In this document: piece after piece, positions 1-64,000 of the stretch
Layout: every line of letters starts with the position of its first letter
Numbering within the stretch: the first letter of the stretch is position 1
Sequence record: MH791411.1
DNA: 64,000 nt
Reading direction: 5' to 3' (one strand)
Notes under the pieces: generated by a model
The model's input: the letters and a program-made list of their open reading frames with translations, nothing else
The model's database searches: none
Told to the model about the DNA's origin: nothing
Program-made: the position numbers and the translations under genes

Positions 1-332
1 TACGTGTCAAGTGTTTTTTGGAATGGTTCAAGTCTATCTGAACCACATATGAAAAGAACATCTAAGTACTTTCCATCCAGTTCTCTCATTATATCAAACA
101 GATTATCTTCTGTATAGATATTTTCTTGTACAGATGGGTAAAATCCTTCTGTATAGTACATTTTCAGTTCAGGAGGTAATGGGTTTTTGATGGCATCAGT
201 ACTGGTACTAAGGAATATTTTCAAATCAGCATTGTACTGTTCTTGTAGTGCTTGAGCTTTTTCAAACACTAAACCATGACCTCGATGTACAGGGTTAATT
301 CTTCCGAATGTCACTACGCATGTTTCTTTCAT
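1..332 (-). CDS. Cytidylyltransferase-like nucleotidyltransferase (HxGH family), 3' end outside window
   Basis: Manual translation from ATG at 332: MKETCVVTFGRINPVHRGH...ICGSDR; absent from ORF track because no stop in window. Confidence 0.8.
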   Translation of the reverse strand, partial: MKETCVVTFGRINPVHRGHGLVFEKAQALQEQYNADLKIFLSTSTDAIKNPLPPELKMYYTEGFYPSVQENIYTEDNLFDIMRELDGKYLDVLFICGSDRLEPFQKTLDT

Positions 333-853
333 ATGTTCTTCATCACCTGACCAATAGATTTAAGATGGTTGATTTTAGCTGGAGTCAAATACTTATCCAG
401 TACTATTAAACAACTAGGGAATGGAGCACTGTCAGTCTTTTTATCTGGTTCTTCAGGGATACCGAACTTTAAGCGACCTTTTATAAAACAAATACAATCA
501 CAAACTTTCGCAGCATAATCCTGAAAGGCTATAGTATCAGTTCTTGATGGTACGAGAATCAGTACTGTAGCACCTTTGTTATATGCATCAACTGCCTTAG
601 ATAACCACGTTTTCAAATCACTGTACGGTGGGTTGAGCCACACGATATTGTTTCCCCAGTCCTGTTCAAGTGAATTGTCTTCTGGTGTAAAGAAATTATC
701 ACACAATGCTGTTTCTTTAACACATGCTGCATCTAGTGTAAATCCCCAGAGTTCATCCAAATCTTCAAAGAAATCCTTTGGAGTAGTCCAGTTATCTTTC
801 CCAGTACTGAAATGTACTGATTGTTTTTTCTTCGAAGCATCCTTCTTCGACAT
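329..853 (-). CDS. Phage DNA N6-adenine methyltransferase (T1/HP1 Dam-like family)
   Basis: WTTPKDFF, FTLDAAC, VWLNPPY (motif IV), LVPSRTDT, FIKGRLKFG, SAPFPS; target sequence unknown. Confidence 0.9.
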   Translation of the reverse strand: MSKKDASKKKQSVHFSTGKDNWTTPKDFFEDLDELWGFTLDAACVKETALCDNFFTPEDNSLEQDWGNNIVWLNPPYSDLKTWLSKAVDAYNKGATVLILVPSRTDTIAFQDYAAKVCDCICFIKGRLKFGIPEEPDKKTDSAPFPSCLIVLDKYLTPAKINHLKSIGQVMKNI

Positions 854-869
854 ACATAATTTCCTTTGA

Positions 870-1415
870 TTATAGACAGTTAAGTACTATGTCATCAAAA
901 GTACTACTGTCAATGTTGTATTCATATAAAAATTTAAAATGTGATCCATAACGCATCATCAGATTAAACTCTTCTTCAGTATTAAATTTGTAATCATGAA
1001 GAGTTTCAAGGGTACATGTTAAACCTAAAAACTCAATAATTTCTGATGTTACATCATTTCCTGAATTGAAGTATTTAACCCAAACACATTTTCCTTGTGG
1101 GTTGAATTTTCTATATTCTCCTTCTAGTTCTCCATTGACGATATGTGCTTTCGCACTGATTAGATTATTACTATAACGCTCTTCGTAGTAGTTCCCATAA
1201 CGAGCTTTAAGAATTGTAGGCTTCTTGGTTGGGAATAACTTAATGGAAGTTAATTCAAAACCGCACTGCAACTCTTTGATGTACGAAATACATCCCTTTT
1301 CTTTAATCACAACAAAACCAGTAAAATTCTCTTGGTCTTGGTTCTGATTGTCTGAATCAACAAATTCTAGTGTTTTATAAGTGACGCTTTTAGATTTTTT
1401 AATAAATGACATCAT
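870..1415 (-). CDS. Hypothetical protein with MORN-variant-like repeat
   Basis: NGELEGEYRKFNPQGKCVWVKYFNSG. Confidence 0.55.
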   Translation of the reverse strand: MMSFIKKSKSVTYKTLEFVDSDNQNQDQENFTGFVVIKEKGCISYIKELQCGFELTSIKLFPTKKPTILKARYGNYYEERYSNNLISAKAHIVNGELEGEYRKFNPQGKCVWVKYFNSGNDVTSEIIEFLGLTCTLETLHDYKFNTEEEFNLMMRYGSHFKFLYEYNIDSSTFDDIVLNCL

Positions 1416-1445
1416 TATTCCTATGGAAACATCAATGACTGTACA

Positions 1446-2065
1446 TGGCGTTGACTACATCAACACCAGTCGAATTATACACGCTTCGCATGTCTAATTC
1501 GACGAAAGTACTATGATTTGTTTTAATTAATATTGACGGGGTTTGCTTGAGCATATTTCATCCCCCCCGCAGGGGAAAGAACAAAAAAAGTTTGACGCTG
1601 GTGGCCTTCACATAGTTCATATCACGAATTCTCTTACGAGGCGAAAGCGGGTTGCTCTGTTTCTCTCTATCGCGGTTCTTGTAGCAACGGTCGTCGGTCT
1701 TAAACATCCCGACACATAATACAAATACCATATGACCAGTACTTGTATTTGATTTCACGAATTTTGGACGCAACTATATTGTATAAATTACGACCGCAAA
1801 TTTCTCATGAAATCTCCCTTAGATAATTGGTAAGGTGCGATCCTTATATGTCTATCGAGGAACTCTCTTTATCCTATTGGAGTTCTTTATACAGCCGCAT
1901 TGCCGTGAGTGGTTCAAACTATGCCATCATCTAACGGGTTTCATTTGCTGTTCGTACTGAAAGGACTACTCATCTACCCTCTACTTTTCGAGTGGATTAG
2001 GCTTTAATCATTTCCATATGGAACCTTTCAGGATTAAAAAAAGGCGACAACATATTCTGCTGTCA
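1446..2065 (-). ncRNA. Candidate long structured non-coding RNA or leader
   Basis: ORF-poor; many stems with G-U pairs on minus strand (1446-1468, 1469-1503); upstream extended -10 at 2072-2077. Confidence 0.4.
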
Positions 2066-2099
2066 CCTTACATTATATCATAAACTTATGGTATGTCTC
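2036..2099 (-). terminator. Intrinsic terminator fused to a sigma70 promoter
   Basis: AAGGTGACAGC..GTTGTCGCCTT+T7; TGA-TATAAT at 2072-77, GAGACA at 2094-99. Confidence 0.7.
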
Positions 2100-2946
2100 A
2101 GTTGTATTCTGTTTTTTCAGTGAAATTAGTTAAGATATCTGCACTTAAGCTTCTCATAACCTCAATCTTACTTGGCATGAACCTGTGCTTGTTTTTTACA
2201 TACAACTCATCATCTTCAATGAAAGATGTGAACATGAATACCATATCTTCACGTGGAATTGAGAGAATATTACAGTTTTCATTTTCAGCAACAGGGGAAT
2301 CATTGTAGTACTTAGAGAATGCAGTACTTTGACGACCGATTATGATAGAATTTCGGATTAGAAAATTACTACAGTACTGAAAATCTTTGTAGTACTTGTC
2401 AAGGATATATGGCATTATCGCTTCTTTCACTTCTTCATATCCATTGGTACTATCAATTTCAGTACAATAATCTTCTCGGTCTTTTTTCCCTCGATGATTA
2501 TCAAACTCGTACTCAAAGAATAAATTTTTATTTAATGAATCATTTGAACCAACTGATCCACTATAGTATGATTTTCTATCATTCATTCGATCATCCGGGC
2601 ATGATGCATACATAGAAATGTCATGTGTTGACGTACCGATATAAATTTTCTTAGTAATGTGATTGTACGCGATGTAATCATAATCTTGTACTCCAGTTAG
2701 CATTAACTGGAACATCAATTCATCAGGAACATCAATTAACGGGTACTCAAACTTCGAATATCTACTACGACAGAAATTCTTTTCAAATGCTCGATATGCG
2801 ATGAAATCTTTTAGGTTTGTAATAGATTCATGCTCATGTGTACTACTGGTGCGTACATTGACATTAGTAGACGAGCAATACCCTTCAGATTCTTCTGCGT
2901 AGTCATAATAACCCTTACTGTAGTCAACGATTAGATAAAGTTTCAT
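2098..2946 (-). CDS. Hypothetical protein, family A motif
   Basis: DELMFQLML. Confidence 0.7.
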   Translation of the reverse strand: MKLYLIVDYSKGYYDYAEESEGYCSSTNVNVRTSSTHEHESITNLKDFIAYRAFEKNFCRSRYSKFEYPLIDVPDELMFQLMLTGVQDYDYIAYNHITKKIYIGTSTHDISMYASCPDDRMNDRKSYYSGSVGSNDSLNKNLFFEYEFDNHRGKKDREDYCTEIDSTNGYEEVKEAIMPYILDKYYKDFQYCSNFLIRNSIIIGRQSTAFSKYYNDSPVAENENCNILSIPREDMVFMFTSFIEDDELYVKNKHRFMPSKIEVMRSLSADILTNFTEKTEYN

Positions 2947-2958
2947 ATATCTCCAGAC

Positions 2959-2987
2959 AAAAAAAAGACGAGATATTATATCCCGTC
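2959..2987 (-). terminator. Intrinsic terminator with TATAAT in loop
   Basis: GACGGGA-TATAAT-ATCTCGTC-T7. Confidence 0.75.
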
Positions 2988-2997
2988 CTTTGGTTTA

Positions 2998-3303
2998 TTA
3001 GTGGCTTGCCCAGCAGTAAACAGGACGTAGATTTTCCATTGGGTTTACTTCAGGCTTCAGTACTGTAACACGAACTTCATACGGAGTACCATCTGCATGA
3101 TGGAACGTTTCGTAATGAATACTCTCAATGAAGGTTTCATATTCTTCTTGAGAACGTGAACGAACTGATGGGGAATATTTCTTTTTGGTATCTGATTTTA
3201 GTGTAACACTTACTAGTTCTGATTCTTCACCATTTTCAAGTTTATTGAAATCGAACTCTGGTACACCTTCAAACATATCAAATTTCATTCCGTTGTCTTC
3301 CAT
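2998..3303 (-). CDS. Hypothetical protein
   Basis: 101 aa ORF, SD, co-oriented. Confidence 0.75.
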   Translation of the reverse strand: MEDNGMKFDMFEGVPEFDFNKLENGEESELVSVTLKSDTKKKYSPSVRSRSQEEYETFIESIHYETFHHADGTPYEVRVTVLKPEVNPMENLRPVYCWASH

Positions 3304-3354
3304 TTTAAATTCCTTTTTATATAATGTTAGTTAGATAGTTTTTAATAAATCAGA

Positions 3355-3741
3355 TTAGATTACGTCATACGGTAGAGTACCGTGACGGAATTTATCAAGT
3401 TGTGCTAGAACTTCTTTACGTTCGATAATCTCTGGCACATCTTCTTGCAGTTGGTCACATACTTCAACGATGAAATCCCAATCGCTCTCACAACTCACAC
3501 GTACTGCTTCAATTGTTTTCCAATCAGCACTAATTTCACCTTCAGGATTTACATACGAAGGCCATACCTTTCCATAGTCTTGTACTGATTTGTCGTTAAG
3601 AACACGAATAGCATTGAAAATCTGTCCAGTACTGAAGTGTTTAGTATTCTTCATGTCTTCTAAGCAACATAGCTTAGGTTCACCCTGGACTTCAATCAGA
3701 AGTACACCACCAATAGCTTTTAGAACAGAACTTGTATTCAT
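3355..3741 (-). CDS. Hypothetical protein
   Basis: 128 aa ORF, GGAG SD. Confidence 0.8.
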   Translation of the reverse strand: MNTSSVLKAIGGVLLIEVQGEPKLCCLEDMKNTKHFSTGQIFNAIRVLNDKSVQDYGKVWPSYVNPEGEISADWKTIEAVRVSCESDWDFIVEVCDQLQEDVPEIIERKEVLAQLDKFRHGTLPYDVI

Positions 3742-3758
3742 CTATATCTCCATTTATC

Positions 3759-3802
3759 AAAAAAAGATGTGAACATTATATCACAAGGAATTGTCATGTC
3801 CA
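3759..3802 (-). promoter_or_regulatory. Extended -10 promoter overlapping terminator hairpin
   Basis: TGGACA-16-TATAAT (TG at -15/-14); TGTGA/TCACA stem +T7. Confidence 0.65.
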
Positions 3803-3812
3803 CAATATTTTA

Positions 3813-4106
3813 TCAAATAGTCAAACTTTCGTGCCAGTTATTGAAATCGTTAATAGCCAGCATAAACATATTCTCATCATTAAATTCTAGAATATGTTCA
3901 TTGTATAAGTAGCTAATGTACTTATTACTACAGTGTTTGCTATTCATAATTAGCATTTCAACTGCACGTTCATACGAACATGGGCTGAGATACAATTTTG
4001 TTCCATCAGGATGCTCAATCTCCACTGCACCAGGTGGAATAAAACGTTCACCAGTATAAGGGATATACGGCTCTGTTTTGAAAATAAGTTTGAATTTAGT
4101 ATCCAT
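3813..4106 (-). CDS. Hypothetical protein
   Basis: 97 aa ORF, GGAGG SD. Confidence 0.75.
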   Translation of the reverse strand: MDTKFKLIFKTEPYIPYTGERFIPPGAVEIEHPDGTKLYLSPCSYERAVEMLIMNSKHCSNKYISYLYNEHILEFNDENMFMLAINDFNNWHESLTI

Positions 4107-4122
4107 ACCAAATCCTCCATAA

Positions 4123-4971
4123 TTACATTGTTTCTTTTATGTTGCGTAACATAGTATTAACTATGTTCATCTTCCCACCTAACTTGAAGTAATATTCCAA
4201 TTTATTAATAATATTACTTTTTAATATCTCAAATATTTGATATTCATTTGTTTCGAAACCAAGTTCGAATTGGAAAGTATATAAATTGTTGAATAGATGT
4301 ACCAACGATGCATCAGGTGATTCCATTGTAAATGTGTAGTTGGTACGATAACCAGTACTAATCACCACTTCCGATGATTCACCTTTCATGAATATGTCAA
4401 TATTATACATCATTGGGCGACCAGTTGCAATATCTTTCATTCGGAAGAATGCAGTACTACGATACACAACACCATCTTCGGTAACCTTTTCTTGTATAGT
4501 GATATTTGAAACTTCACTCTCTTTGAATTTGGATTCGAATGAATGAATACGATTTGATTTTTCATCATCCGTATACATAGTGCATGTATATTTTCCAAAA
4601 TCATCTCTAGATGTATATGATTTATCGCTGGCGGTTTTATAAAACGAAACCCCATTGATGTGTTCTTCTTTGTACATCATTGTGTCATTGGATTTGTAGT
4701 ATGAACAATTAGGTGTTGAAAGAGATTCAAAATTGTTCACATCATGACAGTAAGAAATAGAAGAATCGCTATACAGTACTACATCACGAATTGCAACTTC
4801 TTTTGAAGTACCTTTTTTGACAGAAATTTGAAAGTCATTGCATGGGAAGATTCTATATCCATCGTATGTATCTGATGTACTGATACCAAATGGTGTTGGG
4901 GAATTCAGAAATTCGTTGATATGTTCAAGTACTGAATACTTTTTGAAATTACGAAAATCTGTTGTATCCAT
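4123..4971 (-). CDS. Hypothetical protein
   Basis: 282 aa ORF, AGGAG SD. Confidence 0.8.
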   Translation of the reverse strand: MDTTDFRNFKKYSVLEHINEFLNSPTPFGISTSDTYDGYRIFPCNDFQISVKKGTSKEVAIRDVVLYSDSSISYCHDVNNFESLSTPNCSYYKSNDTMMYKEEHINGVSFYKTASDKSYTSRDDFGKYTCTMYTDDEKSNRIHSFESKFKESEVSNITIQEKVTEDGVVYRSTAFFRMKDIATGRPMMYNIDIFMKGESSEVVISTGYRTNYTFTMESPDASLVHLFNNLYTFQFELGFETNEYQIFEILKSNIINKLEYYFKLGGKMNIVNTMLRNIKETM

Positions 4972-5004
4972 AGTAATACAATCTCCTAAATTTCGGACAA
5001 AAAA

Positions 5005-5136
5005 TTAGTCGAGAATAAATCTCGACTTGTGTTTTACTTTACCATTCTTCATTGCTTTTTTACGGTCCACATGTGTTTGAGGTTTATTAAACTCATTCAT
5101 ATGCTTTTGTACAAAGTTGTTTACATTTTTAGCCAT
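5005..5136 (-). CDS. Small basic phage protein (43 aa)
   Basis: Manual: MAKNVNNFVQKHMNEFNKPQTHVDRKKAMKNGKVKHKSRFILD; resembles widespread small phage ORFs; terminator hairpin overlaps 3' end. Confidence 0.7.
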   Translation of the reverse strand: MAKNVNNFVQKHMNEFNKPQTHVDRKKAMKNGKVKHKSRFILD

Positions 5137-5138
5137 AC

Positions 5139-5612
5139 TTACTCCAAATCGGGATCTTTAACTGTTAGGCTTTCAATATCACTTGCGTAAAGAACTACAT
5201 TAGTTTGTGTCTCTGATACTTTAAAATCATGATAACTATCTTTCACTTTAAAATTATCCAAAATAAACCCTTTACTACAACACATCATGATTTTATCATC
5301 TTTGATGGTGTATGTATTCTTTTTCTTACGTACTTCAGATTGTGGGGTAATATTATCATTGTTACGAATAACACAATCAATGTACTCGTCATTTGTACTC
5401 ATAGGCATACCCATGATAAACGAATTACTAGTACTGATTGTTAGTATGAAAACATTAGTATTTGGATTGTGAAAGAAGTCGTGCATAGTTTTACTGCATA
5501 AAAACAAGCACTGAATTATGTCCTTTACATTGAACATTATATCATGAACTTTGAATGCGTCCAACTCTAAAATGTCATCTATCTTTCCATTCTCAACAGT
5601 TTTAATCTCCAT
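5139..5612 (-). CDS. Hypothetical protein
   Basis: 157 aa ORF. Confidence 0.75.
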   Translation of the reverse strand: MEIKTVENGKIDDILELDAFKVHDIMFNVKDIIQCLFLCSKTMHDFFHNPNTNVFILTISTSNSFIMGMPMSTNDEYIDCVIRNNDNITPQSEVRKKKNTYTIKDDKIMMCCSKGFILDNFKVKDSYHDFKVSETQTNVVLYASDIESLTVKDPDLE

Positions 5613-5654
5613 GATCTATCCTTGATCTTCAAAGGCACTCCATGTGCACATATA

Positions 5655-6155
5655 TTAGGTCACAGCTTTGTATTTCTCCATTGCTTCGGTGATATTCAAT
5701 ACTGCTTGCGGTACGTCACTTTTGTTGTATGCAATGGTTAGTTTTTCCATGTTATTGAGAAGACTTAGAAACAATGGAAGTACTTCTGCATTGTCACTGA
5801 AGTTACAATCATTGACAGTACTCAATTGAAATAACTCACCAGCATCAACATTGAGTGTGTTGTATTCTTTAACAATGTTTTCTTCAGTATTGAAGATGTA
5901 GAATACAGTCCCCATGTGGTGTAAGTATACACCAGTATCATTCTGAATATGACATGGGGTGATTACAATTGCTGTGTTATCAATATTATTTACTATTGTC
6001 AAACGCAGACTATGTAACCCAAAGATTACAGTACAATCCTTTGTACTGTGTTGGATCTGGTCACTAGTAAAGGAAGACCCACTATGATTTTTAGATCCAT
6101 TTAGTATTTCTTTGATAATTTTAAATGAATACTTCATCGAATTAGTTAAAAGCAT
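5655..6155 (-). CDS. Family A paralogue
   Basis: AGELFQLSTV. Confidence 0.8.
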   Translation of the reverse strand: MLLTNSMKYSFKIIKEILNGSKNHSGSSFTSDQIQHSTKDCTVIFGLHSLRLTIVNNIDNTAIVITPCHIQNDTGVYLHHMGTVFYIFNTEENIVKEYNTLNVDAGELFQLSTVNDCNFSDNAEVLPLFLSLLNNMEKLTIAYNKSDVPQAVLNITEAMEKYKAVT

Positions 6156-6555
6156 GAACTTTACCTTTAAGTAAATTAATTAATGATCGCATAGATTCAG
6201 TACTGACAGTACCAAAATCAACACCTAAGCACTCGTATTGAAAGAACTCAATAGAATCAATTGAGTCCAAAGGAATCTCAACAACCTGATTCCCTATACC
6301 AGACATAGTAACATTGCTTTTATTAATCGTCAAGAAGTTTTTTGAATAAGTATTAAATTTTAGTGAAATCGCATCGGGGTGCTTTGTAACAATGCAGTAC
6401 TGGGAGCCATACACATATAGTACTTTACTTTCACTAAGATCCGTTTTAAAAAAATGAATCCCATTGAAGTATTTCTCATTGGCTCCCATCGCCGCGATTA
6501 GTTCATCTGTTGTTGTTAACCTTGTTTCGTTCTTCGTTAAACTGTTGAAAAGCAT
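6142..6555 (-). CDS. Family A paralogue
   Basis: SIEFFQYECL. Confidence 0.7.
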   Translation of the reverse strand: MLFNSLTKNETRLTTTDELIAAMGANEKYFNGIHFFKTDLSESKVLYVYGSQYCIVTKHPDAISLKFNTYSKNFLTINKSNVTMSGIGNQVVEIPLDSIDSIEFFQYECLGVDFGTVSTESMRSLINLLKGKVHAFN

Positions 6556-6976
6556 AGAATACTACCTTAACCATTTGTAGTGTTTCAGACATTACTTCTG
6601 ATGAAAATTCAACATCATTGAATTTCAGCATAGTGTTCTGTGTAAAGAAAGTTGCTTCTAAGTCTTCCAGATTGAAGGGTTCATCAAACAAATTAGTACT
6701 GAACATGTCAGTCTTCTTCTTGTATGTGAACAAGAATTTGGAATTATAACGAAGAACTATTTCATCTTTATTAACCAAAATACGTGCAATGTTTTGACGT
6801 GTCAATGTGGTAATGTTTAAATTGAACACGTTCTTGCGTGTTTCAGTGATATCAACAAAATACCCATCTCCCTGATGGATATTACATCGTACATCCAACC
6901 CTTTCTGTACTGTATTGAACAGTGCATCTTGAATAAAATAATTTGCTGTATCGATGTTTCCTAAAATGTCTAACAT
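6503..6976 (-). CDS. Family A paralogue
   Basis: LEATFFTQNTM. Confidence 0.65.
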   Translation of the reverse strand: MLDILGNIDTANYFIQDALFNTVQKGLDVRCNIHQGDGYFVDITETRKNVFNLNITTLTRQNIARILVNKDEIVLRYNSKFLFTYKKKTDMFSTNLFDEPFNLEDLEATFFTQNTMLKFNDVEFSSEVMSETLQMVKVVFYAFQQFNEERNKVNNNR

Positions 6977-7488
6977 AACTTCTCCTTGATTGCTGTCATA
7001 TTTAGAAGAAATTCTTCAAGCAATTCCTCTGTAACATACTCAACATACCAGAATATCACAATATCTTTTGAAAGTCGAGTATTCTTAAAAATATCTACTA
7101 ACTCTTTGTAGTACTCAAGATCATATACATCTTTTATAATTAGTGAGTACTGAAATAGTGATTCTTCAGTTAACTTAAATTCTGGATATAGTAAGTCATT
7201 AAATTCTAATGATTCTGATTGTACTTTTATTTTAGTGAAGTCATTTGTTAATCCACCATTACATCCATATAATGCAGCGTAATTCACGAACTTGGCTTTT
7301 GGATTAAAATCAAGAACAGTTTCACCATTATATGACAATCGGTGGAACGCCGTGAACTTTGTAATTTGCCACGGTTGCTTAATATCTAAGTCATTTATGT
7401 CTTTATTATTGTACATAAGAACAGTGAATATTTCAGCAATCTTCAATAATAATTTAGTACGTGCTAGTACTGTCATAGGTTCAATCAT
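6970..7488 (-). CDS. Family A paralogue
   Basis: EESLFQYSLI. Confidence 0.8.
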   Translation of the reverse strand: MIEPMTVLARTKLLLKIAEIFTVLMYNNKDINDLDIKQPWQITKFTAFHRLSYNGETVLDFNPKAKFVNYAALYGCNGGLTNDFTKIKVQSESLEFNDLLYPEFKLTEESLFQYSLIIKDVYDLEYYKELVDIFKNTRLSKDIVIFWYVEYVTEELLEEFLLNMTAIKEKLC

Positions 7489-7901
7489 TATACACCTTCA
7501 TATTCATCAAGGAAATCTTCGATGATCATTTCTGCGTCATCCATGTGCATAGCATCAACTTCGACAATGCGAACCTTAGACGTATCCCAAATCATATAGC
7601 TAGAAACTGTATCTGGTTCGTAATCGTTTTTGTACTGAACTGCATCATAGCCGTTAATTTCGCAGTACTCAATCACTCCACGCCATTCGTCATCACTGCC
7701 CATATCCGTCCACAGAAGCACGTTATCAACATCAACTTCTAAGGTATGTAAGTATACTGTATCAGCGTCAACAACGTTCAGTGGGCTTCTAAGCTTGCGT
7801 AATGCAGCTTCTAAAGCACTGTGTTTACCTCCCATATGAAGACCACCATACGGGATATAAAAGTTATCAATTTTTACAGTACTCGCATGATACAGTTTCA
7901 T
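7488..7901 (-). CDS. ADP-ribosyltransferase-fold protein (ART-PolyVal-like)
   Basis: MKLYHAS, GGLHMG, GYDAVQYKNDYE..SYMIWD. Confidence 0.55.
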   Translation of the reverse strand: MKLYHASTVKIDNFYIPYGGLHMGGKHSALEAALRKLRSPLNVVDADTVYLHTLEVDVDNVLLWTDMGSDDEWRGVIEYCEINGYDAVQYKNDYEPDTVSSYMIWDTSKVRIVEVDAMHMDDAEMIIEDFLDEYEGV

Positions 7902-7910
7902 AATTCATTC

Positions 7911-8495
7911 CTATTTCAGTACTTTGACCAGGGCTTTAACCGCTGTTTCAAGTTGTGCAAAGTCGTTGATTGTAAGATAATGAATACCCAATGTACTCAT
8001 TTCTGAATCTATTTTACTATACAAATCGAACATGTCAAGTAGATATTGATATGTATATGACTCCGATGACACACATGATTCTTGAAATAGACGTTCTTCC
8101 ATATCATTTACTACTTCATCATTTGCGTCTCGAATCACACCATCTTTGTATGTGTAGTAAATCTCATCCCATTCATCTGATAAGCGGAATAGTAAAGGTT
8201 TACCATTAAACATCTCAAGGTCATATGCATTGACTTCACTCAATAACATATCATCAGGATCAGGTGTGAAATCGAATTGAGCGAGTGAAGAACCATCATA
8301 ATCCTTAAGGAATACACCAATAGCATTCAATTTAACTTCGCCATAATTGCCATTCTTGAACTTTACACGAATATTAATATCAATGTTTTGAACAGTATCA
8401 TCATCTTGGAATTGATAATCAATTTTATACTTTTCCCAAAGTTTTTTAATATCTTTAAAGTACTTAATTTTACTTTCTATTTCTTTAAAGTTCAT
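7911..8495 (-). CDS. Family A paralogue
   Basis: EERLFQESCV. Confidence 0.8.
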   Translation of the reverse strand: MNFKEIESKIKYFKDIKKLWEKYKIDYQFQDDDTVQNIDINIRVKFKNGNYGEVKLNAIGVFLKDYDGSSLAQFDFTPDPDDMLLSEVNAYDLEMFNGKPLLFRLSDEWDEIYYTYKDGVIRDANDEVVNDMEERLFQESCVSSESYTYQYLLDMFDLYSKIDSEMSTLGIHYLTINDFAQLETAVKALVKVLK

Positions 8496-9087
8496 CTGGA
8501 ACCGCCATCTCTTGTATGTTCTTGCATTTTATCATTGCACAATTAGTATGTAAAATGATAGCGTACTTGTGTAATGATTTAATTTTATAACACTCATTAA
8601 GTACTGAAATGATGCCCCATAACTCTTCTACATCAATAGTGATAGGTTCACTAGTACTAAGTTGCATTAGTGCTGCTTCCACATCATCTTTGTTATTGAT
8701 TTTGAACTGCATACCACGTTTCAGTATTTTGGTTTTTGGGTTATACTCTGCCATTACATCACCTTCAGGGTAACCCTCGTGTAATAATAATGTAGTCTCA
8801 TAATCTCCACAATTGAAATTAATTTCATCATAGTCAGGAACACAAATCATTCCTTCACCATATTGATTATCTACTGATTCGATTGTTAAAATACGCTGAT
8901 GTTCATTACTCAGGATAATAGAATCATGCCAGTACTGCGTAGTGAATTTACTACGTTTCTTTTGACAGCACATACTTGACATGGGACCATACTTTTTATA
9001 TAGGGACTTCTTGAATGCTATCGCATCAGGAGCCACCTTAATAACTTCTCGAATTAGGTCAATAGCTTCTTGATAACTTTTTCTCAT
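8485..9087 (-). CDS. Family A paralogue
   Basis: EAALMQLSTS; start reassigned to MRKSY. Confidence 0.7.
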   Translation of the reverse strand: MRKSYQEAIDLIREVIKVAPDAIAFKKSLYKKYGPMSSMCCQKKRSKFTTQYWHDSIILSNEHQRILTIESVDNQYGEGMICVPDYDEINFNCGDYETTLLLHEGYPEGDVMAEYNPKTKILKRGMQFKINNKDDVEAALMQLSTSEPITIDVEELWGIISVLNECYKIKSLHKYAIILHTNCAMIKCKNIQEMAVPDEL

Positions 9088-9635
9088 TTGTCGTACCCAT
9101 ATAAAATATGATCTAGTGTGCATTGTACTTCTTCATGGAAGAACAGTGGGTAAATTTGTATCAATTTTTCTTTAAGTTCAAGTGAATGGCATAATTCTAA
9201 TGCTTTGATACAATCTTCATATTGAACTAAGCTATGTATTGTACTTAACTGGAAATGTTGTTCTTCAGAGTAAGCTAAATCATATACCAAATTATCATCT
9301 AAAAGGTTTGATTTCTTTGAAGGATCAAGTACTGTGTTGCTATGACCTACCCAGAAAAAAGCATTGGTGTTCATATTATTACAACCCCAACCTGCCCCCA
9401 TTTTCTGGTGAATAGCAAAGACACAACTATCATAGAGATTAATACCAAGACGTTCTTCGTTGACATAAATCGTAACACCATCGATTGTCATGGTTATTTG
9501 GAAACGCATTGAACCTTCACTTCGTGAACGTGCACAGAAGCCAAGATAACGGTTAATAATTGTATTGATTTTATCTGCCCATCCTTCCACATCTTTGGAT
9601 GCACATAATTTAAAAAGATCATGACTTTGATTCAT
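9084..9635 (-). CDS. Family A paralogue
   Basis: EEQHFQLSTI. Confidence 0.8.
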   Translation of the reverse strand: MNQSHDLFKLCASKDVEGWADKINTIINRYLGFCARSRSEGSMRFQITMTIDGVTIYVNEERLGINLYDSCVFAIHQKMGAGWGCNNMNTNAFFWVGHSNTVLDPSKKSNLLDDNLVYDLAYSEEQHFQLSTIHSLVQYEDCIKALELCHSLELKEKLIQIYPLFFHEEVQCTLDHILYGYDK

Positions 9636-9646
9636 GTAGTTCTCCG

Positions 9647-10228
9647 TTAATCAAGCATAAGTGGCATCATCGCCCATATCTTTTTCATAATCATATCTTC
9701 AGTAAAAACAAACGTTTTAGGTGCAGTATATGATATTGACAACCCAAATGGAAGTACGATTGCATCATCAATTATATTATGAATATCAAACCATGTTTTT
9801 ACACAATCATATGGTGGAAGTTCATGTATTGTACTTAACTGAAAGTATTGTTCTTCACCAAATGTACTGCAATCAATATCACAAATTTTAGTGAATTGAT
9901 GATTCCATTTAGATATAATACTGTTTTTATTATTGAACATATTAGTTCTATGCATGAAACCATTTCTGCTAATATGATTTGATATTGCGTTTTCTTCAAT
10001 ATCATTGCTTATTTTAAAATTCATGTCAAAGTTGTAGTGCGAACTCGACGATTCTTTGAATTTTAAATGAAAATAACGATTGTTATTAATTTCCATTTCA
10101 ATACAAAACACATCCGAATCAAAACGATTAAACTTGTAATCGTTGTCTTCAGGTAGAGTCTGTAGTTTTTTCATAACACCAAGCATAGGGTGCACTAAGC
10201 TTCTAATAAAATCATTAGTTATTTTCAT
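9647..10228 (-). CDS. Family A paralogue
   Basis: EEQYFQLSTI. Confidence 0.8.
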   Translation of the reverse strand: MKITNDFIRSLVHPMLGVMKKLQTLPEDNDYKFNRFDSDVFCIEMEINNNRYFHLKFKESSSSHYNFDMNFKISNDIEENAISNHISRNGFMHRTNMFNNKNSIISKWNHQFTKICDIDCSTFGEEQYFQLSTIHELPPYDCVKTWFDIHNIIDDAIVLPFGLSISYTAPKTFVFTEDMIMKKIWAMMPLMLD

Positions 10229-10721
10229 AGTATTCCTTTAGAACTTTAAATGATTCAACAATACAATCTTGTGTGTAATTAGAACTATATACAATTGCAT
10301 TTGATTTGATTGACCACAGATATGACATAAAGGTTATAACACTACTACATGAACTTAATGTATTGTTTTGGAATTCATTTTCTTCAATGTTATCAGTACT
10401 GGTATTGATGAATTGGATAGTATCTTGTTTCTGATTAGACATTGAAACTAAAGTACAATCAGTATAAGGAGTGTACAAAAACGTCTCATTACTAATTGAA
10501 CTATCATTAGTATATGATGGTTTGGTAATATAAATCAAACGCATGATATCACGCTCAATACCCGATTTACGACTTTCCACTAAAGAAATCATATCTATAT
10601 TTTTCATATGATCAACATTGACATGGAACTTTTTGTTTAGAATTACATCTTTTGGGGAATTTTTATATGAAGATAAGATCTCATACATCTCAACTAATTC
10701 TCGTGCATTTAATAAACTCAT
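10215..10721 (-). CDS. Family A paralogue
   Basis: EENEFQNNTL. Confidence 0.7.
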   Translation of the reverse strand: MSLLNARELVEMYEILSSYKNSPKDVILNKKFHVNVDHMKNIDMISLVESRKSGIERDIMRLIYITKPSYTNDSSISNETFLYTPYTDCTLVSMSNQKQDTIQFINTSTDNIEENEFQNNTLSSCSSVITFMSYLWSIKSNAIVYSSNYTQDCIVESFKVLKEYYENN

Positions 10722-11146
10722 GTTTTGTCTCTTAATGAAAGAATATCCTTAGTATAAACTGAAACTGAAATATGATTATATTTCATCATTAATTTATACA
10801 CATAAGAAGCTAGTACTAAATCGTAAATTAATTTAGTATCATACAGTACTCCGTATTGTAAAGCAAGTGAATCAATATCATCTTTACTTTCAATATCCAG
10901 AAATGTGCCGAAATATGTAGTACCGTAGAGATGAAAATTGGAATTAATGCAATCAATGCATTCATTGTCCAACAGAGTAGATGATGATGCCCTCGGTGAA
11001 TCCCAAATAGTCACTGCGTGTATGCCCTCAACGAACAAATCTATCCATATTTTGTGTCGTTGTCTTTTTTTTGTTTTATAATTTTCTGGATTTGAAAGTG
11101 TAGTTTCAATTATATCCCATATGTATAAGCATTCATCTCTTGTCAT
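10718..11146 (-). CDS. Divergent family A paralogue
   Basis: DSLALQYGVL, weak motif. Confidence 0.55.
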   Translation of the reverse strand: MTRDECLYIWDIIETTLSNPENYKTKKRQRHKIWIDLFVEGIHAVTIWDSPRASSSTLLDNECIDCINSNFHLYGTTYFGTFLDIESKDDIDSLALQYGVLYDTKLIYDLVLASYVYKLMMKYNHISVSVYTKDILSLRDKT

Positions 11147-11724
11147 TATAGCACCTTATCCATTGCTGCATTTAATGCTTTTAAACGATCAACATTCAAA
11201 GTATTGAAGATGTACGTTCCTAAAATGTGGAAATCGAACTGGTACTTTTTGTATGTGTGATAAATTAAACTACAAAAAATAACAGTACTAAGAACCTCTT
11301 CAGGTATAACGGTGCTCATCTGAAACAGTTCTTCATCAACTGTACTTGATTCTGGATTGATAGCTTTTAACTCATACTCTTTATCACCGAATAGTACTTT
11401 AATATTATATAAAACACCAACAGTACTAATATGAAATGGATGGTGTGAAAAACTTCCATCATCATTAATTTGGATATCGGATCTAATCTCGCACTCTTCA
11501 TTACTTTTACTATTATTTTTTACAATACAAATATTCCTGGCACCAGAAATAGTAAGAATACCGTGATCGTAATATTCTTTGGACATACATTTAGATGAAA
11601 ATGACACATCACGAATGAGGTAATGTTTGTTAATTTCTTTGGCACTACCAACAATGTGTAGCATCTTTGTACTGATATCATATAGCTGTTGGTGTCGGGC
11701 TGTCATATAACTATAAGCGTTCAT
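11146..11724 (-). CDS. Family A paralogue
   Basis: DEELFQMSTV. Confidence 0.8.
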   Translation of the reverse strand: MNAYSYMTARHQQLYDISTKMLHIVGSAKEINKHYLIRDVSFSSKCMSKEYYDHGILTISGARNICIVKNNSKSNEECEIRSDIQINDDGSFSHHPFHISTVGVLYNIKVLFGDKEYELKAINPESSTVDEELFQMSTVIPEEVLSTVIFCSLIYHTYKKYQFDFHILGTYIFNTLNVDRLKALNAAMDKVL

Positions 11725-12295
11725 ATGTATCCTTGATGTTTTTGATTGCCGTGTGTAGCTCTTTTAATGTATCGGATTCACAGTTAATGAACTTACTATA
11801 CATTACCAATTCACCAGTGTCAATAGCTTTTGCAGTTTCATAGCAAAGCATCATGTACTCAAACTCCTTGAAGTTGTCAAGTACTGATCTCTGGAAAATG
11901 TATGCTTCACGAATGTCTTCACTTTGATCTAGTTCTGGTGGAATTTCCAAATATGTATCATTCTCTACGTCATCAAAATTAGATTCAACAATTCGATTAA
12001 TATCTTCGTGTAAAGCATTGACAAATATCATGTTTGGAGTAATGGAACCAATTCGCTCACTATGCCTTGATGTACGGATATACATTGCCATAGTATCCCA
12101 TGAACCTTTTTTTGTCGTTCCATAATCGTAAACTTTATAAGACTCCAGTACTACTGAACCAAAACGATATGGTGATTTGCATTCAACTTTAAGACGATAA
12201 TTTCCAATAGGCTCATGTTCAGTAATGTTGTGCTTTTCAGATAGTTCTGCAATGTCATGCATCAATTTCATAATTTGAATGTGTTCAGCTTGCAT
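11711..12295 (-). CDS. Family A paralogue
   Basis: EAYIFQRSVL. Confidence 0.75.
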   Translation of the reverse strand: MQAEHIQIMKLMHDIAELSEKHNITEHEPIGNYRLKVECKSPYRFGSVVLESYKVYDYGTTKKGSWDTMAMYIRTSRHSERIGSITPNMIFVNALHEDINRIVESNFDDVENDTYLEIPPELDQSEDIREAYIFQRSVLDNFKEFEYMMLCYETAKAIDTGELVMYSKFINCESDTLKELHTAIKNIKDTYERL

Positions 12296-12858
12296 TATAA
12301 GTCCTCTAATTTAACAGGTACATGTTCATTGATGAACGTCTTAAGAGCCAGTACTAGATCTTCTAATTCTTCTGTACTGAATTTTAATATAGTTTTAAAG
12401 ATTATCAATTCATTTCTTTCTATAATCTTTGGAATTTCATATGCTAACATAAGATTGCGAACAGTACCAGCGTTGTGTATGAGGTTCGCATTGAATAAAA
12501 GTACATCGTACTCGTCTTTTTTAATTTTATAATTGTACTCTTCAATTACTTCATGTGTGTATGTATTCTTATAAGCAATTTTATTTTTATGAAATTTATA
12601 ACCAACAGTAACACTATCATCATAAAATGTAGAACGATAATCTTGTTTTCTATCGCCGGACGAAATGATGTGTAATGCGGTGTATTTGTCCTCAACATCT
12701 AACTCAATGTTTGCATAACTGTTAACAGTTTCATTCTTTAGGACATTAATGTTATATTTCTCATTAACTTTAATGTACTGGCGTGCACCATTATCATCAA
12801 TGAACTTAAAACAATGCTTTATCAACAATGTGATTTCTTTAATTAATTCAGTGCTCAT
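12295..12858 (-). CDS. Divergent family A paralogue
   Basis: DVLLFNANLI, weak motif. Confidence 0.55.
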   Translation of the reverse strand: MSTELIKEITLLIKHCFKFIDDNGARQYIKVNEKYNINVLKNETVNSYANIELDVEDKYTALHIISSGDRKQDYRSTFYDDSVTVGYKFHKNKIAYKNTYTHEVIEEYNYKIKKDEYDVLLFNANLIHNAGTVRNLMLAYEIPKIIERNELIIFKTILKFSTEELEDLVLALKTFINEHVPVKLEDL

Positions 12859-12885
12859 ATCTTCTCCTGTACTCTGTTAAAAGCG

Positions 12886-12947
12886 ATTATAACACACCTG
12901 AATGCTCATGTAAAGCACTAAACACAAAAAGACCCATAAGGGTCTTT
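12886..12947 (-). promoter_or_regulatory. Terminator (12926-47) followed by sigma70 promoter
   Basis: AAAGACCC/GGGTCTTT stem; TTTACA-17-TATAAT at 12909-14/12886-91. Confidence 0.8.
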
Positions 12948-13530
12948 ATTTTGGTAAAACGCTGTCAATGTACGCTAGAGCCTCATCTCGGAGGTACGTT
13001 CCATCTATTGTTATGTAATAATTCTTAGGGATATCACTCCCAATCTTCTCGTAAATTTTCATACATGATATCACATCTTCATCACAAATGGTACTCAATT
13101 GAAACTGTACTTCATCAGTTAAAGGTACGATATCATGTTTAGATGGGGGGTTGGTATTTTCATTCAAAACAATATCAAACAAATTAGGAGTATTCTTTGA
13201 CGAAATGTAACGATGTTTACTACGAATTACCATTCTCGACAGAGAAATACTGGAACTCCATCTTTGGTCCACATCTTCGTATGTTAACGCAATTAACATT
13301 TCATAATAATCTTGGAATTTCATTGATGCATAATATGTTTTGTCCTCACCGTACATTCCAAATGATTTGAATTCAATGTCACCTACATTGTGTGTATCGC
13401 TATCACTATTCACGAATTTTAAAAGACTGTTGATTAGTCTGATTAGAATATCATCTTTATTCATTATCAGATAACTCCCTGTGCATGTTGTATAAATCTC
13501 TAAAGTCCTGATAGAAATCTTTTTCTTCAA
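12946..13530 (-). CDS. Family A paralogue
   Basis: DEVQFQLSTI. Confidence 0.8.
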   Translation of the reverse strand: MKKKISIRTLEIYTTCTGSYLIMNKDDILIRLINSLLKFVNSDSDTHNVGDIEFKSFGMYGEDKTYYASMKFQDYYEMLIALTYEDVDQRWSSSISLSRMVIRSKHRYISSKNTPNLFDIVLNENTNPPSKHDIVPLTDEVQFQLSTICDEDVISCMKIYEKIGSDIPKNYYITIDGTYLRDEALAYIDSVLPK

Positions 13531-14023
13531 GAATATCTTTTAAACTAGGAATCTCATCCATAATCTCATCGATATCAGTTTCAATAGTAAAACCTGATTT
13601 ATAATTTTGTAAGAGATAACTAAAAGCAACAAGATAAAGAATTTCATTTGGTTTATGAATTAACATGTGTTGGAACATAACTGATTCTAAATCAGATTCA
13701 GTACTAAGGTCAGCATAACATGTATCGTTGGTGTCAATTCGTACTGTACTTGAATTTGGATTCCATGTAAAGCAATGTGTTCCAACTGTTCCCAAACATC
13801 CTACTCTTGTACTATCATTTGTTCCCAAAAAGATATAAAAATACGTTTCATCTGTATAATCGTATTTTTGTACTTTACCTTTTTTAAGGCATAAATCATT
13901 ATCCTTTCGAAAAGTTTTAGATGATAGTGTATCAATGATGCACATTAATGTTTTTGCAAATGCAATACAATGACGTAATTCAAGTCTATGGAAATTATAA
14001 TTAGTAAAATTCATAAAATTCAT
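13457..14023 (-). CDS. Family A paralogue
   Basis: ESVMFQHMLI. Confidence 0.7.
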   Translation of the reverse strand: MNFMNFTNYNFHRLELRHCIAFAKTLMCIIDTLSSKTFRKDNDLCLKKGKVQKYDYTDETYFYIFLGTNDSTRVGCLGTVGTHCFTWNPNSSTVRIDTNDTCYADLSTESDLESVMFQHMLIHKPNEILYLVAFSYLLQNYKSGFTIETDIDEIMDEIPSLKDILEEKDFYQDFRDLYNMHRELSDNE

Positions 14024-14562
14024 AATTGTACCTTCAATATTTTATCAGCAATTGATATAACCTTATCACTGAATACATTACCAATCTCAATTCTTATATA
14101 CATCGCAGGTGGAATCTTTCCCTGAAGTGCATAATATGTTTGTATACCTAAGTACTCATTATTTGATAATGAAAATTTGATTCTCTCCATATCTATGTCT
14201 GATGTTGGTAAATCTAGTAGTTCATGGTTGTAGTCAACATTTTCAGTGTATATCTGTTCGACGTAATTTGAATGATCACTACTAATGTAGATACTATCAT
14301 CACGAATAATTACTTTATAATCAGAAGGTTCAAACTTATCTTTAGGAGAAAAGAAGACATCATCTATCTTCTCTTCTCGGACACCGAATAACAATTTACC
14401 ATCGTACTTTACATCAAGCATACTACCTAGAATAGTAATTACACAATGATCATCAATATTATGACGTAAAGAACGAGTCTTGTATTTTGGGTTAATGAAA
14501 ATTTTCATTAATTTTATACAAATGTCGGCAATGCATTTTACATTATCATTTTCTATGTACAT
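14020..14562 (-). CDS. Divergent family A paralogue
   Basis: ERIKFSLSNN, weak motif. Confidence 0.55.
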   Translation of the reverse strand: MYIENDNVKCIADICIKLMKIFINPKYKTRSLRHNIDDHCVITILGSMLDVKYDGKLLFGVREEKIDDVFFSPKDKFEPSDYKVIIRDDSIYISSDHSNYVEQIYTENVDYNHELLDLPTSDIDMERIKFSLSNNEYLGIQTYYALQGKIPPAMYIRIEIGNVFSDKVISIADKILKVQL

Positions 14563-15040
14563 CGTAAATCCTCTTTAATTCTTTTACATTTTTAATGAAT
14601 ACTTTCATTGCAGAGATCTCAAAAGCTAATGATTTAAATTTGCAGTACTTTTTAAAGTACGACATAATGAATAGCATTTTGAGTTCTTTTTCTGTGTAAA
14701 TTAAACTATTTTGAAAGTAACTTTCTTCTGATAAATCATCAAGAAAAGGATATACAACTCCATTTGGAGTCAAGAACATGACACGTTCACTCCAAGATCT
14801 AAATGAAATGTAATCAGTCTTACCACATTCATATAAGGAGTTTATCATGCCATCAATCATTAAGGAGAACTCAATACTGTATCCTAATCGTTGACACTTG
14901 TATCTCTTATCTTCTTTCTTTGTAATTACAAAGTGACGACCCAATGCGTCTTTGTTATCGAAAATGAAATCAACTGTCTCTAAACACTCCTTAGCGAACT
15001 TCATAGTTTCTCTGTACTTTCGGTTCATTAGTCTCTCCAA
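14546..15040 (-). CDS. Family A paralogue
   Basis: EESYFQNSLI. Confidence 0.8.
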   Translation of the reverse strand: MERLMNRKYRETMKFAKECLETVDFIFDNKDALGRHFVITKKEDKRYKCQRLGYSIEFSLMIDGMINSLYECGKTDYISFRSWSERVMFLTPNGVVYPFLDDLSEESYFQNSLIYTEKELKMLFIMSYFKKYCKFKSLAFEISAMKVFIKNVKELKRIYDVHRK

Positions 15041-15441
15041 ACTTTACCAGGGAAGTGTTTCTCGTAGAACTCATCATCACTTAACATATAATCAGGTGTT
15101 TCTACTTCTATGGGTTTGTAGAATGTTTCTGGAATGTGTGTAATTTTATTGGGTAGTACTTTATGTTCGCGTAAAACCTTCTGTATAGCTCCTAGACGTT
15201 GTAAATCAATACAGCCCGGCAGAACTAAGCTGTACTGAAATAGCTCATCAGGGGTCATTATAGATACATCCTTGGCTTGTTTGATTTTATTGTTGGCATC
15301 AATGAATATATCAAATCCAAGTACTGCATTATAGCTTACATATGTTGTTTTGTTTTTGTCAATAGCTGCACTTAAACTATATCCATATATTCCATGTTGG
15401 TCAACAATGCATCGTTGCATAATTTTAATCATTTCGAACAT
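15028..15441 (-). CDS. Family A paralogue (short type)
   Basis: PDELFQYSLV. Confidence 0.8.
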   Translation of the reverse strand: MFEMIKIMQRCIVDQHGIYGYSLSAAIDKNKTTYVSYNAVLGFDIFIDANNKIKQAKDVSIMTPDELFQYSLVLPGCIDLQRLGAIQKVLREHKVLPNKITHIPETFYKPIEVETPDYMLSDDEFYEKHFPGKVWRD

Positions 15442-15784
15442 AATTTACCTCGTATGTGTTATAATTCCACGTTTTAACACTATCCATTTGTATATCCTGA
15501 ACTTCATGGAAATATTTAAGTACCTTCTGGTATTCCATTAGTTCGTACACATCTTCAGTATTGACAGTGCTCTCCTGAAACAATTCCTCTTCTGATAAAG
15601 TACTATAATCAGGGATTTTTATTTCAGAATATATCTCATTCATATATGAATCATTTTGGTAAATCTGTAGATAAAACTGATTATATTCAGGGATATAGGT
15701 TACGAAATGGTTCTTGATGAATTCATATCTTGAAGCAAAGCAATCATTGCCATCCGTCATGTACTGAATTGTTGTATTATGCAT
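15425..15784 (-). CDS. Family A paralogue (short type)
   Basis: EEELFQESTV. Confidence 0.8.
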   Translation of the reverse strand: MHNTTIQYMTDGNDCFASRYEFIKNHFVTYIPEYNQFYLQIYQNDSYMNEIYSEIKIPDYSTLSEEELFQESTVNTEDVYELMEYQKVLKYFHEVQDIQMDSVKTWNYNTYEVNYVRND

Positions 15785-16259
15785 TCAAATAATCCACACA
15801 TTTATAGTATACTGCTAAATCTAAAAAGAATCGTTGTTTGTATTTGTAATGATGAAGTAGTGCACCATAAAGTAATATAGCATTAAGTACTTTTGCATCA
15901 TGAATACAAGACCCTTGGAAGTACATTTCTTCTGTCATGAAAACTAACTCATTGTACGGGATAAGCACTGAATCTCTAAATGTATCAATGTTAATCTTCA
16001 AATCGGACCCTTGGCAATATGAAATATATTCACCTCGGTAATGAAAGTCATTATCGTCAAAGTACTCAGCATATACTTGATTGTCCCTATTATTTTTAAA
16101 GGCAAGTCTTCCTTTGGTTGAACTGAATTGGTCATATTGGAACATTCCACCAAAAGGCATTCCACCGAAAGGTTGGGGACTTCTGAACTCCTTTGCAATG
16201 CGATGAATGTTAGATGCAAATTCTAAAACACCATCGTAATCATATTCTGTTGTAATCAT
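15777..16259 (-). CDS. Family A paralogue
   Basis: EEMYFQGSCI. Confidence 0.8.
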   Translation of the reverse strand: MITTEYDYDGVLEFASNIHRIAKEFRSPQPFGGMPFGGMFQYDQFSSTKGRLAFKNNRDNQVYAEYFDDNDFHYRGEYISYCQGSDLKINIDTFRDSVLIPYNELVFMTEEMYFQGSCIHDAKVLNAILLYGALLHHYKYKQRFFLDLAVYYKCVDYLNA

Positions 16260-16738
16260 AGACCATTTTTCTCCATGTACTCAATGATTTCATCTACGAA
16301 GTTTAAATCCATATAGAATCTATCATCTGCGTCATTGAGTTCATCTTTAAGTACTGTAAAAATTGTAGAACTAAACACGATTCTCTCATTGTACAAAGTA
16401 CTGTACTGGAAGAATTCTTCTTCTGATCTAACATTAAATGTGTCATATTCATATTCATCATCATTAAATCTAGGATGATAGTACTTAAAACTATCAGATG
16501 TATGGAAACAATATGAGATAAAATCCCCTGATGGTGCATCGTCAAGTACACGAATACCACAGAAATTCTCATCTGTAGTATGCAACAAATTGCTATTCAT
16601 TGACAAATAATTTTTGTACGCATAAAGTGTGCATCGTGGGAGAATTATATTCTCTTTAACTGTTACAAAGAACTTATGAAGTTTAATGATATTTTGTGCG
16701 ATTTTTTGTGCATTGCTAAATGATAGGTCTTTGGACAT
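16256..16738 (-). CDS. Family A paralogue
   Basis: EEEFFQYSTL. Confidence 0.8.
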   Translation of the reverse strand: MSKDLSFSNAQKIAQNIIKLHKFFVTVKENIILPRCTLYAYKNYLSMNSNLLHTTDENFCGIRVLDDAPSGDFISYCFHTSDSFKYYHPRFNDDEYEYDTFNVRSEEEFFQYSTLYNERIVFSSTIFTVLKDELNDADDRFYMDLNFVDEIIEYMEKNGL

Positions 16739-16797
16739 TGTGATATAACCCTTTACAATTAATATAAAGAGATTATATCACAAAGATTTGGAGGGTG

Positions 16798-17388
16798 TCA
16801 AGAGTTCTCACGAAGTTCTACCATTTCTTTCCATACTAAATGGTAATCTTCTAAGTCCAGATAGAAGTCTTCATTTAAGTGCTCATATAAGTACTTGTAC
16901 ATGAATAGTACACCTAAATTGTATTCAGTATTAAGTAATGATTGTTGGAAGTAGTTTTCTTCATTTAGTTCTATATCCATGAACTCAAATCTACCTAGAC
17001 CTTTTAATGTACGTATCTCAACATGTGAAGTATCTGTTTTACTGAAGCACATGAATCCACCTCTAAATTCGGGATCATATTCACATTCATACTGTCCACT
17101 GTTATTATAGAAATCTCTATTACCATCCTTATCTTTTGGCTTAACAACTGATACGTGAAGGTCGTCATCTTTGTACATTGTACGTTCTGGCGTTTTCACA
17201 CATTTTAACTTATTTTCTTTAATGTACTTGATAATATCAATTATATCTTGTGCAGTACTGATTGCTGCCTCGAACGTATCCAACTTAAGATGATTGTATT
17301 GTGTACCCTTGTTCTTTATTTTATCTAACATACTAACCTCATAATTCATACATCTTTGATTTGAATTGCATTGGTCCACCAACTTCAC
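16798..17388 (-). CDS. Family A paralogue
   Basis: EENYFQQSLL; true start probably MNYEVS. Confidence 0.8.
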   Translation of the reverse strand: MKLVDQCNSNQRCMNYEVSMLDKIKNKGTQYNHLKLDTFEAAISTAQDIIDIIKYIKENKLKCVKTPERTMYKDDDLHVSVVKPKDKDGNRDFYNNSGQYECEYDPEFRGGFMCFSKTDTSHVEIRTLKGLGRFEFMDIELNEENYFQQSLLNTEYNLGVLFMYKYLYEHLNEDFYLDLEDYHLVWKEMVELRENS

Positions 17389-17677
17389 ATGGATAATTTT
17401 CCATAATACGATTCAAAAGTATCTGGTACTGTTGTAGTACTTCAATTTCCAAATGTATACTACTATCCAGTACTAATGACTCCTGGAACAATTCACCTGT
17501 ATCTAAACATGAAAAATCATTTATAGTTAGCATTGGCTTATCATTGGTACGCAATGTAAATGATTCCTCATTTCGGATTAATGTACAGAATTCATTATGT
17601 TTTCTGTTATAATCCATTTTAACCAATAATAACTTAGTGTGAGTTGCGTACATTATTTTTACTAATTCAGTCTTCAT
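17339..17677 (-). CDS. Family A paralogue (short type)
   Basis: TGELFQESLV. Confidence 0.8.
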   Translation of the reverse strand: MKTELVKIMYATHTKLLLVKMDYNRKHNEFCTLIRNEESFTLRTNDKPMLTINDFSCLDTGELFQESLVLDSSIHLEIEVLQQYQILLNRIMENYPCEVGGPMQFKSKMYEL

Positions 17678-18026
17678 AACGGAATAAAATTCTCCTGTAC
17701 TGCTCCGGCTTAGTACTCAATCTCTTCACCGGATAATTGTCGAAGATCCTTTTCATTTCTTTCTGGATTAAACAAAGAAAATCAAAATCACAATAGTATT
17801 TTTTATCCCATACTAAACTTTCTTGAAATAACTCATCTTCTTGCATTAGCGTAGTATCAATTGTATCTTCACGTGTATTTGAGTACGCTTCATGACATTG
17901 AAAACCATCTTCTGATAATTCTAATGTATATGCCGCCATTTCAAACATATCATCATTTGTCTTTAACGAAAGTAAACAACAAACGTATTTTTTCGTTGTG
18001 TAGTACGTAATACTAATGGTATTCAT
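17667..18026 (-). CDS. Family A paralogue (short type)
   Basis: EDELFQESLVW. Confidence 0.8.
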   Translation of the reverse strand: MNTISITYYTTKKYVCCLLSLKTNDDMFEMAAYTLELSEDGFQCHEAYSNTREDTIDTTLMQEDELFQESLVWDKKYYCDFDFLCLIQKEMKRIFDNYPVKRLSTKPEQYRRILFRYED

Positions 18027-18031
18027 GGCAT

Positions 18032-18634
18032 TTAAACCTCAGTATAAAGCTTACAATAGCTTTCATCGAAATCAAAAATACTTCTCAAGAACTGACAAAG
18101 GTCAGTAAAAATATTTACATTTGCTATATACACATTATCAAATTCTGTTCTTTCGAAGAATGTATGCATAGAATTTGTAATATATCTCATTGCAGATTCA
18201 CGCTGCATTGTTATATCATTTGTGAACATTGCATCTTCATCAGTACTGACTAATTCAATATCAAATGATTGCATATATGGGATACTCTTCCCTAGTGCAA
18301 AGCTATCACCGTATGATGCTTCAACTGCACCTTTAGAATACACCAATTGATATAAGTCCGAAATAGGGTTATAAAAAGTACGACATATTGATGAACATAA
18401 TTTATTATCTATCCAAAAGAAAACCCTATTTGTATTACCGTCAAATGCTATACGCAATCCATCACCATCTAACGATATATCACCATCGAGATTAAAAGAG
18501 AACTGAACTAATGCTTTTTCTAAGTCCATTCTTTTGTGATAAATGATTTCTTGCATATAGATAATATCATTTACTAATTTCTTAAAATACAAATGAACCT
18601 CAGTACTACAACATTTATTTGCATTTAATAACAT
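18032..18634 (-). CDS. Divergent family A paralogue
   Basis: EDAMFTNDIT, weak motif. Confidence 0.55.
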   Translation of the reverse strand: MLLNANKCCSTEVHLYFKKLVNDIIYMQEIIYHKRMDLEKALVQFSFNLDGDISLDGDGLRIAFDGNTNRVFFWIDNKLCSSICRTFYNPISDLYQLVYSKGAVEASYGDSFALGKSIPYMQSFDIELVSTDEDAMFTNDITMQRESAMRYITNSMHTFFERTEFDNVYIANVNIFTDLCQFLRSIFDFDESYCKLYTEV

Positions 18635-19221
18635 AGTAGATCCTTATACATTGCATGTATTCTTACAATGTCTCTGTAATAACTCATATCTTCACGATTA
18701 TCATTAAAAACAGTAACACTGAATACAGCAGTACTAATTGAACTATCAACAATGTACTCTTTTAATTTATTATAAAGATATATGCACTTAGTAGATGTAT
18801 CATCCCACATAAGACTATTTTGAAAGATGTTTTCTTCTGTGTTAGGATATAAGTACTGCTCAATCTTGTACTCCAATGAACTATCACAGTTTTTATATAC
18901 AGAAATAGATGGGACATTCATATTGCACATAATACTAATAACATTATCATTGTATGTAGAAATTAAACTGGTACTGGATGCTACACTTTCATCATAATTC
19001 AGTACTGAAATTCTTGCATTATCTGTGCAGTACAGATGTTTCATTCCACCTCTCATAGCCATAGTAAGAAATTTATCAGTGAACCATATTCCTTTTGTTT
19101 TCAGTATAGTTTCATGCATAAGATAAGTTTCAATGAAGATTTTTACACGCTCAAATGCCAAGTCAAGTTCATTGTACATAACGGATATCCTTCTGTAAAG
19201 AATCAATATATTCTTTAACAA
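18625..19221 (-). CDS. Family A paralogue
   Basis: EENIFQNSLM. Confidence 0.8.
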   Translation of the reverse strand: MLKNILILYRRISVMYNELDLAFERVKIFIETYLMHETILKTKGIWFTDKFLTMAMRGGMKHLYCTDNARISVLNYDESVASSTSLISTYNDNVISIMCNMNVPSISVYKNCDSSLEYKIEQYLYPNTEENIFQNSLMWDDTSTKCIYLYNKLKEYIVDSSISTAVFSVTVFNDNREDMSYYRDIVRIHAMYKDLLCY

Positions 19222-19360
19222 CTTGTTCCTGATACTGTGTGCCCAAATACATCAGTACTTTTAATTCTTTGAATTCAGTACTATATGAGTCAATTTGCAT
19301 CATTTTAGAAGAATATATATTGAATAGTTTAGCAATATCATCTTGGTCTATTATTTTCAT
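19169..19360 (-). CDS. Family B paralogue
   Basis: YLGTQYQE. Confidence 0.8.
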   Translation of the reverse strand: MKIIDQDDIAKLFNIYSSKMMQIDSYSTEFKELKVLMYLGTQYQEQVVKEYIDSLQKDIRYVQ

Positions 19361-19556
19361 ATATTCTCTTCTGGATTAGTTCCTGTAAGTGCTGAATATA
19401 ACCCTTCATTGCAACATCCTGTTTGTTAGAGCCAACGAAGAACAATAGCTTAAAGTCATGGTAATCCATTTTTGGTTTAGTAGTGAACCATATGTCCCAC
19501 ACTGCACTCACAGTTCTCATGTATTCAATTCGATTAAATGTTTTTGAATACTTCAT
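19338..19556 (-). CDS. Family B paralogue
   Basis: FVGSNKQD. Confidence 0.7.
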   Translation of the reverse strand: MKYSKTFNRIEYMRTVSAVWDIWFTTKPKMDYHDFKLLFFVGSNKQDVAMKGYIQHLQELIQKRIYENNRPR

Positions 19557-20070
19557 CGATGTTCATCGCCAATAAGTTAATATACAAATTACTGTTAAAT
19601 GCAATCTGCAATTCCATATAGAACTGAATGATAGCATAGTCAGGGTCAGTACACGATAGTTGAAAACACTGTTCGTCAAATGCATTGTAACTGTACTTAG
19701 GGATGTGAATTTCACGCTTCAAATCAGGTTGACCCCACTTCATCGCATACACACCAATGTTATTGTTCTTTTTCCTTTTCTTAAATGTTAATTGTTGAAT
19801 ATTTCCAGCGTTGTCTAGGAAAATAGTATTATTCGACACAGGTGCACCAATAGAAAACAATGATGTATCAATGACGTGTTTCTCACGTATCTCACACTTC
19901 TGGAATGCACCATTCCCTTGTAACAGTTTATGGAAATCGTACTTCTCATTAACAACAGTACTAGGATCAATTAATCCAGTACTGCATTTTTTCAGTACTG
20001 GTACGATAGTGCGAATCTTTTTTGATAAATCTTGTAATGCATCATAATCATTAATGTTAATTTTTCTCAA
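19534..20070 (-). CDS. Family A paralogue
   Basis: DEQCFQLSCT. Confidence 0.75.
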   Translation of the reverse strand: MRKININDYDALQDLSKKIRTIVPVLKKCSTGLIDPSTVVNEKYDFHKLLQGNGAFQKCEIREKHVIDTSLFSIGAPVSNNTIFLDNAGNIQQLTFKKRKKNNNIGVYAMKWGQPDLKREIHIPKYSYNAFDEQCFQLSCTDPDYAIIQFYMELQIAFNSNLYINLLAMNIDEVFKNI

Positions 20071-20513
20071 AAGGATGCCTCTTCTATAGTAACGAAATCA
20101 ACTAACCTATCAAGTTTTTCAGTGTCTAGATAAAATATATCCAGTACTGACTTCTGATATAGTACACTAAATGTACATAGATTGTCAAGTGTTCCTTCAT
20201 TATAAACAGTACTTCCCTGGAAGTACCCTTCTTCTGTACTCAGAGATAAAATATCAGAAATTTTAAAAGATTCTTCATTCTCATGACGCTCTATCGTAAC
20301 TTCATCATATTTTCTGTTCAATGAAATATAATCGTATGCTAATTCAATAGTACTACAGTTGTTGTTGCTAGTGTCAAATAAAGAATCAATTGTAATCTTC
20401 GTACCATTAGAAACTTCTCTGCGTTCATCATCTACGTATTCAGGATTTTCTTTGAAGAACTTAACAACTTTTAGAATATCATTTGCTTTCTTGATTGCAC
20501 TTTCATAACTCAT
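20067..20513 (-). CDS. Family A paralogue (MSxESA subfamily)
   Basis: EEGYFQGSTV. Confidence 0.8.
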   Translation of the reverse strand: MSYESAIKKANDILKVVKFFKENPEYVDDERREVSNGTKITIDSLFDTSNNNCSTIELAYDYISLNRKYDEVTIERHENEESFKISDILSLSTEEGYFQGSTVYNEGTLDNLCTFSVLYQKSVLDIFYLDTEKLDRLVDFVTIEEASF

Positions 20514-20952
20514 TTTTTCTGGACTCCATATATATCACCTGATTTAGTTCATATACATAATCTAAATCAATGAATATAGAATTATTAAAGTTCTCTTTCA
20601 GGAATGCATTAAAAACTACTAAAGCTCTTAACGCCCCATTTGGGTATATAGTACTGTACTGGAAGTAAGCATCTTCTGAATTTAAAAATAGTACTTCTTC
20701 TTCTGTGAATTCAAAATATTTGCCATCTTCCTCTATAGAATAGAAAGTTCCAGAATCCCATACGAAGTACTTGAATTCCAAATCATAATCATGGGACTCG
20801 TACTTATATTCATTACCTAATCCTAGTATATCTGTACCAACACTTATAGTACTAATATATGCCCCTTTATAGTCTAAGTACTTTACATTATTTTGAAAGA
20901 ACTTTACTATATTAACTAATTCTTCAGCGTGCTTAAGATCACTTTCGTACAT
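20503..20952 (-). CDS. Family A paralogue (MSxESA subfamily)
   Basis: EDAYFQYSTI. Confidence 0.8.
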   Translation of the reverse strand: MYESDLKHAEELVNIVKFFQNNVKYLDYKGAYISTISVGTDILGLGNEYKYESHDYDLEFKYFVWDSGTFYSIEEDGKYFEFTEEEVLFLNSEDAYFQYSTIYPNGALRALVVFNAFLKENFNNSIFIDLDYVYELNQVIYMESRKNEL

Positions 20953-21266
20953 TATATTTCAATCTCTATATATTTTTGGGTAATTAAGTAATCCCAGTAG
21001 TACTTCACTTGTTTTTGTATCTCAAGTAAAGCATAAAAATTAATTCTCTTATCCCATACAAGTGATTCCTGAAAAAGAAATGTTTCATGATCATCTCTGT
21101 AATCACATTCAAGGAAGTCAGGAATATAATCACAATCGTGAAGATATTCAATCATTAAAGATTCATTACATCTTCTAACGGCAAGGTGCTGGAAATTATC
21201 ATGATCGAAGAAATACATTAAACTAATTGTACCTGGAATGTACTGAATACTGTATAATAATTTCAT
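20952..21266 (-). CDS. Family A paralogue (short type)
   Basis: ETFLFQESLVW. Confidence 0.8.
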   Translation of the reverse strand: MKLLYSIQYIPGTISLMYFFDHDNFQHLAVRRCNESLMIEYLHDCDYIPDFLECDYRDDHETFLFQESLVWDKRINFYALLEIQKQVKYYWDYLITQKYIEIEI

Positions 21267-21706
21267 CGTTTACCCTTATGTGCTGCACGTACATATTCAT
21301 AATCCAAATAAAATCTTGTGCTATCAATACTTTTAAAGTACCACATAATAACTAAAGTATCTAGTACTTCATCATCATACAAAGTACTATTCTGAAAGTA
21401 ATACTCTTCACTATCCCACGGACCTTTCAGTACTTCAAAGTTCAATTTTAAAGGTCTGCTGCGATTATAAAAACGGATTTCACCACCATAAGCATAACTG
21501 ATAAATTCTGCATCTGGATTGTATTGTGAAAAATCTGCGGGACTTTTGGAATTCAGCCCAAGAATAACTGTAGTTGTGGTAAAATCACTATCCTTGTAGT
21601 AGTTACCATTCTCGGCTTTGTATACTTCTTCGAACTTCCCAGCCTTGATATCTTCAATATATACCTGTAGTTCTTTTGCTTTATCCAGAGCACTTTGTAA
21701 TGACAT
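21263..21706 (-). CDS. Family A paralogue (MSxESA subfamily)
   Basis: GPWDSEEYYFQNSTL. Confidence 0.85.
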   Translation of the reverse strand: MSLQSALDKAKELQVYIEDIKAGKFEEVYKAENGNYYKDSDFTTTTVILGLNSKSPADFSQYNPDAEFISYAYGGEIRFYNRSRPLKLNFEVLKGPWDSEEYYFQNSTLYDDEVLDTLVIMWYFKSIDSTRFYLDYEYVRAAHKGKR

Positions 21707-22172
21707 TATCTTCCCCTACAGTATTCTCTACGTATTCATAATCGAAATAGAAACTATCAGAACCAATACTTTTAAAGTACCACATAATTACAATAACATC
21801 TAATTCTTCTTCATTGTACACAGTACTGTTCTGGAAGTAATATTCTTCACTATCCCACGGACCTTCCAGTACTGAATACGGAATGATTGTGTCATAATCA
21901 TCGTAATCAGGACTGTAAATTATAATATCTTCATCTCTACAATAACTAATGTACTGATTGTACATATGATATTCACAGTCATCAGTATCACCCGTATCAG
22001 TGTGTAGTACTAACGTTTCTGCACATATCTCTGACTCATCATAATCGTCGCGGTCTTTTACAAAAAATTCAGTATCAGATGTTTTATACACACCAGGCAC
22101 TGAACCTTCTTGTACCATAATCATGTACTCATGAATCTTCTTTGCTTCTTTCAATGCACTTTCTAATGACAT
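21681..22172 (-). CDS. Family A paralogue (MSxESA subfamily)
   Basis: GPWDSEEYYFQNSTV. Confidence 0.85.
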   Translation of the reverse strand: MSLESALKEAKKIHEYMIMVQEGSVPGVYKTSDTEFFVKDRDDYDESEICAETLVLHTDTGDTDDCEYHMYNQYISYCRDEDIIIYSPDYDDYDTIIPYSVLEGPWDSEEYYFQNSTVYNEEELDVIVIMWYFKSIGSDSFYFDYEYVENTVGEDNVITKCSG

Positions 22173-22174
22173 TA

Positions 22175-22615
22175 CTAATCCCCTGTACTTAAATATTCAC
22201 ATGCTCCCCAGTCAAGGAAGAAGGGTTCAAAATTCAATTCCTTAAAGTACCACAAAACAACCAAGGAATCAAGCATTTCTTGGTTAAAAATAAGACTCTG
22301 TTGGAAGTAATACTCTTCAGTACCCCACGGCCCATCAAGTACCCCGAAGTCAACAGGTGTATTTGATGTGTCAAAAGTAATCTTAGTACCTGGAATATAT
22401 ACAAAAAAACTAGTATATTGACTACATGAAGAGTACTGTATAGTATTGTCTTTATCATGGCCCATAAGTAAAATATCATCAGAGTATGTCTTTATACCTG
22501 ATAGATAATACTCATTACCAAATGCACTTACTTTATCACCATAGAAACCACTTTTTATGTTATCGTGGAAGTGATGTATTTTGTGTGCCAGTTTAAGTGC
22601 ACTTGCTAAACTCAT
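22175..22615 (-). CDS. Family A paralogue (MSxESA subfamily)
   Basis: GPWGTEEYYFQQSLI. Confidence 0.85.
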   Translation of the reverse strand: MSLASALKLAHKIHHFHDNIKSGFYGDKVSAFGNEYYLSGIKTYSDDILLMGHDKDNTIQYSSCSQYTSFFVYIPGTKITFDTSNTPVDFGVLDGPWGTEEYYFQQSLIFNQEMLDSLVVLWYFKELNFEPFFLDWGACEYLSTGD

Positions 22616-23082
22616 ATATCCTCTTTAATAACTCGTAGTAGATCCAAGTCCAAATAGAAGCTAGGACAATCTGTATTATTAAAGTACCACAGAATGACAA
22701 GCTTGTCAAGCACATATTCCTCGTAGATAGTATTCTGCTGGAAGTAGAACTCTTCACTTCCCCAGTCATTATCCAGTACTGAATACGGAAGATGTTTCTC
22801 TGCTGCACCAGTTATAATGTCAGTATATTGTATTAAAATATCAGCATCACGACAGAAGTACATGTAATTATCTTCCAGATTAACATCACACCCAGTGAGT
22901 GTTGTTTCAGAAGAATCTAAGTTTTCTTCGTACATGTGAATGTACTCACTACTGTCATCGTATATCATTCGACAATAAGCTTTACCTTCCTTGAATAGAT
23001 ACCCATTGAGTTGATTGAGTACTATTTCCTTTTTACATAAATCAATTAACTTAGCAATTTCTAATGCTCTTTCTAAACTCAT
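22612..23082 (-). CDS. Family A paralogue (MSxESA subfamily)
   Basis: DWGSEEFYFQQNTI. Confidence 0.85.
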   Translation of the reverse strand: MSLERALEIAKLIDLCKKEIVLNQLNGYLFKEGKAYCRMIYDDSSEYIHMYEENLDSSETTLTGCDVNLEDNYMYFCRDADILIQYTDIITGAAEKHLPYSVLDNDWGSEEFYFQQNTIYEEYVLDKLVILWYFNNTDCPSFYLDLDLLRVIKEDI

Positions 23083-23083
23083 T

Positions 23084-23575
23084 TTAACCCCTGTTAATAC
23101 CGTTATCTACAGTTTTCTTTACGTATTTGTAATCGAAATAGAAGTTCCCAGAACCAATACTTTTAAAGTACCACATAATTATAATAACATCAAGTACTTC
23201 ATCATCGTAAACAGTACTTTGTTGGAAGTAATACTCTTCACTATCCCACGGACCTTCCAGTACTTCACTCGGAATTATAATGTCATCGGAATCGCTATCA
23301 GTACTGTAGATGGTATCTGTATCATTAATATAGACCATGTACTCATTATGCATATTAATGAAGCATTCATAATCATTAGGGTCGGTATCCAGTACACACG
23401 TTTCTGTATCCAGTACGCACGTTTCTGTATCTGAGTCGTCATTATTAAGGAGGTTATCCGGTACATAATATTGAGTACTTGTGTCTTTGAAAACACCGTA
23501 AACTGAACCTTCTTTTGCCATATTCATGTACTCATGAATCTTCTTTGCTTTTTCCAATGAACTCTGTAATGTCAT
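23084..23575 (-). CDS. Family A paralogue (MSxESA subfamily)
   Basis: GPWDSEEYYFQQSTV; internal 7-aa duplication. Confidence 0.85.
   Translation of the reverse strand: MTLQSSLEKAKKIHEYMNMAKEGSVYGVFKDTSTQYYVPDNLLNNDDSDTETCVLDTETCVLDTDPNDYECFINMHNEYMVYINDTDTIYSTDSDSDDIIIPSEVLEGPWDSEEYYFQQSTVYDDEVLDVIIIMWYFKSIGSGNFYFDYKYVKKTVDNGINRG
23385..23431. repeat. 21-bp in-frame tandem duplication
   Basis: gtatccagtac[a/g]cacgtttct x2; encodes DTETCVL twice. Confidence 0.9.
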
Positions 23576-23584
23576 TTTATAATC

Positions 23585-23944
23585 TCATATATTGAAATAA
23601 TAATTACTTGTTGTTGGTGTAGATGTATCAAAGGTGTTTTCTTTAACATATCTCTTCATTTCATTTTGTATAAAAATCATATCTTCTATTGTACATGAGT
23701 ACTTATTCTTGTCAAACACCAAAGAAGCTTGAAATAGTTCAACATCATCCAGTACTGTATAATCTGTAATACTTTCAGAGTTATAGTCGAAGTCATCATG
23801 CAATACATCAATGAAATTAAAACACAAATCCGAGTACTGAATATATAAACTCAACTCATGTTCCGAGTCACCCTTGACAAGATTACAGCACAAATCCCAC
23901 CCCGTTCTGGACTTGCAAACGTACATCGAATAATCAAATGTCAT
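23585..23944 (-). CDS. Family A paralogue (short type)
   Basis: DVELFQASLVF. Confidence 0.8.
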   Translation of the reverse strand: MTFDYSMYVCKSRTGWDLCCNLVKGDSEHELSLYIQYSDLCFNFIDVLHDDFDYNSESITDYTVLDDVELFQASLVFDKNKYSCTIEDMIFIQNEMKRYVKENTFDTSTPTTSNYYFNI

Positions 23945-24300
23945 TCTGGAATTCCTATATTGAATTTGTATTCTTGATTAATACTGACATTGCCTTTATT
24001 CAAAGCAGCATACTCTTTCATTTCATTTTGTATTGCAATAACTTCTTCAAATGTACACAAGTACTTCTTATCAAATACTAATGACTCCTGAAATAGTTCA
24101 GCCTCATCAAGTACTGTATAATCCGGCATATCCTGATGCGGATACTGTAATGAATTGTAATCAATGAATGTAAATTTACCCTGAGTGAAATGAATATACT
24201 CATTTGCACTGTGCATTAAATCACCTTTGTTTAAATTACAAAAGTACTGAAAACTGTTCTTAAAAGAATGTACTGATATTACAAAATCAAATTCCATCAC
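23941..24300 (-). CDS. Family A paralogue (short type)
   Basis: EAELFQESLVF. Confidence 0.8.
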   Translation of the reverse strand: MMEFDFVISVHSFKNSFQYFCNLNKGDLMHSANEYIHFTQGKFTFIDYNSLQYPHQDMPDYTVLDEAELFQESLVFDKKYLCTFEEVIAIQNEMKEYAALNKGNVSINQEYKFNIGIPE

Positions 24301-24710
24301 TCTTCCCCTAGATTGAAATGATTACAAAAATCAACTTCACCAGTACTGCACCAGATATCTATACATTCCCTGTGAATACATTTAATTCTACGCTGTAATT
24401 CAATCATCTCTTCTAATGTACAGATGTACTTCTTATCAAATACTAATGCCTCCTGAAACAGTGCAGCATCATCAAGTACTGTATAGTCCAACATCTCGGT
24501 TGCTTTACCCCTAAACCCAGTATTAAAATCCATCAAATAAAAGTCAGCATTTTCGTATTTTATAAGCTTGTCCCTTGTGTAGTTTAAATCACCCTTGTAT
24601 AAGTTAGAGTGCGTAACTAACTCACCAGTGTACATCCATGTCCTTGCACAAAATTCATTATATTTTATTTCCATCTTAATCTCTACTATAATTAATAAGG
24701 TAAACTCCAA
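24297..24710 (-). CDS. Family A paralogue (short type)
   Basis: DAALFQEALVF; true start probably MEIKY. Confidence 0.8.
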   Translation of the reverse strand: MEFTLLIIVEIKMEIKYNEFCARTWMYTGELVTHSNLYKGDLNYTRDKLIKYENADFYLMDFNTGFRGKATEMLDYTVLDDAALFQEALVFDKKYICTLEEMIELQRRIKCIHRECIDIWCSTGEVDFCNHFNLGEE

Positions 24711-24868
24711 TATAAGGAGAACGTTCGCGGCGGGGTATTTTTTGTTTCAGGAAACATGAACTGTACTCTGAAAACACATTTTAAAACTTTATATTAAACA
24801 TATACCTTAACATGTTTTTCAGCGAAAATTTTTTTGACCCCCCAGCGGCCTGTGAAAATGAAACGTCT

Positions 24869-25084
24869 CTATTTATTCAGCCTAGAAAGCTTGATTTCTT
24901 CAATCCTTTTCATCGCACAAAGCCTTCGACTCGTCTTCTCGTATATATTCAATACTCGTTGTACTGCATCATCTGCAACTGCAATCTGAACCAAATATGT
25001 ATCCTTCAAAATCGAATCCATCATGTATTCAAAACCTTTCACACTATAACAATATACCACTTCCGGCTCTTCAAACGTAATCAT
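24869..25084 (-). CDS. Small hypothetical protein
   Basis: 71 aa ORF. Confidence 0.7.
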   Translation of the reverse strand: MITFEEPEVVYCYSVKGFEYMMDSILKDTYLVQIAVADDAVQRVLNIYEKTSRRLCAMKRIEEIKLSRLNK

Positions 25085-25274
25085 AACTCCAATCCCCTAT
25101 TCCATCTAACCTTCTAAGATATCTTGCGTAAATTATTTCGAAATATCTGTGCAACGAAATTACGGATTGCTCATAATCATCATTCCTGTACATTGTGCAT
25201 GTAAGAAAATCATTTAAACCGTAATCTAAACTGCACTTGAACTTCTCCTTTGCAACATCTCTAAAATTATCCAT
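25071..25274 (-). CDS. Small hypothetical protein
   Basis: 67 aa ORF. Confidence 0.7.
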   Translation of the reverse strand: MDNFRDVAKEKFKCSLDYGLNDFLTCTMYRNDDYEQSVISLHRYFEIIYARYLRRLDGIGDWSYDYV

Positions 25275-25428
25275 AATATGTCCTCTGCACAGCGTAGGTG
25301 TACTGTGAACTCAGCACCGTTAATAGGTAATCTATGTTGTAAGCACGATTTCCTCGTTGACTAGCACGACTAGAATAAAGAATATTATCCACATATGTAT
25401 CGAACTGTTCTTCAAATAACTCTTTCAT
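25267..25428 (-). CDS. Small hypothetical protein (53 aa)
   Basis: Manual: MKELFEEQFDTYVDNILYSS...YAVQRTYYG; fills the gap between neighbours. Confidence 0.6.
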   Translation of the reverse strand: MKELFEEQFDTYVDNILYSSRASQRGNRAYNIDYLLTVLSSQYTYAVQRTYYG

Positions 25429-25437
25429 CAGCACCCT

Positions 25438-25992
25438 TTAGCACCCTTTAACAACTTTTGAAATGTAATCTTCTAATGCACCAATGTTCTTTGTATTCGT
25501 TCGAACTAAAAGATAACTTAAATTCTCGAACTCCTGAACATAATGCTTAACAGCGTACATGCATCGTAATTCAAAATCTGTATGAACCGTTTTGTACTGA
25601 AATAACATCTCTTCTGAAGCCTCTAAAAGCTCTGTAGCTTGTTCTGTACTGAACTTAAAGGGATTCTGTACTCCTGAACTAAAACACTTTTGTTCGTTCG
25701 TCTGGACACCCTGTGATAGATATAATCCTGTACTACCATCTTGTGTTGATATCGAATTGAAACCATTACTTGCAACCATTAAATCTGAACTCAATACAAA
25801 TAATAATTTATCTTCCTTATGAATTAATAAATCTGACTTCAGGGATTTTATTCCTGTACTGGTTATATCACCTATACTAAGATTGTCACTGAACTTCTCA
25901 GCGTTGTTCGCAATGCTCTGGACAAGATTTTTTAATCTCTTAATGGCACTTCTGTCTTTTTCTAATGTATCTAATAAACTCATTGAACTCAT
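25438..25992 (-). CDS. Family A paralogue
   Basis: EEMLFQYKTV; start reassigned to MSSMSLL. Confidence 0.75.
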   Translation of the reverse strand: MSSMSLLDTLEKDRSAIKRLKNLVQSIANNAEKFSDNLSIGDITSTGIKSLKSDLLIHKEDKLLFVLSSDLMVASNGFNSISTQDGSTGLYLSQGVQTNEQKCFSSGVQNPFKFSTEQATELLEASEEMLFQYKTVHTDFELRCMYAVKHYVQEFENLSYLLVRTNTKNIGALEDYISKVVKGC

Positions 25993-26002
25993 TGTACTTT
26001 CC

Positions 26003-26347
26003 TTACATATTTGTACCGAACAAAACGGAACTTTGAATGCCATTAATCGACACTTCATGTACATATATATTTTGTCTGAATACCTGAAGCAATTGAACTA
26101 AACTCTGTTGCATAATAATATGCATCGCTAAATTATCAAAGGCCGTTTCGTGTTGGAATCGTGCAGCTTCATCTTCTATGAAATTCGGAACTTGGACTGG
26201 ATTCTCAAAATTTGTCCTTGTACTGAACTGTACATCATTGTCCTGTACCTTAATACCATATGAATTATCATTGTTATCAACTACATCAAATTCAATTAAA
26301 CTACCATCTTTACTGACGTTTACTATATAAACTGAAAATCTACTCAT
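26003..26347 (-). CDS. Family A paralogue
   Basis: EAARFQHETA. Confidence 0.65.
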   Translation of the reverse strand: MSRFSVYIVNVSKDGSLIEFDVVDNNDNSYGIKVQDNDVQFSTRTNFENPVQVPNFIEDEAARFQHETAFDNLAMHIIMQQSLVQLLQVFRQNIYVHEVSINGIQSSVLFGTNM

Positions 26348-26862
26348 AATCCTATTTCCTTTAAATCTTCCAAAAATGTTTCATAATCACTTAAGGAAAA
26401 AAAGATATCCGTATCGATGTTCGCATCTAATACATTATACAAATTCTGCATCTGTAACACATCAGGAGCATCAATCAATGATTGCTGGAAATATGCAGCT
26501 TCATCTTCTAAAATATCCCTGAATGTTCTCTCTCGTACTCTGTGGTGTACTGAATTGAATATTGATTTCTCATCCTTAAGCATTGGTAGGTATCGAATGT
26601 ACATGTGTTCTCTTAGCTCAGGACTGATGGAACCCCTGAACTGTAACACGTATTCGAAGCACATAGCAACATCCTGAAGGTAATTGGCACTGTAATTATT
26701 GCTGTAAACAATCTTATGACTTCTGAACTCATCATCATTTCTGAACCAATTGTCACCTACTTTGGTGTACTTATGACTAAGCAATCCACCCTCTAACGCT
26801 TTGATGATCTTCAAAATGTTGTGTGCAAATGCATATGATGTATTGTACTTGGCCTGATACAT
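26344..26862 (-). CDS. Family A paralogue
   Basis: EAAYFQQSLI; start reassigned to MYQAKY downstream of promoter TTAACA-17-TATAAT (26929-34/26906-11). Confidence 0.8.
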   Translation of the reverse strand: MYQAKYNTSYAFAHNILKIIKALEGGLLSHKYTKVGDNWFRNDDEFRSHKIVYSNNYSANYLQDVAMCFEYVLQFRGSISPELREHMYIRYLPMLKDEKSIFNSVHHRVRERTFRDILEDEAAYFQQSLIDAPDVLQMQNLYNVLDANIDTDIFFSLSDYETFLEDLKEIGL

Positions 26863-26875
26863 GTGTGCCTCAACC

Positions 26876-27070
26876 TTATCTTGTGTTAAAATATTCACTG
26901 AAATGATTATAACACAAAAGCACCACGATGTTAAGCACTCTGTTGTCAAAATCATCTTGTGATGTAGGATGCAATGACGCATTGATGTTAAAATTCACTA
27001 TATCATTGTGGAATTGGTATGTGAACAAATCAAACTTCGTATGCCTTTGTTTGATATCATAGGCGGTCAT
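26876..27070 (-). CDS. Small hypothetical protein
   Basis: 64 aa ORF. Confidence 0.55.
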   Translation of the reverse strand: MTAYDIKQRHTKFDLFTYQFHNDIVNFNINASLHPTSQDDFDNRVLNIVVLLCYNHFSEYFNTR

Positions 27071-27071
27071 A

Positions 27072-27680
27072 TTATATATTCAACCCTTTAACAATGGAAA
27101 TAAATTCTTTGTAAACATTTTCAGGTAAAGCTCTACTACCATAAAGAACACTAAATTCAGGTAACATATCCGAAATCTCTTTCGCTAAATTTATTTCATC
27201 CCTGAACATTTGCACAGGCATGATATCCTGTACCAATGATAACTGAAAGAAAAATGATTCAATATCTTCATGCACCTCTGAATTTAAATAAATCTCTTCT
27301 GGAAACTGGGCTGTACTGTAATAATAAAATACGTCAATTCTTTTTTCATTATTTTGTACAAGAGGTAAATTTCTTTCGTCTCTCTTATTAATATTTGTTT
27401 TCCATGACTCAATGTTATTCGGAACCCAAAACTCATAAGGTGTCTTCTCTCCTGAAATATTATCCAGCTTCAATCCATAATATTCACTTTCGCCGTACTT
27501 TTGCTTCAAAACAATACCTGTACTACTAATGTTTACAATGTACGTATCAACAATCCCTTCTGTGGTAAAAGGAATATTTAACTCTGAACCTTCAGGGTAC
27601 TTAGCATTGAATGCATCTAATGCTTTACTTAGCACTGGAATTGCACTTGCACTGTACTTCATTAATTGGTCTATGTTCAT
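27072..27680 (-). CDS. Family A paralogue
   Basis: ESFFFQLSLV. Confidence 0.8.
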   Translation of the reverse strand: MNIDQLMKYSASAIPVLSKALDAFNAKYPEGSELNIPFTTEGIVDTYIVNISSTGIVLKQKYGESEYYGLKLDNISGEKTPYEFWVPNNIESWKTNINKRDERNLPLVQNNEKRIDVFYYYSTAQFPEEIYLNSEVHEDIESFFFQLSLVQDIMPVQMFRDEINLAKEISDMLPEFSVLYGSRALPENVYKEFISIVKGLNI

Positions 27681-28252
27681 TTTAATTCCCCTGTAATCAC
27701 TGCATTTACTGCACTTGATGCAAATAAACTGATATTTGAACGATACATATCGTACACTGTACTTTCTTTCTTGTGCACAATGAAATCATAAAGATCAACA
27801 AATGCAGGAATAATAATCTTGAATGATTTATTTGGGTACGTCCCAAAATCAACTGTACTCAATTTTGCAACGAGCATAACAACAAAGATTTCTTCTGGAC
27901 TATACACTGTACTGTACTGAAAATAATCCTCTGCACTCATGGCACTCATTGCATTTATATCTTGTGTTTGTAATGTAATATTAAGACAATCAAAAATATA
28001 ATAAAACTCTGATTTGTTTTGTATTTTGTATTTGTCAATTGGGGTATCTCTCATGAACCATAAACGATCTTGTCCATAAAAAGGAATGATTGAATTTGGG
28101 GAAGCCAGAAATACTTCTTCTCTATCAATATCCTTTAACTCAATTTGCATACCGGATGAATTGGCAATAATTAATTCATTAAAAATATAATGAACCTTGT
28201 GTACAATCTCTTGTACTGAATTGAAATCATCTGGTATTTTAAAATTTTCCAT
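27677..28252 (-). CDS. Family A paralogue
   Basis: AEDYFQYSTV; start reassigned to MENFKI. Confidence 0.8.
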   Translation of the reverse strand: MENFKIPDDFNSVQEIVHKVHYIFNELIIANSSGMQIELKDIDREEVFLASPNSIIPFYGQDRLWFMRDTPIDKYKIQNKSEFYYIFDCLNITLQTQDINAMSAMSAEDYFQYSTVYSPEEIFVVMLVAKLSTVDFGTYPNKSFKIIIPAFVDLYDFIVHKKESTVYDMYRSNISLFASSAVNAVITGELK

Positions 28253-28277
28253 AGGTATCTCCTTAAAATGATTACAC

Positions 28278-28338
28278 ATTGTACCATGCATTTGTACTCG
28301 TGTCAAACAAAAAAAGCCCATATCTTACGATACAGGCA
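28278..28338 (-). promoter_or_regulatory. Terminator (GUAA tetraloop) followed by sigma70 promoter
   Basis: GCCTGTATC-GTAA-GATATGGGC-T7; TTGACA-17-TACAAT at 28301-06/28278-83. Confidence 0.85.
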
Positions 28339-28822
28339 TGTTTATTTGAATTTCATTGTACAAATCATCAATATATAGACATGAAAACGATAAACTTTCT
28401 TTAACTATATTGTTGTGATAAAGCATTTTAAATGCAATATAGAAAAATAAATCAATATCATCATGTACTAAATTCTGCTGGAACCACCACTCTTCTGTTA
28501 AATCTTGTGCATTAAAATCATCAGGAACTACAATTGACGACATATCAGCATCTTCTTTGTACTCAAACCACATGTCGTCATTTGGATAACGTTCATGCTT
28601 CTCTGGGTAACAATTGCTGGGATTAAATGCTAAAATATAAAATGCCGTCGCAGAATGTTCTTTATTATAAAATGAATTATTCCACACCTGATACCTTTCA
28701 CCAACATCAAACTCTTTTGATACTGATGTTATTGCACATAATGTACGATATATTGTTTCTATTTTGTGAACAAATTTAAAGGCTGCATCTAAACTGAACT
28801 CTAAATCAGACATGCGGTGCAT
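28325..28822 (-). CDS. Family A paralogue
   Basis: EEWWFQQNLV. Confidence 0.8.
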   Translation of the reverse strand: MHRMSDLEFSLDAAFKFVHKIETIYRTLCAITSVSKEFDVGERYQVWNNSFYNKEHSATAFYILAFNPSNCYPEKHERYPNDDMWFEYKEDADMSSIVVPDDFNAQDLTEEWWFQQNLVHDDIDLFFYIAFKMLYHNNIVKESLSFSCLYIDDLYNEIQINMPVS

Positions 28823-29142
28823 AAAATTACCTCAACTAAAATAAGAACGGTATTGAATTCGATGCAACCTTTGATACCTTGATTGTACATGTACTTTGCT
28901 ACTACATATTTCTGTACTAAATTATAATTATTAAATTCCTCAAAATTGTAATTTAGAATGAAATTTGTACTCAAAAATAACTTATGCATCTCTAATGCAC
29001 TCTGATAATATTTGTACAACTCTCTGATATCAATACTTTGTAAATCACTTTGTTCATATCTATGATAAGGAATGGCTTCAATTTCAATACTATAAAACCA
29101 TTCTCTTAACTTCTTAATATCAAATGTATTATTCAGCTTCAT
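28801..29142 (-). CDS. Divergent family A paralogue
   Basis: FEEFNNYNLV, weak motif. Confidence 0.55.
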   Translation of the reverse strand: MKLNNTFDIKKLREWFYSIEIEAIPYHRYEQSDLQSIDIRELYKYYQSALEMHKLFLSTNFILNYNFEEFNNYNLVQKYVVAKYMYNQGIKGCIEFNTVLILVEVILCTACLI

Positions 29143-29698
29143 AACTCAATACCTCCATTAAGCACTCATAAACACCATCAATCGCATAAGCACAAAAACT
29201 GAAATTAATTTTGTTATTCTTGTGTAATGGACTATTGTATACTGTACTCAACATAACACTATAAAACAAAGAACGTTCATGTGTAAATAATGATTCCTGA
29301 AAAAATGCTTCCTCTGATTTAATTTTATTATATTCAATCGATTGATCATTAGAATAAAATGAATCTTGATTTGAATTGTACCATGTGTAATCCAAATCAT
29401 TCTTTGATATAACTGGTGTTGGATTAAACTGTAAAAGACTAATAACACTACGGGCATTTGGGGTATCAGGTGTATTGAATCGTTTGTCAAAATAACTTGT
29501 GCACGCAATATGTGAATCAAAATCAGATGGTTTAAACCCCATGAATGCGTTAATGATTCTTGTATATGGTTTTTTATTATGTGCTGCTTTCTGTACATTA
29601 TATAAGGCTGCAACAATACAAGCTAACTTTTGTCCCATTAGGATTGCATTAGCGTAGGTGTACTGAATTTCATTGCTGGTACGGTACTTCGAGATCAT
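29129..29698 (-). CDS. Family A paralogue
   Basis: EEAFFQESLF. Confidence 0.8.
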   Translation of the reverse strand: MISKYRTSNEIQYTYANAILMGQKLACIVAALYNVQKAAHNKKPYTRIINAFMGFKPSDFDSHIACTSYFDKRFNTPDTPNARSVISLLQFNPTPVISKNDLDYTWYNSNQDSFYSNDQSIEYNKIKSEEAFFQESLFTHERSLFYSVMLSTVYNSPLHKNNKINFSFCAYAIDGVYECLMEVLSYEAE

Positions 29699-30020
29699 GG
29701 AACAGCCTCACTTTGCCTAACTCGTCATTGGATATTAATTCGTTAACAGCTTTCTGTATATTCTTTAATAATAGCACATCAAATCCTTTTGTGTCAAGCA
29801 CACATTGCATTTGGAAGAATTCTTCTTCTGATAATGTATTAAAATCCACAAAATTGTCTAATATTACGTCATTATCCAAATGTGCCATGTACCATGTATT
29901 TCTTTCGGAGCGTTTGATAAAATTCCATCCATCTGGATAATCGGGTTCTAATTCTACATATATCCCTGATAATGTATAAAGCATTTTATACTTCATAACT
30001 ATTGTACTCATTGCTTTCAC
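29670..30020 (-). CDS. Family A paralogue (short type)
   Basis: EEEFFQMQCV; close paralogue of next gene. Confidence 0.8.
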   Translation of the reverse strand: MKAMSTIVMKYKMLYTLSGIYVELEPDYPDGWNFIKRSERNTWYMAHLDNDVILDNFVDFNTLSEEEFFQMQCVLDTKGFDVLLLKNIQKAVNELISNDELGKVRLFHDLEVPYQQ

Positions 30021-30328
30021 TGTACGTCGATGTCATAATACGCTCCTACCTCATAATCTTTCTTGCTTTGGAATTCATTAACGGCTTTCTGTATATTTCT
30101 TAATGTTACCATGTCATGTCCGTACATGTCAACCACCAATTGCATTTGGAAAAATTCTTCTTCAGATAATGTATTAAAATCTATAAAATAATCCGTAACA
30201 ACCTGTGCGTCTAAATTTGCCATGTACCATTGATTGGTATCGACCTCTTTAACCAAATTCCATGCATCTGAATCGGATTCTAATTCTACATATATTAATG
30301 TTAATGTATACAGCATTTTATACTTCAT
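30017..30328 (-). CDS. Family A paralogue (short type)
   Basis: EEEFFQMQLV. Confidence 0.8.
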   Translation of the reverse strand: MKYKMLYTLTLIYVELESDSDAWNLVKEVDTNQWYMANLDAQVVTDYFIDFNTLSEEEFFQMQLVVDMYGHDMVTLRNIQKAVNEFQSKKDYEVGAYYDIDVQ

Positions 30329-30878
30329 AACTATATCCTTGCATTAAAAGATCATAAGCAATATCAACTAATTCTAAACGAATGAAAAATTTTAAATTAT
30401 CTTTCAATGGATTCAAATGCATTGTACTAAACAACATAAGATACTTCATTTGATTTGTATTGTATATTAGGGATGTCTGAAATACTTCTGCTTCATTGTA
30501 AGGATCAATGAATTTTATACCTTCTTCACTATAATCCGTTTTGGAATTCTGATATATAAAATAATCATCACCATAATTGTACCACAAATAACCTTCAAAA
30601 CTGGAATCAAATTCTGAATTTTCATTTCGCATTAAAGGTGATACTGAAATTGGATTTGAACCAACTGTTGCACAAACCTCAATGAAAGCATCTTCATTTC
30701 CCTTAACTTCTTCTTTGATTTTATCATTGTACTGTCCTGCAAAACCAGCTTTTACTTCCAAATATAAACTACTCCCAACTTTATTAATTCTTAAAAGGGA
30801 ACTCTGTACTGTATTCGCATTGTCCAGCACTAACGATATTGTGCAAATCTTATGTACCAATAACTCAATATCATTCAT
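30318..30878 (-). CDS. Family A paralogue
   Basis: EAEVFQTSLIY. Confidence 0.8.
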   Translation of the reverse strand: MNDIELLVHKICTISLVLDNANTVQSSLLRINKVGSSLYLEVKAGFAGQYNDKIKEEVKGNEDAFIEVCATVGSNPISVSPLMRNENSEFDSSFEGYLWYNYGDDYFIYQNSKTDYSEEGIKFIDPYNEAEVFQTSLIYNTNQMKYLMLFSTMHLNPLKDNLKFFIRLELVDIAYDLLMQGYSYEV

Positions 30879-30889
30879 ATTGGTATTCC

Positions 30890-31072
30890 TTAATTTGGTG
30901 GATTTGGATGTAATAACTGATCTATATAATTTAAATGTTCTATTGTAACTAATGAAAGATAATAATTGTAATTATCTATACCACCCTTTAAATGTATATT
31001 GTAATACATCTTGATACTTACTAATAAAGAATCATTTAAATCATTTATTGCTTTTGTATTAACGGTTTTCAT
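30890..31072 (-). CDS. Small hypothetical protein
   Basis: 60 aa ORF. Confidence 0.55.
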   Translation of the reverse strand: MKTVNTKAINDLNDSLLVSIKMYYNIHLKGGIDNYNYYLSLVTIEHLNYIDQLLHPNPPN

Positions 31073-31211
31073 TAATGTTCTTCTCTTAAAAAACGCTTAA
31101 TGGCACAATCTAAATAAAAATCATAATACATCATATCTCTATTCTTAACCCATACACAATAATCTGCATTAATATTTCTTAATAATATATTCATATTATA
31201 ATCTTCACACC

Positions 31212-31622
31212 CTAATCGTGCCATTTAATAGGATACTCCGTTCCATTTATTGTATAAGATATAATCCATCCGTAATGAATAGGATGATTTTTGTCTGAAA
31301 CAGGAATAAAATATAAAGATGTACTGGGGTTATAACTGAATAAATCGTTGTTACCAATTGTAAAATGTGATAACTCAATCTTCCTTGTACCTGTACTTGG
31401 ACGAAGAACATTCTTAACACCGAAGACTGTACCTTGATATTTCTCGGAAAATTCAAACAATGCATCTGCAATTAAATCACGAAACTCCGCATGTATGGTT
31501 TCAAAAAAATCTATATTACACGATGTTTTAATATCCTTGAACTCCTTATATAAAGAGCTTCTTGTATTCAAAAGAAATATTACTTTTTTAAGATCCTGAA
31601 CTATTTCTGGATTCATATTCAT
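31212..31622 (-). CDS. Hypothetical protein
   Basis: 136 aa ORF. Confidence 0.75.
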   Translation of the reverse strand: MNMNPEIVQDLKKVIFLLNTRSSLYKEFKDIKTSCNIDFFETIHAEFRDLIADALFEFSEKYQGTVFGVKNVLRPSTGTRKIELSHFTIGNNDLFSYNPSTSLYFIPVSDKNHPIHYGWIISYTINGTEYPIKWHD

Positions 31623-31872
31623 TTATCTCATTCTGTAACTTAAGCATCAAAATTTGCATATTAATTTTTTGTACAAGATGATTGAGAAATTTCTGTACTG
31701 TATCTTCTTGTTCTTTTGTACCAAGATAAAATAACATATTAAATTCAGATAATCTCAGAGCGAAATCTTCCTCTCCCCCTCGTAAACAAAAATCCCTGTA
31801 CTTTGAAGCATACAAATAAGCATCTATCTTTTTATACCTTTGGGTCTGCATTGTATCTCCTTTTTCATGCAC
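31588..31872 (-). CDS. Family B paralogue
   Basis: YLGTKEQE. Confidence 0.75.
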   Translation of the reverse strand: MHEKGDTMQTQRYKKIDAYLYASKYRDFCLRGGEEDFALRLSEFNMLFYLGTKEQEDTVQKFLNHLVQKINMQILMLKLQNEINEYESRNSSGS

Positions 31873-32036
31873 CTTATTAGATTATCAACGTATTGATCCT
31901 GTACTATTGTCCCTAGATAAAATGATACTTCGAACTCTGATAATTTTATATTGAAAGGATCTACATATACATCTTTAATAAACTCTTTGTACTTCAACAT
32001 ATATGCATTAGGTATATTCTTATATATCGATTTCAA
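31824..32036 (-). CDS. Family B paralogue
   Basis: YLGTIVQD. Confidence 0.75.
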   Translation of the reverse strand: MKSIYKNIPNAYMLKYKEFIKDVYVDPFNIKLSEFEVSFYLGTIVQDQYVDNLIRCMKKEIQCRPKGIKR

Positions 32037-32331
32037 TGATCCTCCCTGACATACCTTGTATTAGCTTATCATACATATCGAGCATCACTTTTTGAATACT
32101 AATTAATACTGGCATCGTGCAAATATCAATGTCGTATATTAAGCTGTACTGGAATAATTCCTCTTCCTGCATGTGTACTAAATTAGGTAAAAGATAATTG
32201 TCTGCCTCTTCATCCTGGTACTTGAAATGCATAACACCATCCTTTTTGTACAAAAGAATGTCAATATCACCTAACTCTTCTGCATAACCAAAAATACATA
32301 TACTCGATGTTTTTGCTATATTAAATTTCAT
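32020..32331 (-). CDS. Family A paralogue (short type)
   Basis: EEELFQYSLIY. Confidence 0.8.
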   Translation of the reverse strand: MKFNIAKTSSICIFGYAEELGDIDILLYKKDGVMHFKYQDEEADNYLLPNLVHMQEEELFQYSLIYDIDICTMPVLISIQKVMLDMYDKLIQGMSGRIIEIDI

Positions 32332-32340
32332 ATTCTTCTC

Positions 32341-32691
32341 TTATATGTAGAATTCACATACGCGTTGAACAAAATTCTTTGGAAGATGACAATGTGCAAT
32401 CATCTGCTTTTGTACTTCCTTCATGTCTTCGAATGTAAATCCTAAAGAATCATCATGTACTAACAAGTACTGAAACTCTTCTTCTTCAGAGATAGAACAT
32501 AAATTCGGTACTGAAATTGTTTTTGCTTTTCTTGCACCCAATTTCCAATGAAAAGAATTATTGCATTTTCTGTACTCAAATATCTTCAACCCAGAACCTG
32601 TATTAAAATCAGCTACTACAATGTAACATGAATTCTTACGTACAATACAATTGAACTTACGCATTATCTCCACCTCTCTCCGTCTGTACAA
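32341..32691 (-). CDS. Family A paralogue (short type)
   Basis: EEEEFQYLLV. Confidence 0.8.
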   Translation of the reverse strand: MYRRREVEIMRKFNCIVRKNSCYIVVADFNTGSGLKIFEYRKCNNSFHWKLGARKAKTISVPNLCSISEEEEFQYLLVHDDSLGFTFEDMKEVQKQMIAHCHLPKNFVQRVCEFYI

Positions 32692-32909
32692 GAGTACTGG
32701 TACGTTGTCGTTAGGGTAGGGACCATGTTGGTAATGGGCATATTATTAACAATAACGGTAACAGGCATAAGTATCGTCTCTACTCTACTCTGTCCTGTCC
32801 TTGTGCAATTCATCTTTTGCATTTCATCGGACTCCATGAAATACAATACAAATGGTGCAATCCCAAGAACAATACACAAGACGATAAGGAAATTTAAAAA
32901 ATTCAACAT
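32664..32909 (-). CDS. Small membrane-anchored protein
   Basis: Hydrophobic N-terminus FLNFLIVLCIVLGIAPFVLYF; Cys pair in soluble part; promoter TTGACA-17-TATAGT at 32964-69/32941-46. Confidence 0.7.
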   Translation of the reverse strand: MLNFLNFLIVLCIVLGIAPFVLYFMESDEMQKMNCTRTGQSRVETILMPVTVIVNNMPITNMVPTLTTTYQYSCTDGERWR

Positions 32910-32970
32910 AATTTTCTACCCTAATGATTAACGTACAGGTACTATATCAGTAATGAAAAGTACTGTCAAG

Positions 32971-33345
32971 CTAGTATTGCACTGTTCTAATGAAAGTACC
33001 TTTACTCATGGATTTAAGCTTATGAACCTCTTCCTGTATACCCTTGATTAACCCTAAAGGTATAGGTACATCATGTACTAAGCTGTACTGAAAGTATTCT
33101 TCTTCAGATAAAGTACTAACATCTGGAATACCAATTTTAGTTATATAATCTTGATGTGTTGACCAATAAATTATATCTTCAGTACTATTGTACTCCCCAT
33201 ATACTGAACAATATTGATGAATATCTTTCATGTATCCTTGAGCAATAAAGAACTTATCTACTGCATTACCAGCATTAATAGAATTCACTTCGATTGTCAC
33301 AGTACTTGAGCTTGTTTTTCCTTTACTATGCATATTAATCCCCAA
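32971..33345 (-). CDS. Family A paralogue (short type)
   Basis: EEEYFQYSLV. Confidence 0.8.
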   Translation of the reverse strand: MGINMHSKGKTSSSTVTIEVNSINAGNAVDKFFIAQGYMKDIHQYCSVYGEYNSTEDIIYWSTHQDYITKIGIPDVSTLSEEEYFQYSLVHDVPIPLGLIKGIQEEVHKLKSMSKGTFIRTVQY

Positions 33346-33521
33346 ATTAGATATCGAACACTATCAGCTTGATAGTTAGTTCCTACTGTGTGTTTTAATA
33401 TTAACTCATCTTTCAGTACTGAACATTCTGCATTAGATATAGGAAGAGAATTAATTCTTTGAATTTCTGGTCGCAAAATACCGCGAAGCTTGCGGTAATC
33501 TTCGTATGATAATATTTTCAT
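33297..33521 (-). CDS. Family B paralogue
   Basis: TVGTNYQA. Confidence 0.8.
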   Translation of the reverse strand: MKILSYEDYRKLRGILRPEIQRINSLPISNAECSVLKDELILKHTVGTNYQADSVRYLIWGLICIVKEKQAQVL

Positions 33522-33524
33522 TGT

Positions 33525-33866
33525 TTAGTACTCAACGATGTGTTCTTCATAACCATTAAACTCCGGTTTAGTTTCTTTCATTAGGACTACCATTTTATGT
33601 ACTAATGGCATAGGAAATTCTAAATCCCATACTAATGATTCTTGAAAGTATTCTTCTTCAGATAAAGTACTTAAATCTTTAATATCAACGTGCTTGTATA
33701 TTTTATTTTCGTAATTAAGAAATGATATATATAAATCATTAACATCAGAATCATAAGTAATTGTGAATGGCTTACCCTTGTAGTCCATTACATCTTTACA
33801 TAGACTGCATTTGATATATGTATGTTCTTCTGAACTGTATACATTGAGTTGTATATTAGTTTTCAT
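33525..33866 (-). CDS. Family A paralogue (short type)
   Basis: EEEYFQESLVW. Confidence 0.8.
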   Translation of the reverse strand: MKTNIQLNVYSSEEHTYIKCSLCKDVMDYKGKPFTITYDSDVNDLYISFLNYENKIYKHVDIKDLSTLSEEEYFQESLVWDLEFPMPLVHKMVVLMKETKPEFNGYEEHIVEY

Positions 33867-34140
33867 ATTTCTCTTTATTAGCTTGTTTAGATTGTGTGGT
33901 TTTATAGTGAATTAAATCTATTAATGTAATCAAGTACAACGTCAAATAGTACTCTTGTTGATCTGTACCTAATGATACAAAGAACTTGTGCTCATAGATT
34001 AAAACCTGTTTCTCATAACAAGAACACTTAATCCTATGTATAGGTTTCAGTAAATGTGAGTACTTATTAAATCTCATACCCATTTCTATTTCAGATAGTA
34101 CTTTCATATTAAACATGTACTCCATTAGCTGTAGCATCAC
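33856..34140 (-). CDS. Family B paralogue
   Basis: SLGTDQQE. Confidence 0.8.
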   Translation of the reverse strand: MMLQLMEYMFNMKVLSEIEMGMRFNKYSHLLKPIHRIKCSCYEKQVLIYEHKFFVSLGTDQQEYYLTLYLITLIDLIHYKTTQSKQANKEKYEN

Positions 34141-34330
34141 GTAAAGCTCTCAAATACTTCTGTACTGCTTGCTCTTGATGATCTGTACCTAAAAGTATAT
34201 ACATCCATAATTCACTGTAATGTACATCTTGTGTATAAGGGTTGTTGTAACTTTTTGATAATATAGCATCAAATTCAGATGCATGAACCCTTGCGAACTT
34301 AAGCATATCTTGTTGTGTTATGATTCTCAT
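34109..34330 (-). CDS. Family B paralogue
   Basis: LLGTDHQE. Confidence 0.8.
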   Translation of the reverse strand: MRIITQQDMLKFARVHASEFDAILSKSYNNPYTQDVHYSELWMYILLGTDHQEQAVQKYLRALRDATANGVHV

Positions 34331-34542
34331 ATCTTTTCCTGTACTATCTGCATAAGAATCTCTATGTGTGAATTAACAGTTCTCTCTTGATGCTGTGTTC
34401 CTAAGAGTGTCAGTACTATCATATCTGAACGCAAAAGATTTTTTTCAAGTTCACTTATATCAGTTCTTGAATCAAGTGCCATATATTTGTGATTATTCTT
34501 CCTGAATAGTGCCAAGTACTCTTGATTTGATATTTCCTTCAT
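34327..34542 (-). CDS. Family B paralogue
   Basis: LLGTQHQE. Confidence 0.8.
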   Translation of the reverse strand: MKEISNQEYLALFRKNNHKYMALDSRTDISELEKNLLRSDMIVLTLLGTQHQERTVNSHIEILMQIVQEKI

Positions 34543-34778
34543 AGTTTATCCCTGATGCCATTTAAAAGTGCTCTAATATGCTCCTGTACGAATTTGTACT
34601 GACTGTCTGTTCCTAGAGTGAGTAGTAATCTTAAATCTGAACTTTTGATATGATATTCTAAATCATTATTTGATTCTTGCATCAGTTTCTTAAAGGATGA
34701 GAAGTTTGCAGCCATTAGTTCAATGTATTCTGCTGTTCCTAGGGGTTTGTGTATTGGCTGTTTGTGCTGTCTGTGCAT
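34539..34778 (-). CDS. Family B paralogue
   Basis: TLGTDSQY. Confidence 0.8.
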   Translation of the reverse strand: MHRQHKQPIHKPLGTAEYIELMAANFSSFKKLMQESNNDLEYHIKSSDLRLLLTLGTDSQYKFVQEHIRALLNGIRDKL

Positions 34779-34990
34779 TTTAATTTTATTACCCTTTTGA
34801 GTGTATTAATGTAATTATACACATTGGCTTCTTGATAGTTTGTTCCTAGAGTAGCTTGAACGTAGATTTCATTTAACTTAATAATTTTATCAGTATCTGG
34901 AAGTTTTGATGTGTTAATGGCAAATAACTTCGAAAACAGTCCATTTATGATTGTTAGGTATTCTTCGTCGGTAATGATTCGCATTTGCAT
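34739..34990 (-). CDS. Family B paralogue
   Basis: TLGTNYQE. Confidence 0.8.
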   Translation of the reverse strand: MQMRIITDEEYLTIINGLFSKLFAINTSKLPDTDKIIKLNEIYVQATLGTNYQEANVYNYINTLKRVIKLKCTDSTNSQYTNP

Positions 34991-35196
34991 TGGATAAACC
35001 TTTTTAGTTCTTTGATGTAATCATTAATATTACATTCTTGATAGTTAGTCCCTAGGGTAGAATTAACATAGATTTCACTCATTAGAATATTTTTTTCTTC
35101 ATCAGGTAAATCTGTGGTCTTTGCTATATACAATTTTAGAATTAAACTACTTAATAGTTCGTGGTATTCACTTGGTGAAAGGATTTTCATTTGCAT
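34954..35196 (-). CDS. Family B paralogue
   Basis: TLGTNYQE. Confidence 0.8.
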   Translation of the reverse strand: MQMKILSPSEYHELLSSLILKLYIAKTTDLPDEEKNILMSEIYVNSTLGTNYQECNINDYIKELKRFIQCKCESLPTKNT

Positions 35197-35402
35197 GTTC
35201 TCAGTACAGATTCTTTAAGTTCATCGATGTAGTCCTCAACGAATTGCTCTTGGAAGTTAGTTCCAACATATAAAAGAACTCTTAAATCTGCTCTAAGTAA
35301 CTCTTTTTCATCCTCATCTATATCAGACAATGTTATGTTTAAGAATTTACTTGTATTAAAGATTAACAATTCTGTTTGTTCACTGTGGCTTAAAATTTTC
35401 AT
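35187..35402 (-). CDS. Family B paralogue
   Basis: YVGTNFQE. Confidence 0.8.
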   Translation of the reverse strand: MKILSHSEQTELLIFNTSKFLNITLSDIDEDEKELLRADLRVLLYVGTNFQEQFVEDYIDELKESVLRTCK

Positions 35403-35610
35403 AATCTCTTTTTGCTTTCCTCGACAGTAGGTACAAATACGATTCTTCGTATTGTGCTTGGAAGTTTGTGTTTAAGAGTCGAAACAACTTCTGTTCTGCT
35501 AGAACGAGTTGCTTATCTTCATAACAACGGTAGCGTATCAACTTTTTGTATTCGATGTTGATTACATCCATTACTATAAGCCCATGTTCATCATCTGTCA
35601 AGTGCTTCAT
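35380..35610 (-). CDS. Family B paralogue
   Basis: LLNTNFQA. Confidence 0.8.
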   Translation of the reverse strand: MKHLTDDEHGLIVMDVINIEYKKLIRYRCYEDKQLVLAEQKLFRLLNTNFQAQYEESYLYLLSRKAKRDYENFKPQ

Positions 35611-35848
35611 GCTTTTTTCTTTTCCTGATGTGTTTAGTTAAAAGGTATATTAGTTTTCTGATGTATTCTTCTTGATAGTTTGTTCCTAGGAGTGCCAGAA
35701 GTTTTGCTTCAACTAAAGCTAATTGACGTTCTTCAAATGTGTGTTCCAGTATGTACTTTGGGTTTGATTTTTTAGATATTGCACTATTAGTTTTCATTAC
35801 AATCTTATGATATTCATTAACTGTTAGGATTTTTAAATTCTTGAGCAT
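35591..35848 (-). CDS. Family B paralogue
   Basis: LLGTNYQE. Confidence 0.8.
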   Translation of the reverse strand: MLKNLKILTVNEYHKIVMKTNSAISKKSNPKYILEHTFEERQLALVEAKLLALLGTNYQEEYIRKLIYLLTKHIRKRKKHEALDR

Positions 35849-36074
35849 GTACCTTTTCCTTTATAGAGAATTTAAGATATCGAAGCATACTTTCAATGTA
35901 ATACTCTTGTCTGTCAGTGCCAAGAAAGTACATGAGTTGAATGTATAAAACTTCTGCACTCCTTTCGGCATGTGACTTGTTTGTGTCGTTTGGAAGTTGA
36001 TTTGTAAGTTTTCTGGATTTAATTAGTCGTTCTTTTAACTCATCGTCTGTTAAGTATTTCATTTCATTTTGCAT
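35817..36074 (-). CDS. Family B paralogue
   Basis: FLGTDRQE. Confidence 0.8.
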   Translation of the reverse strand: MQNEMKYLTDDELKERLIKSRKLTNQLPNDTNKSHAERSAEVLYIQLMYFLGTDRQEYYIESMLRYLKFSIKEKVHAQEFKNPNS

Positions 36075-36294
36075 TTACTTTTTCCTTAATACTCATTACA
36101 AGATGTTCAATCATATTTTGAACCATAAATTCTTGTTTATCAGTTCCAAGAACGTATGGTAGCTTCTGAAACAATACATTCGCAGACATTTCATATATTG
36201 ATTGATTTGGAACGAACTTAAGAGTAATGTTATTGGCTTTTAACATCTTCTCTTGAAATTCTTCATTCGTTAAGTATATCATTTCACTTTGCAT
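36064..36294 (-). CDS. Family B paralogue
   Basis: VLGTDKQE. Confidence 0.8.
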   Translation of the reverse strand: MQSEMIYLTNEEFQEKMLKANNITLKFVPNQSIYEMSANVLFQKLPYVLGTDKQEFMVQNMIEHLVMSIKEKVNAK

Positions 36295-36520
36295 TTACTT
36301 TTTCCATAATAGTAATTTTGAGATATTTAATTATACGTTCAATGTGATACTCTTGCCTATCAGTTCCAAGAATGTATGGTAATCTTTGGAATAAAACTTC
36401 TGCACTCCTTTCCGCTGGGGTTTGGTTTGGGTTGTGTGGAAGATATTTTGTAAGTTTTTTGGATTTATCTAGTCTTTCTGTTAACTCATCATGTGTTAAG
36501 TATATCATTTCATTTTGCAT
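36284..36520 (-). CDS. Family B paralogue
   Basis: ILGTDRQE. Confidence 0.8.
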   Translation of the reverse strand: MQNEMIYLTHDELTERLDKSKKLTKYLPHNPNQTPAERSAEVLFQRLPYILGTDRQEYHIERIIKYLKITIMEKVNAK

Positions 36521-36756
36521 TTAATGTTCCTTACGTAAATTGTCTGGATTAAACAATCAATCCAAGTTTGAATATATTGGTTTTGATACTGTGTGCCTAA
36601 GAGACTCTGCATTTTAAACTCTGCTTCAAGTTCATATCTCTTTTCTATAGAAAAGCTCAAATGACCATATTCTTTATCGTATCTTCTCAGTGCTTCCCCA
36701 ATTCTATCAAATCTTTCTGCTAATCTGATGTTATTCACAATATTCATCGCATTCAT
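36505..36756 (-). CDS. Family B paralogue
   Basis: LLGTQYQN. Confidence 0.8.
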   Translation of the reverse strand: MNAMNIVNNIRLAERFDRIGEALRRYDKEYGHLSFSIEKRYELEAEFKMQSLLGTQYQNQYIQTWIDCLIQTIYVRNIKCKMK

Positions 36757-37031
36757 CGATCAGTACACCTCAGTGGTTGGGTCATTTGATGAAAGTACAG
36801 CTTACCTCTGATTTCCAGTAGTAACTCAGCAATTAAGCGATTTACTTCTGGCTCTTGATAGTTTGTTCCTAAGAATACACCCATCTTTAACTCACGCATC
36901 ATAATCATTTTCTTACTGTGTTGAATTTCTGGGTTGTGATAGATTGTATTACGTTTGTGCGTAATTTTTGTCATACGCTCGGTATATTCATCTTTACTTA
37001 AATTGATCATTTGCATGTTCATCAACCTCAC
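36753..37031 (-). CDS. Family B paralogue
   Basis: FLGTNYQE. Confidence 0.8.
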   Translation of the reverse strand: MRLMNMQMINLSKDEYTERMTKITHKRNTIYHNPEIQHSKKMIMMRELKMGVFLGTNYQEPEVNRLIAELLLEIRGKLYFHQMTQPLRCTDR

Positions 37032-37242
37032 ATTTATTTTCGATACAAATCATGAGTTCTCTAAGATAGTTTTTTACCTTACCTGCCTGATAGTTCGTCC
37101 CCAGGAAGTTGCATAACTCTGCTTCTATCATTTTGATTCTTCTGTTATCAGGTTTCAATTTTTTGTTATTGAAGATTTGAATCCTTATATCCCTTGATGC
37201 ATTTAAACGTTTTTGATATTCATGGAAAGATAAATTAATCAT
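36994..37242 (-). CDS. Family B paralogue
   Basis: FLGTNYQA. Confidence 0.8.
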   Translation of the reverse strand: MINLSFHEYQKRLNASRDIRIQIFNNKKLKPDNRRIKMIEAELCNFLGTNYQAGKVKNYLRELMICIENKCEVDEHANDQFK

Positions 37243-37457
37243 TTACTTTGTATCTCTCTCTTGAGGGCATCAATTAACAACAGTACAGCATTCTCTTGAT
37301 AGTTTGTTCCTAAGACTGAAAGCATCTTAATCTCATTTACTACGATCAACTTCTTTGAGCGTTCAATAATGTTACTATTATAAACGGCGTTACGTGCTGG
37401 ATAAGTTTTTGCAAGACGTTCATAATATTCATCTTTACTTAAATTAATCATTTGCAT
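37239..37457 (-). CDS. Family B paralogue
   Basis: VLGTNYQE. Confidence 0.8.
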   Translation of the reverse strand: MQMINLSKDEYYERLAKTYPARNAVYNSNIIERSKKLIVVNEIKMLSVLGTNYQENAVLLLIDALKREIQSK

Positions 37458-37666
37458 TTACTTTTGACCTCCTTGACTAATGCATCAACCCACATGTCTA
37501 TATACATTTGTTGATAGTTTGTCCCTATGAGTGCCCCTGCATAGAGTTCAGCTATCAATGCATGTTTTAGGTTGGCAGGGATGCTCTTATCAGATTGAAT
37601 CTTTACTCTTCTGTTGGCACATGTTTTCAGGAGTCTGATGTATTCAAAGCCTTGTAATTTTCTCAT
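37448..37666 (-). CDS. Family B paralogue
   Basis: LIGTNYQQ. Confidence 0.8.
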   Translation of the reverse strand: MRKLQGFEYIRLLKTCANRRVKIQSDKSIPANLKHALIAELYAGALIGTNYQQMYIDMWVDALVKEVKSKCK

Positions 37667-37878
37667 TCTTTTGATATCACCTTGTTACGTAAGGCACTTA
37701 ACAATACGTCAGTGTAGATGTTTTGATAGTTTGTTCCTACGAATACACCCAACTTCATTTCAGCTATTATAACACATTTGTCCTCTTGTGCAATAGACTT
37801 GTCTAAAGAAATACTAACAACTTTCCTTCTTATAGCTTGTAACCTCCAATGATACTGAAACTCATTTAGGGTTATCAT
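37663..37878 (-). CDS. Family B paralogue
   Basis: FVGTNYQN. Confidence 0.8.
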   Translation of the reverse strand: MITLNEFQYHWRLQAIRRKVVSISLDKSIAQEDKCVIIAEMKLGVFVGTNYQNIYTDVLLSALRNKVISKE

Positions 37879-38113
37879 TCTCTCGCCTCCATATCTCGGT
37901 TCTAATGTGTTGACATTGTGCTTCGATGAACATATCTATTGATTTGGCAATTGCTTTTTTATCAGTGCCTGTCATCAGTACAAGCATCTCGGCCTCACAG
38001 TGAAGTAAACGCATGATATCATAGGGTAATATTCCAGATACCGTGTCATAGTGTTTCTGTGCCAGTGTCTGTAATAGTTTACAATACATTTTGTGATTTA
38101 GTCTTTGTCGCAT
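37862..38113 (-). CDS. Family B paralogue (divergent)
   Basis: MTGTDKKA. Confidence 0.7.
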   Translation of the reverse strand: MRQRLNHKMYCKLLQTLAQKHYDTVSGILPYDIMRLLHCEAEMLVLMTGTDKKAIAKSIDMFIEAQCQHIRTEIWRRENDNPK

Positions 38114-38370
38114 TGTCTATTCCATTCTTTTTTGGCCTTGATGGTTTTATATTGGATTTGGTTTCTTAATGCTGATAAGTATCGTTGAATGAACAGATCT
38201 TGATAGTTTGTTCCAATGAATTTCATAAGATAAAGTTCACCGTTGATAACATCCACTTCAGGTGCACCATATAAGGCATTGTTTTTTCTAAGGGCATGGA
38301 TTAAAGAGAATAGGGCAGTTTGATACTCAACTCCTGATAAAGTCTTCATGTTTTGTGAGCCAATAATCAT
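38098..38370 (-). CDS. Family B paralogue
   Basis: FIGTNYQD. Confidence 0.8.
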   Translation of the reverse strand: MIIGSQNMKTLSGVEYQTALFSLIHALRKNNALYGAPEVDVINGELYLMKFIGTNYQDLFIQRYLSALRNQIQYKTIKAKKEWNRQCDKD

Positions 38371-38590
38371 CTAGTTTATCCTGTATAACATTCATTAATT
38401 GTTCGACATATTCTGTGCAAAACTTATCTTGATATTGAGTCCCCATAAAGTACAGCAACCATAGCTCATTAACTTTAGCTCGCATTTGGTTCCATGTAAG
38501 GCTGGGGTCATCGTAGACTATCCTTGCTATAGGGGTTAGTTTACGGACTATAGTTTCATATTCATCTAGTGTTAAGTGTTTCATTTGCAT
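38327..38590 (-). CDS. Family B paralogue
   Basis: FMGTQYQD. Confidence 0.8.
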   Translation of the reverse strand: MQMKHLTLDEYETIVRKLTPIARIVYDDPSLTWNQMRAKVNELWLLYFMGTQYQDKFCTEYVEQLMNVIQDKLDDYWLTKHEDFIRS

Positions 38591-38799
38591 TTGTCCCTTA
38601 TTAAATCAGTGAGGGCAACTATGTGTGCAACAACATACTCTTCCTGAAAGTTCGTCCCCAGTACAGCCATCATGCGTATATCGGTGGTGTTTATTCTGTG
38701 TTCCCTTACACATAAACCTTCTGTGTGAGGAAGTGTAAAATATTTGTTTATTGCAGCAACGATAATTTTATTCTTCTCGTAATTACTTAAATGTTTCAT
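38581..38799 (-). CDS. Family B paralogue
   Basis: VLGTNFQE. Confidence 0.8.
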   Translation of the reverse strand: MKHLSNYEKNKIIVAAINKYFTLPHTEGLCVREHRINTTDIRMMAVLGTNFQEEYVVAHIVALTDLIRDKCK

Positions 38800-39008
38800 A
38801 GTTTGCTCTTAATGTATTTCTGGAGTGCAATTATATACTCATTCAAGAAGTGCTCCTGATAATCTGTGCCGAGGAATGCACCCAATAGTATATCATTTTC
38901 CAATACTAATGCTAAGTTTAAATCATCAGTCTCTTCATATACTATGAGAATTTCAAGTTGTCTGGCAGCGACGCGTTCGGTATATAGATTTGAGTTAATG
39001 CTATTCAT
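38796..39008 (-). CDS. Family B paralogue
   Basis: FLGTDYQE. Confidence 0.8.
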   Translation of the reverse strand: MNSINSNLYTERVAARQLEILIVYEETDDLNLALVLENDILLGAFLGTDYQEHFLNEYIIALQKYIKSKL

Positions 39009-39217
39009 AGTTTACTCTTAATGTAATTCTGGAGTGCAATTAAGTATTCCCCTACATAATACACCTGAAAGTCTGTATCCAAAAATGCACCCATAAGTAA
39101 ATCTTTTTCTAATACCCTTGATAAGTTAAGGTCTGCATTTGAATTGTATATAATTAAGATTTTATTCTGGACAGAAACAAAACGTATCTTATATTCTTCT
39201 GGTGTTAAAAAAATCAT
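39005..39217 (-). CDS. Family B paralogue
   Basis: FLDTDFQV. Confidence 0.8.
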   Translation of the reverse strand: MIFLTPEEYKIRFVSVQNKILIIYNSNADLNLSRVLEKDLLMGAFLDTDFQVYYVGEYLIALQNYIKSKL

Positions 39218-39423
39218 AGTTTACTCTTAATATCTTCTATTAAAAAATGAATCCAATCATCAACATACTCTTCCTGATGGTTTGTGTTCAGTACAGCCAA
39301 CATGCGGATCTCTGCTCTTGCAACTTGGATTTCAGTTTTAGAAAGGTCTTTGCTGATATCAAACATTAAGTCCATGTATTTCAAGATAAGACCGAATGAT
39401 TGGGTTCGTGTTATAGTTTTCAT
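39214..39423 (-). CDS. Family B paralogue
   Basis: VLNTNHQE. Confidence 0.8.
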   Translation of the reverse strand: MKTITRTQSFGLILKYMDLMFDISKDLSKTEIQVARAEIRMLAVLNTNHQEEYVDDWIHFLIEDIKSKL

Positions 39424-39620
39424 TGTTTCCTCGTGGACAATATTTCATTTTTCAATGCATCCATATATTGAATCACCCATCTTCCCTGATAGCTTGTACC
39501 CAATGTAATCAAAAGGTATAACTCAATTCGTTCTAAGTTTGTGTCTGTGTTATAAATCTTTACCATGTTTTTACGTAACAGTTCTTGATAATCTTCTTTA
39601 TTTAAAATACGCATTTTCAT
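39420..39620 (-). CDS. Family B paralogue
   Basis: TLGTSYQG. Confidence 0.8.
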   Translation of the reverse strand: MKMRILNKEDYQELLRKNMVKIYNTDTNLERIELYLLITLGTSYQGRWVIQYMDALKNEILSTRKQ

Positions 39621-39814
39621 AGTCTACCTTTTATGTCCCTTCGTAATTCTTGTAAGTATAGTTCGATATACTTTTCTTGATAGTTAGTTCCTATGAAAAG
39701 TTTCATAACCAATTCACGCTTATATGCAATACCACGGATATGTGACATATGTAAGATATATGCCATGTTGGATATGAGTGTGTGGTTGTGCTCTTCTTGA
39801 GTTAAAATACGCAT
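39617..39814 (-). CDS. Family B paralogue (first gene of array)
   Basis: FIGTNYQE; TTGACT-16-TATTAT promoter just upstream (~39844-39872). Confidence 0.8.
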   Translation of the reverse strand: MRILTQEEHNHTLISNMAYILHMSHIRGIAYKRELVMKLFIGTNYQEKYIELYLQELRRDIKGRL

Positions 39815-39967
39815 AGGGACTCCATTAAAAATAATATCAATCCAATAATATACGATTCATATAAAAAGTCAATAACATTTTATAAGTAATACCCCTTTAT
39901 CGAAGTCGCTAAGGTTACCCGCCCTTTAGCCCCCTACGCATTTTGCCATAGTCCAATCCCTTTTTAT

Positions 39968-40039
39968 TCATAAAAGTCAAGGGATTACCTATGCATTTTT
40001 TTAACGCTGAAGTTTAAAAATGCCTTGACTTTTTTATGA
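39968..40039. repeat. Long imperfect inverted repeat at compositional boundary
   Basis: TCATAAAAGTCAAGG..GCATTTTT..AAAAATGC-CTTGACTTTTTTATGA. Confidence 0.75.
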
Positions 40040-40063
40040 TTCAGTACTAAATCCTTTTACGCA

Positions 40064-40273
40064 TTAATCCTTCGTTACGCTTACGATTATCTGTGTATCC
40101 CCATAGTCCTGCCATACTTCCACGCCAGCCGTCGCCTTGGTTAGTCGTGCTGTCATCTGCTTAATGGTCTTAGGCTTTAGTGGAACCTGTTGCAGTACTG
40201 TACGCATAGCACTATCGACGTTATCATGTACGCCTGCAATAGTGCCTAGAACGCTATATACTGTATAGATCAT
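40064..40273 (-). CDS. Early hypothetical protein
   Basis: AGGAG SD. Confidence 0.75.
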   Translation of the reverse strand: MIYTVYSVLGTIAGVHDNVDSAMRTVLQQVPLKPKTIKQMTARLTKATAGVEVWQDYGDTQIIVSVTKD

Positions 40274-40341
40274 GTGTATGTACTCCTGATATAGTTAAGG
40301 CCGCTAGAGAGCGGCCTATGATGTTTGATGATGTGTAACGC

Positions 40342-40743
40342 TTACAGTCCTAAGATAGTGCGTGCTTCGTTACGTTCCGTACACAGCTGCATGATGTGAG
40401 CAAGTAAGTCCTTGCTAATGTATCCGGTGTTCATAGCTTCACGAATAGATACATCATAAGCACCGAACCCAGTGCGAACGATACGCACATCATTCAGGTT
40501 AGTATTATAGATACCGCCGAGATCAACGGCTTCGAATACTACATCAACAGAATATTCATTGTTGCCATCGTGGAAGTTTTCCAGTGCAATAGTATTGGAA
40601 ACCGCCCAACGTTTGCAGTTTCCAATGATGCGGCACTGTTCCGGTTGGATAGTGCCATTACTTACAGCGTACTCCAGTGCATCTTTACCAAAAGTCCGAG
40701 CCAGTACTAAAACGTCAGCGAAGGAAGTGATTGAGAAGGTCAT
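40342..40743 (-). CDS. Early hypothetical protein
   Basis: Start reassigned to MTFSIT after AAGGAG. Confidence 0.8.
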   Translation of the reverse strand: MTFSITSFADVLVLARTFGKDALEYAVSNGTIQPEQCRIIGNCKRWAVSNTIALENFHDGNNEYSVDVVFEAVDLGGIYNTNLNDVRIVRTGFGAYDVSIREAMNTGYISKDLLAHIMQLCTERNEARTILGL

Positions 40744-40828
40744 GATAAAACTCCTTAATTTAGGAGGGAGAACCATTTCCCCCTCTCTATGTAAAACATT
40801 ATACATGAATCTAAGTACTATGCAAGTA

Positions 40829-41164
40829 CTATTTCATTTTAATACCTGGATTCAGGTAGCGGTGAGATCCATATTCTGGATCGGTTTCGGTCCAGTACTG
40901 TAAATCTATAGTACCTTTAGCGTTAATCTTATCTACCAGCTTATTCATCTTAGCGTATACTACATCAGCATCGATGCGTTTAAAGCCAGTGGCTTTAGTG
41001 AAGTAGTAGTGATTTGCTTCACTATCATTCAGGATGTACCGAGAACCGTCAGCCGTTTGTGCGACAATGAATGAGAATGATACTTTACGATCAAGGCCGT
41101 CGCAGTATACAGATGAATCATTGGTACGGATGAAAGCTTTAACGATAGCGATTGAAGTAGTCAT
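40829..41164 (-). CDS. Conserved-type phage early protein
   Basis: C-terminal IDLQYWTETDPEYGS resembles widespread phage early ORFs. Confidence 0.75.
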   Translation of the reverse strand: MTTSIAIVKAFIRTNDSSVYCDGLDRKVSFSFIVAQTADGSRYILNDSEANHYYFTKATGFKRIDADVVYAKMNKLVDKINAKGTIDLQYWTETDPEYGSHRYLNPGIKMK

Positions 41165-41325
41165 TTTGAATCTCCTAACTTTGTGGGCCGTCGCACCATT
41201 GCCGCCCTACGAGATACATTATTGCAGTACTGATATACTTTGTCAATACTTTTTTATTAATAGTTTTAGTTCCACCAGCAGATAGTTACTCACCGTTATT
41301 AACTATATATTTTGGATACACTTAT

Positions 41326-41392
41326 GCACCCTGTGGGCTAGTTTTTGTCTATGCGTATATAATAGCAAAGGGACTGACCTGAGTCAATCCCT
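41326..41392 (-). promoter_or_regulatory. Terminator/promoter/RCCC-hairpin module, copy 1 (others at 44078-44150, 47353-47420, 51358-51430)
   Basis: AAAGGGA-TTGAC-TCMG-GTCAG-TCCCTTT stem contains -35; TATTAT -10 17 bp downstream; then AGCCCACAGGGTGC. Confidence 0.85.
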
Positions 41393-41409
41393 TTTTTTAT
41401 TCTTTTTTG

Positions 41410-41610
41410 TTAGATGATTCTCCAATCATCAACGATCATGGTAAGATACCGAACCAGTGATTCGAGTGATTCGTGTTCTCGATAGTCTGACGCACCGCCA
41501 GCGGTACAAGTACAGCCGATTAAGCCGTTTTGCAATTCCTTAATCTGTACATCGATAAGGTTGGCTTTAGCTTCTTTCAGTACTTCAACCAGGGCGATAG
41601 CGATAGACAT
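41410..41610 (-). CDS. Early hypothetical protein
   Basis: Own promoter cassette, GGAG SD. Confidence 0.75.
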   Translation of the reverse strand: MSIAIALVEVLKEAKANLIDVQIKELQNGLIGCTCTAGGASDYREHESLESLVRYLTMIVDDWRII

Positions 41611-41700
41611 AATGTTTTACTCCAAACTATTGGCGGGAGAACTATTCCCCCGCTCTATGTAAAACATTATACATTACTGGTTAGTACTGTCAAATAGTTT

Positions 41701-41958
41701 TTATGAAATATCTTCGATGTAGTCGGCCCATTTCATTTTTTCAGTACTGTCAATGGCTACCGGATTATTTGGATCAAACCATTCACCATTACCGCAATAC
41801 ATACCAACGGCTACGGTTTTATAGCCATCCTGGGCCGTACACCACGACATTGCACGATAGATATGGCCTTTAACTGGTTGTAGTACTGGTAACGTTTTAT
41901 GGTCTTCTACGTAGGCCATCGCTTGATGATTTACCCGATATTGTGTGAACTGTTCCAT
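41701..41958 (-). CDS. Early hypothetical protein
   Basis: 85 aa, SD. Confidence 0.75.
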   Translation of the reverse strand: MEQFTQYRVNHQAMAYVEDHKTLPVLQPVKGHIYRAMSWCTAQDGYKTVAVGMYCGNGEWFDPNNPVAIDSTEKMKWADYIEDIS

Positions 41959-42034
41959 TATGTTTCCCCTTGTAGTTAGTAAAGTTATTACATCAGTACT
42001 ATCAAGCTATGTCAATAGTACTGAAATAAAACTT

Positions 42035-42259
42035 TTAGATTAGATTATTGAGGCCGTCAATGGTAGACTCACTTTCTTCTTTCTCCCATTGTCGGTAGTA
42101 CTTCCATGCTTCATGATAGGTGGCGATTAGTTCATCTTTTTGATCCTGGTTACATGCCAGTACTGAATCACGGTGAGCGGTGTTATAGATAGAATCGAAT
42201 GATTTCTTCTCTTCTGCCAGGTTAGCTACTTCCCGCATCAGTTCATCAAAGTTAGCCAT
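42035..42259 (-). CDS. Early hypothetical protein
   Basis: AGGAG SD, own promoter. Confidence 0.8.
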   Translation of the reverse strand: MANFDELMREVANLAEEKKSFDSIYNTAHRDSVLACNQDQKDELIATYHEAWKYYRQWEKEESESTIDGLNNLI

Positions 42260-42326
42260 TTTATTACTCCTTTTAGTGGGGGAGGATATCTCCCCCTATG
42301 CAAAACATTATACTTTGTTTTAGTTA

Positions 42327-42590
42327 TTATGCAAGTACTTTTTTCATATAAACATTAAATTCTACACCGCCGTAACCTTCCACGATGATATGTTTTGCGT
42401 TATCACGTTTGCACATAGTGAAACCATCGTTTACGTGTTTTGCATTTTCCAGGGCGACATCACCGATAGCGGCACATACGGCACTAATAACAGTATTCCG
42501 CAAAGTACTGGTATCATTGGCGGTCATAGTAGTTTGCAGTACTACGTTGTCGTATACGTGTGCATTGATAGTGATTTCGATAGTGTTCAT
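42327..42590 (-). CDS. Early hypothetical protein
   Basis: Start reassigned to MNTIEI. Confidence 0.75.
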   Translation of the reverse strand: MNTIEITINAHVYDNVVLQTTMTANDTSTLRNTVISAVCAAIGDVALENAKHVNDGFTMCKRDNAKHIIVEGYGGVEFNVYMKKVLA

Positions 42591-42677
42591 GGTGTATCTC
42601 CTGGACTTGAGGGGAAACCATTTCCCCCTCTCGATATAAAACATTATACGTTAATCTAACTACAATGCAAGTACTTT

Positions 42678-42869
42678 TTAAATTTTATTTCCGATATAGT
42701 CCGGCATGTTCTTTTCAGTCATACGCTTTGCTAATGTCTGCATATGGCTTATAGCGTTCAAGGTGTCTTCCTCCAGGGATGAATCGAGATAATCAGGATC
42801 ATTCTTCACCTTGCAATGATTATGATAGCGTAGTACTGCCAGTACTTTTTTAACTTCTTCTACTGTCAT
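42678..42869 (-). CDS. Early hypothetical protein
   Basis: 63 aa, coupled to upstream gene. Confidence 0.7.
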   Translation of the reverse strand: MTVEEVKKVLAVLRYHNHCKVKNDPDYLDSSLEEDTLNAISHMQTLAKRMTEKNMPDYIGNKI

Positions 42870-43138
42870 AATAAGTACCCCACTTCGTTAGCTTTCAGGT
42901 TAGTATCAATCATCAGTGGATTTTTGTAGTTCACAAAACGAGTAGTTTTCTCGATAGCGAATCCCATATAATCCAGCTTACTAACAGTACATTCATTCTT
43001 AAAAACTTCTTTCGCTGCATCGATGGCTGATTGCATGGATAACCGACCATCTAAATTAATGTTTCCAAATGATCCACCAGCAGAAGTAGGATTACCGTTC
43101 ATATCTTTAATGATCATAGTAGCGGAGTAGCTGGACAT
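42866..43138 (-). CDS. Early hypothetical protein
   Basis: LDGRLSMQSAID; contains a Chi site at 43074. Confidence 0.75.
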   Translation of the reverse strand: MSSYSATMIIKDMNGNPTSAGGSFGNINLDGRLSMQSAIDAAKEVFKNECTVSKLDYMGFAIEKTTRFVNYKNPLMIDTNLKANEVGYLL

Positions 43139-43227
43139 AATTTTGTTTCCTTTTATTGGTGTGGGGAGAACTATTCTCCCCTTGATGTAAACTATTATAC
43201 AGTACTAAAATACTTTGTCAAATACTT

Positions 43228-43635
43228 TTATTCGCCCATATAGATTAGATTATCATCGCCTACATAGGGATCGCAAACGTTGATTTCTTCACAGTACTTC
43301 GTGAATACATCGCCATAGTGACCTAAACCACGATCCCAAAAACCAGTTCCGTGACCTTCGCGGGTAAGGAACAGATCATGACCAGCTTGCTCATAACCGT
43401 AATCAATAAACATACCGCGAACTACTTCCAGATCATTACCGTGTTTCTCAATGAAGCGAGAACATGCAATCACCGCCGCTTGACGTGCTTCATCAGATAA
43501 CTCATAATCTTCCAGGTAATCGCCGTTATCATTATGTACAGTACTGAATTGCATAGCTTCAATGTAAGCTACAACCATTGCAGCATGATTTTTATCGTTA
43601 GTGATGTTCCGAGCGAGATTAGTAGTAGTAGACAT
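43228..43635 (-). CDS. Conserved-type phage protein (GHDxxLTRxGHGxGFWDR)
   Basis: AGHDLFLTREGHGTGFWDRG motif; function unknown to me. Confidence 0.8.
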   Translation of the reverse strand: MSTTTNLARNITNDKNHAAMVVAYIEAMQFSTVHNDNGDYLEDYELSDEARQAAVIACSRFIEKHGNDLEVVRGMFIDYGYEQAGHDLFLTREGHGTGFWDRGLGHYGDVFTKYCEEINVCDPYVGDDNLIYMGE

Positions 43636-43718
43636 GATTTTATTCCTTATTGTATTGGGGAGAACTATTCTCCCCTTGATGTAAACTATTATACAGTACT
43701 GATATACTTTGTCAATAC

Positions 43719-43940
43719 TTAATTACGTTTAAAATGATATGTGCCTTTATCATCCTGTACGCCCCATACTGATTTACCATCAACACCAGTGAAGCCGGAT
43801 TGTAATTCAATATGGAAACCATTATTATCAACTACAAAAACTTTTTTATTTTCATCCCGATAACATTGATATTCTGAATCAACATTAAAGGCCGCATCAT
43901 TCAGACGATTGGAAGCGTAAATGCAAGTCATTGTAGTCAT
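43719..43940 (-). CDS. Early hypothetical protein
   Basis: Start reassigned to MTTMTC. Confidence 0.7.
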   Translation of the reverse strand: MTTMTCIYASNRLNDAAFNVDSEYQCYRDENKKVFVVDNNGFHIELQSGFTGVDGKSVWGVQDDKGTYHFKRN

Positions 43941-44164
43941 GATTTTATTCCTTAATATACCAGGGAGAACCATTCCCCCTCTCGATATAAAACATTATAC
44001 TTGATTCTAAGTACAATGCAAGTACTTTTTTAAAAATAGTTTTCAGTACTGAATACTTATATAATAGATACACTTCCGCACCCTATGGGTCAGTGAGTTA
44101 TCTCTCAATGGATATATAATAGCAAAGGGACTGACCGGAGTCAATCCCTTTTTTTAATCTTTTT

Positions 44165-44749
44165 TTATCGTGTTACCTTACTTGCTGCCACATCACGCTT
44201 TTTATAGTACTGATTCCAGATATTGCTGGTTAAACCGTAATCAAGTACTTTAATAAGTCCATTACGATCCTGGCCGATATTCTGTTTTCTGATATCTCTT
44301 ATCGTTAGTGTTGATAATGTATCATCAACGTGTTGTAGTGCATCAGCAAAGCGGTGCTGGCGTTCGATTGCATTACGTTTAATATTGTACTTTAATTCAT
44401 TGCACGCGTTTACGTGCTTCACACTGCCTTTGCTTGCAGTACTCAACCGATCCATAACGATAAACATATTATCAGGATCGCATAAATGCATATGCACCTT
44501 TGCAAAGTACTGTTTCAATTGAGGGCGGTCATAGTCTAAAAAATTCCATACCTTACATTCAGTTTCATTTTGTTCTACACCCGCATCACAATTCGCGACC
44601 TTAATCACTAACCGATCATTTAAAGCGAAAACTATACGGGAAGAACCAGCACCGATGATCTCCAGGCCAGCTAACCGACAAGCTGAAAGGATCTCTTTGT
44701 TGGTTTCCATTTCTGACAGTGTACGGATGAATTTAGTATAATTACGCAT
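44165..44749 (-). CDS. Ser/Thr-type protein kinase-fold enzyme
   Basis: IGAGSSRIVF (Gly loop), VIKVA (Lys), EQNETE (alphaC Glu), RDIRKQN (catalytic loop), LDYG (DFG equivalent). Confidence 0.85.
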   Translation of the reverse strand: MRNYTKFIRTLSEMETNKEILSACRLAGLEIIGAGSSRIVFALNDRLVIKVANCDAGVEQNETECKVWNFLDYDRPQLKQYFAKVHMHLCDPDNMFIVMDRLSTASKGSVKHVNACNELKYNIKRNAIERQHRFADALQHVDDTLSTLTIRDIRKQNIGQDRNGLIKVLDYGLTSNIWNQYYKKRDVAASKVTR

Positions 44750-44780
44750 TGCATGTTCTCCTTGAGTTAATGAAACTATA

Positions 44781-45023
44781 TTACAGTACTTTACTATCAA
44801 TGGCAACTACTTTTTTAACATTAACGGCGTGGATCACTTCCTTCGTGTTTTTAGTACTGAATACTTTCGCCGCTCCTTGTTCGACCGTGATACGATAGCG
44901 ACCATTAACATCAACCATATTAATAAAGTCCGGCGTGCTGAATGGTGTTGTTTTACATTTGAGTACTGTTAACAGTTCCACCAGCGATGTAGTTTCTTTG
45001 ATACGTTTTTCTAAAGTAATCAT
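44781..45023 (-). CDS. Early hypothetical protein
   Basis: Start reassigned to MITLEK; Chi at 44978. Confidence 0.7.
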   Translation of the reverse strand: MITLEKRIKETTSLVELLTVLKCKTTPFSTPDFINMVDVNGRYRITVEQGAAKVFSTKNTKEVIHAVNVKKVVAIDSKVL

Positions 45024-45080
45024 TTTGTTTCCCCCGTGTTGGTATGTACATATAGTACTAAAACATTTGAGTACTGTCAA

Positions 45081-45299
45081 TTAGATAATATTATATTTCT
45101 TAAAATAAAATGCGTCCTGTGTTGGTTGATACTCGATACCGTTACCGTTATTGACTTCAACTAATAAACCTTTGTCAATTAGTTTTTTAATAGTACGATA
45201 CCCTTGTTGAAAATTGGTAAAATGTGAATCATTACGAAAGGTATAACCGTGCTTAACTGCTTCATCAATAGTTTTCTTTTCGATTTTAGATAATTTCAT
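45081..45299 (-). CDS. Possible winged-helix protein
   Basis: RTIKKLIDKGLLVEV..YQPT. Confidence 0.5.
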   Translation of the reverse strand: MKLSKIEKKTIDEAVKHGYTFRNDSHFTNFQQGYRTIKKLIDKGLLVEVNNGNGIEYQPTQDAFYFKKYNII

Positions 45300-45352
45300 T
45301 TTGTTTCTCCCGTGTTGGTATGTGTACATAGTACTAAAACAATTGAGTACTG

Positions 45353-45607
45353 TCAACGTGATATTAGTTTTATTTTCTTATTGTATTGTTGATGCTCATA
45401 AAGGTTTATCTTTCCTGTGTTCTCGATTACTATCCTGTTGTTAGTGTCCACGTCGATTACACGCAGTTTCCCGTTGCTTAACTTCCTAGGTAATAGGTTA
45501 CCATTAATAAACTCATTAGCAAGCTGTACGGCCTTTGTGATGATTCTCTGAGGTGCTTTATAGTGTACCCGTAAGATGTTATCTTTATATAGTTGAACCT
45601 TAATCAT
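45353..45607 (-). CDS. RelE/ParE-like toxin-fold protein
   Basis: KAVQLANEFINGNLLPRKL..VIDV..R..LYEHQQYNK pattern recalled from ParE-like families. Confidence 0.45.
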   Translation of the reverse strand: MIKVQLYKDNILRVHYKAPQRIITKAVQLANEFINGNLLPRKLSNGKLRVIDVDTNNRIVIENTGKINLYEHQQYNKKIKLISR

Positions 45608-45621
45608 TTTGTTTGTCCTAT

Positions 45622-45646
45622 AAAAAAGGCGGGAACTGATCCCGCC
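45622..45646 (-). terminator. Intrinsic terminator
   Basis: GGCGGGA-TCAGT-TCCCGCC-T6. Confidence 0.85.
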
Positions 45647-45668
45647 GTGTTGTTAGTACTGCAAGTTA

Positions 45669-46064
45669 TTAGATAACCTGGCGGCGTTTACTGTATACTG
45701 TTACACGATTACCCTTACGATCATGTCGGATCTCTTTCTGGTTGCGAATCAGTTCACTTGGACGCTTAAGGTTTGCCAGGTGATCCGCGTGAGTCCATGC
45801 GGTGTGGTTTACCTGTACTTTGATATCAGAATCAGCGATAAACTCATCTTGTGCGTCAAGTATTGCCGCCAGCATATCCGCTCGTTTTAGTTCTGCTGCT
45901 GTCAGTACTGGCTCAGGTGAATTCACAATATCAGAGATTTCTTTGAACTGTACGGCCCAGCGTTGACCTTTCGTTGCATCTTTGCCCATGTCTTTAAATG
46001 CTGCTCCTTCCTCGCGTGCAACAATACGGGCAGCTTCACGGGTAGCGTAGAATTTAGTAATCAT
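45669..46064 (-). CDS. Early protein, paralogue of 59079-59345
   Basis: FYATREAARIVAR..FKDMG..RWA..DRKGNRVTVY. Confidence 0.8.
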   Translation of the reverse strand: MITKFYATREAARIVAREEGAAFKDMGKDATKGQRWAVQFKEISDIVNSPEPVLTAAELKRADMLAAILDAQDEFIADSDIKVQVNHTAWTHADHLANLKRPSELIRNQKEIRHDRKGNRVTVYSKRRQVI

Positions 46065-46159
46065 GGTATACATCCTATTAGTTGAGTTAGTACTACAAGT
46101 TAGAGTCTATTATAAAGTACTATCTGGGCAATGTCAAATAGTACTTTAAATGGATTCTA

Positions 46160-46483
46160 TTACATGTCTTTCTTACGTTTTACATCGTGGTAGCGAACTG
46201 TTATTTCTTTGTTGATCTCTTCCTCGATGCGATGAATAACTTTTTCTTTCGGGTTGAAACCTATAACGGTTTCTTTAATGATCTCCAAGCCCGTGTATTC
46301 GCCTTGTGTACCGTAACCGTATGTAAAGGTTTCGTGTCCCAGGTCTTCCCAGCGGTCGCCAATTAACGCAGACACGTAGCAAGAGTGGTAAGTATTGCCG
46401 TGTGAATCAGTCCACCGATTAACGTTAATGTCAAAGGAGGTTACAATTTTCAATTCTACTTTCTGGGCAAGGATCATAGCCAT
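46160..46483 (-). CDS. Early protein, paralogue of 53003-53326
   Basis: RWTDSHGNTYHSC..FTYGY..VKRKKD. Confidence 0.8.
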   Translation of the reverse strand: MAMILAQKVELKIVTSFDINVNRWTDSHGNTYHSCYVSALIGDRWEDLGHETFTYGYGTQGEYTGLEIIKETVIGFNPKEKVIHRIEEEINKEITVRYHDVKRKKDM

Positions 46484-46844
46484 TTTTATTTCTCTCTCTT
46501 TGTTAGGAGGGGAACCATTCCCCTCGCTTGATGTAAACTATTATACAGTACTAAGATACTTTGTCAATACTTATTTTTTGGAAAGTTTACGCATTAATTC
46601 TACGCTTTCTTGTGAACGTTTTGCTACCTGGCAAGCTGTATGGGCAGTAAACATTTTTGTATAGTCTGACGCTTTGCCACCGAACCGAGCGGCACGTTCA
46701 CGGGCACTTGGAACTAATACTATTTCTTTATTACAGATAGTGCACTTAGCCATTTTTATTTCTCTCTCTTTGTTAGGAGGGGAACCGTTTCCCCTCACTT
46801 GATGTAAACTATTATACAGTACTAAGATACTTTGTCAATACTTA
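46477..46844. repeat. Two ~97-bp near-identical promoter cassettes flanking one gene
   Basis: 46477-46573 and 46747-46844. Confidence 0.9.
46571..46753 (-). CDS. Small Cys/His protein, possible Zn binding
   Basis: MAKCTICNK...HTAC. Confidence 0.75.
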   Translation of the reverse strand: MAKCTICNKEIVLVPSARERAARFGGKASDYTKMFTAHTACQVAKRSQESVELMRKLSKK

Positions 46845-47117
46845 AGTATTGTAAATGTCGTGAATAGTGATAAAGTTTTTACGACCGTAAACATGTAAAT
46901 CAGTATCAATGTAGTGCTTATCAAGTACATCCTCGACGCTTAAAGACGTGTCGTGAATATCTTCATAAAATTGTGGATCAACAATCGTGCTTAAGTCATC
47001 TGGCGTTAACTTATCGTTAAGGCATTGAACCGCCTGGATATCTGCTTCACGTTTCCATTGTTCCAGATTAGTAGTCAGTACTTGCTCGATTTCGTTAGCT
47101 GTAAGTAAAGTCCGCAT
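46842..47117 (-). CDS. Acidic early protein
   Basis: 91 aa, AAGGA SD. Confidence 0.75.
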   Translation of the reverse strand: MRTLLTANEIEQVLTTNLEQWKREADIQAVQCLNDKLTPDDLSTIVDPQFYEDIHDTSLSVEDVLDKHYIDTDLHVYGRKNFITIHDIYNT

Positions 47118-47185
47118 TTTAATGTTTCCTTATCAGTGGTTGATGTAAGTATTATACTCGTTTACTTTCTATTGTCAAACTATTT

Positions 47186-47262
47186 TATCAGGGGAGTTTT
47201 TCGTATGTCTTACTCCTGGACTACTTAACGGGGTTACTTATTTCGTTCCCCGTCCTGATGTA
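47186..47262 (-). ncRNA. Promoter-driven ORF-less structured RNA, copy 1
   Basis: -10 at 47267; outer ATCAGG/CCTGAT stem, ACGGGG/CCCCGT stem, GGAGT-14nt-ACTCC stem; no ATG. Confidence 0.6.
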
Positions 47263-47432
47263 AAACATTATACTTGATTCTAAGTACAATGCAAGTACTT
47301 TTTTAAAAATAGTTTTCAGTACTAGCCACCAGCAAACAATAGATACATTTATGCACCCTGTGGGCTAATTTGTTTCTATGCGTATATAATAGCAAAGGGA
47401 CTGACCGGAGTCAATCCCTTTTTCAAATATTT

Positions 47433-47582
47433 TTAAACTTCTTTCGGGTTGCGATATGTGATAGCGTTCGGGTACATTTGTTTAATGTTATTCCATGCCT
47501 GGTTAACATTATAACCACTTGATCGAATCAGTTGGTTATTACCGACACCTTGAAACACTACTTCAAATAAGAATTCTTTCAT
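47433..47582 (-). CDS. Small early protein (49 aa)
   Basis: Manual: MKEFLFEVVFQGVGNNQLIRSSG... Confidence 0.6.
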   Translation of the reverse strand: MKEFLFEVVFQGVGNNQLIRSSGYNVNQAWNNIKQMYPNAITYRNPKEV

Positions 47583-47752
47583 GCTTTCACCTCTCGATCT
47601 GCTTTGCCTTTACGCCAGGCCGTTGCTAATTGTTCGCGTTGCCATAAGTCGAGTGATACGTAAAGTTTTGCATTATCACCCTTCGGATATTCGCCAGTAG
47701 TACCAATCCGATAAAACAGATCTTTCAGTACTGTTAATTCTACCTGGACCAT
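47579..47752 (-). CDS. Small early protein
   Basis: Start reassigned to MVQVEL. Confidence 0.7.
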   Translation of the reverse strand: MVQVELTVLKDLFYRIGTTGEYPKGDNAKLYVSLDLWQREQLATAWRKGKADREVKA

Positions 47753-47839
47753 TATACTTTCCTCTTTGTTAGGAGGGGAACTATTCCCCTTCCGATATAA
47801 AACATTATACACTTTATTCAGTACTGTGCAAGTACTTTT

Positions 47840-48052
47840 TTAATCTTTCAGCCAATGATCCTGAATGAATTTTTCACCGGAACCTTGCTGCATTGATTGT
47901 AACAGACGTTCGCGATGAGCGGCGGCGAATTGCTCAGTACTATGCGTTACACCTGGTTGATATCTGGATTCACCATTTGGGGCGATGTATTGTACATCCC
48001 ACGGTTTTTCGTTAGTATCAGACCATTTACGAACGATTAGTTGACCTTGCAT
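47840..48052 (-). CDS. Early hypothetical protein
   Basis: Own promoter cassette. Confidence 0.75.
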   Translation of the reverse strand: MQGQLIVRKWSDTNEKPWDVQYIAPNGESRYQPGVTHSTEQFAAAHRERLLQSMQQGSGEKFIQDHWLKD

Positions 48053-48135
48053 TTTTCTTTCCTCTTAGTGGGGAGAATCATTTCTCCCCTTCATGTAAAC
48101 TATTATACAGTACTGGATTGCATTGTCAATAGTTT

Positions 48136-48459
48136 TTATTCACCTTGTTTGAATATAGTTTTCTCCATTGATTCCATGATTGCAACCAATACAGCATGGA
48201 TCTCACTTAACGCGGCATCACTAAAAGCATTAATGAATAGGCAATCATTCTCGCGAATATTTTTAATGTACTTATCAGCAGTGGTTGCGAATTCATTCAA
48301 CGGCAGATCAAATGCTTTATCCCATAATGGATGGCGTAACTGTAACAGTACTGGATTATCACGATCACCAGGGGAAAACGTACCAGTGATGAAACATACG
48401 CCCGGAATACTTTCGAACTGGCAACGGACTTCCTTTGTGATAGTAGTATGAATGTACAT
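48136..48459 (-). CDS. Early hypothetical protein
   Basis: GAGG SD. Confidence 0.75.
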   Translation of the reverse strand: MYIHTTITKEVRCQFESIPGVCFITGTFSPGDRDNPVLLQLRHPLWDKAFDLPLNEFATTADKYIKNIRENDCLFINAFSDAALSEIHAVLVAIMESMEKTIFKQGE

Positions 48460-48486
48460 TTATTGTTATCCTCTATTAAATTAATA

Positions 48487-48675
48487 TTACAGTTTATGAA
48501 TTAATTCTTTATCTAAGCGATAGCGTACATTATTAATGGTAACAGCATTATTTTTAATGCTACGCTGTACGGGTCCACCAGCAATAACAAACGTTGCTTT
48601 ATTGCCCCGAACAATGATAGCACTTCCAGGATTACCGAAATCATCTTGTACTAAAATACTTGATAAGTTTTCCAT
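48487..48675 (-). CDS. Early hypothetical protein
   Basis: 62 aa; Chi at 48575. Confidence 0.7.
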   Translation of the reverse strand: MENLSSILVQDDFGNPGSAIIVRGNKATFVIAGGPVQRSIKNNAVTINNVRYRLDKELIHKL

Positions 48676-48753
48676 TTTTATTTCCTCTTAGTAGGGGAAG
48701 ATGTTTCCCCTTGATGCAAGTACTATAACAGTACTGAAAACTAAATGCAAGTA

Positions 48754-49110
48754 CTATGATAAAATCATGATAGGATATTCACTATCTATCAATACCTCGA
48801 ATCCGAAACCTTCGTACCATTCTTTAAGATTAAAGGCGTTATCTTCTCCCGTATCGCATTCTAAGATGATACAATCTGAATCATCGGCGGCATCAATAAA
48901 GGCATTCATTAATTCGTTACCTTCACCATTGCCCCGACTATCAGGATCAACATAAAGAGAATCAATAAACGCTACACGGTCATAATCAAGATCCGGTGCA
49001 ATGATTCCACGTTTAACAAACCAGTACTGCAATTGTGCTACTTTGCCCTGTACTTGATAGCCAGTGATCTCGCCATTGTCAGTAGTACGCGTGATATGTT
49101 GTATTCCCAT
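48754..49110 (-). CDS. GNAT-family acetyltransferase
   Basis: IDSLYVDPDSRGNGEGNELM (acetyl-CoA motif A), WYEGFGF. Confidence 0.85.
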   Translation of the reverse strand: MGIQHITRTTDNGEITGYQVQGKVAQLQYWFVKRGIIAPDLDYDRVAFIDSLYVDPDSRGNGEGNELMNAFIDAADDSDCIILECDTGEDNAFNLKEWYEGFGFEVLIDSEYPIMILS

Positions 49111-49173
49111 GATTACTATCCTCAGTTAAGATATAAAACATTATACACTATCTTTCAGTACTGTCAATACTTT

Positions 49174-49431
49174 TTATCTCATAGATCTATGCCAACAATT
49201 ACGCGGATCTCTTTTAAAAGTACTATCATGATCCTCCTGGCAAGTAATACAATACATGCACCCTATAACGGCCTGGCGTCGATTCTCAGGGATTTTATCG
49301 CCGCAGTCGAGGCAATGTACAAGTGATTCTCTTTGTGCGTTAATTTGCTTTCTAGCGTGGTTAACGGCGGCCTGAATCACTGCATGAATCTCGTCTTGTT
49401 CGGCCCCGTCTTTCGCGTATCCTACTGCCAT
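49174..49431 (-). CDS. TraR/DksA-family C4 zinc-finger protein
   Basis: GYAKDGAEQDEI (acidic tip), CLDCGDKIPENRRQAVIGCMYCITCQ. Confidence 0.9.
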   Translation of the reverse strand: MAVGYAKDGAEQDEIHAVIQAAVNHARKQINAQRESLVHCLDCGDKIPENRRQAVIGCMYCITCQEDHDSTFKRDPRNCWHRSMR

Positions 49432-49760
49432 TATTTTAACCTCATTATAAAAATACTATAGTACTGTAATGCTACAATAATACTACTAGTGTTTATCTTA
49501 TTCAAACCATATGATACTACATATCCACCAGCATTACCACGAATAGTAACGCCTTTGTACTGTCTATATAAATTCAACTGCGTATATTGCCTTTGATCAA
49601 GAATTGATCAGAATTATACGCCTTATGCTAAATTGATCCAGTACTTTTTTGATCATTTATTGATCGATATTATATAGTTACATTTGTGCACCCTATGGGT
49701 TAGTGACGTTCTCGTCTTGATGTAAGTATTATGCCAGTACTGGAGGATATTGTCAATAGA

Positions 49761-49964
49761 TTATTTTAATTTTTTTCTGTCATTGATTAATGCTTTCAGT
49801 ACTATACTAATAACTTGCAATGATTCATCAATGACAATGAAATTATTCTCTTTCATTAGATGATAGTTACCATTGATTGTATATTCTAACGAGTACTGTT
49901 TACGTTTAATTTTTGATAATGTTTCTATTTGTTTTTGTACTGATTTCATGCTAATCATTGTCAA
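49761..49964 (-). CDS. Small hypothetical protein
   Basis: 67 aa, start uncertain. Confidence 0.5.
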   Translation of the reverse strand: MTMISMKSVQKQIETLSKIKRKQYSLEYTINGNYHLMKENNFIVIDESLQVISIVLKALINDRKKLK

Positions 49965-50063
49965 ACGTCCTGTAACGCATTCTAACGAGATAAACGGTTT
50001 AGTACTGGCATTGTATAGGGTAAATGATTAAAGCCCACCAGCGTTAACCAGTGGGCTATAATA

Positions 50064-50207
50064 TTACATCTTGCGGATAATCTTAACAGTATCTTTCACC
50101 GATTTACCGTTTTGCTGACATTGCTCGATCATCGCGTATTGTTCTGCGGTCAGATCCTCGCCAGTTTTTGCCAGTACTGCGTCGATGAATGAATCCAGTG
50201 CGATCAT
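50064..50207 (-). CDS. Small early protein (47 aa)
   Basis: Manual: MIALDSFIDAVLAKTGEDLTAEQY...; followed by AGCCCAC/GTGGGCT terminator. Confidence 0.65.
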   Translation of the reverse strand: MIALDSFIDAVLAKTGEDLTAEQYAMIEQCQQNGKSVKDTVKIIRKM

Positions 50208-50297
50208 TTTATTTCTCTCTTAGGTTAAGTTAACTACTGTTTATAAAACTTATTATACAGTACTATCAATCTATGTCAATAGTACTGGTAATATATT

Positions 50298-50477
50298 TTA
50301 GCGGTAGTCGTCGTATGCTTTATTCACCTGGCGAATATAACTTTCAAAGGCTTCGTCTACCGTTTCATACTCCCGAACATAATCACCATATGAAACTACA
50401 TACATACCTTTTTGATCTTCAAACGTCATGATGATAGAATCCAGACCAACGATTTCAGTTTTTGCGATGATAGCCAT
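50298..50477 (-). CDS. Small early protein (59 aa), weak paralogue of 53416-53628
   Basis: Manual: MAIIAKTEIVGLDS...YVVSYGDYVREYETVDEAF. Confidence 0.65.
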   Translation of the reverse strand: MAIIAKTEIVGLDSIIMTFEDQKGMYVVSYGDYVREYETVDEAFESYIRQVNKAYDDYR

Positions 50478-50560
50478 TTTTTAATTCCTTAGTAGTGTAG
50501 TTGATAAAAGTTATTATGTCAGTACTATCAAACTATGTCAATAGTACTGTGATAATATTT

Positions 50561-50773
50561 TTAGTTAATGATAGTCAGTGTAAAATTGTAATCACCGCAG
50601 CGATATAGCACGTTATTCCCAAATGTCCCAACTAATCGCACATCACACAAAACGCCGGTTTTTTCTTTTACTTCCTTGATACTTGTAACTCCTGTAATAT
50701 CTTTATTAAAGTATTCATGATCTGAAAATAAAACTTGTTTTGCATTTTTTAATTTCGACCGGATATTAGCCAT
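50561..50773 (-). CDS. Early hypothetical protein
   Basis: Own promoter cassette. Confidence 0.75.
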   Translation of the reverse strand: MANIRSKLKNAKQVLFSDHEYFNKDITGVTSIKEVKEKTGVLCDVRLVGTFGNNVLYRCGDYNFTLTIIN

Positions 50774-50869
50774 TTTGTTTTCTCTCTCTGTTAGTGGGGA
50801 GAAGTTTTTCTCCCCTTGATGTAAACTATTATACAGTACTATAATCTATTGTCAAACTATTTTTTTATA

Positions 50870-51211
50870 TTATTCGAAATCTTCTGGACCGGACTGATAA
50901 TCATCTTCACCGTATGCACTTTCTAACCGCTCGCCAGTGTGATCATCAGTTAGTGAGTCATCCTCATAGTTCACGTCTACGCCAGTGATGTAAAACTGGC
51001 TATCGTCTGGATCATTGAAATTAATTTTCTGTATGTTTACAATAACTGTATTGATGCCCAGGACACCGCCATCAGCCGTTACAAAGTACTGATAGTTTTC
51101 GCAACCGCCTGAATTGAAACCGTAATTAATTTCGGCCCGACCATCATTTAAACGCAGTGCCTGGGCGATGATTTCGTTTTCAAAGTTAGATTGAGCAATT
51201 GAGATAGTCAT
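50870..51211 (-). CDS. Acidic conserved-type phage early protein
   Basis: YFVTADGG...VNYEDDSLTDDHTGERLESAYGED. Confidence 0.8.
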   Translation of the reverse strand: MTISIAQSNFENEIIAQALRLNDGRAEINYGFNSGGCENYQYFVTADGGVLGINTVIVNIQKINFNDPDDSQFYITGVDVNYEDDSLTDDHTGERLESAYGEDDYQSGPEDFE

Positions 51212-51433
51212 GATTTGTTTCCTTATTACCAGGGGAAACCGTTTCCCCCTCTCGATGTAAAACATTATACGCTTATTGAGATAGTTTGCAAGTACTTTCT
51301 ACAAATACTTTTAAAATAGTTTTCAGTACTCAATACTCATATAATAGATACACTTATGCACCCTGTGGGCTAGTGAGCTATCTCTCAATGAATATATAAT
51401 AGCAAAATGGCTGACCGGAGTCAACCACTTTTT

Positions 51434-51577
51434 TCATTTATTTTTAGCTTTTAGAATCGCCGCCTTTCGCGTCATGCCTTGCTTGATGTATTCTTGTACT
51501 TTCGCTTTACGTGCATTCGCTTTATTTGCTTTCGTAAATGCCGAACAACTTTTATAGTTTAAACCTGTTGGATTCAT
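51434..51577 (-). CDS. Small basic protein (47 aa)
   Basis: Manual translation MNPTGLNYK...KAKNK. Confidence 0.55.
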   Translation of the reverse strand: MNPTGLNYKSCSAFTKANKANARKAKVQEYIKQGMTRKAAILKAKNK

Positions 51578-51667
51578 TTAAATCACCATAAAGAATAGAT
51601 AGGTTACTAACAACGCCGCGATCAATGCACCGACCAGGGCCGAACTATAGTAAGCTAATGTTTTCAT
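51578..51667 (-). CDS. 29-aa single-TM peptide
   Basis: Manual: MKTLAYYSSALVGALIAALLVTYLFFMVI. Confidence 0.55.
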   Translation of the reverse strand: MKTLAYYSSALVGALIAALLVTYLFFMVI

Positions 51668-51816
51668 TTTTTAGCCTGAAAGTAATGTTTAATTTGAGCG
51701 GCGGTCAGTGCACAATTACGCAGGAAGTTTTCTGTATAACTGCGGCGAGTACTGAAAGAGAATTGACCTTTGCCGTTACCGATAGTAACATCAAACCGAG
51801 CGTTGTATTGTTTCAT
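51664..51816 (-). CDS. Small early protein
   Basis: Start reassigned to MKQYNA. Confidence 0.65.
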   Translation of the reverse strand: MKQYNARFDVTIGNGKGQFSFSTRRSYTENFLRNCALTAAQIKHYFQAKK

Positions 51817-51897
51817 TTTGATTCTCCTGTTATTGGGGAGAATCATTTCTCCCCTTCATGTAAAACATTATACAGTACTAAAAACTAATTGCAAGTA

Positions 51898-52044
51898 CTA
51901 TTTTTTAGATTTACGCAAACTTTCTACCATCTCAGGAGTAAGGCCCGGCGGGTAGGAAACTACTTCATCAACGAAACGTAAAGGGAATACCCCAGCGAAA
52001 GGTGAACGTGCTTTCTTAGTATTACTCTTTTTTGATGCTTTCAT
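51898..52044 (-). CDS. Small early protein (48 aa)
   Basis: Manual: MKASKKSNTKKARSPFAG...; own promoter cassette. Confidence 0.6.
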   Translation of the reverse strand: MKASKKSNTKKARSPFAGVFPLRFVDEVVSYPPGLTPEMVESLRKSKK

Positions 52045-52113
52045 TTCATATTCCTTAATTAGTGGGGAGAATCATTTCTCCCCTTCATGTAAAACATTAT
52101 ACGCGTTTAAAAA

Positions 52114-52323
52114 CTAATTGCAAGTACTATTTGAAAGTAAATGCTCATACGCTGCATTAACTACGTTTTCAATAACCGACTGTACAGAAAGATCCCCCAC
52201 GTCCTGGCTATAGTAGAAATCGCTTACAGTGGTGTCATCGTATGCAAATACTTTACCAGGTACTGCATCAATCACATACATATTAACCTTTAAGATGTCG
52301 ATCTTATCCTGTACAGTAAGCAT
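52114..52323 (-). CDS. Early hypothetical protein
   Basis: 69 aa. Confidence 0.7.
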   Translation of the reverse strand: MLTVQDKIDILKVNMYVIDAVPGKVFAYDDTTVSDFYYSQDVGDLSVQSVIENVVNAAYEHLLSNSTCN

Positions 52324-52328
52324 ATTAA

Positions 52329-52601
52329 TTAACCTTTTAAGTACTGGCTTAAGTAGTCTTGTTGATCTTCGGTGATTGCAGCCATCTTCCCTAGTACTGG
52401 ATTAATGATATAATCCCCTGTAACGTCCTGTAACGCATTCTCAGGCGGTTTAACGGCTGGGGTAGCCATAGCCATCGCCTGGACTTGTTCGACGCTATAA
52501 CGCTCATATAGGCGGCATTCTTCCGGTGTTAACATAGCATCAATGCGTTTCATTGGTTTAATGATGCTTTCAACTTCATTCAGTACTTGATTAACGTTCA
52601 T
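52329..52601 (-). CDS. Early hypothetical protein
   Basis: 90 aa. Confidence 0.75.
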   Translation of the reverse strand: MNVNQVLNEVESIIKPMKRIDAMLTPEECRLYERYSVEQVQAMAMATPAVKPPENALQDVTGDYIINPVLGKMAAITEDQQDYLSQYLKG

Positions 52602-52652
52602 GGTATAATCCCCAATATAAGCGGCCTGAATCGACCGCTAACGATGTTTTGA

Positions 52653-52922
52653 TTAATAGGTGTATGGTTGACGTTCAAACAATGATTGCACGTTGTACGC
52701 CCCACTAATGGGCTTTGCTGGTAAATCAATTTTATATTGCTCACGCTTAAAGATAATAAAACGGCAATTGTTTTTAACATCAAAATTGATTGAACGTTCC
52801 AGTAGTTTACCATCGTGCACAAATACAAGATAACCGCTCGCTACTTGTTTTGTAGTACTGGTTGCAACCATAGACCGCCGAACATGTGTACCTGCGTCGA
52901 TTAAAGTACTGATATTTTTCAT
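52653..52922 (-). CDS. Early hypothetical protein
   Basis: 89 aa, GAGG SD. Confidence 0.7.
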   Translation of the reverse strand: MKNISTLIDAGTHVRRSMVATSTTKQVASGYLVFVHDGKLLERSINFDVKNNCRFIIFKREQYKIDLPAKPISGAYNVQSLFERQPYTY

Positions 52923-53002
52923 TATACGTTCCTCTTAAGTTAATTTAATTTCTTTCCCCTATGCAGACACTATATCAAAGTATCTGCATAAAGTAAAGCT
53001 AA

Positions 53003-53326
53003 TTAAAGATCTTTTTTGCGTTTAACATTCTGTACAGTACAATGCAACGGGATATTAAGATCATTGCACAAACGAGTAAGGGAGGTTTCATCAGTATTAA
53101 GCCCGTCTACTGATTCCTTTAATAGATCTAACGCCGTTTGTTGATATGCATCTTCATAGCCATAAGTAAATGATTCAACCGCCAGATCATTCAAACCGTT
53201 ATCCAGTTCGACGCTTACATGACAAGAATGATAAGTATTGCCATATGAATCAGTCCAACGTTTACCGTCAACATTGATTGCACGGATTGCAGCCAGGGAA
53301 ACGGTGTTAATGATAGTTTTAGCCAT
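53003..53326 (-). CDS. Early protein, paralogue of 46160-46483
   Basis: RWTDSYGNTYHSC. Confidence 0.8.
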   Translation of the reverse strand: MAKTIINTVSLAAIRAINVDGKRWTDSYGNTYHSCHVSVELDNGLNDLAVESFTYGYEDAYQQTALDLLKESVDGLNTDETSLTRLCNDLNIPLHCTVQNVKRKKDL

Positions 53327-53415
53327 TTTTGTATTCCTTAAATTAATATGTTGTCTTGATAAAATCTATTATGCCAGTACTATCAAACTATGTCAATAGT
53401 ACTGTGATAATATTT

Positions 53416-53628
53416 TTACTTACTTTCTTTCGCTGCTTTGTGCGTTGCCACTGCCATAACCACATCAGCACGAACAAAGTTTTTAACCGTGTCGCTGTAA
53501 TAATTGATCGCTTCATCAATATCTGCGAACATCCGATACATACCGCACCACGATACTTTATAACCTGCTTTCACTTCTTCCAGCTTAACCAGTGATTTGT
53601 TAACTTTGATTTTAGTAATGATAGCCAT
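53416..53628 (-). CDS. Early hypothetical protein
   Basis: Flanked by ~75-bp direct repeats of a promoter (about 53350-53420 and 53643-53715). Confidence 0.75.
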   Translation of the reverse strand: MAIITKIKVNKSLVKLEEVKAGYKVSWCGMYRMFADIDEAINYYSDTVKNFVRADVVMAVATHKAAKESK

Positions 53629-53707
53629 TTTATTTTCCTCAGTTGTCTTGATAAAATCTATTATGCCAGTACTATCAAACTATGTCAATAGCACTGTGAT
53701 AATATTT

Positions 53708-53851
53708 TTACTTACTTTTTGCTTTCTTGATTGCTTCCACCTGGTCGGCCCATTCTTTACCCCATACTTGTAAATTATAATGGTACTGGCAAAGAGCAAC
53801 GCCCCGCTTTAAACCCGTAATAGATTTCTGACCACATTGACAAGTTTTCAT
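53708..53851 (-). CDS. Small Cys-rich protein (47 aa)
   Basis: Manual: MKTCQCGQK...ALCQYH. Confidence 0.6.
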   Translation of the reverse strand: MKTCQCGQKSITGLKRGVALCQYHYNLQVWGKEWADQVEAIKKAKSK

Positions 53852-53937
53852 TTTAGTTTCCTTGTAGTGGGGAGAACCATTTTCTCCCCTTGATGTAATG
53901 TATTATACTTTATTCGATTTACTTTGCAAGTACTTTT

Positions 53938-54165
53938 TTAATTTAATTCATCAAGGCAAAGGATACGCTCAACGCCCAAATCAGTTAAACTAATCGACGG
54001 CACTTGATAGGTTTCAATGTATGCTACACTTGCCCACTGACCGAACTCATTAACGGCCCAGGTATTCATTGCATTTTGCAATTCCGCACCTTCCTTGTTG
54101 GTAATGACTGCAACTACTTGTTCGTTGCCAGTAGTACCAGATACGCGAGTAATGATAATAGCCAT
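53938..54165 (-). CDS. Early hypothetical protein
   Basis: Start reassigned to MAIIIT. Confidence 0.7.
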   Translation of the reverse strand: MAIIITRVSGTTGNEQVVAVITNKEGAELQNAMNTWAVNEFGQWASVAYIETYQVPSISLTDLGVERILCLDELN

Positions 54166-54450
54166 TGTTTTGATTCCTTTGATTTGGAAGGAGAACCGTT
54201 TCCCCCTCTCGATGTAAAACATTATACGCTAATCTCTTAATCGTGCAAGTACTTTTTATTACTTTTTGCAAAATACTTTAAACGCTCTCAATCGCGTTCT
54301 TACAGCCTTAACGCCACCAGCTAGGGCAATGCATCAGATAATCAGTTTAATGCGTTAGAATCGTTTCTAGGCGGTGCTGGTGGCATGGTAAACGATAAAC
54401 ACAAAAAAGCCCACCGTTTAAGGTGGGCTAGTGATTCAGTACTTTAATTG

Positions 54451-54933
54451 TTATGCTTCAACTTTGCGATGAGATTCGATCCATTCCTCGCGAGTCATAC
54501 CGCTGGCGTTAATCGCGTCCAGTACTACCGCAATGCAGTTACCACGCACCGGAATCAGATATTCTTCCCCGTTGTCCAGTACTACCGCTACGCGTTCCTG
54601 AATCCATTTTTTGGCTTTTACTTCTGGCTTGTCTTCCCCATACTTAACCGCCAGGGCTTTTTGTGCCATCTCTGTAACTACTTCCAGATCCAATCCAACT
54701 ACTGCCGCCTGAATACTTTCGATTGTTGCTTGTAGTTCTGCTTCACGGGCCGCCTTTGCCGCTTCAATTTCTGCCGCTTTATTTGCTTGTAGTTCTTTCG
54801 CAGTACTGTACGCGATGTTAAAATTATTGCGTACCGCTTTCATGGTATCGTTATCCAGTTCAGCCAGGATCTCAGCCGCGACGTTAGTTTCATTTGCTAC
54901 CAGTGCTTTGATGAATGATTTTACATTAGCCAT
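54451..54933 (-). CDS. H-NS/StpA-like protein with altered DNA-binding motif
   Basis: Coiled-coil N-terminus; C-terminus KAK..DNGE.7.GNCIAVVLDAINASGMTREEWI aligns by eye to H-NS KAK..ENGE.7.[22 protein letters not shown]. Confidence 0.65.
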   Translation of the reverse strand: MANVKSFIKALVANETNVAAEILAELDNDTMKAVRNNFNIAYSTAKELQANKAAEIEAAKAAREAELQATIESIQAAVVGLDLEVVTEMAQKALAVKYGEDKPEVKAKKWIQERVAVVLDNGEEYLIPVRGNCIAVVLDAINASGMTREEWIESHRKVEA

Positions 54934-54997
54934 TTTATAAATCCTCAATTAAAGTTTAGTTTACGTTTATTAGTGTATCAAAGTTTTCTCGACGTGT

Positions 54998-55050
54998 CCA
55001 GTTTTTCGTTCGACTTACTGGCGGTCTACTTAGTGCTCCCCGTCTTGATG
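54998..55050 (-). ncRNA. Structured RNA motif, copy 3 (5' leader of H-NS-like gene)
   Basis: CCAGT-AAGTCGAACGAAAA-ACTGG; compensatory version of copies 1 and 2. Confidence 0.6.
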
Positions 55051-55166
55051 TAATACATTCTACGCTTTTCTGCGGTAATGTCAACTACTTTCTTAAAACT
55101 ATTTTCAAAGTATCTCAGTACTACGATACTACAAAAACAAAAAAGCCCACCAGGTGGGCTATGTAC

Positions 55167-55397
55167 TTAATCAGTGAGTAAAATATTAAACACTTTACCA
55201 TTTAACGTTATTGGTGCACTGCTACCAGGCACAAGATCCGTTAGTATACCTGCAATCGCTTTATCATTGGCTACCTTTCCAGTGTCCAACAGTACTACAG
55301 TACTGATAAGATTAACGCTCGTTTCAATATCATAATGCACGGCGTTAAGTAGTTGTGTAGTACTGCTTTCGTTAAGTAAAACAATTCGCTTAGTCAT
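55167..55397 (-). CDS. Early hypothetical protein
   Basis: 76 aa, followed by terminator at ~55137-55160. Confidence 0.65.
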   Translation of the reverse strand: MTKRIVLLNESSTTQLLNAVHYDIETSVNLISTVVLLDTGKVANDKAIAGILTDLVPGSSAPITLNGKVFNILLTD

Positions 55398-55418
55398 GAT
55401 GTTACCCCGTAGTATCTA

Positions 55419-55718
55419 TCAACGGCAATTAATAACGCCGGTATGAGTTACTTTCTCGGTATCCATTACAGTGACCGAACCGCGTTTAGCACTGGCATCA
55501 TAATAAATTGTCGTGCTACCGTTTTCGTCTTCTTCATGGAACGGGCCGTTTTTAAATGCTTCCGGCTGGATCTCTAAATCCTTTAATACAATCTCGCCAG
55601 TTCTTTCATCGGTCATTGCAACAGTGCACTGAATGAATTTTTCACTACTTACATCTAATGACGCATTAACAGCGAAAGAGGAAACAGATAAAGCCAGGGC
55701 GATGATTGCAATTTTCAT
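55419..55718 (-). CDS. Secreted/periplasmic protein
   Basis: Sec signal MKIAIIALALSVSSFAVNA. Confidence 0.75.
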   Translation of the reverse strand: MKIAIIALALSVSSFAVNASLDVSSEKFIQCTVAMTDERTGEIVLKDLEIQPEAFKNGPFHEEDENGSTTIYYDASAKRGSVTVMDTEKVTHTGVINCR

Positions 55719-55802
55719 TTGATTATCCTTAGTTACCAGGGGAAACCGTTTCCCCTTGCGATGTAAAATATTATACAGTACTAAAAACTAATTGCAAGTA
55801 CT

Positions 55803-56039
55803 TTATGATTTTTTATAAAACATTTCAGCAGTGATATTTTTACCCGTTGGCTGTACTTTATCCAGAATTTTTTGATGCCCTGGTCGTCCAAAGGAATATG
55901 ATCCGTAAACAGTAAACCAGTAGTTACCCTCAGTGTTTACATGTACAGCACAATAAGGAACACCACGCGATTCATCACTAGTAAAGTGTGATACCGTTCC
56001 CGTTACATTCGCAGACGTTGATTTGATTTGTTCGACCAT
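55803..56039 (-). CDS. Early hypothetical protein
   Basis: Own cassette. Confidence 0.75.
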   Translation of the reverse strand: MVEQIKSTSANVTGTVSHFTSDESRGVPYCAVHVNTEGNYWFTVYGSYSFGRPGHQKILDKVQPTGKNITAEMFYKKS

Positions 56040-56147
56040 TTTCTTATTCCTTAGTTACCAGGGGAACCGCTCCCCCTATGCAAAACATTATACGCGTTTA
56101 AAAACTAATTGCAAGTATTTTAATAAAAAGTATTTGAAAAATAGTTG

Positions 56148-56216
56148 TTGACAAGTGCATCCAGTACTGGCATAATTACTACATCAAGACGAAACAGTCA
56201 CTAACCCACCGGGTGC
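56148..56216 (+). promoter_or_regulatory. Antisense sigma70 promoter with RCCC-hairpin, no ORF
   Basis: TTGACA-17-CATAAT; AACCCACCGGGTGC at 56203. Confidence 0.75.
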
Positions 56217-56282
56217 CGAGATCCGTCTATTAAATGATTCAGTACTGAAAAAGTAACGGGGAGTTATTATCTCCCCGTGTTG

Positions 56283-56504
56283 TTATTTTGTAAGGTATAA
56301 ACAGAAGTCGCCTTTATTTGCTACGCCGCCAGTGTAACGCGAGGAATAGTTAGAAACGTCCTGGACTTCTGCTATTACCAGGGTATCATCATTCAATTCG
56401 TCGCAGAAGCAAACGGCTGGATCTTGTACGCCGATTTTGTCGGCATGTTCCCGCATAGATTTAACCAGTGCTTCCAGTTGGGAAAGAGTAGTGATATTAG
56501 CCAT
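56283..56504 (-). CDS. Early hypothetical protein
   Basis: Start reassigned to MANITT. Confidence 0.7.
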   Translation of the reverse strand: MANITTLSQLEALVKSMREHADKIGVQDPAVCFCDELNDDTLVIAEVQDVSNYSSRYTGGVANKGDFCLYLTK

Positions 56505-56588
56505 TTTATTTTCCTCATTACCAGGGAGAACCATTTCTCCCTTTGATGTAAACCATTATACAGTACTGAAAACTAATTGCAAGTACTT

Positions 56589-56777
56589 TTAATTAAATTC
56601 CATAAAATCATTTTCAACGTGCACAACAATCTGATTATTTTTAAAGGACGCAGAAAACTCTATACAATCATAAACCGCTTTTTCTGTTACCAGACTATGA
56701 GCACCAATCGGATTAATTGGGGATTGAATTGTTTCAATCTCGTTACCTTGTTCATTAACGATTAAAATATTAAACAT
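56589..56777 (-). CDS. Early hypothetical protein
   Basis: AGGAG SD. Confidence 0.7.
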   Translation of the reverse strand: MFNILIVNEQGNEIETIQSPINPIGAHSLVTEKAVYDCIEFSASFKNNQIVVHVENDFMEFN

Positions 56778-56816
56778 TGCCGTTACTCCTGGATAGTGTT
56801 AACTCGATATAAAGTA

Positions 56817-56999
56817 TTATACGCCTTTATTGCTTAGTGTCCAGTGATCACGCATCATACGCCCCGCACGATCCCAGCTAGTAGGCATGGGTATGCCTTG
56901 CAATTCGTTAGGGGAGATCTCGACCTCGATCCCTACATCAATAACAGTCATTCCAGCTTTCGCAGCTTGCTCGCGGATAACCTCAGATAATGTTGTCAT
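56817..56999 (-). CDS. Early hypothetical protein
   Basis: AGGAG SD. Confidence 0.7.
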   Translation of the reverse strand: MTTLSEVIREQAAKAGMTVIDVGIEVEISPNELQGIPMPTSWDRAGRMMRDHWTLSNKGV

Positions 57000-57073
57000 G
57001 ATTAAAGCTCCTGGATAGTGTTAACTCGATATAAAGTATTATACAGTACTGAAAACTAATTGCAAGTACTTTT

Positions 57074-57334
57074 TTAATATTGTTTGTCGTCGTCTTCCTC
57101 GATGAATTGACCGACGAAATGATCTACTTTCGCTTTGAGGCTTTTATAATCTTCTTCTACTTCCGTTAAACGTTCCTGGTAGTATTCCAATGCTTCAAGA
57201 TACGCCGCCTCAGCAGTTTTTGCACGCATAGCTAAATTCATTCCACGCGTTTCATCAAATAGCCAATAACCATCGGTGCACTGGCTAATAGATAATGACT
57301 TGCTTAGTACTGTATAGCTAATTACTTTACTCAT
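57074..57334 (-). CDS. Conserved-type phage early protein
   Basis: SQCTDGYWLFDETRGMNLAMRAKT. Confidence 0.8.
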   Translation of the reverse strand: MSKVISYTVLSKSLSISQCTDGYWLFDETRGMNLAMRAKTAEAAYLEALEYYQERLTEVEEDYKSLKAKVDHFVGQFIEEDDDKQY

Positions 57335-57391
57335 TAGATAACCCTCAGTAAAGGCGGGAACTATTACCCGCCATTATCTCAGTACTGAATA

Positions 57392-57631
57392 TTACATTCC
57401 AACCATTGCAGCACGGATCGCAGTAGTGCTATACTTAAAGCCGTCCGGCGTTGTAGTAGTACCGTTGGCTTTTAATCTGCGGTACATACATTCCGCAGCA
57501 ATATCTTTAGTTCTACTTTGTGCGATGCAACTTTGAGCAAGCCGATACAATGACTCACCGTTATTAATCCAAAGGCTTACATTCCAATGAGTTTTGTTTT
57601 TGTGTCCGTTGTAAGTTTTAGTACTAGCCAT
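57392..57631 (-). CDS. Early protein, paralogue of 59432-59671
   Basis: YNGHKNKTHWNVSLWINN...TPDGFKYSTTAIRAAMVGM. Confidence 0.8.
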   Translation of the reverse strand: MASTKTYNGHKNKTHWNVSLWINNGESLYRLAQSCIAQSRTKDIAAECMYRRLKANGTTTTPDGFKYSTTAIRAAMVGM

Positions 57632-57721
57632 TTTTAAATCCTCGTTTGAGCGGGGAACCACTCCCCGCCTCGATATAAAGTATTATACGCTTTTAAACTT
57701 AGTTTGCAAGTACTTTTTAAA

Positions 57722-58333
57722 TTAATATTCGATTGATTCCACTACGCCATCAATAACATTGAATTGATACTCGTTACCCTCAATCAGTGCCGTAATGTTT
57801 TCAGTAGTGAATTGATCCTCATATGCATTCTCTAAATCACGGTACAACTTGCGGGACAATTCACGAATAGTTTCAGTGAGTAGTTCCTCAAGCTCATTAA
57901 CTAACGTTTCTTGTTTTGCGGTTAAATCAGTGTAAGCCGATTCAATGTACCCGCTTACAGTATTCTCATGCGAGTAGTGGGAGTGCGAACGTTTTACACT
58001 CATCGCCAAATCATCTTCATTCAGCAAGTGACGGATTGAGCGATACTTAGTTAATGCTCTTACCTTGCGTAAAAACTTCACTGCGTCAACGTGGTCAGTA
58101 CTGATTGATGCACCGTCACCCTGGGACCAAAAACCACTGAATTGTATTTCAGCGTCATTAATGCCATATTCCGGTAGTACTGTTTCTTTATAGTATTCAA
58201 TTTCACTTTCAGAAAAATAATTGTCGTTTGAGTTTTTTTCACGTTCCCGAACCAGTTCGATAGCTGACGTTTGTTGTTCTGCGTTCAATTCAGAAAAAGC
58301 CATAACATAAGTAGTAGTAGTGATAGTTTTCAT
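57722..58333 (-). CDS. Protein of family often annotated as toxin-antitoxin antitoxin
   Basis: TYVMAFSELN..FSGFWSQGDGAS..LYRDLENAYE; family recalled, function unproven. Confidence 0.55.
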   Translation of the reverse strand: MKTITTTTYVMAFSELNAEQQTSAIELVREREKNSNDNYFSESEIEYYKETVLPEYGINDAEIQFSGFWSQGDGASISTDHVDAVKFLRKVRALTKYRSIRHLLNEDDLAMSVKRSHSHYSHENTVSGYIESAYTDLTAKQETLVNELEELLTETIRELSRKLYRDLENAYEDQFTTENITALIEGNEYQFNVIDGVVESIEY

Positions 58334-58400
58334 TTTGTAACCCTCATTCAGTAGTTGATGTAAGTATTATACGCTTTTAAAAACATTTGTCAAACTATTT

Positions 58401-58478
58401 TATCAGGGGAGTTTTTCGTGTGCCTTACTCCTGGGCTACTTAACGGGAAGTTACTTATTTCGTTCCCCGTCCTGATGT
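58401..58478 (-). ncRNA. Promoter-driven ORF-less structured RNA, copy 2
   Basis: Near-identical to 47186-47262; -10 at 58484. Confidence 0.6.
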
Positions 58479-58557
58479 AAAACATTATACGCCTTTAAAC
58501 ATAGTTTGCAAGTACTTTTTAAAAATAGTTTTCAGTACTGAATAGTAAAAAAAAGTA

Positions 58558-58730
58558 TTGACAGCATTATCAAGTACTGGTATAATATACCCCATGACAA
58601 CAGCTAACCCACCGGGTGCACAATTGTAACTATACTAAACTAATTTTTCTATAGATACACTCCCGCACCCTATGGGCTACGGCTTATCTGCCAATGAATA
58701 CATTATGCCAGTACTGACAAAATAAGTCAA
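58558..58730. promoter_or_regulatory. Convergent promoter pair, each followed by an RCCC-hairpin
   Basis: + TTGACA-17-TATAAT (58558/58581), motif 58606; - TTGACT-17-CATAAT (58725/58702), motif 58665. Confidence 0.8.
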
Positions 58731-58760
58731 TACCGGCAATTGTAAAGATTTGTAAACTGC

Positions 58761-58991
58761 TTATACTGCAATCGCGTCCAGGCTATAATAATAATAAGTG
58801 CCGTATTGGTGTACTTTATTACCTTTTATTTCAGTACTGAATGAATCCGAACGGTTTGCATATGATGTTAATTTAAAGTACTTTGATTTGCTGATACGTT
58901 GCCATACACCACAGATCCGCTGTAAGTAAGTAGTTTTATTCGTGGTAGTATCTTTTACGGTTTTAACTTCAGTCATATACATATTAGTCAT
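58761..58991 (-). CDS. Early hypothetical protein
   Basis: Own cassette. Confidence 0.7.
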   Translation of the reverse strand: MTNMYMTEVKTVKDTTTNKTTYLQRICGVWQRISKSKYFKLTSYANRSDSFSTEIKGNKVHQYGTYYYYSLDAIAV

Positions 58992-59078
58992 TTTCATTAC
59001 TCCAGGTTATAGGCGGGAAGAGTTCCCGCTCTCGATGTAAAACATTATACGCCATTAAACATAGTTTGCAAGTACTTT

Positions 59079-59345
59079 TTATTCAAGTACTGCAATCTTT
59101 TTAGTACGGTACACGGTCACGCGGTTGCCCTTTCGGTCGAGCTTTATTTCTACCACTCGACGCGATACACTATCGGGACTTTTTAAGGCCGCTAACCAGT
59201 ACTGTAATGATCTGGCGGTACTACGCTTTACAATGGCCCAACGTTTACCACGTTCCGATTGTACGCCCATATCTTTAAACGTTGCCCCGTCCTGGCGTGC
59301 GGCGATCCGAGCTTGTTCACGCGTCGCAAAATACTTAATTTTCAT
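59079..59345 (-). CDS. Early protein, paralogue of 45669-46064
   Basis: YFATREQARIAAR. Confidence 0.8.
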   Translation of the reverse strand: MKIKYFATREQARIAARQDGATFKDMGVQSERGKRWAIVKRSTARSLQYWLAALKSPDSVSRRVVEIKLDRKGNRVTVYRTKKIAVLE

Positions 59346-59431
59346 GCTGTTGCCCTTATCGTTGGTGTATGAATAAAACACTATTATAAAGTACTATCGC
59401 AAAAAAATGATAGTACTTTAAATAAATTCTA

Positions 59432-59671
59432 TTACATTCCAACCATCGCCGCACGGATCGCAGTAGTGCTATATTTGAATCCGTCCGGTGTTTTATCTTG
59501 TCCAGTCTGTTCTAAAAATAACATCATATGACGGGCCGCATCATTGCGATTAGTGCTATCGTTAATAAAGTCCTGGGCCAACCGATACAATCCCTCATCG
59601 TTATTAATCCAAAGGCTTACATTCCAATGAGTTTTGTTTTTGTGACCTAAGAACATTTTTGATTTAGCCAT
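59432..59671 (-). CDS. Early protein, paralogue of 57392-57631
   Basis: GHKNKTHWNVSLWINNDE. Confidence 0.8.
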   Translation of the reverse strand: MAKSKMFLGHKNKTHWNVSLWINNDEGLYRLAQDFINDSTNRNDAARHMMLFLEQTGQDKTPDGFKYSTTAIRAAMVGM

Positions 59672-59764
59672 TTTTTTAATCCTCTTATATAGTGGGGAAC
59701 TATTCCCCACCTGATGTAAAACATTATACGCCATTAAACATAGTTTGCAAGTACTTTATTAAAC

Positions 59765-60127
59765 TTATTTGTAAATTTTGCCACTGTCAGCCCATACCAG
59801 GAAACGAGGCATATTATCCCATGCATCTTGTTTTAAGTTTAAGCCGTGCAATTCCTCAGTTGTTGCCATCCCTGGTACTGGCTTACTACACACCGCGAAA
59901 TTTTCGCCCATATACTGATAAACCATCGTCAAATCATTTGAGATCATTATATGGATCATTGAATCCAGCATCAAAGTAGCGGCGTATTGTTCACGCTTAA
60001 GCGGCAACATTGCAATAAGTTCCCGATAAGCTGCAATGTGAATTTTTACAGTTTCAGCCGGAAGACCTTTCATCTCATCGCGGAAGTTTACCAGGTTAAG
60101 CATGATTTTATTGATTTGAGTCGCCAT
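59765..60127 (-). CDS. First early protein of region
   Basis: Start reassigned to MATQIN. Confidence 0.75.
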   Translation of the reverse strand: MATQINKIMLNLVNFRDEMKGLPAETVKIHIAAYRELIAMLPLKREQYAATLMLDSMIHIMISNDLTMVYQYMGENFAVCSKPVPGMATTEELHGLNLKQDAWDNMPRFLVWADSGKIYK

Positions 60128-60241
60128 CGTTTTAATCTCTCTTAATGTGTAGCGGGAAGTGTTCCCGCTCTCGATGTAAAACATTATACGCTTTTATCAG
60201 TACGGTGCAAGTACTTTCTACAAATACTTTTAAAATAGTTT

Positions 60242-60328
60242 TCTTTCTATATAGGAGTACTATTATTCAGTACTGCAATCATCCAGGGGAACTATCTTTC
60301 TATATAGGAGTACTATTATTCAGTACTG
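60242..60328. repeat. 34-bp direct repeat, each copy with two AGTACT
   Basis: tctttctatataggagtactattattcagtactg at 60242 and 60295. Confidence 0.9.
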
Positions 60329-60490
60329 AATCAATCCACTAAATCATCCCTATACCCCGTAAAACGTCCTCAGACGCATTCTAACGCATTAATACACATA
60401 AGCTATACATTTGCACCATTCCAATCATTCCAGGGCTTTACAGGCCGTTTAAACGCGTTAAATTATTTTCAATTATTTTGTTTTTAGGTA

Positions 60491-60860
60491 TTGACTTGAT
60501 CCTGAAAAAGCGTATAATTACTACATAGACGCGAGAAAGCGGATACCCCAGGGGGTGGGAAGATCCGTCCAAAATTCAAGATATAAAAAAAGGATACACT
60601 CCCGCACCCTAGCAGGTAAACGCACTTTCTCAGTACTGAAATATAGTACCATAGTCCGGCCCAGGATAGCAAGCAAATTAATTAAAACTTTTTTGCTTCC
60701 AGGGTATTGCTTTATTTTTCCAGTACTGTATAATAGTTCCATCAAGTCGAGAAAGACTCAAGCCCACCGGGTGCATAGTTACGCCCAAAATTCAGTACTG
60801 AAAAAATTTTTAAAAATATCCGGCCAGGCCGTTGACATTGCCCCCAGTTTATAAGATAAT
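60491..60860 (+). promoter_or_regulatory. Three tandem rightward sigma70 promoters with no downstream ORF
   Basis: TTGACT-16-TATAAT (60491), TTGCTT-16-TATAAT (60707), TTGACA-17-GATAAT (60832). Confidence 0.8.
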
Positions 60861-60956
60861 GATTCCAGATTCAGAAAAATCTAACACCAGATACTGCGGG
60901 GAAACTATCCCCACGCGGTAGGGGAACTATTGGAAAAAACAAAATAAAATTTTGAT

Positions 60957-61100
60957 TTAGCCGTCTATACTTCCAGACGTGTAACCATCTAGCCGTTTAG
61001 CCGTCCAAACGTCTAGCCATCCAGCCATCCAGAAATCTAGCCGTTTAGCCGTCTAGATGGATAGCCATCTTTACTTCCAGACTTCTGGAGGGCTAGACAT
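60957..61100. repeat. 18 in-register degenerate 8-bp units
   Basis: ttagccgt ctatactt ccagacgt gtaaccat ctagccgt ttagccgt ccaaacgt ctagccat ccagccat ... ctagacat. Confidence 0.85.
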
Positions 61101-61267
61101 ATCTACGCCCAAAATCCATCCAGGGTAACTACGCCCAAAATCCGTCAGTACTATACCATAGATCTATCTTTTGAAAGGGAGTATTCAGTACTGCCATCAT
61201 AGCCCTCACTATGTTACCCTAGGAGGATGAAGACCATCATGTAGTACTGAATACTGTTAGAGGGAAT

Positions 61268-61287
61268 CCACCAGCTTGTGCTGGTGG
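61268..61287. other. Back-to-back Chi sites (CCACCAGC-TTGT-GCTGGTGG)
   Basis: Exact Chi octamer on both strands; further Chi at 41272, 43074, 44978, 47326, 48575, 49525, 50035, 54314 (minus strand) and 54376, 1597 (plus strand). Confidence 0.85.
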
Positions 61288-62166
61288 CATAATGCTTTAG
61301 ATTAAAATCAGTACTGACACCATTCTGTTAATATCAGTACTGTTATTACGATTTTCATATGAGGTTCAAAAAGATGTACCACCACAGGAGGAACTATCTT
61401 TTCTGTACTGTCTCACGACAGGAGGTAGAGTAAATGAATTGTTCGCAGCAACTCATCACCCTATGTAGAACATTATACAGTACTGAATCATAAAGTCAAT
61501 AACTTTCTTTCATCTTTCAGTACTGATATTCTTGAGAACTACCCGACTACAAACATCATTATATCCCACAAATCATAAACGTCCCAACGTAAATTTCAAC
61601 TTTCGAAGATCCAACTTTTATTTCATAGGTACTCCAAAATTTTTAGGATCGAGATTTAGGATGGAGTACTAACCAACTTTTTGCTGGAGCCTCAAGGGGT
61701 AATGGAATTTTACCCCGAAGGGTAAAGGGGTAATTGAAATTAAGGTGAAAGTAATAATTCAGTACTAATCATTGCGTGATTACTTTTGATTACATTTGAT
61801 GTAATTTGCAAAATGGAAAAGGAGCTTGGAAACTACAAAGTACGGCAGACTTCCTCTGCCTACTTAGTGGGATATCGCCACCTTCAGTACTGAATACTTT
61901 TAGGGCAGTACTGAATCCTTCCCTAGCATTCTTGAGTAATCTTGTCTATAATAATCAGTACTGAATCATATATAATCATTCTGTGATTCTACGGTGCTCA
62001 TATAAATGTTTATATATGATTACTTATGACTACATATGATTACGGGGTTTAGCCTGGGGAGAATCCTAGTGATCGCATTTGTCCAGGCTGAATTTTAACA
62101 ATTCTTCTAATTGTTAAAGCCTGTCCAATGCTTTCCCTGCGGAGCTTCCCCTGTCTATATGTTGAA

Positions 62167-62373
62167 TTACTTCCTATATATAAGCATTAACATATAGTAG
62201 TACTGATTATGCTGTACATTCTCTTTAATATTATAAGGGTCTATAGCAATCTCGGTACATCTGTTAAATGCATATCTATTAAATGCCAGTACTATTATAG
62301 ATCTAATCCATGCTTGGTCAGTCGGTGGTAGTTTACTTATATAGTACTCTTTATAGTTTTTTATGTTCTGCAT
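62167..62373 (-). CDS. Family C paralogue
   Basis: KEYYISKLP..YYMLMLIYRK. Confidence 0.75.
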   Translation of the reverse strand: MQNIKNYKEYYISKLPPTDQAWIRSIIVLAFNRYAFNRCTEIAIDPYNIKENVQHNQYYYMLMLIYRK

Positions 62374-62384
62374 AGTATACCTTA

Positions 62385-62576
62385 TTATTTCAAAGTACCA
62401 TATAGTACTCTTAATAGGAAGTAGTACGTATTAGAGATATCATTAGTAGTTAAAACAATCTTTGTACACATATTAAATTCGTATTGAGTCATTGCCAGGG
62501 GGATTAAATTGTTAACCCATGCTTGTTCGTTTTCTTTTAGTTTACTTATATAGAAATCTTTATGTTCTTTATTCAT
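62385..62576 (-). CDS. Family C paralogue
   Basis: HKDFYISKL. Confidence 0.75.
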   Translation of the reverse strand: MNKEHKDFYISKLKENEQAWVNNLIPLAMTQYEFNMCTKIVLTTNDISNTYYFLLRVLYGTLK

Positions 62577-62778
62577 ATAGGAATAGTATACCTATGATGC
62601 CGGAGTACATATTAGTACTGTTATTATTGTCGTTTGCGTTTAAAGTCATTTGAATACAATTATTGTAGCATACTCTGCCGAAATAAGTATCAGTACTTAA
62701 AGGTGCTGTAGTCCTTAGAAACATTTGTTCTGTGGGGCTGAGGTGTTTGGAGTAGAATTCTTTATGTTCTTTATTCAT
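62569..62778 (-). CDS. Family C paralogue
   Basis: HKEFYSKHL. Confidence 0.75.
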   Translation of the reverse strand: MNKEHKEFYSKHLSPTEQMFLRTTAPLSTDTYFGRVCYNNCIQMTLNANDNNNSTNMYSGIIGILFLYE

Positions 62779-62783
62779 ATTAG

Positions 62784-62969
62784 TTAGTGTCTGTATATAA
62801 GTAATAGTAAGAATACGTACTGCACCTGTTCATCTTTAGTATTGAGTACTGTACGTATTGCGTCATGGAACAAGAATATAGTACTTGGGTCATTAGAATT
62901 TAAGGGGTTTACGGGGACGGCGTGTTTGTAGTTCCCTTTAACAAATTGTGTGTAGTATTCTCTATGCAT
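62784..62969 (-). CDS. Family C paralogue
   Basis: HREYYTQF. Confidence 0.75.
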   Translation of the reverse strand: MHREYYTQFVKGNYKHAVPVNPLNSNDPSTIFLFHDAIRTVLNTKDEQVQYVFLLLLIYRH

Positions 62970-62970
62970 A

Positions 62971-63159
62971 TCAGTACCTATATATTAGGGCGAGAATGTA
63001 GTACAGTTTATATGTATTATAATCTGGGTTGATAGCACATAGTGTGTGGTAGTGGAATTGTTTGGTATTTTTCTTATCCTTGATATCTATTGGGTTTAGT
63101 GGTATAAGCATTTGGGAGTTTAGTTCCAGATGGTTTAAGTAGAATTCTTTGTTATTCAT
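62971..63159 (-). CDS. Family C paralogue
   Basis: NKEFYLNHL. Confidence 0.75.
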   Translation of the reverse strand: MNNKEFYLNHLELNSQMLIPLNPIDIKDKKNTKQFHYHTLCAINPDYNTYKLYYILALIYRY

Positions 63160-63358
63160 AGAAGAATATTAGTCCCATTACGCCTGAGTACTGAATATTT
63201 TTGTTATTGTTTTCTAAAGCTTCTAGAGTAATACGTATACAATTATTAAAGCAATCTCTGGCGTGTGGTGTATCTAAACTTAAAGGTGATACACTCCTTA
63301 GAAACATTTGTTCTGATGCACTGAGGTGTTTGGTGTAAAATTCTTTCTGTTCGTTCAT
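63152..63358 (-). CDS. Family C paralogue
   Basis: QKEFYTKHL; close copy of 62569. Confidence 0.75.
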   Translation of the reverse strand: MNEQKEFYTKHLSASEQMFLRSVSPLSLDTPHARDCFNNCIRITLEALENNNKNIQYSGVMGLIFFYE

Positions 63359-63368
63359 ATTGGCCTCT

Positions 63369-63602
63369 TTAGTACACGAAAGCTAGGTACAGGGTATGAT
63401 ACAGTACTCGATGATAGCTATCAAAATCTAGTATACATGCTTTAGTGCACATAGTAAAGTACACTTTATCGTTTTGAGCATTGATACCGCGAGGTTTATC
63501 TAATAGATTAGTACTGAGGTACATTGGGAAATATTTTGTGTAGTATTCTTTATGCATATTAGTACCTGAATATAAGTAGGATAGTGTTATATAATTGGTC
63601 AT
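63369..63602 (-). CDS. Family C paralogue
   Basis: HKEYYTKYFP; true start probably MHKEYY. Confidence 0.7.
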   Translation of the reverse strand: MTNYITLSYLYSGTNMHKEYYTKYFPMYLSTNLLDKPRGINAQNDKVYFTMCTKACILDFDSYHRVLYHTLYLAFVY

Positions 63603-63747
63603 AGCTACTACTATTTTCTATACTGCGTTCTATGCAATTATTGAATCCCAGTACTGCCAAATCGTTATCCAGGGGGACTTTATATCTGGCGTAGTGTTCA
63701 AAAATACTGGGGAGAAATTGTGTGTAGTATTCTTTGTGGTTGTTCAT
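63559..63747 (-). CDS. Family C paralogue
   Basis: HKEYYTQFLP. Confidence 0.75.
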   Translation of the reverse strand: MNNHKEYYTQFLPSIFEHYARYKVPLDNDLAVLGFNNCIERSIENSSSYDQLYNTILLIFRY

Positions 63748-63748
63748 A

Positions 63749-63940
63749 TTAGTACTTATATATTAGTAAAAGGATGTGATACAGTACTCTATTATAGTCC
63801 TCAATATCTATCGAGGATTTAGTGCACTTAATGAAATAGTCTTTTTCGTAGTCTTTTTCTATACTCAATTGTTTTGTTGGTACAAGGTGTTGGAGATACA
63901 TTGGGAGTTTCTCTATGTAGTATTCTTTGTGGTTATTCAT
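63749..63940 (-). CDS. Family C paralogue
   Basis: HKEYYIEKLP. Confidence 0.75.
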   Translation of the reverse strand: MNNHKEYYIEKLPMYLQHLVPTKQLSIEKDYEKDYFIKCTKSSIDIEDYNRVLYHILLLIYKY

Positions 63941-63948
63941 ATTATGTG

Positions 63949-64000
63949 TTATTTCGTGAAAACAAGGGTTAGTACTGCATAGTACAAGTCATACGTATCT
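63949..64000 (-). CDS. Family C paralogue, partial (5' end outside window)
   Basis: Manual: ..DTYDLYYAVLTLVFTK*. Confidence 0.6.
   Translation of the reverse strand, partial: DTYDLYYAVLTLVFTK

Follow-up and report, generated by a model that had tools for sequence, protein, structure and literature searches.

The window analysed here is a 64,000-nt stretch of DNA from an Asteriusvirus jumbo coliphage (99.7% identity to Ecwhy_1), and includes a hyperplastic early region in which small genes each have a repeated promoter-plus-hairpin cassette. Where the ordinary early cassettes have a plain GC hairpin, the motif described below is found in exactly three cases. All three copies are on the minus strand, at 47259-47187 (copy 1), 58476-58402 (copy 2) and 55044-54991 (copy 3). 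They had been noticed in a sequence-only reading of this DNA, and every string quoted there was located on that strand where the reading had placed it. The pattern TAAGTAGNCCNSSAGTAAGNCNNACGAAAAACTSS has exactly three matches in the window (47193-47227, 54998-55032 and 58408-58442) and matched in none of 100 dinucleotide-preserving shuffles. A covariance model, run with filters off over the 64 kb, recovered only the three copies, and its next-best match scored 10.4 bits.

Copy 1 (47187..47259; 59.3 bits; MFE -21 kcal/mol, z = -3.15) is closed by helix P1 (AUCAGG 47259-47254 with CCUGAU 47192-47187), followed by an optional hairpin, P2 (ACGGGG 47253-47248 with CCCCGU 47233-47228), the junction UAAGUAG (47227-47221), and hairpin P3 (GGAGU 47216-47212 with ACUCC 47197-47193) with its 14-nt loop (47211-47198). 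A pseudoknot pairs G-U-C at 47221-47219 with the loop G-A-C at 47209-47207. Its outer promoter (47267..47294, minus strand; TTGCAT, 16 nt, TATAAT), a member of repeat family D1 of the early promoters, was recognized by direct reading, being missing from a simple promoter scan because its -35 hexamer matches at only 3/6 positions. The start site predicted from it is at ~47261-47259, which would put the beginning of P1 at about +1 to +3. An inner promoter (47151..47178, minus strand; TTGACA, 16 nt, TATAAT; 12/12) lies 13 nt past the motif and is predicted to drive a 91-aa gene (47117-46842, minus strand; phrog_14947).

The other two copies, with all of their features again on the minus strand, are built alike. 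Copy 2 (58402..58476; 59.1 bits) has P1 at 58476-58471 with 58407-58402, the junction UAAGUAG at 58442-58436, the pseudoknot base C58435 pairing with loop G58423, and P3 at 58431-58427 with 58412-58408. It stands between an outer promoter (58484..58511; TTGCAA, 16 nt, TATAAT; 10/12) and, 13 nt past the motif, an inner promoter of 12/12 consensus (58366..58393), predicted to drive a 203-aa gene (58333-57722; phrog_5162). Copy 3 (54991..55044; 51.0 bits) is a short form without P2, as also found in LTH01 and Hallingskeid, with P1 (GACG 55044-55041 with CGUC 54994-54991), the junction UAAGUAG (55032-55026), the pseudoknot base A55025 pairing with loop U55013, and P3 (CCAGU 55021-55017 with ACUGG 55002-54998). 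A terminator-like hairpin (55160-55144) precedes its outer promoter (55057..55084; TTGACA, 16 nt, TAGAAT; 11/12), and its inner promoter is decayed (54953..54981; TTGATA, 17 nt, TAAACT; 9/12), being the positional homologue of those of copies 1 and 2. Behind it lie a 160-aa gene (54451..54933; phrog_27871) and a terminator (54429-54408).

All three copies have one layout, namely outer promoter, motif, inner promoter and gene, and a sigma70-like promoter does precede each of them, as judged by promoter scan and direct reading. Also borne out were the ATCAGG/CCTGAT closure of copies 1 and 2, which contain no ATG, GTG or TTG, and the GG/CC to CC/GG stem swap between copies. A further shared element, CATCARGACGGGGA, is present but partly generic, as CATC plus a G-rich start is found behind most early promoters of the region (repeat families D1-D8). 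The division of the copies into two standalone sRNAs and one leader did not survive: although copies 1 and 2 have a promoter, as an independent sRNA gene would, no terminator-like site was found in 46800-47400 or 58200-58800, and a 12/12 promoter and then a gene follow 13 nt on. Since copy 3 shares their layout, its inner promoter having decayed, the copies are architecturally equivalent and not decoys versus target.

The proposal that two sRNAs titrate, in the manner of CsrB, a regulator of the mRNA for the 160-aa protein, then called H-NS-like, fared no better. The 485 phage records with the motif have a single copy each, most carriers, such as T7, have a different first gene behind it where this was checked, and in the jumbo phage itself the genes behind the motif are unrelated to one another. 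The H-NS-like label failed as well: Pfam Histone_HNS had no match at E<=10 in 11 homologues of the protein, a PDB sequence search had none, and Foldseek returned nothing at E<=0.001, with H-NS absent among the 50 best matches listed. One homologue gave E = 0.22 against the H-NS N-terminal domain model. The C-terminus of the 160-aa protein resembles H-NS by eye, which is a lead only.

Fold and covariation of the motif

The three copies are members of one undescribed family of small pseudoknotted RNAs. Its core consists of the closing helix P1, the invariant single-stranded UAAGUAG, a 5-6 bp hairpin (P3) with a 14-nt loop of consensus AAG-N-C-NN-A-N-GAAA(A), and a 3-bp pseudoknot in which G-N-C, starting from the last G of UAAGUAG, pairs with the loop G-N'-C; P2 is an addition in copies 1 and 2. 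In T7-like phages a small hairpin, S1, has the 5' arm of P1 within its loop, and a second pseudoknot results.

Among 34 distinct sequences from at least six phage groups, 93% of P3 cells are paired, with double-sided changes at three pairs (CG/GC; CG/GC/UA; UA/AU). The P3 covariation score and percentage paired were reached by none of 500 shuffles, and pairing fell to 35-46% when the partner columns were slid. The pseudoknot pair that joins loop position 4 to the base following UAAGUAG is AU in 25 sequences, CG in five and UA in four, with no unpaired cells, and a GC pair in locus L107 completes the four Watson-Crick forms without exception. In the T7-like set, double-sided changes occur in 8 of 15 pairs, against 1.2 +/- 1.0 in shuffles; five of the covarying pairs are in P1, whose arm variants include GUCAA/UUGAC, GUGAA/UUCAC, GCUAA/UUAGC, GAUUAG/CUAAUC, GUCGGU/ACCGAC and GUCAUC/GAUGAC, and S1 likewise covaries. 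G-U pairs (16 + 1 + 1 cells) are compatible only with the strand transcribed from the promoters. Outside the T7 lineages, P1 is short and singly weak (z about 0 to -3.3). We are confident that the motif is a real, conserved pseudoknotted RNA. The repeats first noticed are real copies of one tightly folded small RNA, and their description as covarying, structured and non-coding is supported; the conserved unpaired bases resemble those through which RNAs bind partners.

The statement that no Rfam family could be recognized was upheld with Rfam 15, both at the gathering score (no match in the whole window) and at E<=10, where the region around copy 1 gave only three chance-level matches (13.9-18.4 bits versus thresholds of 43-52.7) and the T7-like leader a single one. 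ARAGORN found no tRNA or tmRNA genes in 40000-64000.

Occurrence among phages and promoter context

The motif is far commoner than the window alone could show. The 485 records (~500 genomes) are mostly T7-like and include T7 and T3, which are among the best-studied viruses; their hosts are Escherichia, Klebsiella, Salmonella, Yersinia, Enterobacter, Citrobacter, Serratia and Pantoea. Further carriers are Asteriusvirus, Justusliebigvirus, the Vequintavirinae phage LTH01, the Munch-like 7t3 and the Erwinia jumbo phage Hallingskeid. The motif was not found in 5,426 E. coli genomes, and 185,579 species genomes gave just two matches, of which one lies on a T7-like contig of a MAG and the second, lacking the stem, was read as a chance match. 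The motif, inner promoter and gene of copy 1 recur with ~95% identity in Justusliebigvirus muut, and the boundary of this exchange of a motif-gene module between muut and Ecwhy_1 falls at promoter sequences.

In every case the motif has the orientation of the early promoter directly upstream, and at 61 of 63 distinct loci a sigma70-like promoter (>=9/12) is found within 130 nt 3' of it, the spacing from the motif to the inner -35 ranging from 0 to 45 nt. In the LIMEzero-like phages the motif lies instead in a single-promoter 5' UTR with no inner promoter, and an rrn-type boxA follows 17-32 nt downstream. In T7 it is at 536-596, between the annotated promoters A1 (498) and A2 (626), so that it is carried by A1 transcripts only and not by the A2 and A3 transcripts of that operon. 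The first gene behind it is 0.3/ocr, and a perfect boxA is present at 813-824 in the same leader, ~220 nt from the motif. The -35 hexamer of A2 is the 3' arm of P1. In the T7-like phages the motif begins at ~+39, with another hairpin ahead of it. Between A1 and A2, T7 has an unannotated RNA of 60 nt, in which as many as four helices covary and some 20 unpaired bases are invariant; it recurs in at least five other phage groups.

Possible functions

Our best reading is that outer-promoter transcripts carry the motif as a 5' leader RNA that binds a host factor, with the host transcription complex as its likeliest target. Judging from the promoters, it would be transcribed by host sigma70 RNA polymerase from the first of two tandem early promoters and make up the initial 50-100 nt of that transcript; as no terminator lies past the motif, the transcript is predicted to continue through the inner promoter into the gene. 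The same invariant unpaired bases are found in unrelated phages that have only enterobacterial hosts in common, which suggests that the motif docks a conserved component of the host and that its target there is engaged within seconds of the start of infection. Since ~500 other phage genomes carry it, the motif probably serves phages generally at the very start of infection and is not the private regulator of one gene. By analogy with put or nut sites, we tentatively prefer a mechanism in cis, in which the motif would act co-transcriptionally on its own polymerase or Nus-factor complex, so that outer-promoter transcripts would gain processivity and resist Rho, pauses and terminators, while inner-promoter transcripts, lacking it, would remain ordinary. 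Against this mechanism, boxA is missing from the jumbo-phage leaders, and the A2 and A3 transcripts of T7 are without the motif, which would be odd were antitermination essential. It also leaves the near-universal inner promoter without explanation, a feature that fits a self-contained unit of promoter plus RNA at least as well.

A trans-acting, protein-titrating role of some kind is a live rival. The outer promoter may exist to make a decoy or anti-defence RNA, the first product of infection and one that would work without translation. Processing would free this RNA to titrate or inhibit a host protein, for example an RNA-binding regulator, a nuclease or an immune sensor, and the inner promoter would let the downstream gene be expressed without it. 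This close rival, itself rather doubtful, would account for the motif's indifference to the gene downstream, the separate and often perfect inner promoter, the three copies in the jumbo phage, the position in T7 behind A1 (the first annotated E. coli promoter from the left end), the confinement to phages, and the invariant unpaired bases, which are typical of protein recognition. RNase III cuts T7 early RNAs ahead of gene 0.3, by which the leader would be freed. The decoy idea is harder to reconcile with the missing terminators after the window copies, with the LIMEzero-like motif inside an ordinary 5' UTR that has no second promoter, and with the lack of CsrB-type GGA repeats, ToxI-type tandem repeats or any Rfam match. 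Another possibility is a structural cap, in which a compact pseudoknot flush with the 5' end of outer-promoter mRNAs would block decay that depends on that end (RppH, RNase E access or scanning), with the conserved bases serving the fold and not a partner. P1 of the myophages within ~3 nt of the predicted start site agrees with this, and the plain GC hairpin of ordinary window cassettes occupies the same place, so the motif could be an elaboration of it; in H-type pseudoknots, A-rich stretches like that at the 3' side of the loop pack into a helix groove. We nevertheless regard a cap as unlikely, given that the T7-like motif starts only at ~+39 behind another hairpin, that simple hairpins evidently suffice for ~40 neighbouring genes, and that conservation across phage families exceeds what stability alone usually demands.

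The junction and loop could also form the ligand pocket of a small-molecule riboswitch aptamer or the active site of a small self-cleaving ribozyme. The size (50-75 nt), the nested helices with one or two pseudoknots, and the combination of invariant unpaired bases with freely covarying stems recall aptamers and twister- or pistol-type ribozymes, but no Rfam 15 riboswitch or ribozyme family matched even at E<=10, there is no expression platform (terminator or RBS-sequestering helix), and the downstream genes are unrelated, making this explanation improbable. Least credible is a reading at the DNA level, in which the inner promoter would use the motif as an UP-like or factor-binding site, or in which promoter-cassette recombination left it as a by-product without function. 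The motif is nearly always upstream of a promoter, the P1 3' arm coincides with the A2 -35 hexamer in T7, and the muut/Ecwhy_1 exchange boundary at promoter sequences is reminiscent of PeSL shuffling (PMC2839356). Compensatory changes in three or four helices would, however, be unexpected for duplex DNA or junk, as would a pseudoknot pair that takes each of the four Watson-Crick forms; the spacing to the inner -35 is variable, P1 is kept where it does not overlap a -35 (L024, L076, L015, L110 and L111), and LIMEzero-like copies have no inner promoter.

It is possible, though we would not count on it, that this is a new class of functional RNA, overlooked in the A1 leader of T7: the first molecule of T7-type and jumbo coliphage entry, which by itself would bind a host protein (for example an immune sensor, Rho, RNase E or the polymerase) and disable or re-program it, or else a small-molecule sensor or self-cleaver. 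The host target of the leader, once found, could reveal a new form of phage control over host transcription, RNA decay or immunity, and the motif, which might serve synthetic biology as a compact, portable leader part, is amenable to direct test in laboratory T7 and E. coli K-12.

Comparison with known systems

The PeSL of T4-type phages are promoter/stem-loop cassettes with simple promoter and terminator hairpins (PMC2839356, PMC4122927). They resemble the generic cassettes of this region, with repeated promoter-plus-hairpin units by small genes, and the muut exchange, with a module passing between families and bounded in promoter sequence. The motif differs in its invariant unpaired bases, pseudoknot and covarying helices, and in being conserved well beyond one phage group. 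With H-type pseudoknots (the preQ1, SAM-II and guanidine-III aptamers, the T4 gene 32 leader and ToxI) it shares a loop that pairs with a flanking single strand, an A-rich segment that could contact a groove, and a length of 35-75 nt; what sets it apart is that it has no Rfam match, linked gene class, tandem 36-nt repeats or toxin gene. The likeness to CsrB/RsmZ sponges is conceptual, in that a conserved loop of an RNA would bind a protein and could titrate it, whereas the motif has its own loop consensus in place of multiple GGA-containing loops, occurs once per RNA, is not followed by a terminator and is not a separate gene.

Nut-type sites (boxA + boxB) of lambdoid phages and rrn operons are, like the motif in some of its carriers, leader hairpins near a boxA. 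With boxA defined as GCTCTTTAACAA or CGCTCTTA adjoining the hairpin, one is found close by in the LIMEzero-like phages (17-32 nt downstream) and ~220 nt off in T7, and none in the three window leaders, the matches within two mismatches in the window being at chance level. The loop, junction and pseudoknot of the motif are all unlike boxB, and no N-like protein is known from the phages that carry it. HK022 put consists of two stem-loops with no pseudoknot. An unfiltered search of the complete HK022 genome with covariance model R1 gave at best 11 bits at 13.7 kb and nothing in the early-promoter region, so any likeness to put is one of logic and not of homology: both are phage-encoded, promoter-proximal, multi-helix RNAs of ~65-75 nt on early transcripts of host RNA polymerase, and the action proposed for the motif, in cis on the transcribing enzyme, is that of put.

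Copies of the motif and their setting

The window shares 99.7% identity with Ecwhy_1, an Escherichia jumbo phage of the 121Q/PBECO4 type (Asteriusvirus) with a genome of about 350 kb, and record position 295186 corresponds to window position 47186. Between about 40.7 and 61.5 kb (window 40700–61500) all genes are small and lie on the minus strand, and nearly every one of them (about 40) carries its own near-identical cassette (repeat families D1–D8). From the upstream side, the cassettes consist of an A-rich stretch or A-tract, GTAC, TTGCAA or TTGACA, 16–17 nt, TATAAT, GTTTTACATC, a short GC hairpin with the arms GGGGAGAA..UUCUCCCC, and a ribosome-binding site. They recall the RpoD-like early promoters reported for Rak2-like phages (PMC5259590) as well as, from T4-type phages, the PeSL cassettes (PMC2839356), and they look like mobile regulatory cassettes of the PeSL type. 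The first bases transcribed, CATCGAGAGGG, are similar to those at T7 A1. Other repeats occur in the window. An array with an 8-nt period (CGTCTAGC / CATCCAGC / CGTTTAGC ...; repeat family D12) covers about 150 nt at 60962–61113, and is possibly an iteron-like or protein-binding array. At 21300–23300, five paralogous units, each of about 440 bp, stand in tandem (repeat families D5 and D10), with related short repeats dispersed across 9–34 kb, which suggests an expanded gene family.

The motif occurs three times, as copy 1 (47259–47187), copy 2 (58476–58402) and copy 3 (55044–54991), and the strings quoted in the sequence-only reading are all present on the minus strand. A 35-nt core pattern gave three matches in the window and none in shuffles, and a covariance model recovered exactly the same three copies, and no other in the 42 kb of the Ecwhy_1 record that remain past the downstream end of the window. 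Copies 1 and 2 fold into a closing helix, AUCAGG/CCUGAU, that encloses two hairpins (−21 kcal/mol, z = −3.2, and −19.4 kcal/mol, z = −2.0, respectively), and copy 3 is a shorter form without the first hairpin. Every copy has its 5′ end only a few bases from the point where transcription from an outer promoter starts (by direct reading for copy 1). Perfect (12/12) inner promoters lie 13 nt 3′ of copies 1 and 2 and are followed by genes of 91 and 203 aa, respectively, while the homologous position of copy 3 holds a decayed promoter, TTGATA-17-TAAACT, and then a gene of 160 aa. Since the three copies share this layout, and no terminator-like site was found 3′ of copies 1 or 2, the earlier distinction between one leader and two standalone sRNAs does not hold; each copy forms the 5′ portion of a transcript from its outer promoter. 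Upstream of the outer promoter, copies 1 and 2 also share a block of about 30 nt (AGCCCAYAGGGUGC...UGUAUCUAU, minus strand; 47340–47370 and 58655–58690), so the duplicated unit is longer than the motif itself. A short way upstream of the copy 2 outer promoter, at 58558–58586 on the plus strand, is a perfect extended −10 sigma70 promoter (TTGACA, 17 nt, TG-TATAAT; 12/12) that opposes all neighbouring genes; a small antisense or divergent RNA may start from it.

The 160-aa protein (54451–54933, minus strand) belongs to phrog_27871, of unannotated function, within the family phrog_27871/phrog_20181. In jumbo phages of the Munch-like and Hallingskeid-like groups the motif likewise precedes a homologue (L075:1358–1951 and L088:1880–2503, two of the loci compared), so that the family is kept behind the motif in three jumbo-phage groups and the link between the two is old. 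Family members combine a long helix with a beta-hairpin and two helices at the C-terminus. To the eye this end of the protein resembles H-NS, a likeness confirmed by no method: Pfam, NCBIfam, a PDB sequence search and Foldseek with an AF2 model (pLDDT 75) gave no H-NS signal, leaving the earlier label of H-NS-like without support. As there is no such signal, and as the motif also precedes unrelated genes in the window phage and gene 0.3/ocr in T7, the private regulatory loop that had been proposed, from the copies to an H-NS-like mRNA, is likewise unsupported.

A covarying, pseudoknotted fold

The reading of the motif as a covarying structured RNA was borne out by P3 (the hairpin with the 14-nt loop), by a pseudoknot pair and, in T7-like versions, by P1 (the closing helix) and S1 (a small hairpin). 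Among 34 distinct sequences from across the phage groups (alignment A2), P3 is 93% paired, with its four central pairs 100% paired and three pairs varying on both sides; its covariation score was unmatched in any shuffle, and pairing collapsed in slid registers. The base after the junction UAAGUAG and loop position 4 covary without exception (A-U in 25, C-G in 5 and U-A in 4, plus G-C in the sequence L107); with the pairs on either side, an invariant G-C and a C-G (one U-G), they form a 3-bp pseudoknot between junction and loop. In the T7-like set (alignment A3), 8 of 15 pairs changed on both sides, compared to 1.2 ± 1.0 in shuffles. P1 takes the forms GUCAA/UUGAC, GUGAA/UUCAC, GCUAA/UUAGC, GAUUAG/CUAAUC, GUCGGU/ACCGAC and GUCAUC/GAUGAC in this set, and is retained even without overlap with a −35 hexamer. 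Its 5′ arm lies inside the loop of S1, a 4-bp hairpin that covaries too (CCGG/CCGG, CCAG/CUGG, CCAC/GUGG, GCGG/CCGC and others), and the T7-like versions are therefore doubly pseudoknotted. The other lineages have differing short closing helices (AUCAGG/CCUGAU, GACG/CGUC, GACGG/CCGUC, CGGC/GCCG and CAACGAA/UUCGUUG), each only weakly significant when taken singly.

G-U pairs are confined to the strand transcribed from the flanking promoters, and the unpaired bases that never vary comprise UAAGUA together with AA, A and GAAA of the loop. Because the stems are free to change while the unpaired bases are fixed, a plain duplex-DNA site is excluded; such a pattern is typical of RNAs that bind a partner or form a pocket. 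Two other readings were discarded. A hammerhead-like interpretation of the flanks (CUGAUGA/GAAA) was ruled out by inspection and Rfam, and a three-frame stop-codon insulator by the number of closed frames, which is only two.

Distribution and promoter context

Copy 1, its inner promoter and the 91-aa gene are about 95% identical in the unrelated 146-kb phage Justusliebigvirus muut, where homology begins at the outer promoter's −10 region. The shared module (2380–2960 of the muut locus, L001, and window 46800–47300) is about 480 bp long and comprises the motif, the inner promoter, the 91-aa gene and the promoter that follows. It points to a recent exchange between virulent phages that are unrelated, one boundary of which falls inside a promoter. 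The core of copy 3 matches T7-group Yersinia phages, Munch-like jumbo phages of Salmonella and Klebsiella, the Erwinia jumbo phage Hallingskeid and the Vequintavirinae phage LTH01. A strict first pattern gave no match in IMG/VR, and a relaxed one, applied to IMG/VR and metagenomes, returned about 70 true instances, nearly all T7/T3-like, along with about 30 chance hits that were discarded by requiring the stem. BLAST matched 485 phage records, each with one motif per genome, from hosts of the genera Escherichia, Klebsiella, Salmonella, Yersinia, Enterobacter, Citrobacter, Serratia and Pantoea. None of 5,426 complete E. coli genomes contains the motif and, apart from one T7-like contig in a MAG and one stemless hit read as chance, it is also missing from 185,579 species represented by one genome each.

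In T7 the motif lies at 536–596, between the annotated E. coli promoters A1 (498) and A2 (626), and the −35 hexamer of A2 is the 3′ arm of P1; no second copy was found in the A2–A3 spacer of T7-like phages. Within 130 nt 3′ of the motif, 61 of 63 distinct loci have a sigma70-like promoter scoring at least 9/12, at distances of 0–45 nt and in most cases with a perfect TTGACA. LIMEzero-like podophages are the clear exceptions: there the motif is part of a 5′ UTR with one promoter only, and an rrn-type boxA comes 17–32 nt after it, ahead of the first gene. A perfect boxA, GCTCTTTAACAA, is present in T7 at 813–824, after A3 (434–445 of its locus, L117), and at 4166–4177 of locus L039, and LIMEzero carries the variant GCTCTTTATACAA (919–931 of L116). 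The rrn-type boxA of these early leaders points to an involvement of Nus factors in podophage early transcription. There is none by the three window copies, near which matches are at chance level.

Possible function and relation to known elements

The same unpaired bases are conserved in phage families that share only their hosts, and for this reason we infer that the motif binds a host partner. A role in cis is favoured, in which the RNA would act co-transcriptionally on the host elongation complex in the manner of put or nut, and of the two promoter classes one would give modified polymerases and the other unmodified. This would account simply for the two classes, and agrees with the motif always lying at the very start of early host-polymerase transcripts and accompanying boxA in podophage leaders. 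A decoy acting in trans, as a self-contained unit of promoter and RNA, is a close rival, and the constant inner promoter would fit such a unit about as well. Less likely are a pure stabiliser of the 5′ end, a riboswitch or ribozyme, and a role at the DNA level. The weak points of the cis role are that boxA is absent from the jumbo-phage copies, that the A2 and A3 transcripts of T7 do not carry the motif, and that HK022 put, with which a shared logic is proposed, has no detectable similarity to it.

Rfam gave no matches at gathering or permissive thresholds, in keeping with the sequence-only reading, and no tRNA or tmRNA was found. The motif may be among the 8,495 candidate viral RNAs of a large catalogue compiled automatically (PMC10690425). 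Among the BLAST-matched records with listed features none has an RNA or regulatory annotation at the motif, a few having a hypothetical-protein call across the site, and in the literature searched, by sequence string and keyword, the T7 stretch appears solely as promoter or template sequence and never as an RNA element. The motif is rated a new family within a broad class that is already known, the structured RNAs of phage early leaders.
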